This document shows, in pieces, positions 1-64,000 of a stretch of 64,000 nt of DNA (positions are counted from its first letter, which is position 1; every line of letters starts with the position of its first letter). The stretch lies in IMG/VR virus record IMGVR_UViG_3300028888_000053, positions 148,278 to 212,277 of that record. One strand, written 5' to 3'. A program made the position numbers and the translations under genes. The DNA comes from a virus. Lineage: Duplodnaviria > Caudoviricetes. The notes below the pieces were generated by a model. It saw only the letters and a list, made by a program, of their open reading frames with translations. It was not told the origin of the DNA and did not search any database.

Positions 1-585
1 AACCATTAGGTAAAATTACAACGAAAGAAGATGAACTTAATGGTTTTTCAGGTGAAATGGTATATATCGATGGAAAATGTTCTGATATATTTATTTCTCA
101 TGCAGATTATGCCAATTATTTAGAAAGTGTGATTAATGAATACGTAGAATGGGAAAACGAAAAACAGTAGTACAAGAATATCTTGATTCATTAACTAAAG
201 ATGATTTATTAGCGATCATAAAGTATGGTCTTCGTGGTTCTAACGCTCCATTAGATGTTGATGTTGAAGACATTTTTACTTGTATCGGTTGTAAATACAT
301 TGAAGAAGGATGATTTACTTAAAAAGAATTTTGAATTTATTCCTGTGGCTAATAAGAATTGTCGCAGGAATTGCAATTATCATGGTTATTTATCCACTTG
401 ATTTGTTAGCCATCCCTATTTACTACGTCAAGACTGGACGTAATTATTTGTTAGACTTTAGACCGTTAGGATTTGCTATAGTGCGTTGGATTTGTGGATG
501 CGATTTTGAATGGAAAGATAATTAATATTAAATAATAATTTAAACAGAATCTCTTGGTAGCTCAATTGGATAGAGCAACAGTCTT

Positions 586-1202
586 TAATATTTGGAGCTT
601 TTATGTGGGAAATTGAGAAATTAATCAAGAAGGGTGATTATATGTATGCTTTAGTACCTGAACACCCTCATGCTACTAAAAATGGTTACGTGTTACACCA
701 TCGAATTGTTGTAGAAAACCATATAGGTAGATTACTCAATGCTGATGAAGTTGTTCATCATAAAAACCATAATAAATTTGATAACAGAATTGAAAATCTC
801 GAAGTGTTGAATTATAAAGAGCATGTTAGAAAGCATAGCTTAGAACAGGGAAGGAAATGGGCTGTACTCAAATGCCCTATATGTGGAAAAGTGTTTGAGA
901 TGCCTTATAACAAAACTGTATATCAAAAATATCCTAACGATTCTAATAAAGCACAATGTTGTTGTAGAGCGTGTGGGTGTAAGTTAGGTAGATTGAAACA
1001 ACTGAACAGAATAACTCATGAAATGGAGATTGCTATATCGGGGAATCTCCTATCTGTATACAAAAAATATACAGAGGACAACCCCGAGGTAACCTTAGAT
1101 TAAGAGGGTACCGTAGAGACTATACGCAATCCGCCTGAAATGGCGAAGGGATAGTCCAGACTACAACATTTCATAATGGCTATAGTAATATAGAGTAGTA
1201 AG
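586..1202 (+). mobile_element. Group I intron in tRNA-Arg(UCU), inserted after U34, carrying an HNH ORF
   Basis: 5' exon ends in U and intron ends in G; P4 TCGGGG/CCCCGA, P3 GATTGC/GCAATC, P7 GACTA/TAGTC (GTAGAGACTATACG ... GATAGTCCAGAC). Confidence 0.9.
603..1103 (+). CDS. Intron-encoded HNH homing endonuclease with C-terminal Cys-rich domain
   Basis: HHRIVVENHIGR...VHHKNHNKFDNRIENL HNH motif; CPIC and CCRAC; lies inside the tRNA intron. Confidence 0.88.
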   Translation: MWEIEKLIKKGDYMYALVPEHPHATKNGYVLHHRIVVENHIGRLLNADEVVHHKNHNKFDNRIENLEVLNYKEHVRKHSLEQGRKWAVLKCPICGKVFEMPYNKTVYQKYPNDSNKAQCCCRACGCKLGRLKQLNRITHEMEIAISGNLLSVYKKYTEDNPEVTLD

Positions 1203-1259
1203 CTAAACTGTGGGTCTTGGGTTCGAGTCCCAACCAGGAGACTAAAAATATATAACAAT

Positions 1260-2861
1260 ATGATATCAATAATAATTCCAATTTATAATAGAGAATTATT
1301 CTTAGAGAAATGTTTGAATTCTGTACAAAGACAAACATTTGTTGACTTTGAATGTATTCTTGTTGATAATAATTCTACTGATCATAGTGTAGAAATTTGT
1401 CAATCATTTTTATCCGATGATAGATTCAAACTTATTCATTGTCAAGAACAAGGAGTTAGTCATGCCAGAAATAAAGGTATAGAATATGCTTCTGGAGATT
1501 GGATAATGTTTATTGATTCTGATGATTACATAGCAGATAATTTTGTAGAAATGCTCTATAAAACTATGCTAGATCATCCTGGGTATAAATGTTATACGTG
1601 TGAATCTATTACTTTACAACATACAAATATTTCTATTTGGAACGACTTGCCAGAAGGTGAGAGAACAAAAGATGATGTTACCAATTTTAATATTTGGAAA
1701 AGATGGGCAACAGTTTGGAATGCTCTTTGGGCAAAAGAAGTATTTGATCATATTAAATTTAATACCAATGTTAAATTAGGAGAAGATGAATTAGTTGACA
1801 TTGAATACTGGATGAGATATGGAAAATTATATCATATTAAATATCGTGGTTATTTCCATTATGTAAACCCATCGAGTATTAGTGTTGATCAGAATAATTA
1901 TAAACATAGTACAATGTTATTATTGTGCCTTGTTGAAAATTTAATTCATAAATACGATAATTTAACCAAAGAAATTGAGAATGCTATTAGATACATTTAT
2001 AATGTAAAGTATAGTGATAAGTATCCAGGAATTGATTATGTTGTACCTTATACTAATGCAACGAAAGATAAGATAAAAGCATTAATGCAATTCTATAACT
2101 ATGAAGGAATGGTTGATGATGATGAAGAATTAGCAAAAAGATATAATGCTGAAGATACAATCTTTAATATGTCAATACGGTCTGTTGCTAAAAATTTACC
2201 ATTTATCAGATTAATTCATCTTATTGTAGAAGATGAAACACACATTCCCGATTGGATAGATATTGAGAAGGTGCATATTGTTTATCATAAGGATTTTATG
2301 GAAGATTACCCAAGTTATAATCCTTGTTGTATAGAATATTGTCTGGGAAATATACCATTTCTATCAGAGAAATTTTTATATGCAAACTCAGATTATATTG
2401 CTACAAAAGAATTATCGGCAGATGATTTCTTTGATGAAGATAAAACTAGAAATCGCTTTCGAACAGCAGCACAATCTGATAAACAATGTGATATTATCTT
2501 TAACAATTCGTATCATTTAATATTTGATGAAGGCACACCTATATCACCAATAAAACATTTCTTTACTCCAATGGTAACAAAACGAGTAAAAGAAGTACAA
2601 GAGCTTTATAAAGATAAGTTAGTATATACTAAGTTTAGGAGTAGTGCAAATTACAATCAATATATTTATCCTTTATATGATCTTAAAATTGGTGCGATTA
2701 GTGAGTCAACTTTAATTTGTTATACAACAGAAGGTGAGTTTAATATTCAAAAATGGCAAAGAGCAGATGTTGTGTGCTTAGAGAATATTGATGATACAAA
2801 TCCTTTAATAACAGTATTTGGTCATTTCTTCCGTTTTGAAAAATGTAAATACGAAAAATGA
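1260..2861 (+). CDS. GT2 glycosyltransferase fused to a Stealth-family sugar-phosphotransferase domain
   Basis: N-term SIIIPIYN...VDNNSTD...SHARNKG...FIDSDD; C-term IDYVVPY, RSVAKNLPFIRLIHLIV, IEYCLGNIPFLSEKFLYANSDY, KFRS resemble Stealth CR1-CR3. Confidence 0.78.
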   Translation: MISIIIPIYNRELFLEKCLNSVQRQTFVDFECILVDNNSTDHSVEICQSFLSDDRFKLIHCQEQGVSHARNKGIEYASGDWIMFIDSDDYIADNFVEMLYKTMLDHPGYKCYTCESITLQHTNISIWNDLPEGERTKDDVTNFNIWKRWATVWNALWAKEVFDHIKFNTNVKLGEDELVDIEYWMRYGKLYHIKYRGYFHYVNPSSISVDQNNYKHSTMLLLCLVENLIHKYDNLTKEIENAIRYIYNVKYSDKYPGIDYVVPYTNATKDKIKALMQFYNYEGMVDDDEELAKRYNAEDTIFNMSIRSVAKNLPFIRLIHLIVEDETHIPDWIDIEKVHIVYHKDFMEDYPSYNPCCIEYCLGNIPFLSEKFLYANSDYIATKELSADDFFDEDKTRNRFRTAAQSDKQCDIIFNNSYHLIFDEGTPISPIKHFFTPMVTKRVKEVQELYKDKLVYTKFRSSANYNQYIYPLYDLKIGAISESTLICYTTEGEFNIQKWQRADVVCLENIDDTNPLITVFGHFFRFEKCKYEK

Positions 2862-3077
2862 TAACAACTATTTATTTTGTTGGAGTTGTTTTAGCTTTTA
2901 TTGTTAACACAATTCATCTTTATGTTTTCTTTAAAGATGTTCGGAATAAACCGTATAGTACTTATAATAAAGTATTAGTAGCAATTTATAGTTCTATAAT
3001 CATTGGATTTTTATCTTGGATAGGACTATTCTTTGTTTCTGTTTCTTTATTTTATAGACTCAAAAACCCTCAAGAAT

Positions 3078-3641
3078 ATGACAGTAATATATTCTAATGC
3101 TGAAGATGCAGATACTATAATTCTGCAAGAAATTTGGAGAGGTATTCCAGACGTTACTGTAATAGAAATTACATCTAATACAGTTGGGTGGGAAGACGTT
3201 GTTAATGATGCTATTGACAATGAAGATGATACATTAATCTTTGCTGGGCATGGTACTATACATGGATTATTAGCACCATTAAACTATTCATCAGAAGAAT
3301 ACATATTACATAAATTTAATGTGAACTTAATACACGCTAAAAGAAGTATATGTATTTGGTGTATGGCATCTACATTCTGTTTTAATCATAGATTTGAATC
3401 ACTTGCTACCTCTATGTTTATTTCTAATCCAAGAGAAGCCTTCGAGAATGGATGTTGTGATGTTACAAGAGATGATATTGAACGACAAAATATATTATTT
3501 TATCGTGACTTGAATTACTTGTTACAAAGCGATATCCCATTTAGAGATTGGAGAATGAAATTAAAAGTGAATGTTGATATGTACGACGACGTCGATGTGT
3601 TTAATAGAAATGGATTATGTTACATTTTATCTAATAAGTAA
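3078..3641 (+). CDS. Hypothetical protein, possible caspase/CHAT-fold peptidase
   Basis: ATG at 3078 overlaps the upstream gene; IFAGHG and ICIWC could form a His-Cys dyad. Confidence 0.35.
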   Translation: MTVIYSNAEDADTIILQEIWRGIPDVTVIEITSNTVGWEDVVNDAIDNEDDTLIFAGHGTIHGLLAPLNYSSEEYILHKFNVNLIHAKRSICIWCMASTFCFNHRFESLATSMFISNPREAFENGCCDVTRDDIERQNILFYRDLNYLLQSDIPFRDWRMKLKVNVDMYDDVDVFNRNGLCYILSNK

Positions 3642-3841
3642 AGTTTTATGATAATGTTTATTAGTATATATTTAGGAATAGCGTTATATCTAATTGTATT
3701 GGCCTTGTTATACTGCATAGTAAGACACTATTCTGGACCAGATTCTCCGGCGTTGTTATTACCTTTAATGTGGCCTGCACTTCTATTTCTATTGCCTGTT
3801 TTATTAATATGTTTTGTTATATTAAAATTATGCGATAAAAT

Positions 3842-4351
3842 ATGGCCGCAATAGATAAATTGTACGTTGATTCATATTATGAATATAATAATCTCAGAAC
3901 ATGGGCTATAGCCTATTATCCTGAATTATTATTTTATTTCTATGATATCACAGTTGATTATTCCACATTTGAGAAGAGAAGACAAGAATGGATTAGAAAA
4001 TTTAAAACACAAGTAAGAAATACGTTTACAAGATTTGGTAAGTTTAATACAGCAGAAGAAGCTGTTAATAATCTTATCAAATATTATAAACGAACTGCAG
4101 GTTATGATTGTTCTAGAGAGCAAGCTGAAGATGAATTTAAGTATTGGTCTCATCAAATGGAAATAATAGAAAGTGATTCACTTTTAGAATTAGAATATAA
4201 ATTTCCAGTAATGAACACACCATTATCTGTAGATAAAAAACTAAAGTGGATTTGTCCAATTCCTTGTATTAGAAAGTATCTTGAAGAACAATGTGGATAT
4301 AAAACTCACTGGTATCATAAGTTATTTTGGAAAGGTAAAAAACATTTTTAA
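3842..4351 (+). CDS. Hypothetical phage protein
   Basis: 169 aa ORF in a tightly packed array. Confidence 0.6.
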   Translation: MAAIDKLYVDSYYEYNNLRTWAIAYYPELLFYFYDITVDYSTFEKRRQEWIRKFKTQVRNTFTRFGKFNTAEEAVNNLIKYYKRTAGYDCSREQAEDEFKYWSHQMEIIESDSLLELEYKFPVMNTPLSVDKKLKWICPIPCIRKYLEEQCGYKTHWYHKLFWKGKKHF

Positions 4352-4882
4352 TTACAATGTATTATTCTTAAATAAAAATGAATAACGGAATTATTCCATA
4401 TAAAAATAAAATTAAACCTATATTTATAGATAGTGATAAATCTGTAAGATGTATAGATTGTATTTATTTTTCTTCGTTTGAAGGTTATTATAATGATTCG
4501 TGTGATGAATCAGATTGGTTTTGTGTTGAATATTGCCCGCTACGAAAGATTAGGCTTAAAGATCCTTTTAATAAAATTTGCTGTGACCAATTTGTTGCAC
4601 AAGACAAACATATTAACTGTGAAAATTGCAAGTTTTGTGTTCGAGATTACTCGTCTTATCAATGTCAAAAACGCAATCTAATAGAAACTACTTCACACTA
4701 TCGTTGTTCTGAATTTAAATATAGAAATGAAAATAATCCAGTTTCTAATGAAGAAATTTGTACTTTTTTATGTGGTTTAATCATTGTAACAACGTTTGTT
4801 TGTTTATGTGCATTTTGTTAACATAACCTATGGCTAGTATAATAATTGCTTATTTATACTTCAATGGTAATTAATTAAAGTT

Positions 4883-4954
4883 GCTCCAATAATTAAACGG
4901 ATATAACATGAATCCTCTAAGTTTCTATTTCGGGTTCGATTCCTGGGTAGGGCA
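4883..4954 (+). pseudogene. Degenerate tRNA-Arg-like sequence
   Basis: D-arm (A)TTAAACGGATATAAC and T-loop TTCGATT like Arg tRNAs; mismatches in acceptor, D and anticodon stems; loop CCTCTAA lacks U33. Confidence 0.6.
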
Positions 4955-5103
4955 CTATTAACATTTTTAATATGGGATTATTTGGAAATGTAATTCGAGA
5001 AGTTAGAGATACAGTCAAAGATTCTTTAGAAGAATGTGGCTGTAAATCTGTAATATCAGAAGTCAAAGATGTTTTTAAAGCATTAATTGGCAAATAAAGT
5101 GTA

Positions 5104-5666
5104 GATTCCGTAGCTCAGTTGGTAGAGCACAGCACTTTAAACTAAAAGAAGAGTGCATAGGCGAGAAATCCCTATGTAGAATCTCCTAAATTCGGTGGAA
5201 ATCCTTAGCCTACTAGATACAATACTGTTATGGGATGGCTACAGTACATTAAACAATAATGTGTAAGGACTATACCGAGCGAAAATAGTATCTCAGATAA
5301 GTCTAATTAACTTATATCGTAAGAACTGAGCAGGCGTTAAAAGTAGAGCAAATCAGATATGTCTACATACTATAATCGTGTAGAGGCCAAACGGGAGATA
5401 TCTAAGTTGGAATTGTATTCCTCAATGGTAATGAGGTATCTAGCAATCGTACTAGGTAGGTGTTCAAATCACCAATACTCTTGCAAGAATTCCAATAAGA
5501 TAAAGAGATGGTCCAGATCACAACAGACACAAGTCTTTAGGCAACCTCTCTAAGAGCAGCATAAGACTATAGAGGTGATAGTGCAAGAATTCTAAAGTGT
5601 TTGGCTATGGTAACATAGTGTGATAGGTTAATGCTGGGGTCACGAGTTCGAATCTCGTCGGAATCA
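5104..5666 (+). tRNA. tRNA-Lys(UUU), split by a group I intron (exon 1 5104-5137, exon 2 5628-5666)
   Basis: Acceptor GATTCCG/CGGAATC, anticodon stem CAGCA/TGCTG, joined loop CTT|TTAA gives TTT, T-arm ACGAG-TTCGAAT-CTCGT. Confidence 0.92.
5138..5627 (+). mobile_element. Group I intron without endonuclease ORF in tRNA-Lys(UUU), after U34
   Basis: Guide GAGT pairs with exon ACTT (U.G at splice site); P4 TTCGGT/ACCGAG; P3 ATCTCC/GGAGAT; P7 GGCCA/TGGTC; terminal G 5627. Confidence 0.88.
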
Positions 5667-5693
5667 CTATTAACAATTTTTAATATAATTTTA

Positions 5694-5727
5694 CTTGAAA
5701 TTTGGTCAAAATAGTATTATATTTGCA
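5694..5727 (+). promoter_or_regulatory. Bacteroidota-type primary-sigma promoter
   Basis: TTG (5695-5697), 20 nt spacer, TATATTTG (5718-5725); matches TTTG-N19/21-TAnnTTTG. Confidence 0.7.
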
Positions 5728-5738
5728 ATCGGGATGAG

Positions 5739-5830
5739 GAAAGCAGCTCGTAGTTTGATTTGAATTAACAGTTTTTTTGCTTTTTTGTTTTCATATTGAT
5801 TCAAATTAAACCTATGAGCTGCTGTTTTTC
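5739..5830 (+). ncRNA. Candidate hairpin small RNA
   Basis: About 27 bp stem (5742-5768 with 5796-5823) whose mismatches are three G.U pairs plus one bulge; directly after a promoter; U-rich 3' end. Confidence 0.55.
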
Positions 5831-5880
5831 AGATTATATTACGCTTTAGATGTTGAATGTTAATTTAAATTATTTAATTT

Positions 5881-6471
5881 ATGAAGAAATTCATTTTTGC
5901 CGTTATGGCATTGTTGTGCATGGTTGCATGTAATCCAAAGAAGAGTGAAACTGTTCCTGTTCAAGAGGAAACACCCGTAGAATTGATCGTTGGTAATACA
6001 ATCTCAACTGATCGTCAGTACATGTTTATGAATTATGGAGGTGATTATCGTTGGTATGAGACTTGTATTACTCTTGATGATTATCTTGATAGTGAGAACT
6101 GCAACGGCTCAATTGAAAGTATTTCTAATGTTTTCCAAGTAGTTAAAGGTGATAGTACTTCTTTTGATCCATATGTAATCATGTCATCTTATACTCGTAC
6201 ATCAAGTAATACTGAAGTTATATCTGGATTTTGGGTTGGTGATGAGCCTATGAATGAAGAGGAAATTAATTTAACTTTTAAAGATGCTTATGAATTCTTA
6301 ATGGAAGCTAATTGTCCTAAACCTCATTCAAGACATTGTGTTCTTAGAAAAGAACTTGGACCTAAAATAGATGTGGCACCACAATACATTTTTGGCAATC
6401 AACAGTATCAAGTGTATGTTGATGCCTTTGATGGTATTGTAACGGATCATAATCCGGCTTTTAATGAGTAA
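5881..6471 (+). CDS. Lipoprotein of unknown function
   Basis: MKK + hydrophobic stretch + MVAC lipobox. Confidence 0.7.
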   Translation: MKKFIFAVMALLCMVACNPKKSETVPVQEETPVELIVGNTISTDRQYMFMNYGGDYRWYETCITLDDYLDSENCNGSIESISNVFQVVKGDSTSFDPYVIMSSYTRTSSNTEVISGFWVGDEPMNEEEINLTFKDAYEFLMEANCPKPHSRHCVLRKELGPKIDVAPQYIFGNQQYQVYVDAFDGIVTDHNPAFNE

Positions 6472-6628
6472 TCACTTTGTTCATTAGCATAAGAGCCCTG
6501 TAGCGCGCAGGGACGTGCAGATACATCATTGAATGTATAGTAAATCGTAACGTTACCTATCCCTTGATCTCTGAGATAGCTGCGGTTCAGTAGTTTTCCT
6601 GAAAATACGAAGAGATTATTTTTTATTT

Positions 6629-6963
6629 GCCTAGGTGATGAAAAGGTAAACATTCCAGACTTGCATGTAACTAATTTAATATCAGTTACTTAGAGTGCAT
6701 TTAATCGAAAGGTTTAATGTAGAATCTCGCTAACAAACAGAAACCTTGAATATGGTGACATATTCTTTGGCGATGGCTCACTAAATGGATATTATATCCT
6801 AAATGGCGTAGAGACTATATACGAGACACCTAAACGATAACGTATGGTGATGAAATAGTCCAGACTACAACATCTCAAGTTAGATGGCTTATTTAAAAGT
6901 AAGAGTAGTAAGAAAATCTGGTGGAACGTAGGTTCCTTGGGGGTTCGAGTCCCCTCCTGGGCA
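6629..6963 (+). tRNA. tRNA-Leu(UAA), split by a group I intron (exon 1 6629-6662, exon 2 6913-6963)
   Basis: Acceptor GCCTAGG/CCTGGGC + A73, anticodon stem CCAGA/TCTGG, loop CTT|AAAA gives TAA, long variable arm GGAAC..GTTCC, T-loop TTCGAGT. Confidence 0.92.
6663..6912 (+). mobile_element. Compact (250 nt) group I intron in tRNA-Leu(UAA), after U34
   Basis: GTAGAGACTATACG...ATAGTCCAGACTACAACAT...GAGTAGTAAG shared with the Arg intron; P4 looks degenerate. Confidence 0.85.
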
Positions 6964-6985
6964 CTATCTAATAAATACAAAGTAA

Positions 6986-7321
6986 ATGTCTACTATAAAC
7001 GATATAATTAATTATTTTAATAATCTTCCACCATTTAAATGTGTAGATGACATACCTGATATTCCATTTTTTAAGGATCGAGAATTGTACACAAATGTAA
7101 TAGTTAAAAATTTAATACGTTGTGGTGCGATTCCAAAGAAAGATCTTAAAATTGGTAAAACATATCAAGGATCATGTAGAAATACAAATAAAGCTATATG
7201 GAATGGTACGGAATTTGAATATGAAAGATATAAGTTTGGTTACTTATACGAAGATGCAGTTAATCATTTTGAAGATGATGATGGTTACGATGTTTTTGTG
7301 CCGTTAAAAGAAGACTTTTAA
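6986..7321 (+). CDS. Hypothetical phage protein
   Basis: 111 aa ORF after tRNA-Leu. Confidence 0.6.
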   Translation: MSTINDIINYFNNLPPFKCVDDIPDIPFFKDRELYTNVIVKNLIRCGAIPKKDLKIGKTYQGSCRNTNKAIWNGTEFEYERYKFGYLYEDAVNHFEDDDGYDVFVPLKEDF

Positions 7322-7360
7322 GTTTTTCTCATAGAGAAATGTTATCATAGTTTAAATTTA

Positions 7361-7399
7361 AGGTGGGCTAGTCTGCGAAGATAGGCCCATCTGCTTTTT
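7361..7399 (+). terminator. Intergenic hairpin, probable terminator
   Basis: GGTGGGCT..TCT-GCGA-AGA..GGCCCATC followed by TTTTT. Confidence 0.55.
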
Positions 7400-7748
7400 A
7401 ATACATTAGATATGAAAATAAGAAAAGATCCATTCGACAATCCAGAGATTGTCATCGGCAAATTAATCCTTACATTTACAAAGAAATTGCCAAAATACAA
7501 AGAAGCATGGTATAAGAAGTGGTTTTATACTGGTAAAAACCCTCAATCATATTACGGTAGGATCATGTGGTTTACTTGGTATTATGATAAGAAAAGTTTA
7601 TATGTATGATTAAGTTTGCACAAAGAGTTTTATTGGATGTTCTTGCCCAAACAGAAAGAGCATCTAATCAGTCTGACTATTACCAAGGAAAGATTGATGG
7701 TATTAAGAGTTGTATAGCAGCCTTAGGTCGTATTGTAATTAAAAATTA

Positions 7749-7821
7749 GCCTCTTTAGCTTAGTTGGTAGAGCAACTGATTTGTACTCAGTAGGTCGTGG
7801 GTTCAACTCCTACAAGAGGCT
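7749..7821 (+). tRNA. tRNA-Thr(UGU), intronless
   Basis: Acceptor GCCTCTT/AAGAGGC, anticodon stem ACTGA/TCAGT, loop TTTGTAC. Confidence 0.92.
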
Positions 7822-7852
7822 CATTTTATTTCTTTTTCTTTTTGTTTGATTA

Positions 7853-7893
7853 GAAAGGTGTCTTGATTTTAATTGGGACACCTTTCACTTTTT
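7853..7893 (+). terminator. Intrinsic terminator-like hairpin after tRNA-Thr
   Basis: GAAAGGTGTCTTGATT/AATTGGGACACCTTTC then U-run. Confidence 0.6.
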
Positions 7894-7902
7894 ATTAAGA
7901 TT

Positions 7903-8481
7903 ATGTCAGAAGAATTTATAAAGTTAATTCAAGAGTTAAATAGAGATAATACAGACAAGTTATTAACTACTATTAAAAAATTAGGTTTCTTTGAAGCTCC
8001 GGCTAGTGCTAATCATCACTTGAATAAGTTTAGTGGTTTGGTAGAACATTCTATTTCTGTGTATAATTGTGCTTTGCATTTAAAAGTTATGATACAATCT
8101 ATTGATCCATTTTGGAAAGCTCCAGAAGATGATTCAATACGAGTTGCAGCATTACTTCACGATGTATGTAAAGCAGATACGTATTATACAACAGTAAAGA
8201 GACAGAGAATGCAAGATGGAACATGGAAAGATGTTCCTACTTATGGAGTTGATTATTCTCAATTACCATTAGGTCATGGAGAAAAGTCTATTTCCATTAT
8301 CTTGCAATGTGGTTATCCATTAACTAGAGAAGAGATGTTGGCTATTCGTTGGCATATGTCTTCTTTTAAATTGAATCCGTTTGATATGGAAGAGATGGGT
8401 AACTTTCGTTGTGCTTCGATAGAACCATTGGTTTATTTAATTCAAGCAGCAGATCAATTATCAACACACTTAAACAAATAA
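7903..8481 (+). CDS. HD-domain phosphohydrolase
   Basis: APAS..HH...GLVEHS...LLHDVCK...GHGEKS...IRWHM...AD; ATG 7903 preferred to TTG 7873. Confidence 0.85.
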   Translation: MSEEFIKLIQELNRDNTDKLLTTIKKLGFFEAPASANHHLNKFSGLVEHSISVYNCALHLKVMIQSIDPFWKAPEDDSIRVAALLHDVCKADTYYTTVKRQRMQDGTWKDVPTYGVDYSQLPLGHGEKSISIILQCGYPLTREEMLAIRWHMSSFKLNPFDMEEMGNFRCASIEPLVYLIQAADQLSTHLNK

Positions 8482-9014
8482 TATTATGAACAGTAGAGTA
8501 TCTAGAAGAGTTAAGTTGTATCCTGAAAAGGGAAATGGTAAACATTCTGATTTTAACTTCCATAAAGAATATGGAAATTATCAGGAGACACCTGATCGTA
8601 TGACACCATCAGCTCATACGTTGTTGGTAAATCGTGCAAAAGCATTTCTTAAACATGCTGGTAGTAAAACTGTTAAACAATTGCATCTTGCAGTAGCATG
8701 AACCGAAAATCATTAAAATCCAAGTCAAAAAATCATTTGATTGGATTGATTTATGCTAAGACAGCAGAATCAAAGAAATGGTTGAAGTTATACAATCAAG
8801 CATCTAGCGAATATAATGCAGTACTTGAAAAGTATACTGATTATCGTAAAAAATTAAACGATAAAAAACGCAAAATACAATTGTTAGAGGAAGATATTGA
8901 TGATCTTAAAGCTGAAAAACGTAATCTTCTATCAAATAGTATTAACTACAAAGCTGGGTTCTACATAATGAGTATTGCAGCACTCATATTTTTAGCTATT
9001 ATTATATTTTAACT

Positions 9015-9047
9015 GTACTGGTGATCTGTTATGGGTCACCAGTATTT
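9015..9047 (+). terminator. Terminator-like hairpin
   Basis: GTACTGGTGATC/GGTCACCAGTAT inverted repeat just after the stop of 8698-9012. Confidence 0.55.
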
Positions 9048-10140
9048 AAATAATCAAATATGAAAAGAAAAGAAATAGATTTAGCACAATTGACTATTAG
9101 GTTTAATCATCTTCGTAGAATTAGTTTAGGAAAGAAATATTCCAATGAAGAGATGGTTAATTTATTAAAAGACGTAGGATTTGTTTATCCAACAATTGTC
9201 TTCATGTTTTTGAAGCAAGGAGGATTTATAGACAAATATAATGTTCAGAATAGAAAACTGAATATATTTACAAGTTTAGAAATTACTCCTACTCAGTTGG
9301 CTCAGACGATTGAAAAAGCTCGTCTTTATCAAAAAGCAGCTCAGCATCCAGAGCAAGTACAACCATCGCAATGGATTTCAGTAGAATCCTTTATGCAGAT
9401 ATTGGCTGAAAAACTTAAAAATGCTGGAGCAGCAAGAATTGGTATCATTAGAAGTGATATCGATATCAAAGCAGTATTAACTGCATGCGGCGTTAAAGCA
9501 CAAAAGATTCAATATTCATATCAGGATTTATAATCCTAAGCCTCTTGCTTATTCTCTTATGATGAAGTATAGTAATCATTGGTTAAGAATGAGATATTGA
9601 CAGTAGAAACTGTAATTTCTATCTTCCCACTTATAAGATAAAGTGGATATACTTATGATTAACTTTCGTGCATTGCAGAAGAATCTTAAGTGTCAGTATG
9701 TGAATGTCGTTCTTAAAGGTGAAAAGACACGTATCGAACTATCAATAGATCGTGGTGGTCGTATCATTGATTGTACACGCGTTGGTCGCTTGTTTGATCG
9801 TATCCAGGGACGTCAACTCTTGTCCGTAATGAATGGAGTCAATAACCAAGTAATTGAGGAGATCAATGACGAGGTCAATATCATTAATGGACTACATTTC
9901 ATCCCGACAATTTAAACTGCCGGATGAATTCGTTGTTAACGTGCGCTTATATAAAGATATAATTCTAAGAATTGATTTTATAAATTTTGGAAGAGGAAGA
10001 ACTCTACCAGAAGAGATTATTAAATCATTAGGACTAGACTTATATCATATAGCGCACGTTAAAGATCAAGTCAGGTTACACTTCTTTGAATGTGATTGTT
10101 CATATGATAAGAAGAATAAACTTATAGTTAAACATTAATG

Positions 10141-10170
10141 GGTCAGAGGAGTTTTTCTCCTCTGGCTTTC
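10141..10170 (+). terminator. Hairpin upstream of sigma factor gene
   Basis: GGTCAGAGGAG/CTCCTCTGGCT followed by a pyrimidine run. Confidence 0.55.
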
Positions 10171-10178
10171 TATTTATT

Positions 10179-10955
10179 ATGAGACAAATTAAATTTACAA
10201 ACGGTTTTTATACTAAAGGAGAGGAGTCTTTATTCCGTTATTTTACTGATGTAAGACATCTTTCTAAAAGTATCGAAGACAAGCCAGTAGAAGAAAGAAC
10301 TCCAGACGAGCTTATTAAAACACATTTAAAATTTGCTGTTTCGGTTGCAAAAAAGTATATGCATCTTGGTATTCCTGTTGAGGATTTGGTTCAAGATGCT
10401 AACATAGCGTTAATTAATGCAGCTCATAAATTTGATCCGAGTAAGGGATTTCAATTTACATCGTATTGTGTACTTGCAATTCGTCAGTATCTTATTGATG
10501 AAATAAGACGTAATAAGTCAGGTATCAAGTTTGGTGCTGATATGAGAAAAAAGATGAATGATTTACGTGAATTGTGTGATGACTTGACACAACGTGATGA
10601 GTATATGTATACAATTGACGAAATTAAATCATTATATCCCGAACTATTTACAGAAGGTTTATATCGTGCATTAAACTCTGAGAACCAAATACCATCAGAT
10701 AGTATAGATACTGATTTTGCAAGTGAGCCTGATAATGTTGATCAACATATTGATCAAGAATATATCAAGAAAAAATTGCATCAGCTATTACACATTCTTA
10801 CTCAGAAACAACAAGAAGTAATTAAAAAGTTGTATTTCGAAGAGAAAAGTATCGAAGTTGTTGCAGGTGAACTTAACTGTACAAGAGAAAATGTTCGTAT
10901 GACAAGAGAAAACGCATTACGAACATTAAGAAAACATAAACAATTTTTAATATGA
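10179..10955 (+). CDS. Sigma-70 family RNA polymerase sigma factor (divergent)
   Basis: Region 2 LKFAVSVAKKY...EDLVQDANIAL..AAHKFDPSKGFQFTSY; region 4 HTH VAGELNCTRENVR. Confidence 0.85.
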   Translation: MRQIKFTNGFYTKGEESLFRYFTDVRHLSKSIEDKPVEERTPDELIKTHLKFAVSVAKKYMHLGIPVEDLVQDANIALINAAHKFDPSKGFQFTSYCVLAIRQYLIDEIRRNKSGIKFGADMRKKMNDLRELCDDLTQRDEYMYTIDEIKSLYPELFTEGLYRALNSENQIPSDSIDTDFASEPDNVDQHIDQEYIKKKLHQLLHILTQKQQEVIKKLYFEEKSIEVVAGELNCTRENVRMTRENALRTLRKHKQFLI

Positions 10956-11849
10956 CAATTAAAGTTTTAACTTTTAGTCGTGCTTCTGGATTATCTGAGA
11001 TGGCATGTATAGAGAGTTCCGCTCAAGATGGATTTCAAATAAAAGATGCAATTAGAAGATTGGTCAATGATGATGAATTGATCCAGGAAGACGCTCCAGT
11101 AATAATTGGTACACATTCTTATGTTAGATTTATATCTGACAATTGGATTGTTACAGTAACAACGTAAGATTATGAAAGCAACAGAAATGGTTGATCAGTT
11201 ACTTCAGTTAATAGATCATCATGGCGATTTTGAAGTAGTTCCTCAGGACATTACAATGGAGCCTGATGAAGAAACTGGCGTTTTTGAAGATATTGCAAGT
11301 GTAGAATCTGTAGAATATGTGGAATTACCTATTGAAGAAGGAGTTTTTCCATGTTTTCTAATAAAAATTCAGTAATATGAAAATTTTTAAAAGGTATGAA
11401 TTTACTGGTCCTCAGGGTAAACGTTGGACCGAATGGTTTGAATTTGATACAGCCTTAACTGTTGACGAGGCAAACATGAAAATTGAGGAAGCTAAGAGTT
11501 TGAATGCGGGAAGAAATGAAGAATATGTAATACGATGATTAAGTTTGTTGTCATTATATCATTACTCATTTTCTTTGCACTTTTAGCATTAATTATTCAT
11601 TATTATGGTCGCCAATAGTGTATATGTTGTAAAAGTATGGGGTAAGTATGTAATGCAATTTACTCCTGCTTTTATAACATTAGATTTTGAGAAAGCATTA
11701 GATTATTACTCTAACTTTATCTTCAAACTGCGTAACGATCATCCTGAATTACAGGTTACCTCCGAAAAGAAAGATAGTTTGACTGGATATGTAGGTAATG
11801 ATTTCTTTAGTATTAAACTACAATCTTATCCACTTAATAAAGAATTAAT

Positions 11850-12515
11850 ATGAAATATCATGTAGGTGATGAAGTATATTTCCAATGTGGAGATAAAATT
11901 TATTCTGGACGTATAGAGATCGTAGATCGATATGGCGCTCTCGGATGTAGAGAAACTTCATATGATATTTATGTAGCATCACAAAATATGCTGTATAAAC
12001 ATGTTGAAGAAAGTTACGTTTTTACTGGTAAGCCGATTCATGTAGATAATATTATGGAAAGAGACTATAGAAAACTTATAAGAAATTTCAAACCTAGCAC
12101 TTATTGTAAGGGATGGGTTAAAAATGTAATCGTTGACAATAACACCACAATTTGTTACTATGAATTTAAGGTTAATGTTAACCTTATTATTCAAAACATT
12201 GGTTCATTCTCGCATTCTTACCTTATGAAGTTAGCGAAGCATTTTAATGCGCGTTTGTTAAATCCAAAAGGTGAGTTTCATTTTGTTACCGTAGGTAAAG
12301 CAAGATGTGCTGATACTGATACTTATGATAAACAAATAGGAGAGAAGATAGCTTTGGCTAGAGCTAAGTACAAAGCTAATAATATGGTGTTTTGTTTAAC
12401 AGAAAAGATACAAAGACATTTCTTTGAGGTTTCTACTAATATTACATCTTCTAAACTTGAATTAGAAGCCATGATGCGTGCTCAGCAAAAGTATATTAGT
12501 AAACTGACCAAATGA
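11850..12515 (+). CDS. Hypothetical phage protein
   Basis: 221 aa; C-terminal ARCADTDTYDKQIGEKIALARA motif, similar to one in 32695-33222. Confidence 0.55.
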   Translation: MKYHVGDEVYFQCGDKIYSGRIEIVDRYGALGCRETSYDIYVASQNMLYKHVEESYVFTGKPIHVDNIMERDYRKLIRNFKPSTYCKGWVKNVIVDNNTTICYYEFKVNVNLIIQNIGSFSHSYLMKLAKHFNARLLNPKGEFHFVTVGKARCADTDTYDKQIGEKIALARAKYKANNMVFCLTEKIQRHFFEVSTNITSSKLELEAMMRAQQKYISKLTK

Positions 12516-12930
12516 ACAATATTAAAATTACTTTGAATGTCATGGTGCCAGTGCAAACTTTAAATGAGATTGCACTAAGAACTACTGACTTTGAATCGTT
12601 TTTAAAAGACATTAAACACCTCTCTATTGATCAGTATTCTATTACTTATGATGTCATACATAAGAAAAGGATAAAGCGTTTTTATGACACATCTTCTCCT
12701 GTAAAATTAAGACGATTTATTCTTACTCGTATGGGATCTAATCCATATTATATCTTACCAAATAAGATATATGCTGGAGTATATACTATTACTGGTTTTA
12801 TTAGAGCTGATGATAATTTATATCTGAAGATAGAAATGCCAGAAGATACCGCTATTTCTTTTCATGATTTACAATTATCAGCAGATCAATGGACATTCTT
12901 TTTTGGACAAGTTAAACATGTATTTCCGTT

Positions 12931-13350
12931 ATGAGTATTATTAAATCATTCGAAAAAGCATCAGCTTTAAAGAAAGAACGAAAATGGGAATTTTTATATA
13001 TTCTTATTGATCTTCATGATACTGTTTTTAAAGCATGTTATTATGATCAAGAAACATTTGAATGGTTCCCATATGCAAAAGAAGCATTGCAGCTAATGTC
13101 TAAAAGACCAGATTTTAAATTAATTCTTTGGTCTTCTACATACTTTGAAAAACTAACAATGTATGATAGGATATTAGCAGAAAATGATATTCATATAGAT
13201 TATTTTAATATTAATCCTGAATGTCATAATACATTTCTTTCTGACTTTAGTCAAAAACTATACTTTAACGTTGGTATTGATGATAAGTTTGGATTTGATC
13301 CAGAAAAAGATTGGTATAAAATTTATGATTATTTATCTCATTTAACATGA
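12931..13350 (+). CDS. HAD-superfamily hydrolase
   Basis: IDLHDTV motif I, LILWSS, IDDK motif. Confidence 0.65.
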   Translation: MSIIKSFEKASALKKERKWEFLYILIDLHDTVFKACYYDQETFEWFPYAKEALQLMSKRPDFKLILWSSTYFEKLTMYDRILAENDIHIDYFNINPECHNTFLSDFSQKLYFNVGIDDKFGFDPEKDWYKIYDYLSHLT

Positions 13351-13913
13351 AAGTAGGAGTTATTCTTGCTCGGTTTCAGCCAATACATAATGGGCATATA
13401 GAATTAATAAAGTATGCTTTACACGGCAATGAAGTTGTGCATATCTTTATTGGTTCTGCCGATAAATTTAATGTTAGAAATCCAATTCCTATTCACGAAA
13501 GGAGACGTTTGGTAATAGCTTCTATCAAAGAAGTTTTTACTGATGAAGAAATGGATCGTATTTTTATTCATGAATTACCAGATTTGGATAGTGAAAGCAA
13601 TAATAGTATTGAATGGGGATTCTATCTGTATTCTCATATAGTACATGAAATTAAACAAGCTGAGTTTTCATTATACTATAGTGATGGATATGAGTTAGTA
13701 TCTTCATGGTTCCCTGGATTTATGTTTAAGGATTTTATATCATTAGTATTACTGGCTCGTAATTCATGTGTACACGGAGTAAGTGCCACACTAATAAGAG
13801 AAGCCATCATTAATGATGATGTTGAATTCTTACGCAAGAATGTTTCAGATATTGTATTTGAATCAAGAGAAGCGATTAAGAGGTATATTCAATTAAGTGA
13901 ATTAAGAAAATAA
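13347..13913 (+). CDS. nadM: NadM-type nicotinamide/nicotinate mononucleotide adenylyltransferase
   Basis: ARFQPIHNGH (HxGH), IGSA, RNP, SATLIR. Confidence 0.85.
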   Translation: MKVGVILARFQPIHNGHIELIKYALHGNEVVHIFIGSADKFNVRNPIPIHERRRLVIASIKEVFTDEEMDRIFIHELPDLDSESNNSIEWGFYLYSHIVHEIKQAEFSLYYSDGYELVSSWFPGFMFKDFISLVLLARNSCVHGVSATLIREAIINDDVEFLRKNVSDIVFESREAIKRYIQLSELRK

Positions 13914-13938
13914 CAATTAATAATTAATTAAACAAATT

Positions 13939-14694
13939 ATGAAAATAGCAGTAGTAGCTAAAGTTCGCAACGATTATTTTAATGGTTGCACAAGTATGGA
14001 AGAGGCATTGCGTAAAGTATGCCTGGATGAGAATGTAGTGTTTAATCTTACATGCAGCACTATCTCAAGATTAAATGATGAAGAGGACTTTGATTTTGAG
14101 AATCATGATCCTATTCGTAGTGATGATGAACACATTACAGTAACATTGATCTGGGATAATTTTGATCCTGATTCACATGAGACGACTGCTGCAAATGACG
14201 TTGAGTTTGCAGACGAGCTTCTTGCAGATTTTAGCAGTAGTTTCCGTTTTTCTAATGCCACGACAGAACGTGTTTCTCATGCTATTGGAAGCACTAACAA
14301 TCATGCGCAAGACGAAGGTGAAAACGCACAAGAGACTCCAATTCCAGAAGACGCACCTCGTCCAATGACTAGTGTATCGAATGATGGTATGCGTGCCACA
14401 ACTAATATTCCATCTTCTACTTTGACTGAAGATACACACACTGTGCAAACAGAAGCAGAGCATCCATCTGCCGCACACAACCAACGTCCAACACGTACAA
14501 TCACTTATGATGAGTTGATTGCCCGTCTTAATAATCTTCATGTACCTGGAAATACTCCTATCTATTTGAAGTATTATGAGGAAGGACAGCTTGTAGAGTA
14601 TGGTATGCCTACTGTAGAAGTTGTAACTCAGAATAGAACCAACATTGACAATGCTAATGAAGTCTTTACTGGTCCTCGTGTTGTAATTTATTAA
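13939..14694 (+). CDS. Hypothetical acidic protein with a low-complexity Thr/Pro/Glu linker
   Basis: 251 aa ORF, composition only. Confidence 0.55.
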   Translation: MKIAVVAKVRNDYFNGCTSMEEALRKVCLDENVVFNLTCSTISRLNDEEDFDFENHDPIRSDDEHITVTLIWDNFDPDSHETTAANDVEFADELLADFSSSFRFSNATTERVSHAIGSTNNHAQDEGENAQETPIPEDAPRPMTSVSNDGMRATTNIPSSTLTEDTHTVQTEAEHPSAAHNQRPTRTITYDELIARLNNLHVPGNTPIYLKYYEEGQLVEYGMPTVEVVTQNRTNIDNANEVFTGPRVVIY

Positions 14695-14709
14695 TTGTAT
14701 TAACTTTTA

Positions 14710-14781
14710 GTCTAACGTAGCTTAATGGGAAAGCGCTGGATTTTACCGGTAGATCTAAGTTCGAATCTTAGCGTTAGACCA
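14710..14781 (+). ncRNA. tRNA-like RNA with His-like body and shortened anticodon arm
   Basis: 8-bp GTCTAACG/CGTTAGAC acceptor (G-1:C73-like), D-arm GCTT/AAGC, perfect T-arm CTAAG-TTCGAAT-CTTAG; 6-nt loop ATTTTA. Confidence 0.7.
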
Positions 14782-16689
14782 TAACAAAAAATATATATAA
14801 TCATGAAAATAGAATTAGAAATTGAAATTCCAAAACGTGAAATTAATTATCTTATAGATCATGTTGTTGATAGTTATGAAGATCCAAATATGGACGATGT
14901 CGAATCGGATCTTTTATATCAACTTGAATTAAAATTAAAGAAAGGAGAATTATCATTTTCCTTATCGCCAGATACTTTTGAAGAGTTAAAAACAATCTTT
15001 GATGATATTATGGATCATCAGTCACGATGAGATATAAGAAGTTAATACCAGCCAAAGAAGCCAACTTGTTAGTAAAACGACCACTAAAATTACAAGGAGC
15101 ATTAAGATTTTTTAATCGAATGATAATCCAAGCAAGTCTTAGTGGTTGTTATGAATTATATATGTCACCCAATTATGAAAATATTATTAAGAAAAAGAGG
15201 TATTATTATAAACTGGATGATAGAGAAACAAGTATTGTATTTGATTGGGTCAAAATGGATTACTATGAACTTCAATTGCAAAAGAATGGCTATTATGTAG
15301 ATTACGATTGGATACGACAGATATTTATTATTAAATGGAGACTTTAATTTAAGTAATATGAATATAGGAAGTTTTATTTATATTATAACGGTTTTAGTAT
15401 CGTTATACTTGGTGTTTCTTCTTAATTTTCGTTCTTATAAAGACGGTGAGAAGAGACCTACAAACGCAGCGTTAGTATTAACAGGAATTGTATTAAGTTT
15501 TATTCCAATTTTTAATATATTCCTTTCTATAGTACACGTTCTCGAGCTTCGAAAGTACATTGTTAAATCAATATTTACAAAATGACATTTTCTGAAGCTG
15601 AACAAATATTAAAAACATTACCACTGAATGGTGAACAAAGTGAAGCATTAGACTTTTTACTGAGTATAGCAGCCGTCAAAAATGAAAAGGACTGTTATGG
15701 AATAGAAAACGTTAACTTTTCTATATGTAAAAATACTGATGCAAACTGGAAACGCTATCAACAACAAAGGATTAGTCAGGGATTTGATGAGACTGAGTGT
15801 TGGAACTTAGATTCTACAATTTGTCAATTTATTTATCCTCGATTAATTTACTTTAAAGAAAATCATTGTGGATGTCCTCAAGAACTTACTGATCAGGAAT
15901 GGAATGATATATTGGATAAGATGATTTTATTCTGTGAGAAGTATCCAGAAGACGATGATTATGATCAAGAAGGTATACAGTTAATGTGGAAATACTTTAA
16001 TGATTTATGGTGGTAAGAATTAAATTAATTGTAATTATTGTTCTCACTCTTTTCTTTATAATCACAACATGTTTTATCATGTTTACAAATGCTGTGCAAG
16101 AGCAAAAAGGCGCAACAAGAGATTCGACCTTTATTACTATTGGCAAACATGAGTATTTTCTAATGCATTCCCAAAATTGTAAAGAAAGAGATTTAAAAAA
16201 TAGATATCAATGAAGTTAATACTTATTAACTATACCAATAAGGATGATATACGATTTATTATAAAAGATAAAAGTGAAATTGTTCTTAGTGGTATGTTTA
16301 AGTTTGATACAGAAGCATTGATAATCTTTCACGCAAACATAAAAACTATAGATGAAGCAATCGAAGTTCATAGTATATTGCAAAAGCATGACTGGTATAC
16401 TAATCATATAGTTTATTCTAGGCAATCACATAAAGTTGCAAAACTGTTTAAAAAAGCATTAAAAAGAATTAGAAATGAAACTAAGACGATCTCAGAAATC
16501 TATTATTCATCAGAGACAAGAATACAACCAGAAGATTCTTGACTTGTTGAAAGCTTATCTTGATGCTTATCCACAATTGAGGTTTGGTCAAGCTTTGGTG
16601 AATATGAATATCATTGAAGATGTTCAAAATGGATTTGCAAAAGATCCCTTCAATGATGAACCAATAGATATTTTTAATAGATTACGCAT

Positions 16690-17322
16690 ATGAACTATCA
16701 GATAAAAAAATATTCAATTAATAGTATTTCTATTACTGAAAATTTACATTTAAATCAAGAAACTTGTTTCTATAAATTTAATGAGTTTATAGAAAACAAT
16801 GTTTCTTATGCTACCTATGTTTGTGTTCTGCCATATTCTAAGAAAGATTATTATGCCATGAATCGATTTGATCGATCATTCATTTATGTCATACTTCCAA
16901 CACAAGAAATGATTGTTGTATTCAAAGATTATCATTTTCTGAATGAGGAACCACCTTTGATTCACAGTCCATTTATTTTTGATACAATGTATTTGGAATG
17001 TGGAAGAAGTGTAAATGGTGTATATGAAACAAAAGAAATGTATAAACTAATCGAATTTACTGGATATGGATTTGATGTTATTAAAGTAACATTTAAAGAT
17101 CCGTTAACTGATCAGGAAATTCCAAGTATTAGTAGAGAAATTATTGATCTTCCAACACTATTTAGAGATCAGAAGGGGATTGATATTTTCGAAGCAGATG
17201 CTTTGTGTACTGATTTTATGGAACAACATATGTTCGATTATTTTTATAATTTTGTATTATCTTTAATTAATTATGAACAGAAAGAAAGCGGAACCAATAG
17301 CGATACAGAGGAAGTCGATTAG
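16690..17322 (+). CDS. Hypothetical protein (ends in TAG)
   Basis: 210 aa ORF. Confidence 0.55.
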   Translation: MNYQIKKYSINSISITENLHLNQETCFYKFNEFIENNVSYATYVCVLPYSKKDYYAMNRFDRSFIYVILPTQEMIVVFKDYHFLNEEPPLIHSPFIFDTMYLECGRSVNGVYETKEMYKLIEFTGYGFDVIKVTFKDPLTDQEIPSISREIIDLPTLFRDQKGIDIFEADALCTDFMEQHMFDYFYNFVLSLINYEQKESGTNSDTEEVD

Positions 17323-17481
17323 TAAATATGATCCAGACACAGAATGCAAAAGAATATGCAAGAATTGTTCGTTGTGGATTTATTGTAAGACTTCTGGTGC
17401 TGATCCTGATGAAGAGGATAATCTTTGTTTTACTCTAGAATAGTTGATCTAAATCAAAAAAGTGTTTTATAATTTGATTTT

Positions 17482-17874
17482 ATGACAATAGATAGTTATA
17501 ATTGTATTTCAATTGTAGTTAGTATTATACTTGGCATATGTATTGGTGCAGAAAGACAAATACATAAACACAATGCTGGTATTAGAACATTTACATTGAT
17601 TTGTCTTGGATCAACTCTAGCAATGATTCTATCTGATTCTTTTTCTGATAGTGATCCAAGTCGAATTGCTGCACAAGTTGTATCAGGAATTAGTTTCCTT
17701 GGTGCTGGCATTATTATGCATAGTAAAGATCGTGTGTATGGTCTTACAACGGCAGCTTGTACTTGGATTACATCTATTGTTGGATTAACTGTTGGACATG
17801 GTATGTATATAGAAGCTACTTTTGTAACTTTTATTATGATATCATTATTATCTATATTAAGTCGATGGAAATAG
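17482..17874 (+). CDS. mgtC: MgtC/SapB family membrane protein
   Basis: IGAERQ...AGIRTFTLICLGS...DPSRIAAQVVSGISFLGAG...GLTTAA..W. Confidence 0.9.
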   Translation: MTIDSYNCISIVVSIILGICIGAERQIHKHNAGIRTFTLICLGSTLAMILSDSFSDSDPSRIAAQVVSGISFLGAGIIMHSKDRVYGLTTAACTWITSIVGLTVGHGMYIEATFVTFIMISLLSILSRWK

Positions 17875-18504
17875 AGTATTGTATAACAAGGGATGAAGAT
17901 GGAGAATTGAAGCTTCAAGAGAAGACTGATATATATCCATTTAAAGTTGAACCAGATAATTTTTGGATAGGTAACCACGTTCGATTAGATCCTGACTTAT
18001 TCCCAGAAATTAGATGGGGAGACGATCCAAAACAAGTTAAAATAAATGTCACTATTAGCGTACCTACAGATCAGATTCAGGAAGAACAACCATCCGAAAT
18101 ACCATAAATATCAGGAGATGTGGATACAGAATCTGACACAGAATCAAATTGATTATTTTATTAAAGAAGCAAAACATTTGGGTTATGAGATATGAAAAAT
18201 GTATCCTAGTCCCATTCCCTGATTACTAGGAATTTGTTTCTTAGACATACAATAATAAAAGGTTTAAGACAGTTGCTAGGTATTTAGAAAAGGAAGATTT
18301 GTATCTTCTACCAGAAGATTGGGCAAATGGAGTAATGAAAAAATTATATGGCTACGAATTATAAAACTAAATATATACGTTTGGGATGGCCAGAATATCA
18401 AGATTATATGGGTCATAAAGACTTTTATGAAGAGTCTGGATATGATCCAGTACTTGATTATTACTATATTCCTGAATATATTATAGAAGAAGTAGATAAA
18501 AACA

Positions 18505-18972
18505 ATGAAAGTAATATTTCTTGATTTTGATGGCGTAATAACTACATATGTATCTTCTTGGACATTAGTTCCAGAAAAAATGGATCTTGTTAAAAAGATT
18601 ATAGATGCAACTGGAGCTAAAATTGTTATTAGCTCCGCTTGGAGAAGGAAAACACTAGAAGATACATTTAGGTTTATTACTGATCCGAATAATCATTATG
18701 TTGGTAGTAATCCATTTAGTCTATGTGAATATGTAGTAGGACAAACTGATCGACTTTATAGTGAAAATCGATTTAGCGGACATGTTAGACGAGGAGATGA
18801 AATCCAAAAATGGATTAATGAACATGATGTAGAAAATTATATTATCCTCGATGATGAAGATGACTTTTTATTGAATCAGTATACCCATTTTGTCCATACT
18901 AATTTGGAAATCGGTATTACTCAAGACGACGTAGATAAAGCAATAGAAATTTTATCAAACGAAACATTATGA
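18505..18972 (+). CDS. HAD phosphatase (Swiss-army-knife RNA repair type)
   Basis: FLDFDGV, IVISSAWR, RGDEIQKW, YIILDD. Confidence 0.8.
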   Translation: MKVIFLDFDGVITTYVSSWTLVPEKMDLVKKIIDATGAKIVISSAWRRKTLEDTFRFITDPNNHYVGSNPFSLCEYVVGQTDRLYSENRFSGHVRRGDEIQKWINEHDVENYIILDDEDDFLLNQYTHFVHTNLEIGITQDDVDKAIEILSNETL

Positions 18973-19415
18973 AATATTTTACAATTAAGGAATTATGTTA
19001 TTCTGAAACAGCTTAGAAGTTAGGGATTAAGAATGAACCTACGGAAGAAATAAAAAATCATTTAAGTGAATTAATCATTAAAATACTAGATCCATTACGA
19101 GAAGCTTGGGGAAGTGGTATTAGAGTGACTTCTGGATATAGAGGTCCAGCTTTAAATAAAGCTGTTAAAGGTAGTAATACAAGCGCTCATTGCACAGGTT
19201 ATGCTGCTGATCTTGTACCAATTAATGGATAGATGACTAAATTCAAAACGTTTGTTAAGAATTGGTTGAAATCTTCTGGCGTTATGTGGGATTAGTATAT
19301 TAATGAATTCTCTGGAAATTCAGAGTGGGTACATATTGGATTAAAAAATAGATCAGGCAAACAACGTAAACAATTTTTACTATATAAAAATGGTAAATAT
19401 TCTTATATTAATTAA
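18969..19415 (+). CDS. Peptidase M15-family endolysin, 148 aa, with three in-frame TAG codons read as Gln
   Basis: Missing from the ORF track; reads MKYFTIKEL...LDPLREAWG..IRVTSGYR..ALNKAVKGSNTSAH..GYAADL...WD*YINE...WVHIG; TAG at 19014, 19230, 19293; TAA stop at 19413. Confidence 0.9.
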
Positions 19416-19417
19416 TT

Positions 19418-19990
19418 ATGGATTTATTAATTGCAACGCATAATTCTGCAACGGGAGAAAAGCCGAAGTCTATTTGGTCGTGGTTACTTACTCCTTTTGC
19501 AAAGTGTCAAAGTAAGACAATTAAAGAGCAATATGATGCTGGTTGTCGTATGTTTGACCTTAGGGTGAGGTGGGATAAGATGTCATGGCGATGTGCTCAT
19601 GGTTTATGGATGAGTAAAAAGACTGTTCCAGAAATCCTTCATGTTATTGATAGCTTTCCAGAACATTGTTATGTATTAATTACATATGAAGGAAAACTAA
19701 AGGATAAGGAGGATAGAGAAGATTTTATTATCTTTTGTAAATGGTGTCGTTCATCTTTTAAAAACATCTACTTTGGTAGTGCGGCAGCTAAGTATAGTGA
19801 TAAGGATACAAAGGTAGATTGGATTGAAGTGTTAGCTCCAGTGAAGACACATGCTTCTAAGAAAGGATTTCTTCCACTGGATGGCAAACATTGGCAAACC
19901 TATTTGCCAATTCCTTGGTTGTGGAATCAATTGTATACAAAGAATCATAAATTTGATTCGGAAACATTTACATTTGTTGATTTTTTATAA
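19418..19990 (+). CDS. PI-PLC-like phosphodiesterase
   Basis: ATHNS...CQSKTIKEQYDAGCRMFDLRV...AHG. Confidence 0.75.
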   Translation: MDLLIATHNSATGEKPKSIWSWLLTPFAKCQSKTIKEQYDAGCRMFDLRVRWDKMSWRCAHGLWMSKKTVPEILHVIDSFPEHCYVLITYEGKLKDKEDREDFIIFCKWCRSSFKNIYFGSAAAKYSDKDTKVDWIEVLAPVKTHASKKGFLPLDGKHWQTYLPIPWLWNQLYTKNHKFDSETFTFVDFL

Positions 19991-20414
19991 TGAAATGGCG
20001 TGCAGTGATGTAGATATGTTTAAAGCAGTTAATGAATTTCTAAAGTCAATTGGAATTGATATTGATAAATTGTCATGATTCTCACAAAGGAAAATATTGA
20101 AGAATGCAATATAAAATCTGTACAAGACAATAAAGAATTATTGATTGCGTTATTAGCTGATTTAGAGACGATTAATGAAGCTATTCCAAGACGCACATTC
20201 TTTATTGAAGTACAAGATTTTCACGATGAATATAGTCCTGAAAGAGTCGATCCTTGTCCCGACTATTACGGCATGTTCATTATTAGTGACGATGATGGAA
20301 AAACTTATGGAGAATGGCTTGACATTGATAGCCTCAATTGTCAAATGTCATTCTTCTATGAGTTAGTTGTTGATGAATAATTTTTAGATCATTTTATTAT
20401 TAATTTTAAACTGT

Positions 20415-20597
20415 ATGATTATGAAAAGACTCGCAATTGTATTTGCCCTTTTTCTGATCGCATGCTTTAGCTCATGTGGAAATTGTGCAAAGACATGTGA
20501 CGTTGAGAATGATTCTACAGCTGTTGACACAACCGTTGTTGATACCGTTAATGTTGACTCTGTTGTTGTTGACAGTACTGTAGTTGACACTCTCTAA
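20415..20597 (+). CDS. Small secreted protein or lipoprotein with tandem D(S/T)x repeats
   Basis: Signal peptide with Cys (FSSC), then DSTAVDTTVVDTVNVDSVVVDSTVVDTL. Confidence 0.7.
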   Translation: MIMKRLAIVFALFLIACFSSCGNCAKTCDVENDSTAVDTTVVDTVNVDSVVVDSTVVDTL

Positions 20598-20641
20598 TTT
20601 GCAGTTAAAGCTTCCAGCAAATCAAAACGGAAGCTTATCAA

Positions 20642-20714
20642 TGGAGGTTAGTATAATTGGTTAGTACATTGGATTTTGGTTCCAATAGTTCTGATTCGAG
20701 TTCAGAACCTCCAA
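20642..20714 (+). tRNA. tRNA-Gln(UUG), intronless
   Basis: Acceptor TGGAGGT/ACCTCCA (U1-A72), anticodon stem TTGGA/TCCAA, loop TTTTGGT. Confidence 0.9.
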
Positions 20715-20746
20715 CAAAGTAATAACAAGTTTAAACTTATTTATTT

Positions 20747-20929
20747 ATGAAGTACTTTTTAATGATTTTGGCATTGTTGTGCCTTTCTGGATGTGGTTCA
20801 TATATTGAAATAGAACCATTTCCAGTTTACACGAGGCATTATTATTACGCGCCTCCGCCCAGAGTTTATCATCATGGTCCGCCTTTGATTATTCATCCGA
20901 GGCCAAGACCACCGTATCATCGATATTAA
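20747..20929 (+). CDS. Small Pro/His/Tyr-rich lipoprotein
   Basis: LSGC lipobox; PPPRVYHHGPP tail. Confidence 0.6.
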   Translation: MKYFLMILALLCLSGCGSYIEIEPFPVYTRHYYYAPPPRVYHHGPPLIIHPRPRPPYHRY

Positions 20930-20934
20930 TAACC

Positions 20935-20963
20935 AAGGCTGCATTCGAAAGAGTGTGGCCTTT
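20935..20963 (+). terminator. Terminator-like hairpin
   Basis: AAGGCTGCATTC-GAAA-GAGTGTGGCCTT. Confidence 0.55.
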
Positions 20964-21372
20964 AATTGTATTATAACATATGAAAAAGAAAAGTAAAATT
21001 GATTTAGAGACTTGTAAGTATATTAAAAAACATAAAAAAGCAACTAATAGTACTGCTGTATCAGTTGTAAATAACAATTATTGTTATGACGATGATGACG
21101 ACGATGATGCATACACTGCTTATTGGCAGCGCTTTGGTCTTGTTTATTAATATTATGGGTAAACATAGGAATCGAACACAACGAATAGAAATTTTCCATA
21201 CCAATGAATTAGAATTGGATAAAGATAAATTTGTTCTTGTGCATGAAAAAGAAGGACAATATTGTATTCTTAATATTACAGGCGATAATAAAATTATGAT
21301 TCGTCGCCTTAAACATAAAGATGACAATGTTGCGAGAGAACGTATTACTGAGCTTTTAGAACTGTTACAAAA

Positions 21373-21882
21373 ATGAAAAAAGTTTTAATTTTAATCGATC
21401 TACAAAATGATTTTATTACTGGTAGTCTTGGTTCTGTTGAAGCGCAATCTATCATTCCTAATGTAATACAGTTTATTAAAAACTGGAACGAAGAAATTAT
21501 CGTTACAAAGGATACTCACGACCAAAAATATCTTGATACCCTTGAAGGACAATATCTTCCAGTTAAACATTGTATTACTGGCACTGATGGATTTGAATTA
21601 GATTATCGTATTCAAGAGGCATTACAAGACAAGCACCCACAAATCATTTATAAACATACATTCGGTTCTACTGGCCTTATGAATATGTTTGATAATGCTA
21701 CTGAATTTTATATTTGTGGATTGTGTACTGACATTTGTGTTGTTGTAAACGCATTGTTGTTGAGAACTAAATATCCTAACAATAAAATCTTTTGTATTGA
21801 AAATTGTTGTGCAGGGTCTAGTCCAGAAAATCATTTGTCTGCTCTAGAAGTAATGAAATCTTGTCAAATAGAAATTGTATAA
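21373..21882 (+). CDS. pncA: Nicotinamidase (isochorismatase family)
   Basis: IDLQNDF, TKDTH, HCITGT, KHTF, GLCTDICV. Confidence 0.85.
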   Translation: MKKVLILIDLQNDFITGSLGSVEAQSIIPNVIQFIKNWNEEIIVTKDTHDQKYLDTLEGQYLPVKHCITGTDGFELDYRIQEALQDKHPQIIYKHTFGSTGLMNMFDNATEFYICGLCTDICVVVNALLLRTKYPNNKIFCIENCCAGSSPENHLSALEVMKSCQIEIV

Positions 21883-22317
21883 TATGGAATTAAAAAGTAG
21901 ATCACAACGTGTACCTATGATTGGTAGTGGTTACCACTTTTGGAGAGATGGAATTCCCACAGAGAATGGACATTGGACTTTTAAATGTAAGCAATTATTA
22001 AAGCTTGAAGACGCTAAAGTAATTCTGATATCTCATCCTGTTATTAATGATAATGGAGAAAAAGTATATCAAAAAGATTCATTGTTAACCATCTGGGAAG
22101 AAGCACGTAAAGAACAGGAAGAATTAAGTGATATAACTGACTATATAGCATTATGCTATAGTGAGGAATACACTCCAAATAATACTCAATTCTTTGCGAG
22201 AGGAAAAGATACCCGTTGGTATATGATTTCCATCTCCTCTCCATGGGATAGTGGTATACTTGATGTTGGAAATGAATTATATCATCAATATGTAATGGAC
22301 AATCAACCTCGTTAAAT

Positions 22318-23484
22318 ATGATAGCATCTATTTTAGACACAGACCTTTATAAGTTTTCTACTTCATATGCGTATATGAAGTTATATCCCAATGCAGTAGG
22401 AACTTTCGCATTTCACGATCGTGACAACACGCAATATACTGATGAGTTTCTTGCTCAATTAAAACTTGAGTTTGCAAAACTTGGAATGCTTTCCTTATCT
22501 ACACAAGAAAAATGTAAAGCTGATTCTGTAATTAGATATATTCCTACAGTTTATTGGGAGTGGTTGTCTGGTTTCCATTTCCTTCCAACAAAAATAAATG
22601 CATGGTTGGATAGTGAAAAACATCTACACATTGAAGTAACTGATCTTTTGTATAAGGTAACACTTTACGAAGTACCTATTCTAGCAATTGTATCTGAACT
22701 TAGAAATAAATTCCTCGGAAATAATATTGTTTCTATGAACGACGTAGTCAATAGACTCGATACAAAGATAAATATTGCTAATGAGTATAAACTGAAATTT
22801 AGTGAGTTTGGAACAAGAAGAAGATTCTCATATGCTGTTCATGAGGAAATTATCAAAGAACTAAAAGAAAAGTGCCCAATATATTGTGTTGGTACTTCTA
22901 ACGTTCATTTTGCTTTGAAATATGATATGATACCAGTTGGAACATTTCCACATGAATGGATTATGTTTCATGGTGCTATATTTGGATATCGAGAAGCAAA
23001 CTTCCTTGGAATGAGAGATTGGGTTCGAGTGTATGATGGTGATCTTGGTATATTTCTAATGGATACTTATACATCTAAGATCGGTCTTAATAGTATGTCA
23101 TTAAAGTACGCTAAACTATTTGATGGCGTTAGACAGGATTCTGGTGATGAATATCAAATAGGTAATATGGTTATTGATCATTACAAGAAACTGAATATTG
23201 ATCCAACGACAAAGACCATTGTATTTAGTAATGCTTTAACTTTTGATAAGTATAAAGATATTGTTGAATATTTTAGAGGAAGAATTAGAGTCTCCGCTGG
23301 TATTGGTACTAATCTTACTAATGATTGTGGTTTCCAACCATCCAATATTGTCATGAAACTGAAATATGTTTCTCTTGATGAAAATCAACCAAAGAGAAAA
23401 TGTATTAAGATTAGTGATGATCTTGGTAAGCATATGGGTGATGATCAAGAATTTGAAATAGCAAAATATCAATTGGGTATATGA
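22318..23484 (+). CDS. pncB: Nicotinate phosphoribosyltransferase
   Basis: LDTDLYK, EFGTRRRFS, GTSNV, GTFPHEW, RQDSGD, GIGTNLT, NIVMKL, KISDD. Confidence 0.93.
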   Translation: MIASILDTDLYKFSTSYAYMKLYPNAVGTFAFHDRDNTQYTDEFLAQLKLEFAKLGMLSLSTQEKCKADSVIRYIPTVYWEWLSGFHFLPTKINAWLDSEKHLHIEVTDLLYKVTLYEVPILAIVSELRNKFLGNNIVSMNDVVNRLDTKINIANEYKLKFSEFGTRRRFSYAVHEEIIKELKEKCPIYCVGTSNVHFALKYDMIPVGTFPHEWIMFHGAIFGYREANFLGMRDWVRVYDGDLGIFLMDTYTSKIGLNSMSLKYAKLFDGVRQDSGDEYQIGNMVIDHYKKLNIDPTTKTIVFSNALTFDKYKDIVEYFRGRIRVSAGIGTNLTNDCGFQPSNIVMKLKYVSLDENQPKRKCIKISDDLGKHMGDDQEFEIAKYQLGI

Positions 23485-23668
23485 TTACATATTTGTTGTG
23501 TGGAGTCTTCTTTGCTATTTTGATGGATTTATGTACAAAAGATTTTGATATTACTCTTCCTGAACTGGAAAAAGAAACATCGCCTTTTGTCGCAGGATTT
23601 TTTACCCACTCTGTAACAATTCTTGCTTGGCCTGCATTTGTACTATTAATAATAATTCTAATTTTGAA

Positions 23669-24169
23669 ATGATAGGAAGAATTGAGAAAAATTTTAGTTA
23701 TACTATTCCTGATGGACCTCATGCAGGACGAACATTATGGAGTGGTAGATACTGTTGTATTGTTGGCATTATCATTAAAATAGTAAATGGTGAGTATTAC
23801 ATCCTAGCTAATCAACGAGGTAGTGGTACTCCAGATTTTCAAGGATTTTGGAATTGTCCATGTGGTTTTCTTGAAGGTAATGAATCTGCTGAACAAGGAG
23901 TAGCACGAGAAGTGTTTGAAGAAACAGGTGTTATTGTTGATCCCAAAAACCTACGTTTACATTCTGTTCAAAGTGATCCAAAAGTTTGTAACAATGGTAA
24001 TGTAACACTCCGATACTTCTGTTATGATTATCATTATAATGAAACAGAAAGAAGTGGAGGAGAAGAGAATGAGGTTGCTGATGTTAAGTGGATTCATGCC
24101 AAAGACATCAATAATTATCAGTGGGCTTTTAATCATGATGAATTAATTAAAATGTTTATCGATGACTGA
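23669..24169 (+). CDS. Nudix hydrolase, ADP-ribose pyrophosphatase-like
   Basis: Nudix box GFLEGNESAEQGVAREVFEETG; C-terminal WAFNH; sits between pncB and nadE. Confidence 0.85.
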   Translation: MIGRIEKNFSYTIPDGPHAGRTLWSGRYCCIVGIIIKIVNGEYYILANQRGSGTPDFQGFWNCPCGFLEGNESAEQGVAREVFEETGVIVDPKNLRLHSVQSDPKVCNNGNVTLRYFCYDYHYNETERSGGEENEVADVKWIHAKDINNYQWAFNHDELIKMFIDD

Positions 24170-24920
24170 ATATACTTTTAATGCTGAACGAATTACAGCA
24201 GAATGTGTAGAATGGATTAAATCCTGGTTCTATAAGAATGGAAGGGATTGTAATGCATATCTTGGATTGTCTGGAGGTAAAGATAGTACTATATGTGCTG
24301 CTTTACTAGCTAGAGCACTTGGTAAAGAAAGAGTATATGGTATTTCTATGCCTAATACTATGCAAGATGAGAATGATGCAGATAAAATCGCAGCGTTTCT
24401 TGGTATTAATTATCAGTGTGTCCATATAGATAAAATCTACAATGAATTTACTAAATTGGGTATCAGTAATTATGCACAAACTAATGTTCCTCCTAGAATT
24501 AGAATGACTATGTTATATGCATTAAGTCAGTCTAATAATGGTAGAACTTGTGAAACGGGGAACTTAAGCGAAAACATGCTGTTCTATTTTACAACAGGAG
24601 GTGATAATCTGTGTGATTTTTCACCGCTTGGTAAGCTTACTGTAACCGAGATTAAGCAAATGGGATATGTTCTAGGATTACCTGCTAAGTGGATTGAAAA
24701 GATTCCAGATGATGGACTTCCAAATTCTGAACCTGATGAAAAGAAACTTGGTATTAAATATGCTGATCTTGATCAGTATATTCGTACTGGTGAGCTTGAA
24801 GATAAGCAGGAGCTAGAAAGAATTTTTGAAATTCATAATCGTTCTTTGTTTAAAGAGGGCTTAATTAATGTGCCAACTTATGATCCTTTAATTCGTAATT
24901 ATTTTATAAAAACAAGATGA
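24162..24920 (+). CDS. nadE: Ammonia-dependent NAD+ synthetase
   Basis: GLSGGKDS, RIRMTMLY, TGNLSE, PLGKL, DEKKLG; no glutaminase domain. Confidence 0.9.
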   Translation: MTEYTFNAERITAECVEWIKSWFYKNGRDCNAYLGLSGGKDSTICAALLARALGKERVYGISMPNTMQDENDADKIAAFLGINYQCVHIDKIYNEFTKLGISNYAQTNVPPRIRMTMLYALSQSNNGRTCETGNLSENMLFYFTTGGDNLCDFSPLGKLTVTEIKQMGYVLGLPAKWIEKIPDDGLPNSEPDEKKLGIKYADLDQYIRTGELEDKQELERIFEIHNRSLFKEGLINVPTYDPLIRNYFIKTR

Positions 24921-25696
24921 GAAAACTAATTGTAAGGAGTAGAAATATTTCATGCACTCCACTTAAACAACTTGAAGTACCCATTACTACTATTTATAGA
25001 ATGGGATCTTCTACTCCTACTGAACGGATTCTTCGTAATCCAAACAGAAGGCATATAGAAATTAATACAGTAGAAGGCTGTATTGTTTCTGGGGATAAAA
25101 TTAAAATGAAGAAAGCTTTTGATGAAGCTGGAGTTCGTCATGCCGAATGGTTTACTTATAGTAGTCCTCGTCATTTTGCTTCTAAGCTCGCCGCTTTTGG
25201 TACAATTATTGCAAAGCATAAACATTCATCTCGTGGTCGTGGTATCTTCTTGATTAATACCATGGATGATTTTCGTGAACTGCAACGCAATAACAATCTA
25301 AGTGAATTTGTATTCGAAAAATATTATACATATTCTAGAGAATATCGAGTTCATGTAACAAAGGATGGATGTTTCTATACTTCTAGAAAAATGCTTATTA
25401 CAGGAGCAACGGAAAGATGGCATCGTCATAGTAGTAATTCTGTATTTATCAATGAAGAGAATCCCAATTTCTGTAAACCAGCAACGTGGGATTTAATTGT
25501 TGCTGATTGTATTAAAGCAATGAAACAATTGAAGCTTGACATCGTTGCATTTGATATTAAGGTAAATCGTAATGGTGATTGGATTCTTCTTGAATCGAAT
25601 AGCGCTCCATCATTGAAAGAGCAAGGGATTGCGAAATATAAACAAGCATTAACTCAGATTATAAATTATAAATTATGCCACGATTTACTTGGTTAA
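24917..25696 (+). CDS. ATP-grasp peptide ligase
   Basis: DK, SSRGRGIFLI, FEKY, EYRVHV, FDI, LESNSAP. Confidence 0.85.
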   Translation: MRKLIVRSRNISCTPLKQLEVPITTIYRMGSSTPTERILRNPNRRHIEINTVEGCIVSGDKIKMKKAFDEAGVRHAEWFTYSSPRHFASKLAAFGTIIAKHKHSSRGRGIFLINTMDDFRELQRNNNLSEFVFEKYYTYSREYRVHVTKDGCFYTSRKMLITGATERWHRHSSNSVFINEENPNFCKPATWDLIVADCIKAMKQLKLDIVAFDIKVNRNGDWILLESNSAPSLKEQGIAKYKQALTQIINYKLCHDLLG

Positions 25697-26490
25697 ACCT
25701 TTGTACAATATATAGTTGTAAAAATCTTCAAGGACGTACATTACATCGTATGGAAAGAGATGTTTGTTTCCATACTGTAATTAAAGATCATCCTTATGGT
25801 TATATGGAGAATCAATATAAAATAATTATTTTTAAAGGTCCAAAGTATCTAGAACGAACGGATGGGAATAATTATTGTCCATTGACTATTAAAGAAGTAA
25901 GAAACTATTTATCTGCATTGAAAAAGTATTTTAAATTTAGCTATTCAGTGTCTGAAAAAGAAGTACTTAGAAGACAATGTGGTTATTTAAGATTGCCAAC
26001 TGATGAATATCAAGCTTATAAATATTATGAATTGAATCTTACCATTAAAGGTTCTATGTTAGTTCATAAATTTATACTTAAAATGGTCCGTGCTTTGTAT
26101 GAATTTCCATATAATATGGAAATGAAAGATGTTCTTCGGATTGTAAAATTACCAATATTTAAGAAATATGGTATTGTAAATCTTTATAGAATAGTTGGAG
26201 TTCTTCTTTATAGATTAGGTGCAGGTGGTTCGGACGATCAGTTTATTGGTAATTTACTAATGTCTAATTTACCAACTCGCAAAGAATTGCAAAATAAAAT
26301 ACAGTCTATTGGTGATAGATATTACCAAATTAATGACGTATTTACTTATAGACAAAACCCAAGACCATATGAAAATTTCATCCAAGAAAGTCGCGGCCTG
26401 TATCTTAAATTTACCGCTGAAGAATATTGGGAAAATCAATTTAATACACGTTTAGAGTTATATAAAAAAGTAATTAAGTTCTATGAATGA
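25675..26490 (+). CDS. Uncharacterised protein, paralog of 26483-27349
   Basis: Shared CTxYxC, CFHTVxKD, HKFxLKMVRALYExPxNME, YGxVNLY, DDQ. Confidence 0.7.
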   Translation: MPRFTWLNLCTIYSCKNLQGRTLHRMERDVCFHTVIKDHPYGYMENQYKIIIFKGPKYLERTDGNNYCPLTIKEVRNYLSALKKYFKFSYSVSEKEVLRRQCGYLRLPTDEYQAYKYYELNLTIKGSMLVHKFILKMVRALYEFPYNMEMKDVLRIVKLPIFKKYGIVNLYRIVGVLLYRLGAGGSDDQFIGNLLMSNLPTRKELQNKIQSIGDRYYQINDVFTYRQNPRPYENFIQESRGLYLKFTAEEYWENQFNTRLELYKKVIKFYE

Positions 26491-27349
26491 ATTTAGAGGC
26501 GTAAATTATTGTACATTATACGAATGTAGAGGAGACGTAAGCCATTCGTTAAGAACAGATTGTTGTTTTCATACCGTAACAAAAGACGATGGTGATTTCT
26601 ATATGAGTAATCATTATGAAATTGTATTCTTTAAAGGGTTAGAATATTTACAAACAACTTATAATAACAATTCTTGCTTCCTTACAAGAAGCCAGATTGA
26701 GTATTATATGAACATGTTAAAGCAGTTCGTTAGTTTTGAATATGCTCTTCTTGACGGAGAATATACTCGTGATGATTTTACGGATGAAGATTTCTGTGAT
26801 AATTTTGGATTTTGCGAAGATAACGATATTGAAAGCATGAAGTATTTTCAGTTGAATATTACTTTAGCTGGTAATATTCTACAGCATAAGTTTTTGCTTA
26901 AAATGGTAAGAGCTTTATATGAATATCCATTTAATATGGAGTTCTTAGATCTTATCCGTTTGACTGGAATCTTTAGGTTTCAACGTTATGGATTGGTAAA
27001 TCTTTATAACTTTGTTACTCATTCATGTTATAATGTCGGAGTGTCATGTAATGATGATCAGTCCTTATGTGACATGTCTCAAAGACGTTTCCCGATATTT
27101 ACAAAAACAGACGATTTTATTTATAAAATAACGCATGTATCTGAAACAGATGAGGATGATTGGTATGACTTTTCAATGAATAATGTACATCCATATCGTG
27201 AGTGTGATACAAGCGAAATCGGTCAAATAAGGAATAATTATTCTAGCCTGTTTGGGAACGAGCGATATAATCTTGAGTTCTGGCAATCTGAGGAAAAATT
27301 TGCTGAGCGATTAAAATTCTATAATGCAATTCTTAAATATTATAAATAA
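26483..27349 (+). CDS. Uncharacterised protein, paralog of 25675-26490
   Basis: Same conserved blocks as the upstream gene. Confidence 0.7.
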   Translation: MNEFRGVNYCTLYECRGDVSHSLRTDCCFHTVTKDDGDFYMSNHYEIVFFKGLEYLQTTYNNNSCFLTRSQIEYYMNMLKQFVSFEYALLDGEYTRDDFTDEDFCDNFGFCEDNDIESMKYFQLNITLAGNILQHKFLLKMVRALYEYPFNMEFLDLIRLTGIFRFQRYGLVNLYNFVTHSCYNVGVSCNDDQSLCDMSQRRFPIFTKTDDFIYKITHVSETDEDDWYDFSMNNVHPYRECDTSEIGQIRNNYSSLFGNERYNLEFWQSEEKFAERLKFYNAILKYYK

Positions 27350-27984
27350 TGAAGAAAGTATTTGTTGTTGGCCATGGTGTTGGCTATTCTAGATGGATTA
27401 ATGACATGAAATTAGTAAATAATATAGAAGATGCTGATGTTGTTGTATTTACAGGAGGAGAAGATGTTGATCCTTCTGTGTATAACAAAAAGAAGCATGA
27501 TTCTGTATGGTCTGATCTTAGTCGTGATGAATATGAAATTGCTGCATTTAAGAAAATGAAACCTAATCAACTCGCTGTTGGTATTTGTAGAGGTTTACAA
27601 CTTCTTAATTGTCTGCATGGAGGTATTCTCTGTCAAGATGTAGACAATCACTGGATCTCTGGTACACATGAGATTCATAATCGTGATTTCAAATATGAAA
27701 TCAAATCTCTTCATCATCAAATGGTATATCCATATGATCTTGATCCGGCAAATTATGATATTCTTTATTGGACTTCTCCAAGAAGCGGTCGTTATGAAGG
27801 TGATGGTATCGATCCAAACAATTATTTGCAATATGGAGAACCGGAAGTTGTTGTTTATAAAACACCAGGACTTCCCAAGGCACTTGGAATTCAAGGTCAT
27901 CCTGAAATGATGAGAGAAGACGCTCCAGTCGTTGGAATGTTGAATAATTTAATAGATCAACTTTTATCAAATAACAATGAATAA
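27349..27984 (+). CDS. Class I glutamine amidotransferase (peptidase C26-like)
   Basis: GGEDVDP, GICRG, SLHHQ, QGHPE. Confidence 0.88.
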   Translation: MKKVFVVGHGVGYSRWINDMKLVNNIEDADVVVFTGGEDVDPSVYNKKKHDSVWSDLSRDEYEIAAFKKMKPNQLAVGICRGLQLLNCLHGGILCQDVDNHWISGTHEIHNRDFKYEIKSLHHQMVYPYDLDPANYDILYWTSPRSGRYEGDGIDPNNYLQYGEPEVVVYKTPGLPKALGIQGHPEMMREDAPVVGMLNNLIDQLLSNNNE

Positions 27985-28774
27985 TACAATTACAATTGGT
28001 GCAGACCCTGAATTGTTCATTATCAATTCTAAAACTAACAAAGTCGTGAGTTCAATTGGTTTAATACCTGGTAAGAAACATGCAGCGTGGAGACTAAAAG
28101 ATTGGCCTCGTGGCTTTGGTCTGGAAACAGATAATATTCTTGCTGAATTTAATATTCCACCAGCAAAGACTCGCCAAGAGTTCATTGATGGAATTAATTT
28201 CATGAAGAATTTTATTCGTGAATTCGTCAAGAAGAAAAATCCAGAATATGATATTAAAACAATTGCGTCTCTGCACGTAGACGAGTCTGAACTTGGAAGC
28301 GATGAAGCCAAAGAGTTTGGTTGTTCAGTGGATTATAATGCTTATACAGAAGCACCTAATCCGAAACCTAAGGGTGAAACGACCGACCTTCGTTCCGCTG
28401 GTTTCCATGTTCATTTTGGATATCCTAATCGTTCTGCCGAAGCAACAGTTACTCTTATTAAGTATTTTGACGCTTATCTGGGTGTACCAAGTGTGTTGTT
28501 AGACCGAGATATGGAACGTAGAATACTCTATGGTAAAGCAGGATGTTTTCGATTGACTCCATATGGAGGAGAATATAGAGTATTATCAAGTTTCTTCTTG
28601 AGTAATGATTCTACTATTGGATTTGTTTACGACGGAGCAATTCGTGCTTTGACTGCCTATTATGCAGGCATTCAATTGCCGCCAGCTGACGATGTTGTTA
28701 AATGTATTAACGAAGGCAACGCGAAGCTGGCAGTGAAATTAATAGATAATTATAAATTAAATAAACTAGATTAA
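27977..28774 (+). CDS. phiEco32-like COOH.NH2 ligase type 2
   Basis: IGADPELF, DNILAEFN, FGC..DYNAY, RSAGFHVHFG, RR.LYGKAG.FR, YG.EYR. Confidence 0.85.
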   Translation: MNNTITIGADPELFIINSKTNKVVSSIGLIPGKKHAAWRLKDWPRGFGLETDNILAEFNIPPAKTRQEFIDGINFMKNFIREFVKKKNPEYDIKTIASLHVDESELGSDEAKEFGCSVDYNAYTEAPNPKPKGETTDLRSAGFHVHFGYPNRSAEATVTLIKYFDAYLGVPSVLLDRDMERRILYGKAGCFRLTPYGGEYRVLSSFFLSNDSTIGFVYDGAIRALTAYYAGIQLPPADDVVKCINEGNAKLAVKLIDNYKLNKLD

Positions 28775-28777
28775 TAT

Positions 28778-30133
28778 ATGTGTGGATTAGTAGGAATGAT
28801 TAATACGAGAAAAACCAATTTTGATTTTACTCGTTTCTGTACTCTTGGTATTAGTAATGATGTCCGCGGAGGTGACTCTGTTGGCATCTATATTGATGGA
28901 AAATATGAATATTATTGTGAAAACAAATCTGGTGCTACTTTGTTTGAAGATGTAACTCTTAAGAGTGATCTTCTTCAAAATACAAAAGAGTATCAGTTTG
29001 CTTTCGCACATTGTAGAAAAGCTTCTGTTGGCTATGACATTACAGCTCGTTCTGCTCAGCCAGTTATTATTAAGAATAATACTGAAGACAAGATCGACTA
29101 TGTTCTTATGCATAATGGAACTATCTATAATTCTGAGGCGTTGGCTAAAAAGTATATACCAGAAGTAAATATTAAAGGACTGACAGATTCTCAAATTATG
29201 GCTCATATCTTTTATTATAAAGGATATGATGCACTGGCTGAATATAATGGTTCTGCTGTCTTTATGATTCTCGATTATAGAGAAGATAGAGAAAATCCTA
29301 CCTTCCTTTGTTGGAAAGGTAAGTCTAAAGAGAACTCTTATCGTAATTCTGGTGCAGAAAAAGATGAAAGACCATTCTATTTTGTGAGTGACAAAGAACA
29401 TTTTGTTATGTCTTCAGTCAGCACATTCTTTAGTTCTTTGTATCCTACTATGACTATATATACTTTGCCCGCTAACACACTGTGTTCGTGGGATGGTGAT
29501 TTGTGGACTGTTGAAGAATATGATCGTAAAGATCAGCAGCAGGATAAAGTATATGTTAATACGTATACTCCCGCTACAAGTACATATACTCCTCCTGTAT
29601 ATACTAGTAATAGCAATAGTGGATATAATAGTACTGATTTAGTTACTTCGAGTGCTACTGATGGTAAATGTTATAAGGGTAATGTTGCTCTTCATGGAAT
29701 GTTCCATATTTCTGACTATGGTCGTTTCTGCAGTTCTAATGGATATGCAGCCAATGAAATGTGGTTCTGGAATGGTACACTACTGAAGAATAGTGCAGCA
29801 TATGGATTCTTGTCTCGTTTCCAGAAAGAGATGGGTGCTACTATTTATGAGATAGATAATCTCTATCCTGAATTGGTGGCTTATTTGAGTCCGTATCCAT
29901 TTATTAAGATTACTACTCCTGGAAACGTTAAAGAAGTCCGTGAAATCAAGAGCCCTGTAGGAGGTATTGCATATACTGGTATATTGTCTTATCCATTTGT
30001 TAGGACTCAGTATGAATATCTGAATGGTATATTCCAAAAATCAACGACTTGTACTACAGTAGAGTCATTGGATTTGTATAAGAAACATAAAGACGATGTA
30101 TTAGATTACGAAATTCTAGCTAAATTTGTATGA
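28778..30133 (+). CDS. Class II (Ntn) glutamine amidotransferase
   Basis: MCGLVG, RGGDSVG, HCRKAS, HNGTI, TDS. Confidence 0.88.
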   Translation: MCGLVGMINTRKTNFDFTRFCTLGISNDVRGGDSVGIYIDGKYEYYCENKSGATLFEDVTLKSDLLQNTKEYQFAFAHCRKASVGYDITARSAQPVIIKNNTEDKIDYVLMHNGTIYNSEALAKKYIPEVNIKGLTDSQIMAHIFYYKGYDALAEYNGSAVFMILDYREDRENPTFLCWKGKSKENSYRNSGAEKDERPFYFVSDKEHFVMSSVSTFFSSLYPTMTIYTLPANTLCSWDGDLWTVEEYDRKDQQQDKVYVNTYTPATSTYTPPVYTSNSNSGYNSTDLVTSSATDGKCYKGNVALHGMFHISDYGRFCSSNGYAANEMWFWNGTLLKNSAAYGFLSRFQKEMGATIYEIDNLYPELVAYLSPYPFIKITTPGNVKEVREIKSPVGGIAYTGILSYPFVRTQYEYLNGIFQKSTTCTTVESLDLYKKHKDDVLDYEILAKFV

Positions 30134-31413
30134 GAGTATTTAATGAAACTACAAGAAGAATGTGTGCTGTAACACGTACTATTCGTGCAATAGTTGACAT
30201 CTATGATGATGCCTTTGAATTTGGATATGTAAGTCCCGATGATCCATTACTCTGTCCGTGTATATATCATACAGAAAATGGTTACGATAAAGGAGTCATT
30301 CGTAAAACAGAGAAAGTAAGTAAATTACTTATCTTTTCAGTGTTTCATGGATGTTATGTTATTCCATTTGGATTTGATAAATCATTCCTTGATGAGTGTC
30401 AATACAATATGGGTGTTGGGCAGTTTCCATATACATTCACAAGATATTATGAGGCCTTTAACAATTTTAATTTGTTTGAAGGTAAACAACAAGTAGTTAA
30501 CAATGTTAATTATAAGTTATCTGAATATCTCAAATATACTTTTGGTGTAGAGTTTGAAACTTCGATGGGATATCTTCCACAGGATATTGCTTTTAGAGAT
30601 GGATTAATTCCATTGAGAGATGGTTCTATTTCTGGTCTGGAGTATTCTACTGTAGTAATGAAAGGTAATAATGGTATTAACCTATTGCATCAACAAGTAG
30701 AAACTCTTAAGAAGTATACATTCTTTAATAAGGAATGCTCGCTTCATATTCATATGGGTGGTTATCCCGTTGATACAAAGGCTATCTTTGTCTTGTATAC
30801 CATTGCTTGTCTTCTTGAGAATGATCTTGGAATGTATGTACCTAAATATACTTTCCAAACTTCTAAGTATAAAGCTAGCGGAAAAGACTATTGTAAGTAT
30901 CTAAATCGCTATTCTTCTTTCGAAGCAATATACGAAGGTATTGCTGAAAAGGAATATAATGGTAGCTTGTATGATCCTCATCCTAATGATCAAGAAAGAA
31001 GTCATAAGTGGGATTGTCACTCTCGATATGTTTGGTGTAATATTCTGAATATGATTTGTTATGAAAAGGGCAAGACTGTTGAATTTAGATTCCTGAGACC
31101 TACTTATAATTTCCATAAGATTTATCTTTGGATGTATATCTTTAATGGTATTCTTCTTTATGCAGAAAAGAAGTATCAAGAATTCAAAGTAAAGTCTGAT
31201 TTGGAGATCATTCGTATATTGAAGAAATCTACCATCTCTCTTGCTGCCATTATGGATGCAGTGTATCCAGAAGCAATAGCAAATAATATCAAACAGGGAT
31301 TAACACTTCTTAGATATGCAGTTGCTAACCAATCTCGTAATGGAGATTTTATAGGTAAGGATACATTCTATGAAGACGGCATCAACGAAAAGGCACTATG
31401 TGATTTATTGTGA
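30130..31413 (+). CDS. Putative amidoligase (glutamine-synthetase-like fold)
   Basis: TFGVEFE, DGSISGLEYST, CSLHIH, TVEFR. Confidence 0.82.
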   Translation: MRVFNETTRRMCAVTRTIRAIVDIYDDAFEFGYVSPDDPLLCPCIYHTENGYDKGVIRKTEKVSKLLIFSVFHGCYVIPFGFDKSFLDECQYNMGVGQFPYTFTRYYEAFNNFNLFEGKQQVVNNVNYKLSEYLKYTFGVEFETSMGYLPQDIAFRDGLIPLRDGSISGLEYSTVVMKGNNGINLLHQQVETLKKYTFFNKECSLHIHMGGYPVDTKAIFVLYTIACLLENDLGMYVPKYTFQTSKYKASGKDYCKYLNRYSSFEAIYEGIAEKEYNGSLYDPHPNDQERSHKWDCHSRYVWCNILNMICYEKGKTVEFRFLRPTYNFHKIYLWMYIFNGILLYAEKKYQEFKVKSDLEIIRILKKSTISLAAIMDAVYPEAIANNIKQGLTLLRYAVANQSRNGDFIGKDTFYEDGINEKALCDLL

Positions 31414-31801
31414 TGGTGCATATTCACATACTCGTAAACAAAGCGGAGCAGGTTTGGTCATTTATCGTAATGGCCAACCTGTTTTCGAGTATGCTAAATG
31501 TTTTAAAGGTGGTACAAACAATACAGCTGAATTGTGTGCTATTATATTATCATTAAAATGTTTTAAAAATCCAGTAGATTCTATTCTCGTTGTTAGTGAT
31601 TCCCAATATTGTATTGGATGTATTAATGATGGTTGGTCTAGAAATGCAAATTTAGCACTATGGAATGAATTTGACAAAATATATCTACACGTCAAATCAT
31701 TATGCGATGATATTAAATTTGCTTGGATTAAAGGACATAATCAAAGTCTTGGTAATATTAGAGCAGATGAATTAGCCGTACAAGCTAGTCAATCAGTATA
31801 A
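31370..31801 (+). CDS. rnhA: Ribonuclease HI
   Basis: YCDGA, TNNTAEL, SDSQY, WIKGH, NIRADELA. Confidence 0.92.
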   Translation: MKTASTKRHYVIYCDGAYSHTRKQSGAGLVIYRNGQPVFEYAKCFKGGTNNTAELCAIILSLKCFKNPVDSILVVSDSQYCIGCINDGWSRNANLALWNEFDKIYLHVKSLCDDIKFAWIKGHNQSLGNIRADELAVQASQSV

Positions 31802-32694
31802 TTATGGAAACTATCATTAATGAAAATCATATCGATGAATTACTAAATTCACTTGATGATATTCATTTGTATGAACCAGAAATTGAATCATTAACAGATG
31901 AAGAATATCAAGCAATTAGCGATGCTAAGTATGAAGCTTGGCTCAGAGAGGAGGAAATGAAAAATGAAGTATCGTAAAATGAAAGAACGTCTTGCTAGAC
32001 GTCAAGCAGCGTGGGAGAAAATGCCTCAGGCAGTAAAAGATTCAACAACAAAACCAGGATCAGTTAAAAAAGGATGAAAGAAAAGAATAATTCTGAATGG
32101 GTAGACGTTCATAACGATGCCCTTATGGTAAGCCTTGGAATTAGGCAGCCTAATTTGCAACCTAAAGACATGTCTGTATGGACTAAGACACCAAGAGAAA
32201 AGAAAATTCTTAAGGTGCTTAGAAAAAGGTATAAGAATAGTATTAAAACAAAGTCTATGTATATACCGAAGACAATTCCTGTGTATGACAAACTTATTGT
32301 ACAAATCAAGCCAACCAAAGGTATGAAAACCACGTATTCACATCAGTGTGGCCAAAGTGATATACCTAGAATACTTGGTAATTATATTGACAACAAGGGG
32401 CATAATCTTGTTGTAAAATATCGTTGGCTAAATAAATGGTATAACTATGGCATTTTACCGTTCTGGAGGTCGAAAGATTAAAACCGCTCCGTTTTTCCAA
32501 TATGAAATGGAAATCGCCCAATTTAATAAAGGAAGTTATGCAGTAATAGGTTGTGATACCTTTGGTTCTAGAGTATTTCTAGGATTGTCTGTATCTAATG
32601 ATTATCCCGTTGAGGGACTTGGCACTATACATAAACATTCTATATTAGTTGGAGCTCCTGAAGAATGGCTAATTAAAAATAAATACGAAAAAAT

Positions 32695-33222
32695 ATGAAA
32701 GAAAAGGTAGAGTACAAATTTGGAGAGTTTACTGATTTTAATGGTGTAACCCGTAAATTTATTGTGGCAGCTGTTAGTCGTCCAGTAAATACAATGTATG
32801 TAGCAGAATACGGAAAAGATAATCATTCTGCTCCTGAAATAAATAAGGTTCTGTCTATTGGAATTGCTATTTGTAATCCTATAGATACATATGACGAAGA
32901 GACTGGAAAACGTATTGCTTATAATAAGGCAGTAGCCACCAATAATTCTCTGAAGTTGTATGCTTCATTTTCTGGTATGATAAATACAAAGATGGTAGAT
33001 GCATTGATTGATCAAGAGATTGCATATTTTAAGAACTATCCTGAGTCTCATATCAAGGGTTATAATGAAGCATACTATAAGTATATGCAAGCTCAAAAGA
33101 AAGCAGCAGAGATTATTGCTTTGAAAGATAAGCTTTCTGCAGCCGAATTTGAGACTGTGAATTACATTAAGAACCTTGATAGTTCGACAAGGGATGCTAT
33201 GTTGAAATTGATAGGTGGGTAA
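32695..33222 (+). CDS. Hypothetical phage protein
   Basis: GIAICNPIDTYDEETGKRIA motif. Confidence 0.55.
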   Translation: MKEKVEYKFGEFTDFNGVTRKFIVAAVSRPVNTMYVAEYGKDNHSAPEINKVLSIGIAICNPIDTYDEETGKRIAYNKAVATNNSLKLYASFSGMINTKMVDALIDQEIAYFKNYPESHIKGYNEAYYKYMQAQKKAAEIIALKDKLSAAEFETVNYIKNLDSSTRDAMLKLIGG

Positions 33223-33556
33223 AAAATACTTAATAATAGCACTGGCTCTATCACTAATATGTAATGGAGTCATGTGCTATTTTCTCTTGAAGAAACCTCG
33301 TGTTGAGATAGTTACGGTAGATAATATTCAATATGAAATAGATACAATATATGTTGAAAATCAGACTTTGTTAAATGAAGTTAACGAAGGCAAAATCAAT
33401 TTAAATCATGTTGAAAAACAGTTTGAAAAAGATTATAATTGCATTGTTAATGAGTCTTATGATTCCGATATTGTCTTTTTCAGAGAATATATCGAACAAC
33501 AATCAAAACGAGGACTCTTTGATTTGGATTACAGCAAAACAATTAAAGCAAACTAA
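33215..33556 (+). CDS. N-anchored membrane coiled-coil protein (possible spanin-like)
   Basis: N-terminal TM helix; overlaps the next ORF by 149 nt. Confidence 0.4.
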   Translation: MGKKYLIIALALSLICNGVMCYFLLKKPRVEIVTVDNIQYEIDTIYVENQTLLNEVNEGKINLNHVEKQFEKDYNCIVNESYDSDIVFFREYIEQQSKRGLFDLDYSKTIKAN

Positions 33557-33839
33557 TATAATATTTTTAGAGCATAAGAAACTCCTGCAAAGAGATTCTA
33601 TTCTTAGCCAACAAGTGCTTAACTTGGAACAAGTATATATTAATTATAATAAAATAGATTCCTTAAGACAGGAACAATTACTTATAGCTCAACAACAGAT
33701 CAAGGCAGACAGTATTAAGATGGTAGCAATGGATAAGAAGATTAAAAAGTCTAAACGAAAAATCAAAAATAGAAATTATACACTTATTGGTTTTTCTGGT
33801 TTGACATTTCTTCTTGGGTATCTATTAATATCTAAATGA
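33408..33839 (+). CDS. Coiled-coil membrane protein with signal-like N-terminus and C-terminal TM (possible spanin partner)
   Basis: Hydrophobic ends, Gln/Leu heptads, overlapping arrangement. Confidence 0.4.
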   Translation: MLKNSLKKIIIALLMSLMIPILSFSENISNNNQNEDSLIWITAKQLKQTNIIFLEHKKLLQRDSILSQQVLNLEQVYINYNKIDSLRQEQLLIAQQQIKADSIKMVAMDKKIKKSKRKIKNRNYTLIGFSGLTFLLGYLLISK

Positions 33840-34321
33840 AAAAAAAGAAATTTCGCTTTGATCGTGATGTAGATGGTATCAAATATCAATTTCCAGAAAG
33901 AAGTTGTAAATGGTGCCAAAGATACCCATGCATTTATGGCATGGAGGTATTTGGAGCAGATTTCGCTAAATATGGTTGTGGTCAATATTTAGAAATATGA
34001 TTACAATACACGCGAAACTGTTAGAGGCTGTATGTGATATTGAAGGATATATCACGTATGTATTCCAAATTTTAGATCAAGAAAGAACATACCTTGTCAG
34101 TAGCGATTATCTTATGTGCGTTCGTTATCCTAACTGGGAACAATCCGAAATTAAAAAAGGAGACCAGGGATATTTGAAAGTAAAAGAAGTCGCAGCGGGT
34201 AAAGATCAATGGTTTGATGGACACGAAATGATCTACTATAGAAATGATGATATCATATTTTATAAGTTTATCAAGGAAACTGAACAAACCGACATTATTA
34301 CATTATGAAATCTAAAATTTT

Positions 34322-35224
34322 ATGACAGTTATTAAAGACAGACTTACGTCAGCATTGAATGAGAGAAGTGCAATTGAGGCAGCAGCAAAGAAAGATATTA
34401 CATCTTATATATGGAAAGGTCCTAAAGAAGAATTGAATGGACAGAAGTTCCAAGATGAGATTAAACTTGTTGATGCATCTGATTCACAGCTAATGGAATT
34501 CTATGCTCATTGTAAGTCTATGCTTTATAGTAGAGATCCAGAAAATCCTGGAAGATACATTCTAATAGAAGATATTAGAGAGAGTAGACAAAAGTGTGAT
34601 GCAGAACTCATGATTCGTTATCTTGAAGGTAGTTATAAACCAAATGCTACTAGACCAAGATATCCTAGACAAATGTTCTGCGATGATTTTAGAACATTCC
34701 TTCAAAGGAATACAGATACGTTCCCATCTAATAGATGGAAAGAGTTTTATATTACAGAGTTTCTTGAAGGACTCCCCGAAGACTTTTGGAGAGTAACAAT
34801 TGATATGGCTTGGAGGGCAAGTAATGATAAGCTCGGTCATATTAATAAGAAACCCATTACTTTGAATTTCCTTACTAAACTTGGTATTTGGCTTGAACCA
34901 GAAGAGATTAAAGATCTCACTGAGAAAGATCCAGAAACAGGTAAACGTCGCGATTATCTCGATGTAATTAAAGAGCGCTTGTTCCTTAAGCCTACTACTA
35001 GACTTAAAGTGAATTCTGAAGGTGGTCTTAACTATAAGGAATTTAGAGCTATGGTGAAGCTCCATAATGAAAAGTATACCAGTATGAGTACTGATAAACT
35101 TGTAACTCTTCGTGAGAAAATTCTGTATCGTCTTGAGGATGTTTGTACATCACACATTGTCTTCTGGGAAAACAAGATCAAAGAGCTTGAGGAAGTAGCC
35201 GAATCGCGAGGATGGTCATTCTAA
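34322..35224 (+). CDS. Hypothetical replication-region protein
   Basis: 300 aa ORF upstream of the helicase block. Confidence 0.6.
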   Translation: MTVIKDRLTSALNERSAIEAAAKKDITSYIWKGPKEELNGQKFQDEIKLVDASDSQLMEFYAHCKSMLYSRDPENPGRYILIEDIRESRQKCDAELMIRYLEGSYKPNATRPRYPRQMFCDDFRTFLQRNTDTFPSNRWKEFYITEFLEGLPEDFWRVTIDMAWRASNDKLGHINKKPITLNFLTKLGIWLEPEEIKDLTEKDPETGKRRDYLDVIKERLFLKPTTRLKVNSEGGLNYKEFRAMVKLHNEKYTSMSTDKLVTLREKILYRLEDVCTSHIVFWENKIKELEEVAESRGWSF

Positions 35225-35279
35225 AGTTCATATATAATGAATTCAACGTAGCTTTAGTCTGCGCTATCATTGATATGTT

Positions 35280-36527
35280 ATGACGAGGGATGAACGACAA
35301 TTGCAATGTGTTAAGAATTGGTTGACACATAATGGTAAAGGTTCTATTATTGCTCCTACAGGAGTTGGTAAAACTCGTATTGCTATTATGTGTATTAAGG
35401 CGGTATTAAAAAAGTTTCCAGTATTAAAGGTAACTGTAATTGTACCTACAACTAATCTCGAAAAACAATGGAATGAGCGATTGGCGCTTGCGAAAGTAAA
35501 AGAACATTGTGATGTTTATGTAGTAAACACAGCTATTACAAAAAGTATTGTCACGGATTTATTAATTATTGATGAAATACATATCACTGCTGCTAAAACT
35601 TTTAGTGCAATATTCAAATGTGTAAGGTATAAATTAATTTTAGGTCTTACTGCTACGCTTGAAAGATTAGATGGTAGACATGTATTGATCCAGCGATTTT
35701 GTCCAGTCTGTGATAAGATTACTTTAGCTGATACAATATTAAATCATTGGATATCTGATTATACTGAATATTTAGTTCTTTTAGATGTTGATAATCTAGA
35801 AGAATATGATAGAATGCAAACAGAATTCATGCAGCATTTTGAGTATTTTGGTTTTGATTTCAAACTTGCAATGTCTTTCATTGGACCTAAAGGTTTTGAC
35901 AATCGTAAGAACTATACTACTCAGATATGTCGTGATCCAAAGAAGTGGAATGATACGTTTAAACAAGTATCATATCATTCAGCGATGTTTCAACGATGTA
36001 TGTCTGGCAGAAAAACGTTTATAAATAATCATTCTAAAAAAATAGAACTTGCTCGTAAGATTATTGAGATGCGTCCAAATTCTCGAATTATAACTTTCTC
36101 TAATAATGTTAAAATGGCTGAGGCTATAGGTTATGGAGAAGTGTATACAGGGCAGTTATCTAAGAAAAGAAGCGATACTATTCTTCAAGATTTTATTGAT
36201 GGTAAAACAAATATCATTAATAGCTCTAAGAAATTAATTGCTGGTTTTGATGCTCCAAATATTAATTGCGAAATTATACTTGGACAAGATTCTAGTTCTA
36301 TTAGAGCTACTCAGACAAGAGGTAGAGCATTAAGAGTCGAGGGTGATAAACATTCTGAAATATTTAATCTTGTGTTAAATAATACACAAGAATTAAAGTG
36401 GTTTCTGGATAGTCACAAAGACAATAATTTTGTTCCTATTGATGAGGAAAATTTGATGAAAGTATTAAATAACGAACAGTTTGAACAATATCAATATCCG
36501 TTGAGAAACTTTAGTTTAAGATATTAA
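35280..36527 (+). CDS. Superfamily 2 (DExH) helicase
   Basis: APTGVGKT, DEIH, LTAT, GFDAP, QTRGRALR. Confidence 0.92.
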   Translation: MTRDERQLQCVKNWLTHNGKGSIIAPTGVGKTRIAIMCIKAVLKKFPVLKVTVIVPTTNLEKQWNERLALAKVKEHCDVYVVNTAITKSIVTDLLIIDEIHITAAKTFSAIFKCVRYKLILGLTATLERLDGRHVLIQRFCPVCDKITLADTILNHWISDYTEYLVLLDVDNLEEYDRMQTEFMQHFEYFGFDFKLAMSFIGPKGFDNRKNYTTQICRDPKKWNDTFKQVSYHSAMFQRCMSGRKTFINNHSKKIELARKIIEMRPNSRIITFSNNVKMAEAIGYGEVYTGQLSKKRSDTILQDFIDGKTNIINSSKKLIAGFDAPNINCEIILGQDSSSIRATQTRGRALRVEGDKHSEIFNLVLNNTQELKWFLDSHKDNNFVPIDEENLMKVLNNEQFEQYQYPLRNFSLRY

Positions 36528-36755
36528 GATGATACAAGAACGAATGCTAGAATTAGCAGTATTGCAGAATTTTATATCAGCTCTACCAAAGACCATTAAT
36601 GATGGTAGATATGATAAAAAAGCAATCATGAAAAGATATTTCACTCTAAAAAGAGAATTTTTACAGCCATACGAAAAGGATTCCAGTCAGTAATGACATT
36701 AAACCATTTACAAGGCATAGATTAGCAATAAGAATATAAACGTATTCTTTACTAT

Positions 36756-37376
36756 TTGAAAACTTGTAATCTAAGTATTGAAAGTGAGTTGGCTCTTATT
36801 GAAAGATTTGGGCTAACTCCAAATGAATTATTTATACTACGGCTATTGATTCTTGCAAAAGCAGAATCTACGCAAACATATCTTTTTAGATTCTTGCAGG
36901 GAGGTGAATCAAACAAATCGATGGTAAGGGATTGTTTGTATTCTCTGCAAGCTAAAGGTATTATATTGAAGGCTTATGATATACCAGCAGAAGGCCAGAG
37001 ATTTGTACCTAAAGAGGTTTTATTTAGTAAATCTTTTGATAAGAATTATGAGAAAGCATCTTTAGAAATGGGTAGAGAATTGTTTAGTGTGTATCCTATG
37101 TTTGCTCTAATTAATGGAGTAATGGTACCAATTAAAACAGTTTCTAAACATTTTAATTCTATTGATGATGCTTATCGATTCTATGGAAAGACAATTAAAT
37201 ATAATCAAGAATTACATAATCATATTATTGAGTTAGTAAAATGGGCAGTTGATAATACTAATATTATTAACTGTTCGTTTAGTAGTTTTTTAATTAATAA
37301 TTTTTGGGAAACATTAGACGCAATTAAAGACGGAGATCAAGGCAATATTAATTTTGATACAGTACGATTACTATGA
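36756..37376 (+). CDS. Hypothetical protein coupled to DnaB (possible initiator or loader)
   Basis: TTG start, ATGA overlap with dnaB. Confidence 0.5.
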   Translation: MKTCNLSIESELALIERFGLTPNELFILRLLILAKAESTQTYLFRFLQGGESNKSMVRDCLYSLQAKGIILKAYDIPAEGQRFVPKEVLFSKSFDKNYEKASLEMGRELFSVYPMFALINGVMVPIKTVSKHFNSIDDAYRFYGKTIKYNQELHNHIIELVKWAVDNTNIINCSFSSFLINNFWETLDAIKDGDQGNINFDTVRLL

Positions 37377-38443
37377 TTACAGAAAATCTACTTAATCAAA
37401 TTGATAGTGGTAGAAGTGGTAAAAACCACGGATATTCAATTGGTCTTCCAAAACTTGAAAGGATTATAGATGGAGTAACACCATCTACTTATACTATTAT
37501 CTTTTCTCCTAGTGGAGTAGGAAAAACTACCTTTGCATTATATTCTTACATATATAAACCATTATGTGAACACATGAGTGATAATAATTTTAAGATTGTA
37601 TATTACAGTCTTGAAATGTCTGCAGAAATATTAATGGCAAAATTACTTTGCATGCATATTTTTGACACTTATGGAGTAGAATTATCATTGAAAGAATTAT
37701 TGTCTCGTCGAGCAAACTATACTTTGTCCGATGAGTATTATAATATGATTCAAGATTCTAGACCTTGGTTGGAAAGAGTTGAAGAACTCTTGATTATATA
37801 TGATAAGGGACTAAATGCAGAGGTATTATATTCTTCTCTAATGAAGCATTTGACTAATAATGGTAAGTTTACAGAAGGAGAGAATAGAAAAATATATATA
37901 CCTAATAATCCTGATTGTGTTACGTTAGTAATTATTGACCACCTTAGTTTGGTTAGACCAGCAAATGGAAGAACTTTAAAACAAGAGATGGATTTGATTT
38001 CATCATACCTTGTTACACTTAGAAATATGTGTAAGATAAGTCCTTTAGTTATTATGCAGGCTAATAGAGAATCATCCTCTATGGATAGAAGAAAGGAAGG
38101 GTTGAATAATCTAACTATTAATGATTCTAAAGATACTGGTTCTCCAATTCAAGATGCAGAGGTTGTTATTTCAATCTTTTCTCCTTTTAGAGAAAGATTA
38201 GCAACTTATCGAGGTTATGATATCAAACAGCTTGGTCCTAACTTTCGAGTCATCTCTGTTCTTAAATCAAGATATGGAGAAGCAGATATAGAAGATCCAT
38301 GTGCTTTTTATGGAAAAGTAGGAATCTTTAAAGAACTACCAAAACCAGATGAAATATATGATTATAGTAAGTACCTTACTACAGATTGGCTAATACATCC
38401 AGATGAAGAAAATAATGATTCGAAATTTAACTTTAATTTATGA
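37373..38443 (+). CDS. dnaB: DnaB-like replicative helicase
   Basis: PSGVGKT, SLEMS, IIDHL, MQANR, IQDAEVV, LKSRYG. Confidence 0.9.
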   Translation: MITENLLNQIDSGRSGKNHGYSIGLPKLERIIDGVTPSTYTIIFSPSGVGKTTFALYSYIYKPLCEHMSDNNFKIVYYSLEMSAEILMAKLLCMHIFDTYGVELSLKELLSRRANYTLSDEYYNMIQDSRPWLERVEELLIIYDKGLNAEVLYSSLMKHLTNNGKFTEGENRKIYIPNNPDCVTLVIIDHLSLVRPANGRTLKQEMDLISSYLVTLRNMCKISPLVIMQANRESSSMDRRKEGLNNLTINDSKDTGSPIQDAEVVISIFSPFRERLATYRGYDIKQLGPNFRVISVLKSRYGEADIEDPCAFYGKVGIFKELPKPDEIYDYSKYLTTDWLIHPDEENNDSKFNFNL

Positions 38444-39186
38444 GTATTGTATTGCCAACAAAACCAATTCCTAGTATTACGCAAGATCCAAAGAATCTAA
38501 TTATATACGGAGTGCCAAAAGTTGGCAAGACGTCACTTTTGTCTACACTACGTAATCTTCTATTAATCGATTTGGAAAATGGAAGTGATTATATTAGTGC
38601 AATGAAAGTCAAAGTTAATAACTTTGCAGAGTTAAAAGAACTTTGTCTTGCAATTAAGGATGCAAATTGTCCGTATGATTTTATTGCTTTGGATACCATA
38701 ACTGCGTTGGAGGAAATGGTAAAGCCTGTTGCATTAGCGTTGTATCGTAAATCTCCTATGGGAATGAATGATACTATTACAAACGATATTATTACTTTAC
38801 CTCATGGTGCTGGATATGGTTTTCTTAGAACTGCAATGGAACTAGCAATTGATATGGTTTCTAAAGTTACTAAGAATATCATTCTTGTTGGCCATGTAAA
38901 AGATAAAGTATTGGGAAGTGCAGATTCTGCAGATGTAGGTTCTGTAAGAGATTTGGATTTAACAGGTAAAATTAATAGAATTTTATCTGCCAAATCGGAT
39001 GCTATTGGTTTTATTCATCGTGATGATGATAGTAACTTGTGTATTAATTTCATTAATGGTAATGAAGTTACTGCAGGAGCTAGACCAGCACATCTTGCCA
39101 ATAAAGATATTGTAGTTGCAGAAAGAATGGACGATGGTTCATTTGTTTCTCATTGGGAGAGAATCTATCCAAGTCTTAATGCATAA
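38440..39186 (+). CDS. P-loop ATPase (AAA_24/Sak4-like recombinase)
   Basis: YGVPKVGKT, IDLENG, LDTIT, GHVKD. Confidence 0.8.
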   Translation: MSIVLPTKPIPSITQDPKNLIIYGVPKVGKTSLLSTLRNLLLIDLENGSDYISAMKVKVNNFAELKELCLAIKDANCPYDFIALDTITALEEMVKPVALALYRKSPMGMNDTITNDIITLPHGAGYGFLRTAMELAIDMVSKVTKNIILVGHVKDKVLGSADSADVGSVRDLDLTGKINRILSAKSDAIGFIHRDDDSNLCINFINGNEVTAGARPAHLANKDIVVAERMDDGSFVSHWERIYPSLNA

Positions 39187-39809
39187 TGGCAATTTTAAAT
39201 TTTAAATTGTCAGTTGATACTGACACTGGTACTTGTACTGTCGTACCGTTTGAAGAACCAGTTAAAAAGCCTAGTAAAAAACACGAAGTAGTAGAAGAAT
39301 CTACAGAGCCAGAATTACTACTTCAAGAAGGAAAGTATGCCTTTAATAAGGCAGCCATTTCATTAATGCAATTACGACAAGGAGATCGAATTGTAATTGC
39401 TTATGAAAAAGATGGTAGACCTGTTATTGGTAAACAAGAATTCTTTGGAGTTGGTAATGGTAATAAGTTATCTTCTGCTAATACTGTAATTTACAAAGGT
39501 AAAGATCGTTCAAATTTGGAAAAATTTGGAACTAAGTTTCAAGTAGAACCAAAGGATAATGGTATTTTCTATCTTGTAAATGATAAGACAGCAGCAATTG
39601 GTGATGTAAAACTTGATGACGATTTACAAGTTCCAGCAAAAGGAGGTATGGTCAATGTTCCATCATTTGATCTTGATGATTTACTGAATGATATACTTCT
39701 TCAGGATGAATCAAATTATACAATGAAGGGACTTGACTTTTCATTTTAATTATTAGATCATAAAAAAATATTTAGATGATGAAGTAAATGTATTTAAACT
39801 ATTTTTTAT

Positions 39810-40523
39810 ATGCTTGATTTTCAAATTAGTAATGACGTTCAGCTCACAAACACTAGTAAAAGAAGACTTACACCTTGGGAAATTCACAAAGTAAAACTCA
39901 CAAATGTTGAAAATGTAGAAATTCAAGGAAAGGCTGATCCTAGTAAGACCTATAAACTTATTAAAGTTAGGTTTGAGAATGATGAAGGTTATTACGAGGA
40001 ATCAATATTCTATCCAACCGAAACAGATTCTGAAAGAAAGAAATTTCAGAGAGCAGATGGAACTGAATTTGAAAGACCATCTAATTGGGAACGTACTAAA
40101 ATGTTTCTTTATGTAAGCTTGAATGCTCTTAATCCAGAAGGATTGAAGAAATTCCAGGCCGCTAGTGCTAAGTTTAAGAATTTTGATATGATGGCCAAGG
40201 CTTATGTAACTGTACTTAAAGATGCTATTGGTAAGGAATGTGAGATTAAACTTGCTGGTAGAAATCTCCAAGACGGTACAGTATCCGCAGTATTCCCATC
40301 ATTTATTAATCTTGGACATAACGGAGAAGTGTATGTTTCCACGAATATTATTGGAGAGAATTTGTATTTTACACCATATGAAGAAAGGCAGCGTACTGCA
40401 TTTAAAGGTGCAAAGCCGACAAGCATGCCTGATCTAACAATGGATATGCCGACAACGGATTCTGAGAAGGATAATTCCATGAAGGTAGATGATATTGCAG
40501 ATCTTTTGGCGGATCTAGAATAA
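39810..40523 (+). CDS. Putative single-stranded DNA-binding protein
   Basis: Beta-rich N-terminus, acidic C-terminal tail, position between ATPase and primase. Confidence 0.5.
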   Translation: MLDFQISNDVQLTNTSKRRLTPWEIHKVKLTNVENVEIQGKADPSKTYKLIKVRFENDEGYYEESIFYPTETDSERKKFQRADGTEFERPSNWERTKMFLYVSLNALNPEGLKKFQAASAKFKNFDMMAKAYVTVLKDAIGKECEIKLAGRNLQDGTVSAVFPSFINLGHNGEVYVSTNIIGENLYFTPYEERQRTAFKGAKPTSMPDLTMDMPTTDSEKDNSMKVDDIADLLADLE

Positions 40524-40537
40524 TTTAGTATTTAAAA

Positions 40538-40571
40538 TTTGATTTCTATAGATTATATCATTACAATTGCA
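40538..40571 (+). promoter_or_regulatory. Bacteroidota-type promoter upstream of primase
   Basis: TTTG, 20 nt, TACAATTGCA. Confidence 0.6.
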
Positions 40572-40590
40572 TAAATTTTTGTAATGTAAA

Positions 40591-41598
40591 ATGACTATGG
40601 ATTTAGATTTTAGTATTAAATTGCCTGTAACTAAAGAAGATATCCTCAGACATGTTTCGGAAGAGGATATCTTCTGTCATTATATAGGATTACCAAACAT
40701 TCCTCGGTCTCTAATATGTTCTGTATTAAGAGAAGATAAGCATCCTACTTGTGGGTTCTTTAGAGGAAAGTCTGGTATCCTATATATGAAAGATTTTGCA
40801 ACGAATGATTGCTTAAATTGTTTTGCTTTAGTGTCTAGAATGTTTAATTGTAATTATTATGATGCATTAAATATTATTGCATCTGACTTAGGCATTCAAG
40901 GAAGTTTAAAAGCAGAACGAAGTATTAATTTTAACAAAACATCTAGGTTTAAAACAAAACCACCTACAGAAATTCAAATTGAAGTACAAGAATTTACAGA
41001 AGCAGATAAAAAGTATTGGTCTCAATATAATATTACTCCGAAGTTGCTTGAGAAATATAATGTCTACTCTTGTAAATATGTATTTTTAAATGATTCTGTC
41101 TTTGCTAAGAGTAGTGATAAATGTCCTATGTATGGATATTATTTTGGAAAGAAAGACAATAAAGAATTATGGCGTATATATATGCCTACAAGAACTGCTT
41201 ATCGTTTTCTTTCCAATACAACTTCAAATATTATTCAAGGCATGAGACAACTACCTCATCGTGGAAGGGTTTTGGTGATTACCAAATCTATGAAAGATGT
41301 TATATGTTTCCGGTCATTTGGTATACCTGCTATTGCACCAAATTCTGAACATCTATTTGTTAGTGATGAACAATTAGAAAGGTTAAAAACTAGATTTGAT
41401 AAGATAGTAGTACTATATGATAATGATAGAACTGGTAAACTAAACATGGCAAAGATAAGAAGGGAACATCCAGAACTTTGCTATGTGTTAATACCGCCTG
41501 TTACTAAATGCAAAGACTTTAGTGATTATGTAAAAGCAAAAGGTGTTGCAAAAGCACAAAACCTAATAGATGAATATATGAATTGGTTAAATAAATAA
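40591..41598 (+). CDS. DNA primase (zinc-finger-like N-terminus plus Toprim)
   Basis: SVLREDKHPTCGF, ITKSMKDV, YDNDRTG, KDFSD. Confidence 0.85.
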   Translation: MTMDLDFSIKLPVTKEDILRHVSEEDIFCHYIGLPNIPRSLICSVLREDKHPTCGFFRGKSGILYMKDFATNDCLNCFALVSRMFNCNYYDALNIIASDLGIQGSLKAERSINFNKTSRFKTKPPTEIQIEVQEFTEADKKYWSQYNITPKLLEKYNVYSCKYVFLNDSVFAKSSDKCPMYGYYFGKKDNKELWRIYMPTRTAYRFLSNTTSNIIQGMRQLPHRGRVLVITKSMKDVICFRSFGIPAIAPNSEHLFVSDEQLERLKTRFDKIVVLYDNDRTGKLNMAKIRREHPELCYVLIPPVTKCKDFSDYVKAKGVAKAQNLIDEYMNWLNK

Positions 41599-41600
41599 TA

Positions 41601-42164
41601 ATGAAGAAGTAGAGTAAATTAAATACGTCGTGCATTGCTATCTTTACGGATGGAAATACAAGGACTTTTACATCAATAGAAAAGGCTAGTGAGTCAACTG
41701 GTTTATCTGTCTCTGCTATTAAGATTCGTTGTAATAAATCTGGTAGCAAAGGTAAAGATGGTATACAATTTAAATGGTTAGATGAACATACTAGGCGTCA
41801 TTTTCAAGCTAAGAAAAGTAGACGCAAAGGAAATTCCTATGAATTACAAATTATTAATGAATTGTCTGATATTGGATTTACAGGATTAAAAAGTAGTCGT
41901 AGTGAATCTAAAAATATGGATAATAATAAAGTTGATATTTGTGATTCTAATAACGAATTATCTTGTTATATACAATGTAAGAATACACAATCTTCACCTA
42001 ATATAGAAAAGATAAGTAAAGAATGTCCTTTGAAGGATAAGCCACTAATTATCTGTTGGAAGAAATCTTCTTCATGTACTAAAGAACACGAGTATGTTCT
42101 AATGCCTAAAAAGTATTTTTATCATTTATTAGAAAGTGAACGTCAAATGATTAAACGTAAATAA
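41601..42164 (+). CDS. NUMOD1-like domain plus Holliday-junction resolvase, 187 aa, TAG at codon 4
   Basis: ATG AAG AAG TAG then open frame: FTSIEKASESTGLS..., SRRKGNSYELQIINEL...SRSES...VDI...IQCK (PD-(D/E)XK resolvase); ORF track sees only the 41862 fragment. Confidence 0.8.
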
Positions 42165-42398
42165 GAATGAGTTTCGTTGTTGCTTACGCCGATACGATTG
42201 ACAATGTAGTTTCAATCAAAAGATTCGAAGCTCGTTCGATTAAAGAATGTCAGGATAAAGTTATGCAATATATCATTGATCAATATGATTGGGATGATAA
42301 TATTGACTTTCCTGATGAATATAATGAATTCGTAGAATTTATGAAAGACTATAATATCCTACTTAGTAGTGTTACGGATATTGAATTAATTTAAGATT

Positions 42399-42905
42399 AT
42401 GACTAAAAGATTAAGAATTGGCTTAGATTGTGATGAGGTTATCTCTAAATTTATGGAGCCATATATAAATAAATTTGGACCGCCAAAAAATGATGAGGCT
42501 ATTACTTATGACTGTTTTCATAAGTTGAGATTTGATAAAGCTTTTTGGATGAATGTGCCATTGTTGAATGTACCCGATTTTAAACCAGCATTATTTTGTT
42601 CTAAAAGAGTACATAATAAACGCTGGAGTAAAAAGTATATTGCATTACATTTAGGTTTTACAGATGTACCATTTTATCAATTATATTATCAGCATGCTAG
42701 TAAAGCACGTATGATTAAAGGTAGAGTTGATGTATTTGTAGACGATTCCCCATCTAATGTAATGGATTTGAATAAGAGAGGAATTCCATGTTTGCTTATG
42801 GATTCTCCGTATAATAGACACTTTATGACTCCATTAAGAATTTATTCATTGCGTTATAGCGAGATTGAATATACTTATACACAAATCTTTGGACCATGTG
42901 TTTAG
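42399..42905 (+). CDS. HAD-family 5'-nucleotidase-like protein
   Basis: LDCDEV, FVDDSPSN, PYNRH. Confidence 0.7.
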   Translation: MTKRLRIGLDCDEVISKFMEPYINKFGPPKNDEAITYDCFHKLRFDKAFWMNVPLLNVPDFKPALFCSKRVHNKRWSKKYIALHLGFTDVPFYQLYYQHASKARMIKGRVDVFVDDSPSNVMDLNKRGIPCLLMDSPYNRHFMTPLRIYSLRYSEIEYTYTQIFGPCV

Positions 42906-43918
42906 ATAATATTGTAATAAAACCTATTATCGATAGTTTACAATTATTAAAAATCTCTGACGAAGTTTATTTTAGTGAAGAATATAGTGATTATGTAAGT
43001 AATAGTAGACTTGGATTAATTAATCCAGACCAGGATGGTAGTCCAGAGAAGTTCTTTGCAGGATTTGCTGGTAATAAAACCTATTCTGATAGCTTTATCT
43101 TTGGTAGTGCAGTTCATGAAAAACTATTGCAACCAGAGTATTTCACTATGTGTGACACTGTAAATAGACCTAGTGCTAAAGTTGGATTTATCAGTGATAT
43201 GTTGTATAACAAAGAACATCGATATCCGACTGATGAAGAGCTTGTAAATGCTGCGATTGAAGTTGATTATTATCATGGTATTCTGAGTGAATCAATTTTT
43301 AGTAAGCTTAAACATGAGATATATACTTATTTAGATGCCAGATGGGAATATGAAACGCATAAAGAAGATGACAAAGATGTAGTTTATCTTGATCAAAAGA
43401 GTAGAGATAAATTCTATGAGTGCATGAATAATCTTGAGAATAATGCACATATTCAAAGTCTTTTGCATCCAGTTTCTATTTATGAACCTGTGCAATCCTT
43501 AAATGAGAATGCAATTATACTTCATGTAGAAGCAACTGTCGATGGAGGTCAACCATTCATTATTAAGTTAAAATCTAAACTTGATAATTTTACAATTGAT
43601 CGAGAATGTAATCTTATTACTGTAAATGATTTGAAAACACATGGAAGAGCTATTGATGTTTTTCCAGATGCCATTCTTAACTTTCATTATTATAGAGAGA
43701 TTGCTATGTATGCTACCTTGTTAAATATGGTTTGTCAGAAAGAATATAATATGGAGAATCCAGATATTAAAGGTAATTTTCTTGTAGTATCTACAATTCC
43801 ACCATATGATACACAAGTATTCAGAATGACAAAAGATTTATTTAAGAAAGGCATAGAGGAATTTCATAGATTGTTAAAAATGGTTTGTTATTATACTTAT
43901 TATGGATTACAAAACTAA
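42896..43918 (+). CDS. PD-(D/E)XK exonuclease (RecE/ExoVIII-like)
   Basis: SNSRL, FGSAVHE, KSKLD, NDLKT, YYREIAMY. Confidence 0.78.
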   Translation: MCLDNIVIKPIIDSLQLLKISDEVYFSEEYSDYVSNSRLGLINPDQDGSPEKFFAGFAGNKTYSDSFIFGSAVHEKLLQPEYFTMCDTVNRPSAKVGFISDMLYNKEHRYPTDEELVNAAIEVDYYHGILSESIFSKLKHEIYTYLDARWEYETHKEDDKDVVYLDQKSRDKFYECMNNLENNAHIQSLLHPVSIYEPVQSLNENAIILHVEATVDGGQPFIIKLKSKLDNFTIDRECNLITVNDLKTHGRAIDVFPDAILNFHYYREIAMYATLLNMVCQKEYNMENPDIKGNFLVVSTIPPYDTQVFRMTKDLFKKGIEEFHRLLKMVCYYTYYGLQN

Positions 43919-44245
43919 GAAAGCATTATACGTACAGAATTTTTCAATTGGTTATGCTGGAAAAGATATGATGAATAAGCTCAAAGTTATTGGGCTTATT
44001 TGTTATCTTCATCAGAAACTAAATGAGAAAAGACCTATTACGTATTATGAATTAATACAAACTATTAATAAACCTGAAATAATCACAGATGACATGGTGC
44101 AAGCATTTTCAATCATATGCGAAGATTGGAGTTATGGATGCACCTCATTTCCTGACTTTGGTTTAAAGGTCAGTGAGATGGTTCCTACAATAAAAGAGTT
44201 ATTAAAGGACTTTTTGCCATTTTAACAATTTTTATTATTAATTTA

Positions 44246-44279
44246 TTTGAAAAGTGCAAATTTATATATTATAATTGCA
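44246..44279 (+). promoter_or_regulatory. Bacteroidota-type promoter
   Basis: TTTG, 20 nt, TATAATTGCA; upstream TTAACAATTTTTA also precedes the 5694 promoter. Confidence 0.65.
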
Positions 44280-44331
44280 TTGCAATTTCGGATTCAGATA
44301 AGTTAATATGTTAATGTTTAAATGATGAATA

Positions 44332-44877
44332 ATGCCTTTAATTTTAAATTTCAGAAAGATAGAGGTTAGTGGGATTGATAAGGATAAAGCTTTCTCTACA
44401 CTTCCATTTTTAGTTCAAGGCGATGCAACTGTTGCATATAAAAAATGGAAAGAAAAGCAAATTAGAAATATCAATGAAAATATGATGAAGGAGTTTATGT
44501 TAAACTTCTTGGCGACAAAATCAAGAAATACTCCTGGCGTTGGTTATTATATTACTGTAGAACCTGCTTCGCCGTGTACAAAACAAAGACCTTATATTGT
44601 ACATAATCATAGAAATCCTTCTGGCCCTAGAAAGATGAAAAAAACTTATGTATTAATTGGTGAGGAAGGACAAATTCTTGGACGTGCTTTTGTTAATAAA
44701 ACAAATGCTATTAATATGGCAAAGGAAATCATGCAAGAAGGATATACTGGTCATATTGATATTGAATTAATGAAAACCGTTCCTGAAGGAGAGCCTAGAG
44801 TAGCAAGCCTTGATTACTCACCATCAAAAGGTACACATGTAGGAACTTGGATCTGTTTTGGTATAGAACAGGTTTAA
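44332..44877 (+). CDS. Hypothetical protein, apparently monocistronic
   Basis: Flanked by a promoter and a terminator. Confidence 0.6.
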   Translation: MPLILNFRKIEVSGIDKDKAFSTLPFLVQGDATVAYKKWKEKQIRNINENMMKEFMLNFLATKSRNTPGVGYYITVEPASPCTKQRPYIVHNHRNPSGPRKMKKTYVLIGEEGQILGRAFVNKTNAINMAKEIMQEGYTGHIDIELMKTVPEGEPRVASLDYSPSKGTHVGTWICFGIEQV

Positions 44878-44897
44878 ATACAACAATCATTACTTAT

Positions 44898-44929
44898 AAG
44901 GATGGAGTTGAAAGACTTCATCCTTTTTT
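44898..44929 (+). terminator. Intrinsic terminator
   Basis: AAGGATGGAGT-TGAAAG-ACTTCATCCTT + TTTT. Confidence 0.75.
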
Positions 44930-45013
44930 ACGCTTAATAGATTAATAACTTAAAATATTAGATGATATGAAGTTGATTAAAACTCTATAAAAGAGTATAC
45001 AAATTAAAACTAC

Positions 45014-45598
45014 ATGAACGATTTTAGAAGTGTTAAAGGACAATATTTCTTAGAACAAATTAATTATGCTTCGGATAGATGCCCACATGAATCAGTTATT
45101 GAATCTGTATTTAATAATTGTTTTATGATGTGTACTAATTGTTTAATGACTACTATAAAAGAACCAACTAATAATGGTATAACTGACGGTGTTATTACTT
45201 TTAAAATGCCTGATGGCCAATTTTTAGGGAACGGTTTAATGGAAGTCAAACGAAACATATCCTTTGGTGGAGAAGCTTATAGAAGTCAATTAAAACAAGT
45301 GCTTGCATATTATTATTCAAGTATTATAGATAAGAGATATAAAGTTCTTTTACTTACTTCTGCTAGATATTTTAGTTATATCTGGATCCCTGAAAATATG
45401 GAAGCTGTAACAGAGCTTGCAGGAATGGTATCCCGTGCAAGACGATTACATCCAAATGTGTCTGCGAGTGAATTACCAAGATTTGTTAGTGATGATTGGT
45501 CTTTAGACTTACTAACTATTCATTCTTGGGATATAACACCAGACTTCGATTTTCTGGATCCAATTACTGAAATCTATAGTTTGTTGAATGAAGCGTGA
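45014..45598 (+). CDS. Putative PD-(D/E)XK nuclease-fold protein
   Basis: TDGVI...LMEVK...QVLAYY. Confidence 0.5.
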   Translation: MNDFRSVKGQYFLEQINYASDRCPHESVIESVFNNCFMMCTNCLMTTIKEPTNNGITDGVITFKMPDGQFLGNGLMEVKRNISFGGEAYRSQLKQVLAYYYSSIIDKRYKVLLLTSARYFSYIWIPENMEAVTELAGMVSRARRLHPNVSASELPRFVSDDWSLDLLTIHSWDITPDFDFLDPITEIYSLLNEA

Positions 45599-45967
45599 CG
45601 ATTTACATTATGTAAATATTGTTATAGAAGAGAGTGGCATTGAAGGAGATTTGGAGTACAAGCCTGTGCTTGCCACTCTCTCTGACATGAAAGCCAAGCT
45701 AAAAGCAAGGGAATTGTATAGAGCTAAAACTTATGACAAGTTGTCAAGACCTAGATGGGAACAATTAAAAAGTAAACTTGATGAATACCTTGCTAATGTA
45801 GATGAAAAAGAGTGGGATGATAATGATATGTATCAAAGCGATGCAGAATTAATATTTAATTTTGTCGACTCTAATATACCTTTAGATGTTTTATCTAAAG
45901 CAGAAGATGTATATGAAAATCAAGATCCATACTATGAGGTTAAAATATTTAAAATGAAATTAGAGTA

Positions 45968-46729
45968 ATGACTGTAAGTATTGATGAGTTATTGAAGGGG
46001 CAACCTACTATTATTAAGAATAAAGAGTTTTTCGCAACCGAAAGATATATAACTCCTTTTCTTGAACGTTTTAGGGATATTGCCGATGATTTTGAATGTA
46101 AAGCAGTGCAACCTTCGCAAATGTCTATTGAACGTAATGGCGAAGTAAATGCTGTCTATAATAAGGTGCTTATTGAAGCATCACTCCCACTTGAAAATGA
46201 TTATGCTGAAGTTGTTGGTATGTCCTATGCCATCGACACAAGAAAACCAATATGTAAATTCTTTAGAGGCATTAAAGAAAATCTTGATTCTGGACATTTA
46301 TATATTGATACAGATCAAAATATAGTATGTCAAGAACTAGAACCAGAAACTAACATTAATTTTTCTGTATTAGATAATCTAATGAATAGAGAATTCAATA
46401 CCAATACTTGGAGAGAATCTCTCAAAACAATGGATTTCGATGCATCTAATGATAATGTTAACTTTAAATTAGGACAATGGATTCGTTTTGCGATTAATTT
46501 TAATATCACTAATGACTTTGGGTCTATTAAAATAGCTTCACAAGATATTGTGGCAGGCTATAAGGAATTGTTCGAAGAGTCGTCTTCTAACTTTTTCTGT
46601 GGACTTGGAGGTCATACTGACTATAATAAAATTTATAGCGCATTCAGTAACATAATCCATAATGGTAAAGATATTGTAAATGTAGCAGATAAAACTTATT
46701 TACTTAAATTAATTTTATCAATTGTATGA
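45968..46729 (+). CDS. Conserved phage protein (DUF932-like)
   Basis: SIDELLKG..TIIKNKEFF.TE.YITPF N-terminus recalled from crAss-like genomes. Confidence 0.45.
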   Translation: MTVSIDELLKGQPTIIKNKEFFATERYITPFLERFRDIADDFECKAVQPSQMSIERNGEVNAVYNKVLIEASLPLENDYAEVVGMSYAIDTRKPICKFFRGIKENLDSGHLYIDTDQNIVCQELEPETNINFSVLDNLMNREFNTNTWRESLKTMDFDASNDNVNFKLGQWIRFAINFNITNDFGSIKIASQDIVAGYKELFEESSSNFFCGLGGHTDYNKIYSAFSNIIHNGKDIVNVADKTYLLKLILSIV

Positions 46730-47177
46730 TTAGACTTATTACTGGTGGTTTGAGAAGTGAACTTGATGAAAATGATGTATTGTTTGTAGAAGGTACGAAT
46801 AATAAATTACTGATTTGTAATGGTGATTTATTTTGCAATCGTTCTTCTAATAGTGATATCTATACCTTGGTGAATTTGAATCATAACAAGAATTCAATTT
46901 CCTCTTACTATAGAGTGGGTATAGATGGTCATGTATTTACAATAAGAAGAAAAGCTGTTGTTGATCTTTGGGCTGAATTCTGTAACAATAAAGCTAATGA
47001 TATTACCATTGTAGTTAATGGAGCTCAAGTAGGTAGTATATCTTCTCAACGAATTGCTGAAAGCCTTGGTGTTTCTAGAGAAGAAGCACTTAATATTATT
47101 AGAGAACAGTATAGTGATACTCTAGTAACTAACTAAAAAAATAAGATGATATGAATAATACATTTGATAAATAGTGC

Positions 47178-49409
47178 ATGATAAAAGTAATAAAGCGCAA
47201 CGGTAAGACAGAATTATTTGATCCGCAAAAAATTGAAAATGCTATCTTTAAAGCATTTGACGCTAATCATTATACTCTTTCTCAAGAAGAGAAAGATTGT
47301 ATTTTCAATTTTGCTCATAGTATACTTGAAGACGATAATACAATCTCGGTAGAAAGCATCCAAGACTTAGTAGAGAAATTCTTATTTGATAAGAAAGAAT
47401 GGTTTGATGTTGGTAAGGCTTATATGTTATATCGAGAACAGCATAAAATGGAGAGATTTATTGAGGAGAGGCTTGACTACATGGATGAGTACAGTAAGAC
47501 TGCTGATAATGCTGCCACTGCTTCAGAGACTGACCCTAATAGTAATGTATCTCAGAAGAATGTAGCTACTCTTGACCCTGAAGTCTATAAGACTACTAAT
47601 AGGAATGTACAGAGACGCAGAATGAAGAGACAACTCAAGAAAGACTTTCCTAATGAAGATATATATGAAAGATATATAGACCTACTTGAACATCACTATA
47701 TTTATATTGGTGACGAAGCTAGTACTCCTACTATCAAGTTTTACTGTCAGGCTGACGACTTATATCCTTTGATGACTGATGGTATTGGTTCTTTAGATGG
47801 AGGTAAGACAGAGGGTGCACCTACTAACATATCTTCTTTCTCAGGACAGTTAGTAAACTTTATTCATGCTGCCTCTGGTCAGTGTAAAGGTGCTGTTGCT
47901 GTACCTTCTTACTTGATTACTCTTAACTACTACATAGTAAAAGAGTTTGGACCAAAGTGGTATGAAAAGCTTAACGTGATTATTACCAATGAACATTGTC
48001 TTAAGCAGCAGACTATCTGGGATAAAATCAGAGGTGCATTCAAGACCTTTGTATATGGCGTGAATCAAATGGCAGGAAATAGAGGTGGACAAAGTCCTTT
48101 TACCAACATTTCTTACTTTGACCATACTTACTTTAATGGTATGTTTGAGAGTTTTTGTTATCCTGATGGTTCCAAACCTGAGTGGGAAGCCGTAGATAAA
48201 CTTCAACGCCTTTTTATGAATTGGTTTAATGAGAGAAGACTTAAATCTGTACTTACTTTCCCTGTAGAAACTTTCTGTATGGTCTATGATGACAAGGACT
48301 TCATAGATAAGGAATACAAAGAACTCTGTGCAGAGATGTATGCTAAAGGACACAGTTTCTTCACTTATATTAGTGACAGTGTGGATAGCCTGTCTTCATG
48401 CTGCCGTCTTAGAAATAAACTCCAAAAGAATACATTTAGTCCCACTTCAGGTATGACAGGTTTGAAGACTGGTTCTTGTAATGTCATTACTCTTAATCTT
48501 AATAGGATAGTACAATCTTGGGCAAGACAGACAGGAAAAATTAAAGAAGACAATGGTGGTATTATAGACAAAACGGTTAATATGTCTGATTTGAATGGTC
48601 TGAAAGAATATCTCATTGATATTCTTGAAGTAGTTTACAAGGCTCATATCTCTTTCAAACATCTGTTGTATAGAGAGGAAGATATGGGTATGTATTCAGT
48701 TTGCAATGGTGGTTATATTCATATGAAGGACTTGTATTCTACTATAGGTATCAATGGCCATAATGAGGCAGCAAGATTTCTTGGACTTGAAGTCAGTTGG
48801 AATAAACCTTATGTAGAATTCCTTCAGTTTATCCTTTCTACCATTAAGGAGCAGAATGAACTTCACTCTATCGAAGATAAGAAGTATCCTATCAGATTCA
48901 ATTCTGAGATAATCCCAGCTGAATCTGTAGGCGGTAAGAACTATAGGTGGGATAAAGCCGACGGACTATGGGTACCCGAGGATGAAAATTTATATAATAG
49001 TTATTTCTATAATGCCCATGATAATACATCAATTCTTGATAAGTTTCGTCTTCATGGTAATGCTACATATCAGTTTACTGATGGAGGTTCCGCACTTCAC
49101 TGTAATCTTGAAGACCATTTGTCCAAAGAACAATATCTGAAACTTCTTGACTTTGCAAGAGAGAATGGTACTCAGTATTTCACTTTTAACATTCCAAATA
49201 GTGAGTGTGATGATTGTCACTTTATTACCAAGCACCCTATTACTAAATGTCCTAAGTGTGGTTCTGAACATATTACTCAGTATAGTCGTGTCATCGGATA
49301 TTTAGTGGCTACTAAATCTTGGGGAGCTGATAGACAAATAGAAGGAGCTAGAAGAACTTATTCTGATGGAAGAGCTGAGCTTAAAGATTGGGATAATGAA
49401 AAAAGTTGA
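47178..49409 (+). CDS. nrdD: Anaerobic (class III) ribonucleoside-triphosphate reductase
   Basis: ATP cone VIKRNG, SSCCRL, GSCNVITLN, PAES, CDDC...CPKC, RVIGY glycyl-radical motif. Confidence 0.95.
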   Translation: MIKVIKRNGKTELFDPQKIENAIFKAFDANHYTLSQEEKDCIFNFAHSILEDDNTISVESIQDLVEKFLFDKKEWFDVGKAYMLYREQHKMERFIEERLDYMDEYSKTADNAATASETDPNSNVSQKNVATLDPEVYKTTNRNVQRRRMKRQLKKDFPNEDIYERYIDLLEHHYIYIGDEASTPTIKFYCQADDLYPLMTDGIGSLDGGKTEGAPTNISSFSGQLVNFIHAASGQCKGAVAVPSYLITLNYYIVKEFGPKWYEKLNVIITNEHCLKQQTIWDKIRGAFKTFVYGVNQMAGNRGGQSPFTNISYFDHTYFNGMFESFCYPDGSKPEWEAVDKLQRLFMNWFNERRLKSVLTFPVETFCMVYDDKDFIDKEYKELCAEMYAKGHSFFTYISDSVDSLSSCCRLRNKLQKNTFSPTSGMTGLKTGSCNVITLNLNRIVQSWARQTGKIKEDNGGIIDKTVNMSDLNGLKEYLIDILEVVYKAHISFKHLLYREEDMGMYSVCNGGYIHMKDLYSTIGINGHNEAARFLGLEVSWNKPYVEFLQFILSTIKEQNELHSIEDKKYPIRFNSEIIPAESVGGKNYRWDKADGLWVPEDENLYNSYFYNAHDNTSILDKFRLHGNATYQFTDGGSALHCNLEDHLSKEQYLKLLDFARENGTQYFTFNIPNSECDDCHFITKHPITKCPKCGSEHITQYSRVIGYLVATKSWGADRQIEGARRTYSDGRAELKDWDNEKS

Positions 49410-50160
49410 GAATAGAGTATGCTGTGTCTGTGGTAAAATCTGTGGACCCAAACACCATGAATTTAGAAATGGTATGTGTCCTAAGCACTACGAACAGACA
49501 AGAAGATTTGGCCGAACTTTAGACACTAATCCAAGGAGTGTCTATGATGATAATGAAATCAGGATTCTTGATGGTTATGCGGAAATAGATACTTATAATG
49601 GAAAAGGTGAGGTATTAGAGACCTTTAAGTTAGATATTGAAGATGTACCTTTGCTTAAAGGTCATAAATGGAGAACTGTCTACAAAGGAAAACATAAGTC
49701 TCCATACCTTCTTACAGGACATGGCGGAACTCAAGGAAGTGGACAGATTTATTTCCATAGACTTGTCATGGGGATGCCTGATTGTGAGATTGATCATATA
49801 AACATTAACTCTAGAGATAACAGGAAAGAGAATCTTAGAATGTCATACAGAACCCAACAAGCAGCAAATACAAGACTAAGAGTTGACAACACTCAGGGTA
49901 TTAAAGGAGTATACTTCATTCAAAGAGACAATGGTTATAGGGCCGAAATACAATGTGGTAAAACTCATGTATATAGTCCAAAGTATCACACTAAAGCAGA
50001 AGCTGCTTATATGAGACTTCTTCTGGAACAATTCTTCTATAAGGATATAGGAATCAATAACAGCTCTGAACTAAGAGAACTTGCTGAAACTATTACTCCT
50101 GAGCAGAAGATGAAGATCGATACATATTTTATGATAAAATCTAGAAATTGGATATGCTAA
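49396..50160 (+). CDS. Free-standing HNH (AP2-like C-terminus) homing endonuclease between nrdD and nrdG
   Basis: FHRLVM...IDHININSRDNRKENLR; GIKGV...YRAEI...AEAA. Confidence 0.85.
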   Translation: MKKVENRVCCVCGKICGPKHHEFRNGMCPKHYEQTRRFGRTLDTNPRSVYDDNEIRILDGYAEIDTYNGKGEVLETFKLDIEDVPLLKGHKWRTVYKGKHKSPYLLTGHGGTQGSGQIYFHRLVMGMPDCEIDHININSRDNRKENLRMSYRTQQAANTRLRVDNTQGIKGVYFIQRDNGYRAEIQCGKTHVYSPKYHTKAEAAYMRLLLEQFFYKDIGINNSSELRELAETITPEQKMKIDTYFMIKSRNWIC

Positions 50161-50636
50161 AATATTTATACTACAAAGAAATATTTCAGGAAGTTCCTGA
50201 TGAAATTACATTGGGTATTTCAATTTCTGGATGTACAATACATTGTAAGAATTGTCATTCACAAGAATTATGGAATGATGTTGGAACGGATTTAACACTT
50301 GAAGAATTGCACAGATTGATTACACAACATAATGGTATAACCTGTGTTTGTTTTATGGGTGGTGAACACGATATTGCATATTTAATTGAATTATGTAAAT
50401 CAATACATGATGATATTAAAGTTGCTTGGTATTGTGGTCTTGCTAAAGTTCCAGAAAAATACAATGATATTTTTAACTACTTAGATTTTGTTAAGATTGG
50501 TCCATATATAGAAGAATTGGGTGGTTTAGCATCGCCAAAAACTAATCAAAGATTCTATAAGATCAAGCATAGAGATGGTGTAAACGAATTTATTGATCTT
50601 ACTAATATATTTTATCAAGTATATGGAAATACTTAA
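50148..50636 (+). CDS. nrdG: Anaerobic RNR activating enzyme (radical SAM)
   Basis: EVPDE, CTIHCKNC, GGE, KIGPY...TNQR. Confidence 0.92.
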   Translation: MDMLKYLYYKEIFQEVPDEITLGISISGCTIHCKNCHSQELWNDVGTDLTLEELHRLITQHNGITCVCFMGGEHDIAYLIELCKSIHDDIKVAWYCGLAKVPEKYNDIFNYLDFVKIGPYIEELGGLASPKTNQRFYKIKHRDGVNEFIDLTNIFYQVYGNT

Positions 50637-50865
50637 ATTTTATGCGGATTGGTGTGGACCATGTAAAGTTCAATCCAATATTCTAAAAGATATTAATGTT
50701 CCCGTTAGAGAAATTAATATTGAAGATGAAGCCAATGAGGAACTAATTACTAAGTATAAAATTCGAAACATTCCTGTTGTAATTTTACTTGATGATGATG
50801 GCAACGAAGTAAAGAAATTTACTGGTCTAACACAAAAGAAAGATATTGAAGTTTATTTAAATTGA
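50623..50865 (+). CDS. Thioredoxin
   Basis: WCGPC; ATG at 50623. Confidence 0.9.
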   Translation: MEILKFYADWCGPCKVQSNILKDINVPVREINIEDEANEELITKYKIRNIPVVILLDDDGNEVKKFTGLTQKKDIEVYLN

Positions 50866-50876
50866 TAAACAAAGAT

Positions 50877-50910
50877 AAGGCTTTGGTAATTTATTACTGA
50901 AGCCTTTTTT
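50877..50910 (+). terminator. Intrinsic terminator
   Basis: AAGGCTTTGGTAAT/ATTACTGAAGCCTT + TTTT. Confidence 0.75.
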
Positions 50911-50914
50911 ATTT

Positions 50915-52273
50915 ATGAATGATATTCAAGTAATATTAAGCGATGAACAACAAAATGCAGTAGATTATATAAAGAATTGGATTTTGCATAAGAAAGAATA
51001 TGCGTGTGTACTTTCTGGATGTGCTGGTACAGGTAAAAGTACAGTTGTTAGATTTATACTTAATTTCCTTCAACAGGAGCGAATTAAATATTGTTTAACT
51101 GCGCCTACTCATAAAGCCGCATTAGTATTACAATCGATGACTGATCAGAATGTATTAACATTACATTCTCTCTTAGCATTATCTCCTAAATTAGATATTT
51201 TGGAATTAGATTTTAAAGAACTTGAATTTAATTCCAATCCAACAAAAAATATTCCAAATGAAGGTGTTATCATTTGTGATGAAGCATCAATGATTAATGA
51301 TGAACTCTTTAAATTTATTGAAGAAAAATGTGCAGAACATAATGCTAAAGTATTATATGTTGGAGATAAAAAACAATTAGCACCAGTTAATAGTTTTGGA
51401 TATTCTAAAGTCTGGAAACTAAAAAACTTTATTGAATTAACTCATATATTTAGACAAGATAATGAAAGTGCTTTAACTCCATTATTAGTTGATTTACGTA
51501 AACATTATTTAACAAACTTTAATTTGGATATTCGAGAAAAAGGAAGTACCTTTGTAACGACAGATGCGAGAAAGTTTTTGGATTCTATATTGGAACATTA
51601 TAAGAAAGCGATTCATAAATCAGATATCTTATATACGAAAGTTCTTGCATATACAAATGAAAGAGTTAGATTATATAATGAGTTAATACATAAATCTATT
51701 TTTGGTAAAGAAAATCAATATGCTAAATTTGAGTTTTTAACTGCTTATGACAACTTTGAATATAATTCTATTTATTATGAAAATGGAATGGATTATATTA
51801 TTGTTGATGATCCAAAAAACGCTCATATTTTTATTCCTAATGTAGGAAGTTTTCCAGGATATTCTGTTGAACTATATAATAGTTTTACAAAAGAAACTGG
51901 AATAGTGAATATCATTGATAAAAATATGGATAAGCAGTATATCGATTTACTTGCTTTTAAAATAGAAGATTATAGAACGCGAGCAATAACTACTAAAGAT
52001 AAAAGGCTTAAAGGAATGTATTGGAAATACTATTTTCAAATTATGAATTCCTTTGCAGCACCATTTGATATTTATTATGACAATAGACTTATTAGAAAGA
52101 AATCTATTGATTATGGTTATGCTGTAACTGTTCACAAGTCTCAAAGCTCTTCAATTACAAATGTTTTTGTAGATATGAAGGATTTGTTTAAACAAAGAAA
52201 TGCTGAAGAATTAAGACAATTACAGTATGTTGCGCTTTCTAGAGCAAGAAAAGATGTATATATTTATGTATAA
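50915..52273 (+). CDS. Superfamily 1 helicase (Dda/RecD-like)
   Basis: GCAGTGKS, APTHKAA, DEASM, GDKKQLAPV, FRQ, YAVTVHKSQ, YVALSRAR. Confidence 0.9.
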   Translation: MNDIQVILSDEQQNAVDYIKNWILHKKEYACVLSGCAGTGKSTVVRFILNFLQQERIKYCLTAPTHKAALVLQSMTDQNVLTLHSLLALSPKLDILELDFKELEFNSNPTKNIPNEGVIICDEASMINDELFKFIEEKCAEHNAKVLYVGDKKQLAPVNSFGYSKVWKLKNFIELTHIFRQDNESALTPLLVDLRKHYLTNFNLDIREKGSTFVTTDARKFLDSILEHYKKAIHKSDILYTKVLAYTNERVRLYNELIHKSIFGKENQYAKFEFLTAYDNFEYNSIYYENGMDYIIVDDPKNAHIFIPNVGSFPGYSVELYNSFTKETGIVNIIDKNMDKQYIDLLAFKIEDYRTRAITTKDKRLKGMYWKYYFQIMNSFAAPFDIYYDNRLIRKKSIDYGYAVTVHKSQSSSITNVFVDMKDLFKQRNAEELRQLQYVALSRARKDVYIYV

Positions 52274-52836
52274 AATAAGTTGTTTATGGTACGAAAGTGG
52301 ATTGAAAACTTAGGAAAAGAAATAACAGCATGTGAATATGAGAAATTATATCCATACTTACATAATGTATACATCAGAGTTATTCCTGGATTTGCTGCTA
52401 TTAATGATGATATTGACTCTTTCGAAAAGCATGCTACATGGACTCCTAATCGATTAGTATATTATAAGGATTTAAATTATCCAGATGATATGCGATATGA
52501 ATATATCACAGAAGATGAATGTAAATTGTTATCAGATGCTTGGGATGTTTATTTAAAACAAAATAAATGAAAATAACCATTGTATATTCTGAACCAGAAC
52601 AAGTGTCTTCAATTGATATGCCAGCAGAACTTGAAGTGTTGTATTTGGATGAGAATTCTTTAAAAACTCGAAGAAAAGCGCATGGTTTAAAGGGATCTTT
52701 TGCAGCGAAAGAAACTCCTTGTGTATTTGTCTATAATGATAAAAATGAAGTAGATAAAGTATTTTATGCAGAAGTCAGTAAAGATCCTATTCGAGACTTT
52801 TTAGATTGGTATGTTAAACTTGATAAATAATTTTGA

Positions 52837-53295
52837 ATGAAACCTATAGACATTAAGGTAAAAAAATTAAGTGACACGGCTTGTTTGCCTGTTAAAAAAT
52901 ACGAGACAGATTACTGTTATGATTTAACGGCTGACTCTGTTGAAGAAATAGCACCAAACGTGTATAAGTATTCTGTGAATCTGGCATTTCAAATTGATAG
53001 ACAAAGTTGTCCAGAATTAGAAGACTATTTACTTGATATTGATGCTAGACCTAGATCTTCTATTTATAAAACAGGTATGATATTAGCTAATTGCGTTCCT
53101 ACAATTGATGAAAACTATACTGGAAATGTTCAAATGATTTTTTATCATGTTTTCCCTAATATGCCAAAATATGAAGTTGGAGATAGAATATGCCAAATAA
53201 AACTTGGATTTACTCCAAAACACATATTTACAGAAGTCGAAGAACTATCAACTACAGATCGTGGTAACGGAGGATTTGGATCAACTGGACGATAA
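52837..53295 (+). CDS. dut: dUTPase
   Basis: YDL, PRSS, TIDENYTG, GDRICQ, RGNGGFGSTG. Confidence 0.92.
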   Translation: MKPIDIKVKKLSDTACLPVKKYETDYCYDLTADSVEEIAPNVYKYSVNLAFQIDRQSCPELEDYLLDIDARPRSSIYKTGMILANCVPTIDENYTGNVQMIFYHVFPNMPKYEVGDRICQIKLGFTPKHIFTEVEELSTTDRGNGGFGSTGR

Positions 53296-53806
53296 ATGAA
53301 AACAAATATATACTTAACTACTTATATCAAAAATAATCATGCTTTTGAATTAGAGGTTATTCAATTACCTCAAACAAGTATGCCAGAAGAGGGTATTATC
53401 GAATTTGTAAATAATGTATACGGATTTAGTGATTATGATTTATATTATTCATATCTAGATTTCGATCATTTTTATGAATTATGTGTTGCCACTTTAGATA
53501 ATAAATTTATTTAGTTAAAAGATAAAACATGAGTAAAGAACAATACATCCATGAATATTTAGCATCAATAGATGTTAAATTACGAGTTATACTTGGTTGC
53601 GGAACACAAGAAGTATATAATCTTGAAGACGTTTCATTAAGCCTATTAAGAAAATCATGCGAGGCATGTGGATTTACATTACATGAAGAAGATGCACCAA
53701 ATGGTTGGTCTTATGATTATGCATATTCTATTCGTGATAGTAAGAATAAAGTTCTTTGGATTGCTTCTGGTAGCTTGTGGTATGGAGGATTGAAATTAAC
53801 TAAAGA

Positions 53807-54652
53807 GTGAAAAATATAAGTAAAGCAAAATCAATCACAAATCGTGATGATGAAATGCTTGCTTTGTATCTCAAGGATATAAATCGAATTCCTTTACTTG
53901 AAGAAGACGAGGAATTGGATTTATATCCTCTTGTTAAAGAAGGAGATGAAGCAGCAATTAACAAACTTATTAATGCCAATCTAAGATTTGTAGTTACTAT
54001 TGCTAAACAATATCAAGGACAAGGTATTGAACTTATGGACTTGATTTCAGAAGGAAATAAAGGATTAGTTATCGGAGCAAGAAAATTTGATCCAGATAAA
54101 AATACTAAGTTTCTAACATATGTAGGATGGTGGATTAGACAATCTATTATACATGCATTAAATAGCAATTCTAGGACTGTACGTATACCTAATAATACTT
54201 TAGCAAACATTAATAAGTTTCATCAAATTAATGAATTCTATCAAAAAACATTTGGTAGAGATGTAACTATTGATGAATTAATTGATCTAACTGGATTATC
54301 ACGTGATACAATTGTAACAGCCTTAACATCTAAAAAGAAAGTATTATCTTTTGATATGCCTTTCGAAAAGAATACAGAAGATGCTGGATGTCTTTTGGAT
54401 GTTATTCCTAATAATGAACAAGATCCAGAAGAAGAATTGATGAATAAAGAGTATTATAAATACATTGAAGATGAATTACAGTATCTTCCATTAAGAGAAG
54501 CCACAATCATTAAAATGTATTTTGGATTATATACTAAGTCAATGAATCTTGATGAAATTGGTAATAAAATGGGTTTGACAGCAGAACGTGTTAGACAATT
54601 ACGTGATGCTGGTTTGGAAATGATAAGAGAAAGGCTTTTGCGATATGAATAA
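53807..54652 (+). CDS. Sigma-70 (RpoD/SigA-like) sigma factor
   Basis: YLKDINRIPLL, ANLRFVVTIAKQYQ, DLISEGN, WWIRQSI, LTAERVRQ. Confidence 0.92.
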   Translation: MKNISKAKSITNRDDEMLALYLKDINRIPLLEEDEELDLYPLVKEGDEAAINKLINANLRFVVTIAKQYQGQGIELMDLISEGNKGLVIGARKFDPDKNTKFLTYVGWWIRQSIIHALNSNSRTVRIPNNTLANINKFHQINEFYQKTFGRDVTIDELIDLTGLSRDTIVTALTSKKKVLSFDMPFEKNTEDAGCLLDVIPNNEQDPEEELMNKEYYKYIEDELQYLPLREATIIKMYFGLYTKSMNLDEIGNKMGLTAERVRQLRDAGLEMIRERLLRYE

Positions 54653-55556
54653 ATTAATAATATTATACGGTTTGCCTGGTTCTGGTAAAACTACGTTTTC
54701 AAATGAATATTGTGCGAATAATCCTAATACAATTCACTTGAATAGGGATTTGATACGAGCAATGTTTAACTCTAAATGGAGTAAAGAATTAGAGGATGTG
54801 GTTAAAAATACAGAATATTCTACAATGTACAAGGCGCTCGAATCTGGTTTTGATGTTATTCTTGATGATGTATCAAATCTAAATCCTAGTACATATTCAA
54901 TTATTATGACATATGTTAAGGAATTGGAAACAAAGCTTAATTGTAAAATTGAAATTGTAGAAAAATGTTTTAATGTACCTTTGGATGAATGTATTAGACG
55001 TGATGCATCAAGAGTTATACCAGTAGGAGAAAAGGTTATTAAAGATTTTCATCATAAGTACAATCCAATTCTTGAAGCAAAAGAAAATGCTAAACATTTA
55101 GAGAAATTCAATAGTCAAAATAAAGATTGTGAACATGCAATTATTATTGATATTGATAAGACTATTGCTTTAAATACTACTGGACGACCCTGGTATGGAA
55201 AAGGTGCAGCAGAAGGTATGTTAGAAGATATACCTATTGATCCAATTATTAAGCATATCGTAAAGCAATATCCTTATAAAAAACTGTTTGTAACAGGAAG
55301 AGATGACGGTACTGATATTGCAGCTGCTACACAAAGTTGGTTGCAGAATAATGGCTTATTGGATGATAATAGTATTATTTTATTCCGTCACGAAAATGAC
55401 TGTAGAACTGGAGTAGAAGTTAAAGAAGAAATCTTCTTAAACGAAATTAAAGATAAATATTTTATTGATTTTGTATTGGAAGATAGTAAAAAAATATCTG
55501 CCATGTATTATAAATATGGGCTATTTGTGCTATCTCCATTTAATATAAATGAGTAA
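54645..55556 (+). CDS. Polynucleotide 5'-kinase/3'-phosphatase (T4 PseT-like)
   Basis: GLPGSGKT, NRDLIR; HAD DIDKT, VTGR, LEDS. Confidence 0.88.
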   Translation: MNKLIILYGLPGSGKTTFSNEYCANNPNTIHLNRDLIRAMFNSKWSKELEDVVKNTEYSTMYKALESGFDVILDDVSNLNPSTYSIIMTYVKELETKLNCKIEIVEKCFNVPLDECIRRDASRVIPVGEKVIKDFHHKYNPILEAKENAKHLEKFNSQNKDCEHAIIIDIDKTIALNTTGRPWYGKGAAEGMLEDIPIDPIIKHIVKQYPYKKLFVTGRDDGTDIAAATQSWLQNNGLLDDNSIILFRHENDCRTGVEVKEEIFLNEIKDKYFIDFVLEDSKKISAMYYKYGLFVLSPFNINE

Positions 55557-55907
55557 TGACTGAACAAGAATTTTTGTCTGCTAGAAAACCATTTTATATT
55601 GACTCTGATACTTTGTTGGTAAAGTTCTCTCCTGGCAAATACATGGATATGTGTATAAGCCAGTGGTTTACAGAATATAATATTTCATATCAATTTAAAA
55701 TTAGAGGTTATCTAATGGAAACTGAGAATCATGAAGAAGATTTTCTTATGATTTATTGGAATAATTATTCGATACCAAATATTAGTATTGAAGTTTTAAG
55801 TTATCTATTTAGATTCTTTCCACACATCAAGTGGATAGGATTAGGTTGTCATATTGGAAAACTTGGTGAGATTTGGAAACCACAATTGAAGGTAGAATGT
55901 AACAGAT

Positions 55908-57818
55908 ATGGTAATTGAAGTATACGATCTTGAGTCTTTGTCTAATATATTTACTTATACTGGATATAGACTAAAAGAAGATCAGTACTATCAATTTTGT
56001 ATTTGCGATTGGAGAAATGATTTAGAACCATTAATAAATCATTTAAAGACAGAACATTTAATGCAAGTAGGATTTAATAATGAAGATTATGATTATCCTT
56101 TATTACATTATTTGTTAAATAGTTATGATATATTTCAAACTTCTAGAGGACAAACAGTAGCACAAGCTCTCTATAATAAATCGCAGGATATTATCTCATC
56201 TGATTTTTCTTCTATTAAATATGAAGAGAAAATAATTCCACAAATCGACCTATATCGTATATGGCATTTACGCCATAGAGGTTGCTCTCTTAAGGATTTG
56301 GAATTCGCGATGAGAATGGAGAACATTGAAGATATGCCAATAAATCACACAACATGGTGTAAACCAGGTGATGAAGAAATTATATTAGCATATAATCTTA
56401 ATGATGTTAAGGCAACTACTAATTTCTTTAATTTAACAATTGGTAAAACTGATAACCAACTTTATAAAGGGAAAAACCAAATAGAGTTGCGTTTAAAGTT
56501 AATGGAAAAATTCAAAATCAATTGTTTAAATTATCCTGACGTACGTCTTGGTGAAAGTATTATAACTAAATTATATGCACAAGCCACAAATCAAAGTGTT
56601 GCCAAATTAAAGAATATACAGACTACAGCTCGAAGCTCAATTAACTTAGCAGACTGTATACCAAACTGGGCTAACTTTAAAACAAAAGAATTTAATGAAA
56701 TAAAACATAAATTTCAATCTACAATTATTACACAAATTAAAGATTCATTTGATGAATCTATATATTTTCGAGGTAATAGATTAGATTATGGTGTAGGTGG
56801 TTTACATTCTTCTAAAGTAGGAATATTCAATTCTGATGATGAATACATTATTGTTGATCAAGATGTTAGTTCATTGTATCCAAGTTTAGGAGTAACTTTA
56901 AAATTATATCCAGAACATCTTGGACCAATTTTTACTGATATATATAAGAATAATATTGTTGATGTTCGTCTAGCTGAAAAAGCAAAACCAAAAGAATTAC
57001 GTGATAATGTAATTATTGAAGGTTATAAGAAGGCAGCAAACGCAATTTATGGTAAATCTAATGAAGAGAATTCTATCTTCTATGATCCTTTATATACGGC
57101 AAAAATAACAGTTGGTGGACAAATGTTTATTTCGCTATGGATTGAAACTTTATATAGGTTTATTCCAGAGTTTGAATTAATACAAGCTAATACAGATGGA
57201 TTAACCTATAAAATACCAAGAAATCAATTAAACAATATAGACATCGTAACTAGATGGATGACAAAGTTAACAGGTCTTCAAATTGAAAATAATTATTATT
57301 CAAAAATGATAATTCGAGATGTAAATAATTACATTGCGCAATATGAAGATGGTCATCTAAAACTAAAAGGATGCTTTGAAATTGATAAAGATATTTATAA
57401 AGATCATTCCATGAGAATCATTCCAATTGCATTAAAGGAATATTTTATTAATGGAGTTCCAATTGATCAAACAATTAAGAATCATAAGGATATTTTAGAT
57501 TTCTGTTTACGATTAAAAATTACCAGAGATAATATGGCAACATTTTCTGTATTAAATACAGATGGGACAATCAGTTCTACTCAGTTATCACGTACTACAA
57601 GGTATTATATGTCCAATCAATTAGGGGCGGGTATATTGACTAAGTTTTCTAATGATGGTTCCAAAACAAATATTAATGCAGGATATACTGCCGTATTATT
57701 TAATAAATATAAAGAATTAGATAATTATAATATTAATTATTTATTTTATATCCAAGAAGCAAATAAAATAAAGAATAGTATTGTAAATAATCAGTTAGAT
57801 CTCTTTACTAATTATTAA
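55908..57818 (+). CDS. Family B DNA polymerase
   Basis: Exo YDLE, GFNN..YDY, YNLNDV; pol DVSSLYP, KKAANAIYG, NTDG, KLKG. Confidence 0.92.
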   Translation: MVIEVYDLESLSNIFTYTGYRLKEDQYYQFCICDWRNDLEPLINHLKTEHLMQVGFNNEDYDYPLLHYLLNSYDIFQTSRGQTVAQALYNKSQDIISSDFSSIKYEEKIIPQIDLYRIWHLRHRGCSLKDLEFAMRMENIEDMPINHTTWCKPGDEEIILAYNLNDVKATTNFFNLTIGKTDNQLYKGKNQIELRLKLMEKFKINCLNYPDVRLGESIITKLYAQATNQSVAKLKNIQTTARSSINLADCIPNWANFKTKEFNEIKHKFQSTIITQIKDSFDESIYFRGNRLDYGVGGLHSSKVGIFNSDDEYIIVDQDVSSLYPSLGVTLKLYPEHLGPIFTDIYKNNIVDVRLAEKAKPKELRDNVIIEGYKKAANAIYGKSNEENSIFYDPLYTAKITVGGQMFISLWIETLYRFIPEFELIQANTDGLTYKIPRNQLNNIDIVTRWMTKLTGLQIENNYYSKMIIRDVNNYIAQYEDGHLKLKGCFEIDKDIYKDHSMRIIPIALKEYFINGVPIDQTIKNHKDILDFCLRLKITRDNMATFSVLNTDGTISSTQLSRTTRYYMSNQLGAGILTKFSNDGSKTNINAGYTAVLFNKYKELDNYNINYLFYIQEANKIKNSIVNNQLDLFTNY

Positions 57819-57985
57819 TTAAAATATTATGGGTGCAATATATATAGTAGGAATGCTAGCTTGCTTTCTTGGATTGTTATGGTTTAATCCACAAAGAAGT
57901 CTATCAAAATTGTTATCCTATGCTCTTATGTCCGCGTTCTCGTGGGTTGGAGTTTTCATTTTATTAATTGCTTATTTTGCGGGAA

Positions 57986-58609
57986 ATGCTGACGATACGG
58001 AATGTTAATGTTTACAATTTAAAAGAAGCTGTGATTGCTTCTGGAAATGCATACAGGATAGATCCTGTTGCTATTACTGATGAAGAATTTGAGAAAGGGT
58101 TGAAGAGAATGACAAAGCTTGTTCAAGCAACTGATCATAGCAATGTCAAATCACATAGCCATGCGTTGGCTGGAATATTAGTATCATTAGATATTGTATA
58201 TCCTAATTACATTTCTCCAGAAATGCAGAGATATCATTTCTTTGAAATAGTATCCTCATCAAGTAAGATGCATAAACTACTTTCTATGAATATGGACAAT
58301 TGTTTTAATGAGTATGTAACACAAGAAAACATTGCTCTTATGAAACAATATATTGCAGAATATAACGCTATCGATAAGGATGATTCTGACGCGTTATATA
58401 AAGCTTGGATGAAAGTATTGTCTAATTGTCCTCAAGGATTGGAATTGTTTATGCATGTTACAACTAATTACTTGCAATTACAAACAATGTACTTTCAAAG
58501 GAAAAATCATAGATTAAAGGAAGACTGGGGTGCGTTTTGTGATTTCGTAGAACACCTTCCTTATTTTAAAGAATTAATACTTGGAATACCCAATGAAAGT
58601 AATATATAA
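57986..58609 (+). CDS. ThyX-fold-like phage protein
   Basis: EMQRYHF, SSSKMH, TNYLQL..MYFQRKNHRL..W...C. Confidence 0.45.
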   Translation: MLTIRNVNVYNLKEAVIASGNAYRIDPVAITDEEFEKGLKRMTKLVQATDHSNVKSHSHALAGILVSLDIVYPNYISPEMQRYHFFEIVSSSSKMHKLLSMNMDNCFNEYVTQENIALMKQYIAEYNAIDKDDSDALYKAWMKVLSNCPQGLELFMHVTTNYLQLQTMYFQRKNHRLKEDWGAFCDFVEHLPYFKELILGIPNESNI

Positions 58610-58937
58610 TAATATTATACCATTTAAAGGATTTGTGGCAATGAACTTATTTGGCGTATTGTTTGCTCGGAAAAAATATAAGCCATTAAGTCCTATTACA
58701 ATTAATCACGAAGCAATTCATTCTAAACAAATTATAGAATTAGGTTTTATTGGTTTCTATATTCTATATATATTAGAGTATATAATGAGAATTATTCAAC
58801 ATGGAAATTTACATGTAGGATATCGTGATATCTCATTTGAAAGAGAAGCATATGCACATGAAAAAGATTTAGATTATTTAAAAACTAGAAAACATTATAG
58901 TCAATGGAGAAATCATGAGAAAAAGTACATACGATAA
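58593..58937 (+). CDS. Small HExxH metallopeptidase-like membrane protein
   Basis: INHEAIH...Q; ISFEREAY. Confidence 0.6.
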   Translation: MKVIYNNIIPFKGFVAMNLFGVLFARKKYKPLSPITINHEAIHSKQIIELGFIGFYILYILEYIMRIIQHGNLHVGYRDISFEREAYAHEKDLDYLKTRKHYSQWRNHEKKYIR

Positions 58938-59320
58938 AATATATGATATTCTAACTAAAGGGAAATACGATATAGAAGCATTGTATGAAATTGGATTGCC
59001 TTTGGATTTTTCTGAAAGAACAGGTATAGAACCTCATACGTTTCATGAGTTCTATACTATGTATAAAAATGGTTCACAACAAGATAGTAATGATACTGAA
59101 AATGACGTAAATGATTTTAGTATTAATCCAGAAACATATACGTGGGCTACAAGTAGTAGTAGATTTAATACTATTACAAGTGATTATATTGACTCATTAA
59201 TTAACAGATTGAGTACTACACAAGCTACAATCAGAGAAGCAGCTTATACCAATCAAAGCGCAACTACAGCTTCCAGTTGGTATTCTACTTCAGACATACT
59301 TATTTAATATTGAATAATAT

Positions 59321-59578
59321 ATGAATACTAATAATGACGAATACGTAGAATACGAAGAAGTCACTAATCAAGAAGATAAAAAACAAAATCTGATTAATAC
59401 TATGACTTCTGATGAGGATTTTATGCGTAATTTTATGAAATTACATACTCCTCTCAATGCAACTCCATTGCCAGGAAGAAATGACATTTGTCCATTCTGT
59501 GATTCTGGATTAAAGTTTAAAAAATGTAAATGTTTTCAAGAACATCAAAAAGAATACAGAAATAAGTATTACTTATGA
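59321..59578 (+). CDS. SEC-C motif protein
   Basis: GRNDICPFCDSGLKFKKC. Confidence 0.8.
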   Translation: MNTNNDEYVEYEEVTNQEDKKQNLINTMTSDEDFMRNFMKLHTPLNATPLPGRNDICPFCDSGLKFKKCKCFQEHQKEYRNKYYL

Positions 59579-59828
59579 AAAACCCATATAAAAGAATATG
59601 TGTCCAGGGATTAGAACTTGCTTATGGTCCTATGATCCCTGGACCACAAGTGCGAGAAGACGTTTATATGCACTCATGTGATAATTGCAATTTTGTTAAT
59701 TGGAAAGATCAGTGGTATGTAGTAAAAAATGTAGACAATCTTATAGAAACATTAATACCATGTAATACTGAAACAGAAATAGAATATATCATGCAATTGC
59801 AACACATGAATAAATTAATTAAATCATT

Positions 59829-60461
59829 ATGATAGCACAATATAATGTACGTTATGACAAAGACCAGCCAATATTCTTTACATCAGACCTACATTTCTAT
59901 CATGAAAATATAATACGATTTTGTAATCGTCCATTCTCATCTGTTAATGAGATGAATGAAAAGTTAATAGATAACTGGAATAAAACAGTTACAGATGATT
60001 CTATTATATTTGTATTAGGAGATGTTTGCTTTGGTAGTAGTTCTAATTGGAACTCTTGTTTAAGCGCATTAAAAGGAAAGAAAATCTTAATCCTTGGTAA
60101 TCATGATATGAAGAATATCACCGATGGGGCAATGAGGTTTTTTGACTATGTAACACAACAAATGTTTATAACAATTAGTAATAGAAAAGTATATTTAAAT
60201 CATTATCCTTTTTTATGTTATGGTGGATCATTAAGGCCATATAAGAATGCTGTATTTCAGTTATTCGGTCACGTACATACTTCAAGATTCACCAATACAG
60301 GAGAAGATTTCAAATTAATGAAATATTGTAATTGTTATCAATACGATGTTGGTGTTGATTTTAATGATTTCAGACCAATTAGTTGGCGTCTTATAGATGA
60401 AAGAATAAAAATCCAAGCAGATAAAAATGTAAATTATTTATATTGGATTCAACACGGATAA
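59829..60461 (+). CDS. Calcineurin-like metallophosphoesterase
   Basis: SDLH, LGD, GNHD, HYP, GHVH, DVGVD. Confidence 0.9.
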   Translation: MIAQYNVRYDKDQPIFFTSDLHFYHENIIRFCNRPFSSVNEMNEKLIDNWNKTVTDDSIIFVLGDVCFGSSSNWNSCLSALKGKKILILGNHDMKNITDGAMRFFDYVTQQMFITISNRKVYLNHYPFLCYGGSLRPYKNAVFQLFGHVHTSRFTNTGEDFKLMKYCNCYQYDVGVDFNDFRPISWRLIDERIKIQADKNVNYLYWIQHG

Positions 60462-60467
60462 ATTAAT

Positions 60468-60932
60468 ATGATAAATATTGATGAATTAATTTCTAAGAGC
60501 ATGAAAGAGCAAAATCATTATAAACTCAATGCTCTTAGAAATTTTAAAAATGAAATATTAAAGTATAAGACAGCTAAAAATGCTAAACCTTATACGGATA
60601 ACGCAGAGATATCTATATTGAAAAAAATAATATCTCAATATAAAGATTCTATTGAACAATTTAATGCTGCCGGTAGAATAGATTTGGCCGAAAACGAAGA
60701 GAATGAATTAAAGGAAATTCAAAAATTTATGCCAGAACCAATATCAGAAGAAGAGTTGAACACAATATTTCTTGAGGCTTGCGAACACAATGATATTGAT
60801 ACAAATGTTAATTACCTTGAATTCATTCCAAAAAATAAAATGGGACTTATTATCAATTATATAAAAGATAAGTGTCCTCAAAATGATCCAGTTCAAATTG
60901 TTGAATTAGTAAAATTGCATCTTATAAAATGA
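60468..60932 (+). CDS. GatB/YqeY domain protein
   Basis: SMK...ALR...DSIEQF..AGR.DLAENE..E...FMP. Confidence 0.82.
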   Translation: MINIDELISKSMKEQNHYKLNALRNFKNEILKYKTAKNAKPYTDNAEISILKKIISQYKDSIEQFNAAGRIDLAENEENELKEIQKFMPEPISEEELNTIFLEACEHNDIDTNVNYLEFIPKNKMGLIINYIKDKCPQNDPVQIVELVKLHLIK

Positions 60933-61216
60933 ATAAACCTCAACCATTTATTGATAAAAAAGTAGAAAAATTTGCTACTATATGCGATGCAATGACTAAA
61001 TTATATGCTAAGAAAAATCATGATTATGGTGACGCATTTAGCAAGTCGATTCAAGAATTTGGCACTGTAGCTGGTCTTGTAAGAATTAATGATAAATTTA
61101 ATAGATTGAAAAATCTTATTATGGTTAAAGATAGAGAAGTTACAGATGAATCAATTCAGGATACATTGTTAGACATGGCAAGTTATTGCATCATGTTATC
61201 AATGGAAGAAATATGA
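60929..61216 (+). CDS. DUF1599 / nucleotide-modification-associated domain protein
   Basis: KKNHDYGDAF...RINDKFNRL...DESIQDTLLDMASY. Confidence 0.8.
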   Translation: MNKPQPFIDKKVEKFATICDAMTKLYAKKNHDYGDAFSKSIQEFGTVAGLVRINDKFNRLKNLIMVKDREVTDESIQDTLLDMASYCIMLSMEEI

Positions 61217-61304
61217 TTTGTATGTATTATTTATTAATTATAACAGGTATATTATTATTTTGCTTTATTTCGATAATGTACGCTTCTTTAATTAGTGATA
61301 AGAT

Positions 61305-61505
61305 ATGGAAAAGAAATTAACATTAAACACAGCTGAGAAAAAGATTTTTGGAATTTGTTCAGGAATAGCTAAGTATTGCGGTATAGATCCATTCTTTATA
61401 CGTTCATTGTATGTCTTATTATTTCTTTTCTTTCCATTCGGAATAATTCTTGCATATGTCCTTTTATATTTTATAATACCTAGTGATTCAAATGGAAACA
61501 AATGA
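61305..61505 (+). CDS. PspC domain membrane protein
   Basis: KIFGICSGIAKYCGIDP..IR...AYVLLYFIIP. Confidence 0.85.
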   Translation: MEKKLTLNTAEKKIFGICSGIAKYCGIDPFFIRSLYVLLFLFFPFGIILAYVLLYFIIPSDSNGNK

Positions 61506-61876
61506 TAATTATACAAAATCATTAGAATTATATACTTATCTTATTAAACAAGGTTTTGTTGACGTAACTAAAGAGGACCCTATACATTTCCACGAACAAT
61601 TACCTGTAACATTTGATAATATATATACATTAACTTATCGCTTTAAAAGGGATGATGATGTATTGACAACTATATGTTACGGAGTTGATTTAGATTATAA
61701 TTGGGCACATATTATTATAGAGTCGTATTATAATAAATGTATGTCAAAGTTTTGCCAACAAATGCCACCAAAAGATGTGCTTAAATATATACAATGGTTT
61801 ATTGATAGAAATGAAGAATATATCAAGAAATTGTATAAGCAAAGCCAAGAACATAAAACAATAAACTTTGTTTAAA

Positions 61877-62509
61877 ATGACAGACAATTTTGAGTTAATA
61901 AAAAACTATATGCTGACAGAACAGATTCCCTTGTTATCAAAAGATGCAGGGGATCTGTTCTTTTCTATTATGCTAATTAGACGAGGTAAAGATCATCCTG
62001 ATTTGCCATCTGCAAATTATACATTTAAATCATATTACATTGACTCAATAGAAAAACTAGACATATCCAAACAAGAAATTATTACATGTTGTGACTTATT
62101 TAAACTTAGAGCATATGTTTCTGTGAACATTAAATCAAAAGAAGCTTTTAGTAAATATTGTTCTTATTCTTATGCTTTAAATATTTTAAATAATGAATAT
62201 AAAAAACCATGGAGAGTACTTGATCATGTATTTGGAAAATTAAAAGCTTCTAATGAATCCAGATGGATTGTTGACGTAGATGATTGTTTACCTAATTCTA
62301 TTTATTTAAAAGCAATAGAAAATATAATCAATGAATGTGATTCTGGATTTGAGAAGAATTGTATTTTAGAAGTTAAGACTAAATCCGGAGTACATATTAT
62401 CACACATCCATTTAATTTACAACAATTTAACGATTTGTGTAATGTTAATAATTGTGGTGTACTAGATGTAAAAAAGGATCATGTAACATTGTTATACGAG
62501 AATTTATGA
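61877..62509 (+). CDS. Hypothetical phage protein
   Basis: WIVDVD and TKSGVHIITHPF motifs, possibly primase-like fold. Confidence 0.5.
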   Translation: MTDNFELIKNYMLTEQIPLLSKDAGDLFFSIMLIRRGKDHPDLPSANYTFKSYYIDSIEKLDISKQEIITCCDLFKLRAYVSVNIKSKEAFSKYCSYSYALNILNNEYKKPWRVLDHVFGKLKASNESRWIVDVDDCLPNSIYLKAIENIINECDSGFEKNCILEVKTKSGVHIITHPFNLQQFNDLCNVNNCGVLDVKKDHVTLLYENL

Positions 62510-62526
62510 TTTAAAATTTTTAACAT

Positions 62527-63246
62527 ATGAGTATATGTGGATATATATATAAATATACATATTCAAATGGTAAGATTTACATAGGTCAAACGCGTGTATC
62601 TATACAAAAAAGACATGCACAACACATGTTTGAAGCGACACATAATAATAAATGTAAGACTTTATGTGAAAAAGCAATCCAAAAATATGGTGAACCACTA
62701 ATTGAAATAATTGAAACAATTGAAGTAAATGAAGATGAAGTAGATAAATTAATTTTATTATTGAATGAAGCAGAAATTAAATGGATCCATTATTATGATT
62801 CTACAAATATAAATAATGGATATAATATTCAACTAGGTGGCGAATATAATCATTTACCAAAAAAGATTTTAGAAGCAGAATGGTATAATTTATATAAAAA
62901 GTATAACTGTGGAGAACATTTGGCTTATATTAAAGATATATTAAATGCAGTCATCAAGAAAAATGGAATTGATAAAGACGGGAAAATTATACCATTTCAT
63001 TTAAAAAGTTCTGATTTAACCAAGGATGAACGAAAAATATTATATGGATTAACATTTAAAATTCACAATGAATACACAACTACTTTTATTGGAATAATAA
63101 AACGATTTAATGGATTTGATTATATTGATAATATAATAGAATATGCATTTGATAATTATATAGAAGATATAAGACAAAAACTTTGGAAACAAATAATGAA
63201 TAAGCAAGATAAAATTATTAAAATATGGTATAAAAAGAATATATGA
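62527..63246 (+). CDS. GIY-YIG endonuclease
   Basis: GYIYKY...GKIYIGQT...R...H; LNEAEIKWI...NGYN. Confidence 0.85.
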   Translation: MSICGYIYKYTYSNGKIYIGQTRVSIQKRHAQHMFEATHNNKCKTLCEKAIQKYGEPLIEIIETIEVNEDEVDKLILLLNEAEIKWIHYYDSTNINNGYNIQLGGEYNHLPKKILEAEWYNLYKKYNCGEHLAYIKDILNAVIKKNGIDKDGKIIPFHLKSSDLTKDERKILYGLTFKIHNEYTTTFIGIIKRFNGFDYIDNIIEYAFDNYIEDIRQKLWKQIMNKQDKIIKIWYKKNI

Positions 63247-64000
63247 TACTTAGTATTGACTTTAGAACAGATATTCCAGCCTTTTATCCACAATGGATTC
63301 TAAATCGTTTTAAAGAAGGATTTTTATATTTTAAGAATCCAATGGCCCCATCAACTTTACATAAAGTAATATTAGATAAAGAGCATATCGAAGGAATCTT
63401 TTGGTGTTCTAAGAATTATGCACCAATTTTTAATGATTTGCATAATATTACTGATAATTTTCCAAGCGTATTTCATTATACTATTACTGGGTATAATAAA
63501 GATATAGAACCAAATGTTCCTGATTTAGAGCAAACAATCGCAACATTTCAAGAATTATCGAAAAGATATGGGAAAGAAAAAGTAATATGGAGATTTGATC
63601 CTATTTTTTATACAACGAGTTTTGGAGAAGAGGAAAGAATAACTACATTTGAATATATTTGTAAGCAATTACATAATTATACTGATAGGGTTGTTGTAAA
63701 TTTCTGTACGCCTTATGATAAAGTCATAAAACATATGCCAGAAATAATCTTTCTTAATAACAAACAGAAAGAATCTATTATTCTAAAACTATTAGACATT
63801 TGTAAACATTATAATTTAAAGTTACAAATGTGTGGTAACGGATTACAATTTAAAAACTTGGATGGAATAGAAATTACTGGATGTCTTGATGAACATGTAT
63901 TGAATTTAATGGATGTGTATCCTTCAAAGAAATCTACGCCATCTCAGTTTGGTTGTATGTGTTATCCAAATACTTCCATAGGAGAATATAATACTTGTTT
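63243..64000 (+). CDS. DUF1848 family protein, truncated by the window end
   Basis: MILSIDFRTDIPAFYPQW...FWCSKN...IEPNVP...WRFDPI...CMC...IGEYNTC. Confidence 0.8.
   Translation, partial: MILSIDFRTDIPAFYPQWILNRFKEGFLYFKNPMAPSTLHKVILDKEHIEGIFWCSKNYAPIFNDLHNITDNFPSVFHYTITGYNKDIEPNVPDLEQTIATFQELSKRYGKEKVIWRFDPIFYTTSFGEEERITTFEYICKQLHNYTDRVVVNFCTPYDKVIKHMPEIIFLNNKQKESIILKLLDICKHYNLKLQMCGNGLQFKNLDGIEITGCLDEHVLNLMDVYPSKKSTPSQFGCMCYPNTSIGEYNTC

Follow-up and report, generated by a model that had tools for sequence, protein, structure and literature searches.

Three tRNA genes of a phage are split within the anticodon by inserts resembling bacterial-type group I introns

Split tRNA genes and their junctions

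Three tRNA genes of a 212-kb phage genome are interrupted in the middle of the anticodon, and in each of them the insert lies between nucleotides 34 and 35. All three were found in the window analyzed here, a 64,000-nucleotide stretch of that genome, whose numbering is used throughout. The features are as follows.

551 to 585, plus strand: tRNA-Arg(UCU) exon 1 (nucleotides 1 to 34), with the 3' end C32-U33-U34; ARAGORN on joined exons
586 to 1202, plus strand: predicted Arg intron, 617 nt, terminal G 1202; pairings verified, R1 match at 1022-1167
603 to 1103, plus strand: HNH endonuclease ORF, 166 aa, in the P2 loop of the Arg intron; Pfam HNH_3, E 4.9e-10
1203 to 1241, plus strand: tRNA-Arg(UCU) exon 2; joined exons
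5104 to 5137, plus strand: tRNA-Lys(UUU) exon 1; joined exons
5138 to 5627, plus strand: predicted Lys intron, 490 nt, without a credible ORF, terminal G 5627; pairings verified, partial R1 match
5628 to 5666, plus strand: tRNA-Lys(UUU) exon 2, discriminator A5666; joined exons
6629 to 6662, plus strand: tRNA-Leu(UAA) exon 1; joined exons
6663 to 6912, plus strand: predicted Leu intron, 250 nt, without an ORF, terminal G 6912; pairings verified, R1 match at 6719-6871
6913 to 6963, plus strand: tRNA-Leu(UAA) exon 2, with a long variable arm; joined exons

When the exons were joined in silico, ARAGORN returned regular cloverleaves for tRNA-Arg(UCU), tRNA-Lys(UUU), and tRNA-Leu(UAA), in agreement with the sequence-only reading of this DNA, which had described three U34 tRNAs split at the same position. 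The base preceding the insert is U and the last base of the insert is G in all three cases, and clean tRNAs were obtained only once the inserts were removed at U(-1) and the terminal G. Exon 1 ends in C32-U33-U34 in the Arg, Lys, and Leu genes; the intronless tRNA-Thr (7749-7822) and tRNA-Gln (20642-20715) carry U at position 32 and so read UUU at 32-34, as had been noted earlier.

Junctions were set by filtering candidate exon pairs and running ARAGORN on the resulting joined sequences, in place of the ARAGORN intron mode. The intron mode puts junctions wrongly: the Lys gene is reported as Leu, and Phe is reported for several Leu genes. For the Lys gene, an alternative junction at 33/34 is formally possible and would yield Asn-GUU. 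This assignment was ruled out on three grounds: (i) the guide at 5151-5154 pairs with 5134-5137 such that the U.G wobble falls at U34; (ii) the discriminator base of the gene is A; and (iii) the homologous introns of L073 and L074 permit the Lys-UUU reading alone.

Default ARAGORN and Rfam searches over positions 1-12000 called tRNA-Thr as the sole tRNA and missed the three split genes. Because standard tRNA finders miss all three, the phage appears to have no tRNA of its own for the Lys, Arg, and Leu codons it uses most. In this genome (31.5% GC), AAA (73%), AGA (55%), and TTA (53%) are the most frequent codons of their families, and the split genes are its only tRNAs that read them, apart from a decayed Lys copy.

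Structure and classification of the inserts

Core helices P1 to P9, including the P3/P7 pseudoknot, could be drawn as Watson-Crick or G.U pairs in all three inserts. The short CUU-pairing guide proposed from the sequence was recovered, with GAG pairing to C32-U33-U34. A U.G wobble lies at each 5' splice site (U585.G595, U5137.G5151, and U6662.G6693), accompanied by two to three more pairs. The bulged A and G-C pair of P7 are also present (in the Arg intron G1116/A1117/1118-1123 with 1151-1157, with equivalents in the Lys and Leu introns).

The guide GAG of the Arg intron (595-597) forms P1 with 583-585, and G594 forms P10 with the initial nucleotide of exon 2. The helices of this intron are P2 (599-605/1017-1023), P3 (1028-1033/1126-1131), P4 (1038-1043/1082-1087), P5 (1048-1051/1075-1078 plus 1054-1060/1068-1074), P6 (1088-1094/1106-1112), P7 (1118-1123/1151-1156), P8 (1132-1135/1142-1145), and P9 (1160-1164/1195-1199); neither the L2 tetraloop nor the P8 receptor remains. 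The ORF starts inside the 5' strand of P2, and its 3' end overlaps P2' through P6. It shares 51-52% protein identity with same-position ORFs in the Arg-UCU introns of L017 and L028. By domain, loop position, and conservation, it is a putative intron-encoded HNH homing endonuclease.

The Lys intron has its guide at 5151-5154, paired with 5134-5137, and P10 is formed by 5149-5150 with 5628-5629. The remaining helices are P2 (5155-5161/5171-5177), P3 (5182-5186/5394-5398), P4 (5191-5197/5273-5279), P5 (5202-5206/5265-5269), P6 (5285-5291/5367-5373), P7 (5385-5389/5509-5513), P8 (5400-5402/5499-5501 plus 5407-5414/5488-5495), and P9 (5517-5521/5620-5624), with four large peripheral inserts in L5, L6, L8, and P9a. 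The Leu intron pairs its guide (6693-6696) with 6659-6662 and contains P2 with a GAAA loop (6697-6706/6711-6720), P3 (6725-6729/6822-6826), an irregular P4 of three Watson-Crick pairs and two mismatches (6735-6739/6774-6778), P5 (6743-6745/6769-6771 plus 6748-6754/6759-6765), P6 (6787-6790/6796-6799), P7 (6813-6818/6855-6860), P8 with a tetraloop-receptor-like motif (6827-6830/6846-6849), and P9 (6864-6868/6905-6909).

A covariance model (R1), trained on 12 introns taken from other phages, was limited to the P3-P8 core. Searched against the whole 212-kb genome, R1 gave exactly three matches, which are the three inserts: Leu at 6719-6871 (163.5 bits, E 1.9e-32), Arg at 1022-1167 (58.1 bits, E 1.6e-10), and Lys in part, at 5454-5524 (26.2 bits, E 7e-4). 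The refuting outcome named in the sequence-only reading, the lack of a covariance-model match, was literally obtained with Rfam RF00028 (Intron_gpI), which matched none of the three introns, even at E<=10, whether the region, short sub-windows, the Arg core alone, or the whole genome was searched. In positive controls (cutoff, 50 bits), RF00028 gave 80-86 bits for cyanobacterial tRNA-Leu(UAA) introns and 54.3 bits for the phage member L024; bacterial homologues scored 54.5-86 bits, above the cutoff, except for L165, which fell below it at 43.3 bits. The RF00028 seed holds no bacterial sequence (Williams 2020 preprint). Because the model finds L024 and the bacterial homologues, and given the composition of its seed, the miss on the three introns is read as a sensitivity failure and not a true negative. 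R1 matched ∼115 bacterial tRNA introns at full length (E 1e-16 to 5e-05, with one weak extra at 0.0026), scores that are somewhat inflated because the bacterial loci were fetched by one 17-nt core pattern inside R1.

Compensatory changes with both sides altered were found at 30 of 37 core pairs among 56 phage copies, counted on an alignment that had itself been adjusted to most of the structure. In the same copies, 86.6% of cells were paired, compared to 64.5% for shuffled and 34-41% for slid alignments. By helix, the values were 90% for P3, 96% for P7, 98% for P8, ∼90% for the main seven-pair helix of P5 (73% for its three-pair basal part), and 94% for the main five-pair helix of P6. Two other intron classes, protein-spliced bulge-helix-bulge and group II, were weighed and dropped on position, size, U/G termini, and core homology. 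On anatomy, homology, and covariation, the three inserts are very probably bacterial-type (IC3) group I introns at U34/N35 of phage tRNA genes, as the sequence-only reading had held for group I membership.

Two features raise the question of whether all three copies still splice. P4 of the Leu intron is irregular and the Lys intron is matched by R1 only in part, so that either could be a decayed, nonsplicing copy in a tRNA pseudogene; the same genome also carries a second tRNA-Lys with a 71-nt insert at the same site from which the whole core has been lost. However, a Leu subtype with the same P4 occurs in many phages, and although covariation in P4 among these relatives is limited to inner pairs, the inner pair varies as A-U, C-G, and G-C. 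The Lys type retains all helices, and its P6 and P9 differ from those of relatives by compensatory changes. Moreover, these are the sole AAA, AGA, and TTA tRNA genes of the genome, the decayed Lys copy aside, and nonsplicing copies would be costly because, within each family, these tRNAs decode the most frequent codon. Decay of one or more of the three introns is therefore quite unlikely.

A related reading is that splicing is not autonomous and depends on a protein, such as a maturase or chaperone of phage or host origin, or on another intron copy acting in trans. The weak P4 of the Leu type would fit such a requirement, as would the Arg type, which is without the L2 tetraloop and P8 receptor and in which core sequence from P2' to P6 doubles as part of the ORF. 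The genome also has a mini-intron without a core at another locus, and only proteins or action in trans could remove it. We consider helper dependence unlikely, as every catalytic-core element is present in cis and as close bacterial relatives, the Anabaena and Azoarcus introns, self-splice.

Relatives, spread, and proposed biology

Relatedness of the introns to each other, claimed earlier from shared strings, was borne out by R1, a model built from other phages that matches all three. Most of the strings themselves were also recovered. The 19-mer at 1151-1169 of the Arg intron recurs at 6855 in the Leu intron (shuffling expectation, 0.02), as does the 10-mer at 1193-1202 at 6903; a third claimed Arg-Leu string, the 14-mer at 1113-1126, occurs in the Arg intron alone, and two additional bases in the Leu copy limit the exact match to 12 nt (1113-1124 = 6808-6819). 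Both Lys-Leu strings stood, with the 9-mer at 5150-5158 recurring at 6692 and the 12-mer at 5174-5185 recurring at 6717. Chance sharing was excluded by the shuffling expectation of the 19-mer together with the covariance-model E-values of all three introns. The shared strings are core elements conserved across the family and retrieved dozens of other phage contigs.

Window-to-window blastn among the three introns gave no match passing 1e-4. The nearest relatives of the Arg intron are Arg-UCU introns with the same HNH gene in other phages; the Lys intron is nearest to an intron in tRNA-Ser(UGA) and, in segments, shares 70-100% identity with the L092 intron; and the Leu intron is nearest to Leu-UAA and Lys-UUU introns of other phages. 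By sequence comparison, then, the three copies represent three diverged sublineages and not recent duplicates, each being nearer to introns of other phages. With megablast the region gave no match in GenBank phages, and distant blastn gave matches in Lak-B and Lak-C records. A 16-nt pattern from P7'-J7/9 of the Lys intron gave chance matches alone in viral contigs; its relatives were retrieved with a pattern from J6/7-P7.

Host tRNAs of the relatives include Ser-UGA, Lys-UUU, and the amber-suppressor CUA, and the guide follows the site. In insertions at 34/35, GAG faces CUU; in amber-suppressor tRNAs with the split at 35/36, GGAG faces CUCU and the wobble is shifted by one position. The proposal that one lineage spread across isotypes through a CUU/GAG guide is supported by these sequences for the family as a whole but not within this genome, where the nearest relatives of each copy lie in other phages. 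One ribozyme family that has apparently moved among at least five tRNA species would constitute a natural series.

A working mechanism can be proposed. In the folded precursor, C32-U33-U34 of exon 1 would be paired to an internal guide of 3 to 4 nt (GAG or GAGU), with the U34.G wobble marking the 5' splice site. Free guanosine would attack this site, after which the terminal G of the intron would dock in the P7 pocket, and exon ligation would restore the UCU, UUU, and UAA anticodons. For the three introns, we infer catalysis, mobility, and near-neutrality for the phage, and we regard them as presumptive selfish mobile elements. The Arg intron retains its putative HNH homing endonuclease in the P2 loop and remains faithful to tRNA-Arg(UCU). 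Since relatives of the ORF-less Lys and Leu introns occupy different tRNAs, all with CUU at 32-34, occasional relocation guided by the short P1 pairing may occur, e.g., by reverse splicing.

The sequence-only reading had also suggested that splicing may time tRNA supply or shield precursors from anticodon nucleases (PrrC and PARIS AriB). On such a reading, the introns would be kept because they are useful, by delaying or gating the supply of tRNAs for A-ending codons or by hiding the precursor anticodon loop from these host nucleases. It is the case that the three introns fall in the three most-used codon families, that the genome has several tRNA-Lys variants, and that the same family splits the amber-suppressor tRNA of TAG-recoded relatives, where timing would matter. 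However, we found nothing pointing to regulation, and the spliced tRNA is an ordinary nuclease substrate. Patchy distribution, an endonuclease gene, and decayed copies are all seen here and typify selfish elements, and intron-free copies of the same tRNAs adjoin split ones in relatives (L012 has an intact tRNA-Lys beside a split tRNA-Leu). We therefore regard retention for a function as very unlikely. Equally improbable is the wider form of the idea, in which anticodon introns of TAG-recoded large phages gate tRNA supply, here of the AAA, AGA, and TTA tRNAs and in crAss-like cr115_1 and Lak-B1 of the amber-suppressor tRNA. If gating did occur, splicing efficiency would time the decoding capacity or code switch of the phage or reduce the access of host nucleases to the anticodon loop.

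Comparison with known systems

The introns represent an already familiar class of element, the bacterial tRNA-Leu-type group I intron family, in a setting that has been described little, phage tRNA genes. Cyanobacterial tRNA-Leu(UAA) introns share the site (U34|A35), the CUU/GAG P1, the terminal G, the P3-P9 core, and the J6/7-P7 sequence, and R1 matches them at full length with 47-57 bits. The Leu intron of the window differs from them in its remodelled P4-P6, its P1 extension hairpin, its lack of an Rfam match, and its phage host gene. Closest in sequence are the IC3 introns of Proteobacterial, Acidobacterial, and Bacteroidia tRNA-Leu(UAA) and of Azoarcus-type tRNA-Ile(CAU) (R1, 65-90 bits), with the same guide-P2 junction, P2 GAAA loop with P8 receptor, and P7-J7/9 strings. 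Host tRNAs in the bacterial sample are almost all Leu-UAA, CAU, and Arg-CCU, whereas phage copies also occupy Lys-UUU and Arg-UCU at 34/35, Ser-UGA, and the suppressor CUA.

Group I introns with HNH homing endonucleases occur in phage protein genes, such as the DNA polymerase introns of SPO1 and SP82. They too are mobile, have an HNH ORF within a peripheral loop, and occur in large phages of the virulent type. Here, however, the host gene is a tRNA gene and the ribozyme is of the IC3 type and not the IA type usual in phage protein genes. All phage introns known by 2014 were in protein genes (review, PMC3984707).

Conserved but "enigmatic" introns have been described in tRNA genes of the Prevotella Lak megaphages and left unclassified (Devoto et al. 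2019, PMC6784885), and Lak-type tRNA introns were counted again in jumbo phages, with the class not given (PMC13037316); both studies placed junctions with eukaryote-mode tRNAscan. Like the introns studied here, the Lak introns are conserved and lie in phage tRNA genes; some have a tRNA-like module. R1 matched Lak-B1, Lak-B2, and Lak-C1 with 72-128 bits, and the Lak-B1 intron splits a tRNA-CUA. The same RNA family therefore probably explains the Lak introns, as judged from matches in Lak genome records. In recoded crAss-like and Lak phages, the tRNA-finder blind spot described above also conceals amber-suppressor tRNAs that are split, and the split-tRNA locus of cr115_1 is unannotated in its RefSeq record. 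Compared to the Lak papers, the class, junction rule, and structure are worked out here: the IC3 assignment would provide a simple junction rule, namely, a U.G wobble opposite a GAG/GGAG guide plus a terminal G, and a testable answer on the nature of the tRNA introns of giant gut phages.

Three split tRNA genes and their inserts

The window is the final 64 kb of a 212,277-bp IMG/VR record rated complete (GC content, 31.5%), and the sole tRNA seen in the first 12 kb by default ARAGORN and Rfam was tRNA-Thr. Removal of three inserts yielded three tRNAs, and these readings were also obtained independently of ARAGORN's intron mode.

Split tRNA genes, each read on joined exons
tRNA-Arg(UCU): insert 586-1202 removed
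tRNA-Lys(UUU): insert 5138-5627 removed
tRNA-Leu(UAA): insert 6663-6912 removed

The three identities proposed in the sequence-only reading were thus borne out, and the joined exons confirmed that exon 1 ends in C32-U33-U34 in all three genes; the last insert base is G in each. An alternative 33/34 junction in the Lys gene, giving Asn-GUU, was rejected because the guide (5151-5154) pairs with 5134-5137 with the wobble at U34, because the discriminator base is A, and because homologous introns in two other loci (L073 and L074) permit the Lys reading alone.

Helices P1 to P9 were placed manually in the three inserts, and each helix was verified by script. Each insert has a P1 of 3 to 4 bp whose U.G wobble lies at the splice site, a pseudoknot between P3 and P7, a P8, a branched P9, and the terminal G; its P7 combines a G-C pair and a bulged A with five or six additional pairs. 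The Leu intron has a P2 with a GAAA loop and a P8 with a tetraloop-receptor-like motif; the Arg intron lost both together because an open reading frame (ORF) occupies its P2 loop. P4 is irregular in the Leu subtype, where the inner pair alone covaries cleanly (A-U, C-G, G-C).

Rfam Intron_gpI gave zero matches on the three inserts, even at E≤10 or on subwindows, and the class was therefore tested through related introns. Searches of IMG/VR with two core strings brought up dozens of contigs, with nearly all matches within tRNA genes. A P3-P8 core covariance model (R1), trained solely on 12 introns from other phages, gave exactly three matches in the window and the whole genome, all at the inserts.

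Matches of R1 to the inserts
Leu intron: 163.5 bits, E = 2e-32
Arg intron: 58.1 bits, E = 1.6e-10
Lys intron: 26.2 bits, E = 7e-4, partial because of large inserts in this intron

Across 56 phage copies, in an alignment that had been fitted to most of the structure, 86.6% of cells were paired versus 64.5% (shuffled) and 34 to 41% (slid), with both-sided changes in 30 of 37 pairs. Anatomy, R1 matches, and covariation together uphold the earlier assignment to group I.

Relations, target sites, and mobility

The Arg intron aligns along its full 617 nt, ORF included, with the Arg-UCU introns of five other loci (L028, L037, L038, L040, and L017). The closest relative of the Lys intron, with segments at 93 to 100% identity, lies at site 34/35 of a tRNA-Ser(UGA) (L092), and further relatives occupy tRNA-Leu(UAA). 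The Leu intron is 83 to 88% identical to Leu-UAA introns (L044, L055, and L007) and ∼80% identical to the tRNA-Lys(UUU) introns of L073 and L074. No window intron matched another at a threshold of 1e-4. Strings said to be shared among the three were genuine except for a 14-mer (1113-1126), found in the Arg intron alone, where the exact shared stretch is 12 nt. The three introns are one family but form three sublineages.

Family hosts split at 34/35 are Leu-UAA, Lys-UUU, Arg-UCU, and Ser-UGA, all with CUU at 32 to 34; a fifth host, an amber-suppressor-like tRNA-CUA, is split at 35/36. The guide follows the site: GAG faces CUU at 34/35, and in suppressor genes GGAG faces CUCU with the wobble shifted one base on. 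In Arg introns, the first G of the same GGAG pairs with C35 of exon 2. This common short target indicates that the family would have moved between isotypes offering it. The suggestion that one lineage spread across isotypes through a CUU guide is thus supported family-wide but not for this genome, which simply carries three diverged members.

The Arg intron contains an HNH_3-domain ORF (603-1103) that starts within the P2 5' strand, ends in P6, and is 51 to 52% identical to same-place ORFs in two other Arg-UCU introns. This fits a putative working homing endonuclease that would hold the lineage in tRNA-Arg(UCU). A family search with a 64-aa ORF of the Lys intron gave zero matches. Peripheral loops (P8 or P9) of the Lys intron (5415-5487) and of the L091 and L008/L018 introns carry tRNA-like modules; a T-arm-like hairpin (5459-5473) is the only clear part of the first, and the L091 insert resembles a full tRNA.

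Beyond the window, a second tRNA-Lys(UUU) with U32 (G000, the whole genome, C1 131873-132017) is also split at 34/35. Its 71-nt insert (131907-131977) has the terminal G and lacks the ribozyme core entirely; the likeness of its interior to the peripheral insert in P9 of the L117 intron suggests that it was derived by deletion.

Likely function and neighboring elements

The codons read by the split tRNAs are the commonest of their families in this phage (AAA, 73% of Lys; AGA, 55% of Arg; TTA, 53% of Leu), and dead introns would therefore be costly. The simplest reading is that of selfish introns whose predicted splicing is good enough for them to be tolerated. That the introns instead time tRNA supply or shield it from nucleases is improbable: no finding favors either role, the spliced tRNA is an ordinary nuclease substrate, and related phages carry intact versions of these tRNAs next to split ones. 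The idea would hold greater interest for split suppressor tRNAs in recoded relatives.

Several neighboring elements were also observed. A 533-aa protein (1260-2861) with family 2 glycosyltransferase and Stealth CR2 domains is encoded between the split tRNA-Arg and the remaining tRNA genes. A tRNA-like element at 4883-4954 (22.7 bits, under the Rfam cutoff; no ARAGORN call) has an anticodon-loop region that could read CUA and a trailer nearly identical to that of tRNA-Lys; a tRNA in decay and a suppressor whose acceptor stem is poor are both candidate readings. The tRNA at 14711-14780 has a regular acceptor stem, a T arm, encoded CCA, and a U-rich 6-nt anticodon loop (2-nt anticodon by ARAGORN) and looks like a tRNA-Lys-like variant. 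Another tRNA (G000, 141380-141453) has a 9-nt anticodon loop. Genome-wide, TAG makes up 36% of CAA+CAG+TAG and is frequent in long ORFs in which TAA and TGA are the sole stops, which fits decoding of TAG as sense; a clean tRNA-CUA was not found in the genome.

Comparison with known introns

R1 also matched Lak-B1, Lak-B2, Lak-C1, and, at a locus without annotation, RefSeq crAss-like phage cr115_1.

Amber-suppressor-type tRNA(CUA) genes split at 35/36 by the same intron family
L241 (NC_055898, crAss-like cr115_1): 1513-1667
L242 (Lak-B1, MK250020): ∼860-1104
L016, L039, L045, L071, L076, and L088

Since these split genes are publicly unannotated, the suppressor of these TAG-recoded phages would escape tRNA finders. 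Paired same-strand R1 matches ∼70 nt apart in L006, L042, L243 (Lak-C1), and L244 (Lak-B2) could be tandem split tRNA genes or a nested arrangement.

Every phage intron known by 2014 lay in a protein gene (review, PMC3984707). Lak tRNAs were later described with "enigmatic" introns, class not given (Devoto et al. 2019, PMC6784885), and a 2026 survey counted tRNA introns in recoded jumbo phages (PMC13037316); no paper classing phage tRNA introns as group I was found in the searchable literature. Bacterial tRNA introns have been extended to 21 tRNA/position classes, and the Rfam group I model contains no bacterial seed sequences (Williams 2020 preprint). One phage family member (L024) scores 54.3 bits with Rfam Intron_gpI, over its cutoff. 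R1 matched full-length ∼115 bacterial tRNA introns, retrieved by one core pattern that was a 17-nt piece of R1 itself, including Azoarcus-type tRNA-Ile(CAU) introns, one Vibrio tRNA-Arg intron, and cyanobacterial tRNA-Leu(UAA) introns; these last, matched by a model built on phage sequences, also score 80 to 86 bits with Rfam Intron_gpI.

Follow-up and report, generated by a model that had tools for sequence, protein, structure and literature searches.

A probable mobile group I intron in a phage tRNA-Arg(UCU) gene, with an HNH endonuclease reading frame that runs through the ribozyme core

Group I introns of the IC3 type are found in cellular tRNA genes such as those for cyanobacterial tRNA-Leu(UAA), Azoarcus tRNA-Ile and Agrobacterium tRNA-Arg, where they are small, have no ORF and sit in the anticodon loop with a short P1 that uses about three exon bases. 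A single endonuclease of a tRNA intron has been characterised, a PD-(D/E)XK enzyme from a cyanobacterial tRNA-fMet intron (PMC3073962, Table 1), and the first-pass annotation of the locus described here had given this enzyme as PD-(D/E)XK and not HNH, in agreement with that table. As for phages, a 2014 review of bacterial group I introns recorded that all phage introns then known lay in protein-coding genes, despite the many tRNA genes that phages carry (PMC3984707); in our own literature search, which did not reach most subscription journals and is no proof of absence, group I introns of phage tRNA genes are nowhere described.

That the reading frame of an intron can run into its ribozyme core is established. 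Edgell and colleagues list overlaps of up to 81 nt and coined the term "core creep" for the process in which loss of a stop codon extends the ORF into the core; in the td intron of phage T4, translation interferes with splicing (PMC3073962). At the locus described here it is probable that a mobile, IC3-like group I intron occupies the anticodon loop of a phage tRNA-Arg(UCU) gene and carries the gene for an I-HmuI-like HNH homing endonuclease, and that the part of the ORF which overlaps the core encodes working protein as far as residue ~155.

The split tRNA gene and the fold of its intron

The window, by which we mean the whole 64,000-nt stretch of DNA that was analysed, is the final 64 kb of a single 212,277-bp phage-like contig (G+C 31%), and the sequencing runs that contain this phage are sheep and cattle gut or rumen metagenomes. 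Positions are those of the window unless a contig is named, and its three split tRNA genes, with their introns, helices and reading frame, all lie on the + strand. A split-tRNA scan identified a tRNA-Arg(UCU) gene at 551-1241 that is interrupted between tRNA positions 34 and 35. The 5' exon (551-585) holds the acceptor, the D arm, the 5' strand of the anticodon stem and loop positions 32-34 (CUU), the 3' exon (1203-1241) holds loop positions 35-38 (CUAA), the 3' strand of the anticodon stem, the variable loop, the T arm and the acceptor, and when joined the two give the anticodon loop CUUCUAA, that of Arg-UCU. ARAGORN in intron mode (-i) reported a tRNA-Arg(tct) with a 617-nt intron in the same place, and the intron (586-1202), which ends in G1202 as omega-G, is supported by covariation among 11 homologs; the boundaries first proposed for the intron and for the ORF that it contains (603-1103) were exact. 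The Bacteroidota-type promoter motif TAnnTTTG shows no enrichment across the genome (322 observed against 315 expected) and none precedes the tRNA gene.

Searches of the window with Rfam, at the gathering cut-off and at E values up to 10, left the Arg intron and the tRNA-Leu intron described below unmatched as group I. We read this as a limit of sensitivity that does not count against the group I assignment, in the Arg intron presumably due to its 407-nt P2 loop, and comparison of homologs was used instead. A search pattern based on the R and S elements common to the Arg and Leu introns of the window recovered 112 viral stretches and 61 MAG contigs; where both halves of the host gene could be traced in the viral stretches, the majority proved to be tRNA genes. 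ORF-less relatives with the same R/S core do exceed the cut-off of 50 for Rfam Intron_gpI (RF00028), L108 with 65.5 bits and L078 with 54.3 bits. Distinct introns in tRNA-Arg(UCU) genes number 11, ten with an ORF and one without.

A structure running from P1 to P9.1 was written onto an alignment (A1) of these 11 introns and its pairs were counted. Pairing is found in 94.2% of cells, against 36-45% in controls in which the partners were slid by 1-3 columns, and changes on both sides are seen in 27 of 60 pairs, the observed covariation being reached by 0 of 500 shuffles. Compensatory changes occur in each of P2, P3, P4, P5, P6, P8, P9 and P9.1, and P7 is invariant. By these counts the 11 introns have the P3-P8 helices of a group I core together with the P3/P7 pseudoknot. 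We take the intron of the window to be putatively IC3-like from its resemblance to the Azoarcus and cyanobacterial tRNA introns, and its place in the anticodon loop is the same as the U34/A35 insertion site of the Leu-type IC3 introns.

P1 (583-597) joins C583-U584-U585 and U586 to G594-G595-A596-G597, with U585.G595 at the splice site; it is 3-4 bp long and its exon side never varies, so that its support is that of conservation alone. Both the U585.G595 pair and the terminal G1202 are kept in 11 of 11 homologs. The 5' strand of P2 (599-607), within which lies the ATG at 603-605, pairs with 1015-1023, with compensatory changes at five of nine pairs. Three helices whose 5' strands lie inside the ORF follow, namely P3 (1026-1033 with 1126-1132; paired 96%, compensatory 4/7), P4 (1039-1043 with 1082-1086; paired 98%, compensatory 2/5) and P5 (1048-1051 with 1075-1078; paired 95.5%, compensatory 2/4), the last of which lies wholly in the ORF, as does a P5a hairpin (1054-1060 with 1068-1074) proposed on the basis of sequence only. 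The P6 hairpin (1088-1095 with 1105-1112; paired 90%, compensatory 4/7) has the stop codon of the ORF, TAA at 1101-1103, in its loop. P7 (1116-1123 with 1151-1157), formed by the R and S elements with A1117 bulged, is paired in 100% and encloses both the 3' strand of P3 and P8 (1133-1135 with 1142-1144; paired 100%, compensatory 2/3). Compensatory changes also support P9.0 (1160-1164 with 1195-1199), which closes the two hairpins P9 (1167-1178) and P9.1 (1180-1193, with a GNRA loop). The pairings that the first-pass annotation had drawn for P3 (GATTGC 1028-1033 with GCAATC 1126-1131) and for P4 (CGGGG 1039-1043 with CCCCG 1082-1086) are thus borne out by compensatory changes among the 11 introns.

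Four public runs were compared with the Arg locus, as assembled contigs that cannot show tRNA-sized products. The sole RNA library that contains the phage has a contig identical to the unspliced gene over 446-1240, whose source could be either precursor RNA or DNA that was carried over; the contigs of that library include no true spliced junction. There was also no empty site among the DNA runs compared. The only joint close to the splice sites, from 582 to 1203 with TTC between, was rejected as a spliced product, as it reads as a different, intronless tRNA-Arg(CCU).

Some variation was seen around the intron family and the tRNA genes of this phage group. In two Arg introns (L096:6009-6669 and L117:1413-2083; A1 columns 10-64) the distance from the splice site to the GGAGC motif is longer by 45-55 nt, owing to a P1-loop insertion absent from the other Arg introns. 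The 61 MAG contigs with the intron core (L250-L310; isolate genomes gave none) are mostly labelled Bacteroidales or Prevotellaceae, with one assigned to Methanobrevibacter; they probably represent phage contigs that were put into the bins of their hosts, and give a weak hint of what those hosts are. RNAs above Rfam cut-offs lie within large tRNA arrays on viral contigs that had been fetched for the intron, including a tmRNA (L019:6451-6796), a permuted tmRNA (L015:3067-3353) and a "cow-rumen-4" RNA (L103:1886-1948). A tRNA-like gene at 14711-14780 of the window (Rfam tRNA, 50.7 bits) has a shortened anticodon loop for which ARAGORN names no anticodon and gives "tt". Upstream of the window in the same genome, ARAGORN in intron mode reports a tRNA-Leu(taa) with a 69-nt intron (C1:131873-132017), too short for a group I ribozyme, and ~6.9 kb before the window start it reports a tRNA with anticodon CUA, an amber-suppressor type (C1:141380-141453). 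A relative of the HNH gene of the window (P0063, on L240) is translatable only with TAG read as Q. Stop codons may be recoded in the phage group to which the window belongs; the HNH ORF of the window itself has no internal stops and ends in TAA.

The HNH protein and its overlap with the ribozyme core

The ORF at 603-1103, 166 codons from ATG to TAA, starts 17 nt into the intron, as had been read before, and the phage genome has one copy of it. It matches Pfam HNH_3 (39.3 bits, cut-off 24.8, E 4.9e-10) and several PHROG HNH families (best E 5e-17), and has at least 410 database homologs of 148-216 residues at E <= 1e-5; it is therefore not a chance reading frame. In an alignment of 34 homologs H53, N65 and H74 and the four cysteines C91, C94, C120 and C124 are invariant, and by analogy the first three would be the catalytic His-Asn-His residues. 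An AlphaFold model made on this alignment has a mean pLDDT of 90.8, is confident to ~155 and consists of an N-terminal beta-hairpin and HNH part (1-82), a zinc ribbon on the four cysteines, a helix and a strand (139-155) and a disordered tail (159-166). Residues 1-82 superpose on I-HmuI (1u3e_M), a nicking homing endonuclease, with Z 7.6 and an rmsd of 2.8 A over 76 residues at 22% identity, well above the next row, and the best Foldseek match is likewise 1u3e (E 0.03); a sequence search of solved structures gave weak zinc-finger matches only. The ORF is accordingly predicted to encode an I-HmuI-like HNH endonuclease with a zinc ribbon. Its closest relatives, which come from independent contigs, share 73-92% identity over the full length. 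Searching deposited phage genomes with positions 500-1300 by blastn found no related intron; three Staphylococcus phages gave the sole match, 156 nt of 69% identity inside the part that codes for the HNH protein.

The ORF fills the loop of P2, with its AUG within the 5' strand of that helix, and codons 138-141 cover the 3' strand. Codons 142-166 then run through P3, J3/4, P4, J4/5, P5, P5a, P5', P4' and the 5' strand of P6 to the stop in L6, so that ~90 bases are shared by the protein code and the folded RNA. The first-pass annotation had called the core DNA dual-coding, a claim that would fail if the core could fold without the segment that overlaps the ORF. As the 5' strands of P3, P4, P5 and P6 are all coding, the core cannot form without it, and the overlap is even larger than was claimed, taking in the P2 strands, P5, P5a and the 5' strand of P6 too.

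What this shared segment means for the protein can be read in two ways, of which one is that the endonuclease ends before P3 and that everything from ~142 onwards is functionless read-through, conserved via the RNA. The homologs do show the signs of core creep, as their stop codons vary in position and lie inside core elements (L6, J6/7 with the TAG of the R element, L8 with TGA, P7' and P9) and protein lengths range over 148-216 aa. Downstream of P6 two frames are used, and the peptide "motifs" found there are translated conserved RNA. This scatter is as PMC3073962 predicts, and the disorder of residues 159-166 points the same way. The A-I-S triplet, whose codons span the last part of P3, J3/4 and the beginning of P4, is invariant where the ribozyme is present and has drifted in free-standing relatives. 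Against read-through as the whole account, those free-standing relatives, which have no ribozyme, retain the motif N-h-x-x-h-Y-x-K and stop ~5 residues after it, one of them encodes the serine with AGT instead of TCG, and the model has a confident helix at 139-146 and strand at 149-155, although that confidence is possibly inflated, as RNA constraint keeps those alignment columns conserved. On balance we regard functionless read-through from ~142 as unlikely. Because residues to ~155 are kept where the ribozyme is absent, the overlap seems to be constrained both as RNA and as protein over ~50 nt, with the last 8-10 codons a tail. The codon positions of the intron-borne genes speak for dual constraint too, as third positions have the lowest conservation in the ORF-only part (0.66) but no longer do so in the overlap (0.81). 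On the reading that we favour, the residues encoded by P3-P5 would be a functional part of the protein under both kinds of selection, and the last 8-10 residues would be only a read-through tail.

The start of the ORF is likewise embedded in RNA structure. A GGAGC at 594-598 is present in 11 of 11 introns (10 of 11 in MAFFT columns), 5 nt ahead of the AUG. Because its GAG pairs with the exon CUU, which never varies, it is the internal guide sequence. The phage shows no enrichment of Shine-Dalgarno sequences, which precede 3.6% of gene starts against a background of 4.8%, and the guide role therefore explains the conservation of GGAG better, although in other hosts a ribosome-binding site could have the same spacing to its AUG. 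In L110, where the start codon is GTG, the 3' strand of P2 has a compensating CAC. Once P1 and P2 had formed, the start site would be buried, so that the enzyme would seldom be made, or would come mostly from intron RNA that is unfolded or excised, and the same burial would keep ribosomes off the core. A bolder version, which we put forward tentatively and think somewhat less than even in its chances, is a two-way switch in which ribosomes land on the guide GGAG itself and P2 locks up the AUG, so that translation would come only from the excised intron after splicing, with the P3-P5 strands also encoding the helix and strand that the enzyme needs. If this were true, ~50 nt would be under simultaneous selection for RNA catalysis and for protein function, and the intron-borne and ribozyme-free members of the family would form a natural series that separates the two constraints.

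Target site, mobility and the companion introns

The homologs of the HNH protein are tied to one tRNA. Within the 112 viral stretches, strong homologs occur at 13 distinct loci, all of them tRNA-Arg(UCU) introns, and a further locus fetched additionally (L119/L120) is again a tRNA-Arg(UCU) intron with a homolog. A search for homologous pairs of intron and ORF had been suggested, and these are such pairs. In every context examined the gene lies in a tRNA-Arg(UCU) intron or else immediately precedes a tRNA-Arg(UCU) gene that has no intron, consistent with the earlier proposal that the enzyme may target intronless tRNA-Arg genes. The view that endonuclease ORFs are rare in tRNA introns does not hold for phage metagenomes, given the 410 homologs and the other HNH types found in Leu and Lys introns.

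The ribozyme-free genes are P0118 (L121:1400-2053), P0055 (L241:205-760), P0017 (L242:300-911), P0016 (L245:340-967) and P0063 (L240:801-1370), each directly upstream of a whole intronless tRNA-Arg(UCU), which was identified by ARAGORN in the first four and by eye on L240. At three of these loci (L121, L242 and L245) the HNH gene is preceded by the remnant of a 5' tRNA half, and it looks as though the intron core was lost and the endonuclease stayed beside its target gene. P0017 is 72% identical to the protein of the window and nested in its clade, and its DNA keeps degraded P3-P5 strands. In its lineage an intron-borne ancestor lost the ribozyme but retained this stretch of the protein. With 118 homologs the protein tree is so poorly resolved that it can be neither rooted nor used for counting transitions; its one well-supported nesting is that of the ribozyme-free clade P0015-P0017 within the window clade. 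Beside one of the pairs of free-standing HNH gene and tRNA-Arg, ARAGORN also reports a tRNA with a four-base anticodon (aaaa) at L245:997-1072.

All the states that a homing cycle predicts are found, that is occupied sites (the 13 loci), an ORF-less one (L034, an ORF-deleted Arg intron that retains the first ~14 codons) and empty ones (more than 117 viral contigs with an intronless tRNA-Arg(UCU) of the same anticodon arm), though not within near-identical genomes. From this family pattern we infer that the intron is mobile. The RNA would splice itself out to leave a working tRNA-Arg, and in a mixed infection the enzyme would nick or cut, close to the anticodon-loop site, those tRNA-Arg(UCU) genes of other phages that have no intron, with repair of the cut gene copying the intron in. 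An intron that has become fixed, with an ORF that no longer homes and is either inactive or kept as a splicing helper, is a rather improbable alternative. It would account for the loss of ORFs from both companion introns of the window and for the deletion in L034, and a closely related phage with an empty site was found neither by a search with the downstream glycosyltransferase nor by BLAST of the flanks against all fetched loci. The ORF is however intact, with all its catalytic and zinc-binding residues present, and is preserved over its full length in the close relatives from independent contigs. We know of no HNH enzyme that acts as a maturase, which also counts against this alternative.

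The companions are two ORF-less group I introns at the same insertion site, one (5138-5627) in a tRNA-Lys(UUU) gene at 5104-5666 found by the split-tRNA scan, and one (6663-6912) in a tRNA-Leu(UAA) gene at 6629-6963 found by ARAGORN. The Lys intron matches Rfam Intron_gpI with 29.4 bits, below the cut-off (E 4.5e-5), and the 3' half of the Leu intron is close to that of the Arg intron. That one enzyme serves all three introns, with tRNA-Lys(UUU) and tRNA-Leu(UAA) genes that have no intron among its substrates, is less probable still, and the proposed mobilisation of the companions in trans is not supported: all three introns do lie between positions 34 and 35 after the same CUU, and a manual count finds 17 of 28 bases in common between the Arg and Lys target sites, but the HNH lineage is found only with tRNA-Arg(UCU), and the Leu and Lys introns of other phages that bear ORFs encode proteins of a different build, with an N-terminal helix-turn-helix and a C-terminal HNH.

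RNA related to the Lys intron was conspicuous in one sample. In a sheep-gut RNA run compared over 5001-5750 of the window, contigs that match the Lys intron have a summed depth of ~8,700-26,000 against 2-6 for the neighbouring phage genes, with many alternative joints in the peripheral loops. RNAs of Lys-related introns, or of the tRNA-like insert at 5407-5495, appear to be abundant in that sample, where their source is probably many organisms.

Comparison with known systems

The HNH/intron family of which this locus of a rumen phage is a member is a large and apparently undescribed one of phages. Hundreds of relatives in rumen and gut phages would make phage tRNA genes a major home of mobile group I introns, one that standard annotation has missed, and the HNH enzyme would join the single characterised tRNA-intron endonuclease as a candidate for a family that recognises the sequence of a tRNA anticodon arm in DNA. 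The double use of ribozyme core and protein code is unusually extensive, and as it comes with many natural variants, some of them ribozyme-free, the interplay of translation, splicing and core creep is directly testable.

The tRNA-fMet intron of Synechocystis PCC 6803 with I-Ssp6803I (Bonocora and Shub 2001; PMC3073962) is likewise a group I intron of the anticodon loop with its own endonuclease, and its ORF also lies near the 5' end (P1/P2), where the overlap is 61 nt. It differs in the PD-(D/E)XK enzyme, the bacterial host, the tRNA and in an overlap confined to P1/P2, whereas that of the window extends over P3-P6 also. The DNA polymerase intron of the Bacillus phage SPO1, which encodes I-HmuI (PDB 1U3E), has in common with the window a phage group I intron and an HNH enzyme, on which residues 1-82 of the window protein superpose (Z 7.6); unlike the window intron it interrupts a protein-coding gene and has its ORF in P8 with a 9-nt overlap (PMC3073962, Table 1), and the C-terminal DNA-binding part of I-HmuI differs, the window enzyme having a zinc ribbon.

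The td intron of phage T4 with I-TevI also has the 3' end of its ORF in core helices and its ribosome-binding site sequestered in RNA structure (PMC3073962), but the enzyme is of the GIY-YIG family, the ORF is in P6 with a 20-nt overlap and the host gene encodes a protein. SegB of T4, a free-standing homing endonuclease in a phage tRNA cluster, is similar to the free-standing relatives of the window HNH beside an intronless tRNA-Arg(UCU), but it is GIY-YIG and was never intron-borne (PMC2330249). A mobile group I intron with a homing endonuclease, the overlap of ORF and core and a sequestered start were therefore all known already. What is new here is the phage tRNA gene as host, the HNH enzyme in a tRNA intron, an overlap that takes in the whole P4-P6 domain with strands of P2 and P3 and goes further in relatives, and the evidence of dual constraint, accompanied by derivatives without a ribozyme that form a natural series.

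Follow-up and report, generated by a model that had tools for sequence, protein, structure and literature searches.

The closest described counterparts of the intron reported here are the IC3 group I introns of cyanobacterial and plastid tRNA-Leu(UAA) and of Azoarcus tRNA-Ile, which measure about 200-250 nt. Peripheral helices of group I introns tolerate self-folding modules and self-complementary contacts while the core fold is kept, as seen in engineered introns with grafted modules (tRNA or U1A scaffolds, and kissing-loop oligomerisation for cryo-EM). A second structured RNA inside a tRNA intron is known from archaeal pre-tRNA-Trp, the intron of which carries a box C/D guide RNA with demonstrated guide function and is excised enzymatically by proteins. 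Little has been described of group I introns in the tRNA genes of phages. Lak megaphages have been reported to carry tRNA introns, termed enigmatic, one of which is predicted to encode a tRNA (Devoto et al. 2019, Nat Microbiol; PMC6784885). An insert in the tRNA-Tyr gene of Lak genome A1 is listed in Table S6 with a length of 93 nt and is left unclassified there by the authors (PMC6784885).

Here we analyse a stretch of 64,000 nucleotides, referred to as the window, which constitutes the final 64 kb of a 212,277-bp IMG/VR record that is rated complete by CheckV. A tRNA-Lys gene in the window is interrupted by a 490-nt insert with an element that folds as a cloverleaf. This element is a tRNA-shaped module that extends the periphery of a group I intron in a tRNA gene. 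All coordinates refer to the window, and all features described lie on the plus strand.

A tRNA-Lys gene interrupted by a group I intron

Exon 1 of the tRNA-Lys(UUU) gene (5104-5137), read from the sequence, comprises the 5' strand of the acceptor stem, the D arm, the 5' strand of the anticodon stem, and residues C32, U33, and U34. Exon 2 (5628-5666) continues with U35, U36, A37, and A38, followed by the 3' strand of the anticodon stem, the T arm, the 3' strand of the acceptor stem, and a discriminator A; CCA is not encoded. When the two exons are joined, ARAGORN recognizes a canonical 74-nt tRNA-Lys(ttt). Within 5100-5670, neither ARAGORN nor Rfam at the gathering level calls a tRNA or an intron, and a blastn comparison of the whole gene with 50,697 GenBank phages returned no match.

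The exons are separated by 490 nt (5138-5627), inserted between anticodon positions 34 and 35. The insert is an IC3-like group I intron, predicted from its sequence to be self-splicing, and it contains no ORF. The Rfam group I model RF00028 aligns to it over the whole model length with 29.4 bits (E = 4e-5), a score below the gathering score of 50, which no group I match reaches in the window or in the whole genome. P1 places a U5137.G5151 wobble at the 5' splice site, and the last base of the intron, G5627, represents the 3' terminal G. The P2 hairpin (5157-5164/5169-5175), with 8 bp, a bulged C5162, and a GAAA tetraloop (5165-5168), forms a strongly conserved block in the intron family. P3 (5181-5186/5394-5399), P4 (5191-5196/5274-5279), P5 (5202-5207/5264-5269), and P6 (5285-5291/5367-5373) were assigned from the sequence, the Rfam alignment, and family comparison. 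The Rfam alignment further positions P7 (5385-5389/5509-5513) and the segment 5385-5399, which holds the P7 5' strand, J7/3, and the P3 3' strand. P7 occurs in four sequence types across the family, and in each of them the 3' strand matches, such that the two strands covary. A conserved hairpin of 5 bp with a GUAA tetraloop is located in the P9 region (5605-5618), and its exact pattern is found at 89 phage loci.

Searches with conserved core patterns revealed homologous introns in tRNA genes of more than 100 uncultured phage contigs, many of them larger than 100 kb. In this large intron family of uncultured phages, the core from P3 to P8 is conserved. The window itself contains two sibling introns, in tRNA-Arg and tRNA-Leu genes. 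Judged by eye, unaligned and unfolded, these siblings appear to form only a simple, short hairpin where P8 is expected, so that a long P8 tip is seemingly dispensable for such introns.

Organization of the P8 arm

About 74 related phage tRNA introns have the base of P8 in common. From base to end, the family arm proceeds from an 11-nt GAAA-tetraloop receptor through an 8-bp helix, in which changes are compensated, and a bulge of 8-10 nt on the 3' strand, which together make up the shared base, to a tip that has its own closing stem. In the window, the two halves of the receptor are located at 5401-5406 (UCUAAG; family consensus CCUAAG) and 5496-5500 (UAAGA; family consensus UAUGG), and together they form a compensated variant of the canonical CCUAAG/UAUGG receptor. 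The outer helix (5407-5414/5488-5495) is supported by the ViennaRNA fold and by compensatory changes. A G-C/A-U change distinguishes the window from L003 and L222, two other loci with the same type of tip, and additional compensated changes are present in L002, an intron with a different tip.

The preliminary description of the element had nested it in P8 of the tRNA-Lys intron. This placement is confirmed by the Rfam group I alignment, which puts the flanks of the tRNA-shaped element in P8, and by the conserved tetraloop receptor at the base of the arm. A P2 GAAA loop combined with a P8 receptor is the pairing known from Azoarcus-type IC3 introns, and the arm is therefore identified as P8. 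By analogy with these introns, the P2 GAAA loop presumably docks in the P8 receptor.

A tRNA-shaped tip at the end of P8

The tip is enclosed by an acceptor-like closing stem of 5 bp (5415-5419/5474-5478), in which a G-C pair of the window corresponds to A-U in L003 and L222. The D-like arm (5420-5436) combines a 4-bp stem with a 9-nt loop containing G5427 and G5428; the GG is invariant, and a U-A pair of the stem changes once to U.G, in L222. The middle arm, which occupies the anticodon position (5437-5458), has 7 bp including one G.U and an 8-nt loop. Its stem is invariant in the three copies, and L222 carries one substitution in the loop. The T-like arm (5459-5473) has a 4-bp stem, with one change from G-C to G.U in L222, and the loop UUCAAAU (5463-5469), closed by the pair G5462-C5470. 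The sole change in this loop among the copies is A/G at the equivalent of purine 57. All coordinates and pairings previously given for the outer, closing, D-like, middle, and T-like stems are present in the sequence, and the four-way junction proposed there, the D and T loops of which are of tRNA type, is reproduced both by ViennaRNA folds and by a descriptor scan. The elbow signature of a GG D-loop and a T-loop, already recognized in that earlier account, likewise holds, as G5427 and G5428 accompany a UUCAAAU loop closed by G-C.

Folding of 5407-5495 (89 nt) with ViennaRNA yields the outer helix and three hairpins, with an MFE of -21.9 kcal/mol and z = -2.7; 4 of 200 shuffled sequences are as good. 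The centroid of the 64-nt core (5415-5478) is a closed four-way junction, and the same hairpins are retained in the MFE structure and the centroid of the whole 490-nt intron. We scanned both strands of the 212-kb genome with a generous cloverleaf descriptor (stem of at least 5 bp, D arm with GG, arm of 5-7 bp, T arm with UUCRANY), which matched three genuine tRNAs and the tip only. The chance expectation, obtained from 40 Markov-1 simulated genomes, is 0.025 matches per genome, an estimate that somewhat overstates the significance because the descriptor was designed after the element had been seen. Together, the ViennaRNA folds, the genome-wide scan, and the simulated genomes establish that the cloverleaf fold is real and non-random.

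The order of the arms (acceptor, D, middle, T) gives a four-way junction in normal tRNA order. Elbow residues are present in the form of the G18 and G19 equivalents (G5427 and G5428), a T loop of the type UUCRANY, and a closing pair equivalent to G53-C61. In other respects the tip deviates from tRNA. The connectors (8, 9, 26, and the variable loop) are all of zero length; the acceptor-like stem has 5 bp compared with 7 in tRNA and the T stem 4 bp compared with 5, giving an acceptor-plus-T stack of 9 bp instead of 12. With 7 bp and an 8-nt loop, compared with the 7-nt anticodon loop with U33 in tRNA, the anticodon-position arm is unlike any anticodon arm. On its 5' side, the acceptor-like stem runs straight into the P8 helix, with no discriminator or CCA context. 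The Rfam tRNA model RF00005 scores the tip at 11.5 bits (E = 6.4 in a 101-nt search), below the 29-bit threshold, ARAGORN makes no tRNA call on it, and the YrlA model RF02553 has no match in 5400-5500 at E values up to 10. The window tip cannot decode and does not constitute a tRNA gene. The zero-length connectors, the 5-bp and 4-bp stems, and the 11.5-bit tRNA score had been missing from the preliminary description, as had a 9-nt bulge at 5479-5487.

Diversity of P8 tips in the intron family

Besides the tips of the window and of L002, we observed 72 distinct tips at the same P8 site, ranging from 34 to about 190 nt. A closing stem is found in nearly all of them, and their interiors are unrelated, comprising single hairpins and three-way or four-way junctions. 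Some tips have sub-motifs in common, such as A-rich loops or a hairpin with the loop UAUGAAAU. No ORF or complete tRNA is carried as cargo in the P8 tips of the family. Because unrelated tips occupy the same site in about 74 introns, the ribozyme can do without the cloverleaf, which is not shared across the family; on this comparison, the tip appears dispensable for catalysis.

A T arm is detected in only two of the approximately 74 tip types, the window type and the L002 type, in a census that used a descriptor scan in place of a tRNA covariance model. The L002 tip reaches 43 bits with the Rfam tRNA model over its full length (gathering score 29). Its D arm, variable loop, and T arm are normal, and its anticodon arm is shortened to 4 bp and a tetraloop. 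Judged by these features, the L002 tip is clearly tRNA-derived, independently of the window type. For the window tip no donor tRNA was found, and all matches were of T-arm length only. The tRNA arrays of related phages also contain stand-alone tRNA look-alikes that lack an anticodon and have tetraloop-capped anticodon arms. In the L175 tRNA array, a weak YrlA-like match lies beside such stand-alone look-alikes.

Conservation and mosaic spread of the window-type tip

The window-type tip is also present in L003a and L222. L003a, likewise an intron, interrupts a tRNA-Ser-like gene in a 335-kb phage, and its sequence is repeated in two metagenome records. A search of IMG/VR for the T loop 9 nt before the bulge retrieved only L003 and L222 as further copies, and a search of JGI metagenomes with the middle-arm pattern added only two records, both identical to L003. 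With a looser gapped pattern, 53 loci were recovered in IMG/VR, all new ones being chance matches in coding DNA.

The tips of the three copies (window, L003, and L222) are 90-95% identical. The eight variable columns are divided equally between loops and stems. Within the tip, the closing stem shows one two-sided exchange between G-C and A-U, and G.U arises at two other stem positions; the outer helix adds one more double change. Over the three copies 98.8% of cells are paired, with 2 two-sided changes and 2 wobble changes, and the fold is never disrupted. The equivalents of G18/G19, U54, C56, and A58 and the G-C closing pair are invariant, with variation at neighbouring loop positions, a substitution pattern that would fit a maintained elbow. 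Conserved loops and covariation in homologous introns had been proposed as a check of the element. The outcome is mixed: the three copies do preserve the pairing and the elbow residues, but about 74 relatives carry unrelated tips at this site, and the covariation in the tip, equalled by 58 of 500 shuffles, is without statistical power because the three copies are closely related.

Between the window and L003a, the tip is conserved to the same degree as the adjacent catalytic core. The block formed by P7, P3, P8, and the tip is about 93-95% identical despite the different host tRNAs, whereas the P5, P6, and P9 extensions of the two introns are unrelated. In P9, L003b, from the same phage as L003a, is the closer of the two to the window, yet its tip is of another kind. 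This mosaic suggests that tips travel between introns as cassettes, presumably by recombination at the conserved P8 flanks.

The third copy has a different context. In L222, the helix, tip, and bulge directly follow a P6-tip module of the L003b type, within a 640-nt spacer between an intact tRNA-His gene and an intron-less tRNA-Ser gene. The spacer has no recognizable P3/P7 and no Rfam group I match, and its fold is no better than that of shuffled sequences (z = -0.14). An intact ribozyme in this region was rejected on the basis of the lacking Rfam match, the restriction of similarity to two modules, and the shuffle-level fold. From its sequence, L222 reads as a recombinant or decaying remnant; alternatively, the module could be preserved there as part of a free RNA.

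A palindromic bulge beside the tip

The closing stem is separated from the outer helix by a conserved 3' bulge of 9 nt (5479-5487). Positions 5480-5487 (CUUGCAAG) form a palindrome, and the bulge is palindromic in every family member, varying only such that self-complementarity is preserved. In the self-complementary register, every cell (100%) is paired across 37 introns, with two-sided changes in three of the four pairs. Slid registers reach at most 65%, and 0 of 500 shuffles attain the observed value. In addition to the common CUUGCAAG, at least six further variants exist; two of these are extended by a self-complementary dinucleotide placed centrally, and another is complementary only with G.U pairs.

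The two central bases of the bulge are adjacent and covary, yet they are unable to pair in cis. A search of each intron for an intramolecular partner found no copy at a consistent place, and a pseudoknot formed through the bulge was rejected on this ground in favour of pairing in trans. Since the central bases cannot pair in cis and no conserved partner exists elsewhere, the simplest explanation is trans pairing of two RNAs. Self-duplex energies of the palindromes range from -4 to -15 kcal/mol, and cofolding of two P8 arms gains 13 kcal/mol. These sequence properties point to the bulge as a candidate intermolecular (dimer) contact. In L200 and L198, phages with two introns each, the two copies have different palindromes, and dimers would therefore stay homotypic. 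No natural dimeric group I intron was found in the literature searched; if it pairs in trans, the bulge would be the first natural group I intron dimerisation contact known to us.

Discussion

On balance, and with modest confidence, we favour the view that the window tip is an exchangeable, tRNA-derived structural cap at the distal end of P8 in an IC3-like intron. The P8 arm is modular, comprising a receptor that presumably docks the P2 GAAA loop, an 8-bp spacer helix, a self-complementary bulge, and an exchangeable tip, which in the window lineage is a 64-nt four-way junction that retains the tRNA elbow residues. We postulate that the tip originated in the tRNA array of the phage, from a tRNA gene or a tRNA-like one, an ancestry to which the clearly tRNA-derived L002 tip offers a parallel, and that it may have moved from intron to intron as a cassette, through recombination at the conserved P8 flanks. 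Its retention might be due to the D-loop/T-loop elbow, which would provide a compact, self-folding, and nuclease-resistant end for a long protruding helix. Both the elbow contact and the purely structural role of the tip are what we infer here. tRNA-like material is plentiful around these introns, and a cap made of it is the most economical reading. Several observations speak against a plain cap. A generic cap would not need tRNA-specific loop residues, yet these do not vary among the three copies; for the tip, the degree of conservation between the window and L003a equals that of the adjacent catalytic core; and the module survives in L222 outside any recognizable intron. Also against it stand the search for a donor tRNA, which found none, and the covariation in the tip, which lacks statistical power with three closely related copies. 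The second tRNA-like tip, in L002, and the stand-alone look-alikes hint that the tRNA shape itself may be selected.

Under such selection, the elbow-bearing tip would be a tRNA mimic that serves as a handle for a tRNA-binding factor, a reading we hold to be unlikely. The factor could be RNase P or RNase Z, recruited to process or destroy the excised intron and make splicing irreversible, one of the T-arm chaperone enzymes TruB or TrmA, or a host tRNA-targeting defence nuclease that is bound without cutting. The invariance of the elbow residues amid varying loop positions, the core-like conservation of the tip, and the maintenance of the module outside an intron in L222 all argue for mimicry, as do the independent tRNA-derived tip at the same site in L002, the anticodon-less look-alikes and weak YrlA-like match in related phage tRNA arrays, and the precedent of the Lak megaphages (PMC6784885). 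However, only two of about 74 tip types are tRNA-like, and the intron family is therefore independent of mimicry. The Rfam tRNA score is 11.5 bits, the acceptor-plus-T stack measures 9 bp instead of 12, and connectors, 3' end, and CCA are absent. The middle arm, unlike any anticodon arm, presents no target for loop-cutting nucleases, which makes a decoy for anticodon-loop-cutting nucleases unlikely; a competitor that is not cleaved, or an RNase P/Z handle, may still apply. The role as a tRNA mimic that the preliminary description had suggested (decoy, docking site, or processing signal) is neither supported nor excluded by these results. Mimicry can also be combined with the palindromic bulge, the P8 arm then being a display device: the palindrome would make the intron a homodimer, and the tips at the interface would be uncleavable tRNA mimics, engaging RNase P or Z to dispose of the intron or acting as competitive decoys towards a host tRNA-targeting defence protein. 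We judge this decidedly unlikely; if true, this group I intron would be a natural dimer with a further task besides splicing.

The tip could, on the other hand, have no role at all. A tRNA-like fragment may have landed recently in a tolerant P8 loop and be drifting as a neutral passenger, its conservation reflecting recent recombination among few phages. This is consistent with the hypervariable, tolerant nature of the P8 tip site, with the occurrence of the tip in three contexts only, at 90-95% identity and with covariation that is not statistically significant, and with the surroundings of L222, which have the appearance of a decaying mosaic (fold z = -0.14, without P7/P3). Drift would not be expected to leave all four stem substitutions pair-preserving, including one double change in the closing stem, nor to spare the G18/G19, U54, C56, and A58 equivalents, at which none of the eight variable columns falls; moreover, the fold is markedly more stable than that of shuffled sequences, and we regard a passenger as unlikely. 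Very improbable, finally, is a nested gene, in which the tip would be a cargo small RNA, either a tRNA or tRNA-like, that is cut from the intron and acts alone. The near-complete tRNA body at the same place in L002 and the Lak phage introns predicted to encode a tRNA (PMC6784885) would agree with cargo of this kind. It is contradicted by the missing ARAGORN call, by the 8-nt loop on a 7-bp stem at the anticodon position, by the 5-bp acceptor-like stem that is continuous with the P8 helix on the 5' side and has no discriminator or CCA context, and by the count of full tRNA or ORF cargo in P8 tips of the family, which is zero.

In this family, one arm has a fixed docking base and a tip that is swapped among dozens of folds, as in a ribozyme periphery that evolves by cassette exchange, and tRNA-like material would have become a new P8 tip at least twice. 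If the tRNA shape is itself selected, these introns would join Y RNAs, viral tRNA-like structures, and the Lak inserts as carriers of tRNA mimics.

Comparison with known systems

The preliminary description had stated that no description of this arrangement was known. This is too strong, given the Lak introns (PMC6784885) and the tRNA-derived module of L002 at the same P8 site; in the literature searched, however, no group I intron was found described as carrying a tRNA-like module in its P8. The Lak inserts resemble the present case in that a tRNA-shaped fold is nested in the anticodon-loop insert of a phage tRNA gene (PMC6784885). They differ in scale: as far as the tabulated Lak insert allows a comparison, its tRNA-like part makes up approximately the whole insert, whereas in the window it forms a single tip at the periphery of a full 490-nt ribozyme. 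The window intron accordingly falls outside the Lak type of short insert, which has about 70-95 nt and no ribozyme. At 93 nt, the Lak tRNA-Tyr insert is presumably too short for a group I ribozyme.

YrlA and the bacterial and phage Y RNA-like tRNA mimics (RF02553) likewise consist of a long helix that ends in a multi-branch module with D and T arms, and they are likewise phage-borne and non-decoding. YrlA has a permuted arrangement of T arm, acceptor-like hairpin, and D arm together with a Ro/Rsr-binding stem, whereas the arms of the window tip follow the order D, middle, T. Furthermore, YrlA is a free RNA, and the window tip, which has no RF02553 match, is part of an intron. With the archaeal pre-tRNA-Trp intron, the window intron has in common a second structured RNA inside a tRNA intron, although the role of the window tip is putative. 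Engineered group I introns with grafted modules are laboratory designs, whereas the modules and the palindromic contact of the window family are natural and the palindrome covaries.

The intron as a whole is most readily compared with the IC3 group, for which we take the Azoarcus architecture as our reference. It shares with IC3 introns the insertion in the anticodon loop, at 34/35 as in tRNA-Leu(UAA), the U.G pair at the 5' splice site, the terminal G, the combination of a P2 GAAA loop with a P8 receptor, and the absence of an ORF. Unlike IC3 introns, it extends to 490 nt, is encoded by large uncultured phages, and has large lineage-specific extensions of P5, P6, P8, and P9. Past the receptor, its P8 arm carries on as a helix that leads, with a palindromic bulge, to a tip of hypervariable sequence and fold, a further difference from these introns.

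A palindromic bulge in the P8 arm

Between its helix and its tip, the P8 arm carries a bulge (window 5479-5488) that is an 8-10-nt palindrome in every case in an alignment of 37+ related introns. The variants of this bulge, CUUGCAAG, CUAGCUAG, CUUCGAAG, CCUGCAGG and CUCGCGAG, covary as palindromes, and are joined by two 10-mers that carry extra bases at the center and by one variant that is self-complementary through G.U pairing only. The neighbouring bases at the center of the palindrome covary with each other, and no partner in cis was found for the bulge in the related introns. The palindrome therefore probably pairs two intron RNAs in trans.

Probable exchange of modules at the P8 tip

The cloverleaf of the window type recurs at L222, a locus of another uncultured phage (L222:1285-1915, minus strand, contig IMGVR_UViG_3300012007_000011), where it sits in a 640-nt spacer flanked by intact tRNA-His and tRNA-Ser genes. 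This copy retains the P8 helix and the palindromic bulge, with plain base pairs in place of the tetraloop receptor. A P6-tip module of the type seen in L003b, another intron of the L003 phage, lies ahead of it. No P3 or P7 is recognizable in the 640-nt spacer, and an Rfam search of it returned no match. Possible readings of the spacer copy are a remnant, a recombinant and a free RNA.

A homologous intron, L002, carries at its P8 tip (L002:8036-8102, minus strand, contig IMGVR_UViG_3300032007_000035) a bona fide tRNA-derived module. The tip scores 43 bits against the Rfam tRNA model (cut-off 29); its anticodon arm is shortened to 4 bp with a tetraloop cap, and a 12-bp closing stem encloses the module. 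Sub-modules are shared among otherwise unrelated P8 tips, including those of L163, L141, L229 (and L176) and several others. One is a hairpin with the loop UAUGAAAU, possibly a T-loop-type motif, in which stem changes are compensated; others are CGGAAAAC-type loops and A-rich linkers.

tRNA-like elements in phage tRNA arrays

The tRNA array of the window also contains a degenerate tRNA-like gene at 4883-4954, which scores 22.7 bits against the Rfam tRNA model, under the cut-off, and receives no call from ARAGORN. Its anticodon region is ambiguous, reading either as UCU with C33 or as CUA in a 6-nt loop. Near-identical 20-nt AT-rich sequences follow this gene (4955-4975) and tRNA-Lys (5667-5688). 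They may be a common element of the array, serving in processing, as a terminator or as a promoter. By eye, two more tRNA genes (~551-1245 and ~6630-6965) appear to be interrupted by group I introns from another subfamily, in which the long P8 arm is missing and seems to be replaced by a short hairpin.

Stand-alone tRNA look-alikes occur in the tRNA arrays of other phages, at L175:3970-4039 and, on the minus strand, at L198:8269-8331, L213:739-802, L221:10170-10231, L188:13005-13066 and L245:3538-3598. In all six the acceptor, D and T arms are normal, but the anticodon arm consists of a 3-6-bp stem with a 3-4-nt loop at its end; ARAGORN calls none of them. The L175 look-alike, which scores 31 bits against the Rfam tRNA model, is homologous to that of L198, with compensated changes in the arm at the anticodon position. 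Approximately 170 nt downstream of it, immediately ahead of a tRNA-Pro gene, L175:4204-4311 weakly matches the Rfam model of YrlA, a Y RNA-like tRNA mimic (31.9 bits, E = 5e-5; below the gathering score of 69).

Follow-up and report, generated by a model that had tools for sequence, protein, structure and literature searches.

The window analyzed here is the final 64 kb of a 212,277-bp virus record with 31.5% G+C and a CheckV completeness of 100%; positions are those of the window unless marked as genome positions. On its plus strand, at 18969-19415, lies a gene for an endolysin-type zinc peptidase of the M15/LAS group. The gene has 148 codons, from an ATG start to a TAA stop at 19413-19415, and the only in-frame stops are TAG codons at 19014, 19230, and 19293 (codons 16, 88, and 109); frameshifts and internal TAA or TGA codons are absent. 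Under table 11 the frame is broken at codon 16. An initial annotation of this DNA had read the resulting gap in the ORF track as a full M15 peptidase if TAG is a sense codon, which is borne out at exactly those three positions, well outside what chance would give. The translation with TAG as Gln matches Pfam PF08291 (Peptidase_M15_3) with an E value of 3.8e-16 and a score of 59.6 bits (cut-off 23.2), and it matches the endolysin family PHROG 894 over its full length (E 3.6e-36).

The gene is packed tightly among others. Its ATG overlaps the TGA of the upstream gene (ATGA), and the next ATG follows at 19418. The upstream gene (18505-18972, plus strand) encodes a HAD-family protein (Pfam PF18143 HAD_SAK_2, E 6.6e-23) and has no in-frame TAG; since the HAD domain begins at the ATG at 18505, two TAGs at 18484 and 18493 precede the gene and are not part of it. 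Downstream, at 19418-19990 on the plus strand, is a 190-aa gene, also without TAG, whose product is weakly PI-PLC-X-like (Pfam E 0.05; PDB entries 2PLC and 1AOD, E 0.3) and may be a lysis accessory. The 190-aa protein carries an N-terminal T-H-x-S-A-T-G-E motif. On the other side of the HAD gene lies an MgtC-family gene (17482-17874, plus strand; Pfam PF02308, E 6.3e-38) that stops at a TAG, with a TAA about 3-4 codons later. Before it comes a 210-aa gene (16690-17322, plus strand) in which the TAG stop is followed immediately by a TAA. The MgtC-family protein is a membrane protein, and its gene, which sits between the 210-aa gene and the endolysin here, is absent from that place in the gene order of the related phages G002 and G003.

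None of the 63 Gln codons in the 14 genes neighboring the endolysin is TAG (P = 1.7e-16 if usage were late-type). The surroundings were initially described as standard-code genes, and this description stands, as the neighbors avoid TAG in frame and some of them stop with it. The TAG-terminated ORFs that the initial annotation listed, at 168, 3852, 7747, 17320, 17872, and 53512, all exist; three of them are short (37-68 aa). Back-up stops behind TAG-terminated early genes are not unusually close (median 5 versus 8 codons; Mann-Whitney P = 0.30).

Genes overlap or abut throughout 17482-19990. Promoter-like hexamers are found at 17444-17502, and a single terminator-like hairpin at 20935-20962. 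In a sigma-70-type scan, shuffled sequence had more promoter-like sites than the real one, a result to be read with the caveat that the sigma-70 consensus may not be that of the host, and the motif TATAATTGCA, considered as a promoter, gave no recurrent signal. The tight packing of the endolysin with its TAG-free neighbors suggests co-transcription. If the endolysin and the genes that stop with TAG do share one transcript, TAG would be both stop and sense on it, depending on the presence of a suppressor.

Further downstream, an ordinary tRNA-Gln (UUG) gene at 20642-20715 on the plus strand, found by ARAGORN and scoring 61.1 bits with the Rfam tRNA model, lies in the same TAG-free block. It is flanked by two 60-aa ORFs (20415-20597 and 20747-20929) with lipoprotein-type signal peptides, lipobox cysteines, and no TAG. 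These could be spanin-like or exclusion lipoproteins.

The enzyme family and its glutamine codons

The database holds more than 2000 homologs of the endolysin with the same length, the best of which is 97% identical over all 148 residues, while a blastn search of GenBank phage records with the endolysin locus gave no match. In an alignment of 30 homologs (A2), H74, D81, and H122 are invariant and correspond to the LAS-type zinc ligands (His-x6-Asp plus a distal His); D108 and Q109 are likewise invariant. A single-sequence search of PDB sequences found nothing, and only the family profile succeeded, with a single match to the zinc DD-peptidase of Streptomyces albus, 1LBU (E 2.4e-07), over the S-x-H-x-x-G-x-A-x-D motif. 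The AlphaFold model has a pLDDT of 96, and its top Foldseek match is again 1LBU (E 3.2e-05, TM 0.62), followed by hedgehog N-domains, VanY/LdcB, Ply500, LysB4, ChiX, and LysECD7. The predicted structure is that of a LAS fold. The window endolysin shares its fold and the H-x6-D...H zinc site with the LAS (M15) peptidases 1LBU and the phage endolysins Ply500 (2VO9), LysB4 (6AKV), and LysECD7 (8Q2G), although its identity to any solved structure is only 17-21%. Neither a signal peptide nor a transmembrane segment was found in the protein. The gene is intact; it is predicted to encode a working peptidase and is a putative lysis enzyme gene.

The endolysin has five Gln codons if TAG is included, three TAG and two CAA. 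The three TAG positions differ in what homologs say about them. Codon 109 (19293-19295, plus strand) falls at the invariant Asp-Gln position, as the initial annotation had proposed from the family's DQ motif, and 120 of 120 homologs have Gln there. The other two fall in variable columns. At codon 16 (19014-19016, plus strand) the column is mostly T/K with Gln in the five closest relatives, and at codon 88 (19230-19232, plus strand) it is R/K with Gln in six homologs, mostly the closest; the Gln in the closest relatives (79-97% identity, P0002-P0005) possibly comes from code-15 gene calling and is not independent evidence. The IMG/VR endolysin homologs inspected at the DNA level have no in-frame stops and keep the invariant Gln, with Asp-Gln in all but one.

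A genome in two blocks and its suppressor tRNA

The virus is a crAss-like jumbo phage of the code-15 type (TAG as Gln) in which recoding is concentrated in the late genes. Rereading the genes with TAG as sense raised ORF coverage of the first 130 kb from 0.435 under code 11 to 0.962, and reading TGA or TAA as sense did not rescue it. In the last 80 kb, coverage is 0.88 whether TAG is stop or sense. The recoded block is on the minus strand (genome 837-125358). Besides the large terminase, TerL (765 aa, 26 TAGs), it includes a virion structural protein as well as giant proteins that each carry 95-99 TAGs. The plus-strand block, to which the entire window belongs, encodes DnaB-like, SF2, and PIF1-like helicases, a Toprim primase, the anaerobic ribonucleotide reductase NrdD, glycosyltransferases, and NAD-salvage enzymes. 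This TAG-free plus block spans about 87 kb and about 140 genes.

The contrast in TAG usage is sharp. The late block has 21.3 in-frame TAGs per 1000 codons and the plus block 1.5 or fewer, the latter figure consisting mostly of ORF-extension artefacts. The enrichment of recoded codons in late genes, which the initial annotation gave as a property of code-15 gut phages, applies here. Out-of-frame TAG is equally common in the two blocks, at 19-25 per 1000, so the in-frame difference reflects selection on the reading frame and not base composition. TAG makes up 43.8% of Gln codons in the late block, and 61 of its 67 genes of at least 100 aa have it in frame.

TerL provides the broader evidence on what TAG encodes. 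At its 26 TAG columns, across 119 homologs, Gln accounts for 25.6% of the residues, compared with a background of 4.0%, a 6.4-fold enrichment; other residues are enriched at most 2.1-fold. Five of the columns are 68-99% Gln, and the Gln share of the TAG columns is the same as that of columns where the phage uses CAA or CAG. Gene callers may have applied code 15 to some of the database homologs, but standard-code relatives exist in numbers. Judged by the homolog columns, TAG means Gln in this phage. The initial annotation had reasoned that the endolysin would be a pseudogene if homolog columns showed no Gln bias and structural genes elsewhere lacked in-frame TAG; instead, the TerL columns are Gln-enriched and the structural genes carry in-frame TAG.

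A tRNA that could read TAG is encoded at genome 110815-110890 on the minus strand (Rfam tRNA, 38.7 bits; gathering score 29). It folds as a cloverleaf with the anticodon loop CUCUAAC, and its gene, oriented like the late genes, is about 7 kb away from TerL. The start of the acceptor stem, U1-A72, G2-C71, G3-C70, is common to this tRNA-CUA and the phage tRNA-Gln(UUG), and the acceptor stem of E. coli tRNA-Gln likewise starts with these three pairs. It seems likely that the tRNA-CUA is charged with Gln. The initial annotation had pointed to a tRNA-CUA or a release-factor gene elsewhere in the genome as something to look for; the tRNA is there, but no release-factor domain (PF00472) was found in the whole genome. 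A whole-genome search for the Glu/Gln-tRNA synthetase domain (PF00749) was also negative. The phage thus lacks two kinds of gene that would make a code switch sharper, which counts against the gated reading discussed below.

ARAGORN, with or without its intron search, returned six ordinary or odd tRNAs but missed the suppressor. Its intron option called a "Pyl(cta)" tRNA with a 9-nt anticodon loop, which was rejected as the suppressor and is probably an artefact. Two matches to the tRNA model, at window 14711-14780 and genome 141380-141453 (L088:2080-2152), have abnormal anticodon loops of 6 nt (AUUUUA) and 9 nt (AUCAUUAGA); the latter is the one called "Pyl(cta)." Other tRNA genes carry group-I-like introns in the anticodon loop (window 551-1242, 5104-5667, and 6629-6964), one of which holds an ORF for an HNH endonuclease (603-1103), and a tRNA-like gene at genome 131873-132017 has a 69-nt insert. 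These interrupted tRNA genes fill several of the gaps in the window's ORF track.

Other TAG-bearing genes and related phages

The endolysin is not the sole gene of the plus block with TAG in frame. At 41601-42164 on the plus strand, beside the primase, is a gene for a protein with a NUMOD-like helix-turn-helix and a PDDEXK/resolvase-like nuclease domain, and it has a TAG at codon 4. No alternative start was found ahead of the NUMOD-like domain, which extends from residue 12. This nuclease-like gene is predicted to be the second in the TAG-free block that depends on the suppressor. A 59-aa ORF at 18185-18364 (plus strand) is probably another TAG-dependent gene. Its sole two Gln positions are TAG, and a tandem paralog of 58 aa at 18348-18524 (BLASTP E 0.001) has CAA at the aligned site; confidence that the ORF is a real gene is moderate. 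The endolysin is therefore accompanied by the nuclease-like gene at least, and probably by this small ORF. Candidates in the plus block were judged by codon-usage score and domain boundaries. TAG-bearing ORFs at window 1140, 3003, 9987, 15142, 18319, 20145, 47151, and 49406 and at genome 125930 and 146078 were rejected on the grounds that the TAG lay upstream of the true start, was the true stop, or belonged to a spurious ORF.

Relatives of the phage carry the same kind of arrangement. By TerL, its relatives in IMG/VR include TAG-recoded phages, standard-code phages, and one with in-frame TGA. The two-block layout recurs in two of them, G002 (197 kb) and G003 (175 kb), each of which encodes a tRNA-CUA on its late strand. 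Their endolysin ortholog, 60% identical to that of the window phage, also lies in the TAG-free block, with a single in-frame TAG at codon 13, a position that matches none of the three in the window phage (G000). The order of endolysin and 190-aa gene is conserved in G000, G002, and G003, with the 190-aa proteins 46% identical, and in G002 and G003 a homolog of the 210-aa gene is directly upstream of the endolysin. Because G002 and G003 do not differ in endolysin sequence, the pair represents a single independent lineage. Another relative, G006, has an M15 gene that is 36% identical and contains four TAGs, but it is in a TAG-rich block and represents the ordinary arrangement. Among 26 further TerL relatives, the M15 endolysin was present in G006 and not found in the other 25. 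In all, the retention of TAG in endolysin orthologs is represented by two or three independent lineages.

G002 and G003 also have TAG in nuclease genes of their TAG-free block. The G002 and G003 orthologs of the nuclease gene at 41601-42164 have an in-frame TAG at codon 25. In addition, G002 has a 386-aa DUF723/treble-clef gene in its TAG-free block (L096:17353-18513; G002 37353-38513) in which codon 12, within the domain, is a TAG. This gene is of the homing-endonuclease type and would be an amber-gated nuclease.

Probable suppressor-dependent synthesis of the endolysin

The arrangement is best explained by a phage that uses two readings of TAG. The replication and metabolism genes on the plus strand are written without the need for TAG as sense, the packaging and virion genes on the minus strand use TAG for about 44% of their Gln, and the phage tRNA-CUA from the late block would read TAG as Gln. 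Without the suppressor, ribosomes would stop at codon 16 of the endolysin and release a 15-residue peptide, so full-length endolysin would be made only with active tRNA-CUA, whichever transcript carried the gene. That this is an endolysin-type gene of a two-reading phage, written with late-type codons inside a TAG-free block and needing the late-block tRNA-CUA for its full-length product, is held with good confidence. Further steps are presumed: the suppressor would act late, the endolysin would be co-transcribed with its neighbors, and the arrangement would delay endolysin synthesis and lysis, with the delay having been selected. The amber lock of the initial annotation, by which a lysis gene could sit in an early or middle transcript and yet be translated only after a code switch, agrees in large part with this account; its early or middle transcript and its timing are among the presumed steps.

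Other explanations of the gene start from the same codons. Table 11 cuts the frame at codon 16, as would be expected of a peptidase killed by three nonsense mutations, but such a pseudogene is very improbable here: there is no frameshift, TAA, or TGA, the catalytic and invariant residues are all kept, one of the TAGs is at an invariant Gln, orthologs in relatives carry TAG too, and a phage that encodes a tRNA-CUA has in-frame TAG in nearly all of its longer late genes. The main rival, though a less likely reading, is tolerated drift. Once a suppressor exists, changes from CAA or CAG to TAG are neutral in any late-only gene, and if expression of the endolysin is already confined to late times, perhaps by a late promoter of its own within the upstream gene, its TAGs would mark that timing and not regulate it. 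Drift predicts what is seen in codon numbers, as the three of five Gln codons that are TAG fit late-block usage (P = 0.38). It also accommodates the different TAG positions in G000 and in G002 and G003, and the even spread of TAG along late genes, in which no positional design is apparent. However, the endolysin start codon overlaps the stop of the gene before it, and the following start is 3 nt past its own stop, which leaves no intergenic room for control signals, and out of the roughly 140 genes in the block, the TAG-bearing ones are those that would be hazardous early. Translation would still depend on the suppressor under drift, which differs from the gated reading only in evolutionary intent. 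The data agree with both readings, with tight packing and the kinds of genes involved (a cell-wall hydrolase and DNA-cutting enzymes) leaning toward a gate over neutral TAGs.

A separate matter is whether this enzyme is the one that lyses the cell. The late region also encodes another, divergent Peptidase_M15_3 protein of 244 aa with three TAGs (genome 108755-109489, plus strand; L086:9255-9989). Its gene is 1.3 kb from the suppressor tRNA and behind that of a Gln-rich 291-aa protein with 10 TAGs. With two such genes, either could be the one responsible for lysis. The window M15 might instead be a virion-associated or accessory peptidoglycan hydrolase, with lysis carried out by the divergent late-region protein or by an unrecognized enzyme. 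The existence of the second gene speaks for this, as do a weak match of the window protein to a base-spike protein PHROG (E 1.5e-05) and the fact that no holin was identified beside the window gene. Even so, it appears improbable. The window protein is small and single-domain and has the strong full-length endolysin match, and the two small spanin-like-looking lipoproteins are encoded 1-1.5 kb downstream of it. The second M15_3 protein, with a 127-residue N-terminal extension and the Gln-rich protein preceding it, looks more like virion cargo and may be a virion-associated lysin.

Returning to suppressor-dependent synthesis, a broader suggestion is that in this clade TAGs are kept on purpose in a few hazardous genes of early or middle operons, namely, the endolysin, a junction-resolving nuclease, and homing-endonuclease-like genes. 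This is put forward tentatively, at somewhat below even odds. TAG positions turn over between lineages, so the selected trait would be a TAG near the 5' end and not a Gln at a given site. If the suggestion is right, a single transcript would carry TAG as a real stop, in the MgtC-family and 210-aa genes, and as a timed sense codon in the endolysin. The suppressor tRNA would then be a single post-transcriptional master switch for both lysis and DNA cutting.

The regulatory idea itself has been published before. Among gut phages, crAss-like ones included, structural and lysis genes that are recoded adjoin standard-code replication genes, lysis genes are preferentially recoded, and recoding has been proposed to block premature lysis; recoded modules can also be scattered, and one case involves a recoded homing endonuclease within an early gene (Borges et al., bioRxiv 10.1101/2021.08.26.457843). 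Those phages and the window phage have in common TAG as Gln in structural and lysis genes, standard-code replication genes, and a suppressor tRNA of their own. The window phage differs from the lysis cassettes described there in having a lone M15 peptidase that is set among TAG-free metabolic genes and encoded on the other strand from the late block, and it differs from their "code change module" in having no release-factor or aminoacyl-tRNA-synthetase gene. In crAss-like phages, the assignment of TAG to Gln was validated by metaproteomics (Peters et al., Nat Commun 2022, PMC9523058). The phages of that study share the TAG-to-Gln change with the window phage; the assignment is by peptides there and by homolog columns here. 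The regulatory idea was repeated in a 2025 paper on Zeta crAss-like phages (PMC12386605). The window endolysin is a clean example of this published idea and involves no new mechanism.

The example has practical value in two respects. Standard gene callers hide the endolysin together with the greater part of the genome's late half, which matters for the annotation of phages from gut and rumen. In addition, a short assayable gene with three TAGs, set between TAG-free genes, provides an unusually clean natural test of the proposal that stop-codon recoding times lysis, and the ortholog with its TAG at a different codon adds to this value.

Two observations concern terminase genes of the relatives. 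L092 (IMGVR_UViG_3300028549_001078) has a TerL with 42% identity that contains nine in-frame TGA codons and no TAG, a pattern indicating that relatives of this terminase include TGA-recoded phages too. The TerL match in G003 (L091) is about 190 bases longer than that in G002, and its straight translation loses frame midway through the gene, which suggests that the G003 terminase gene holds an insertion or intron.
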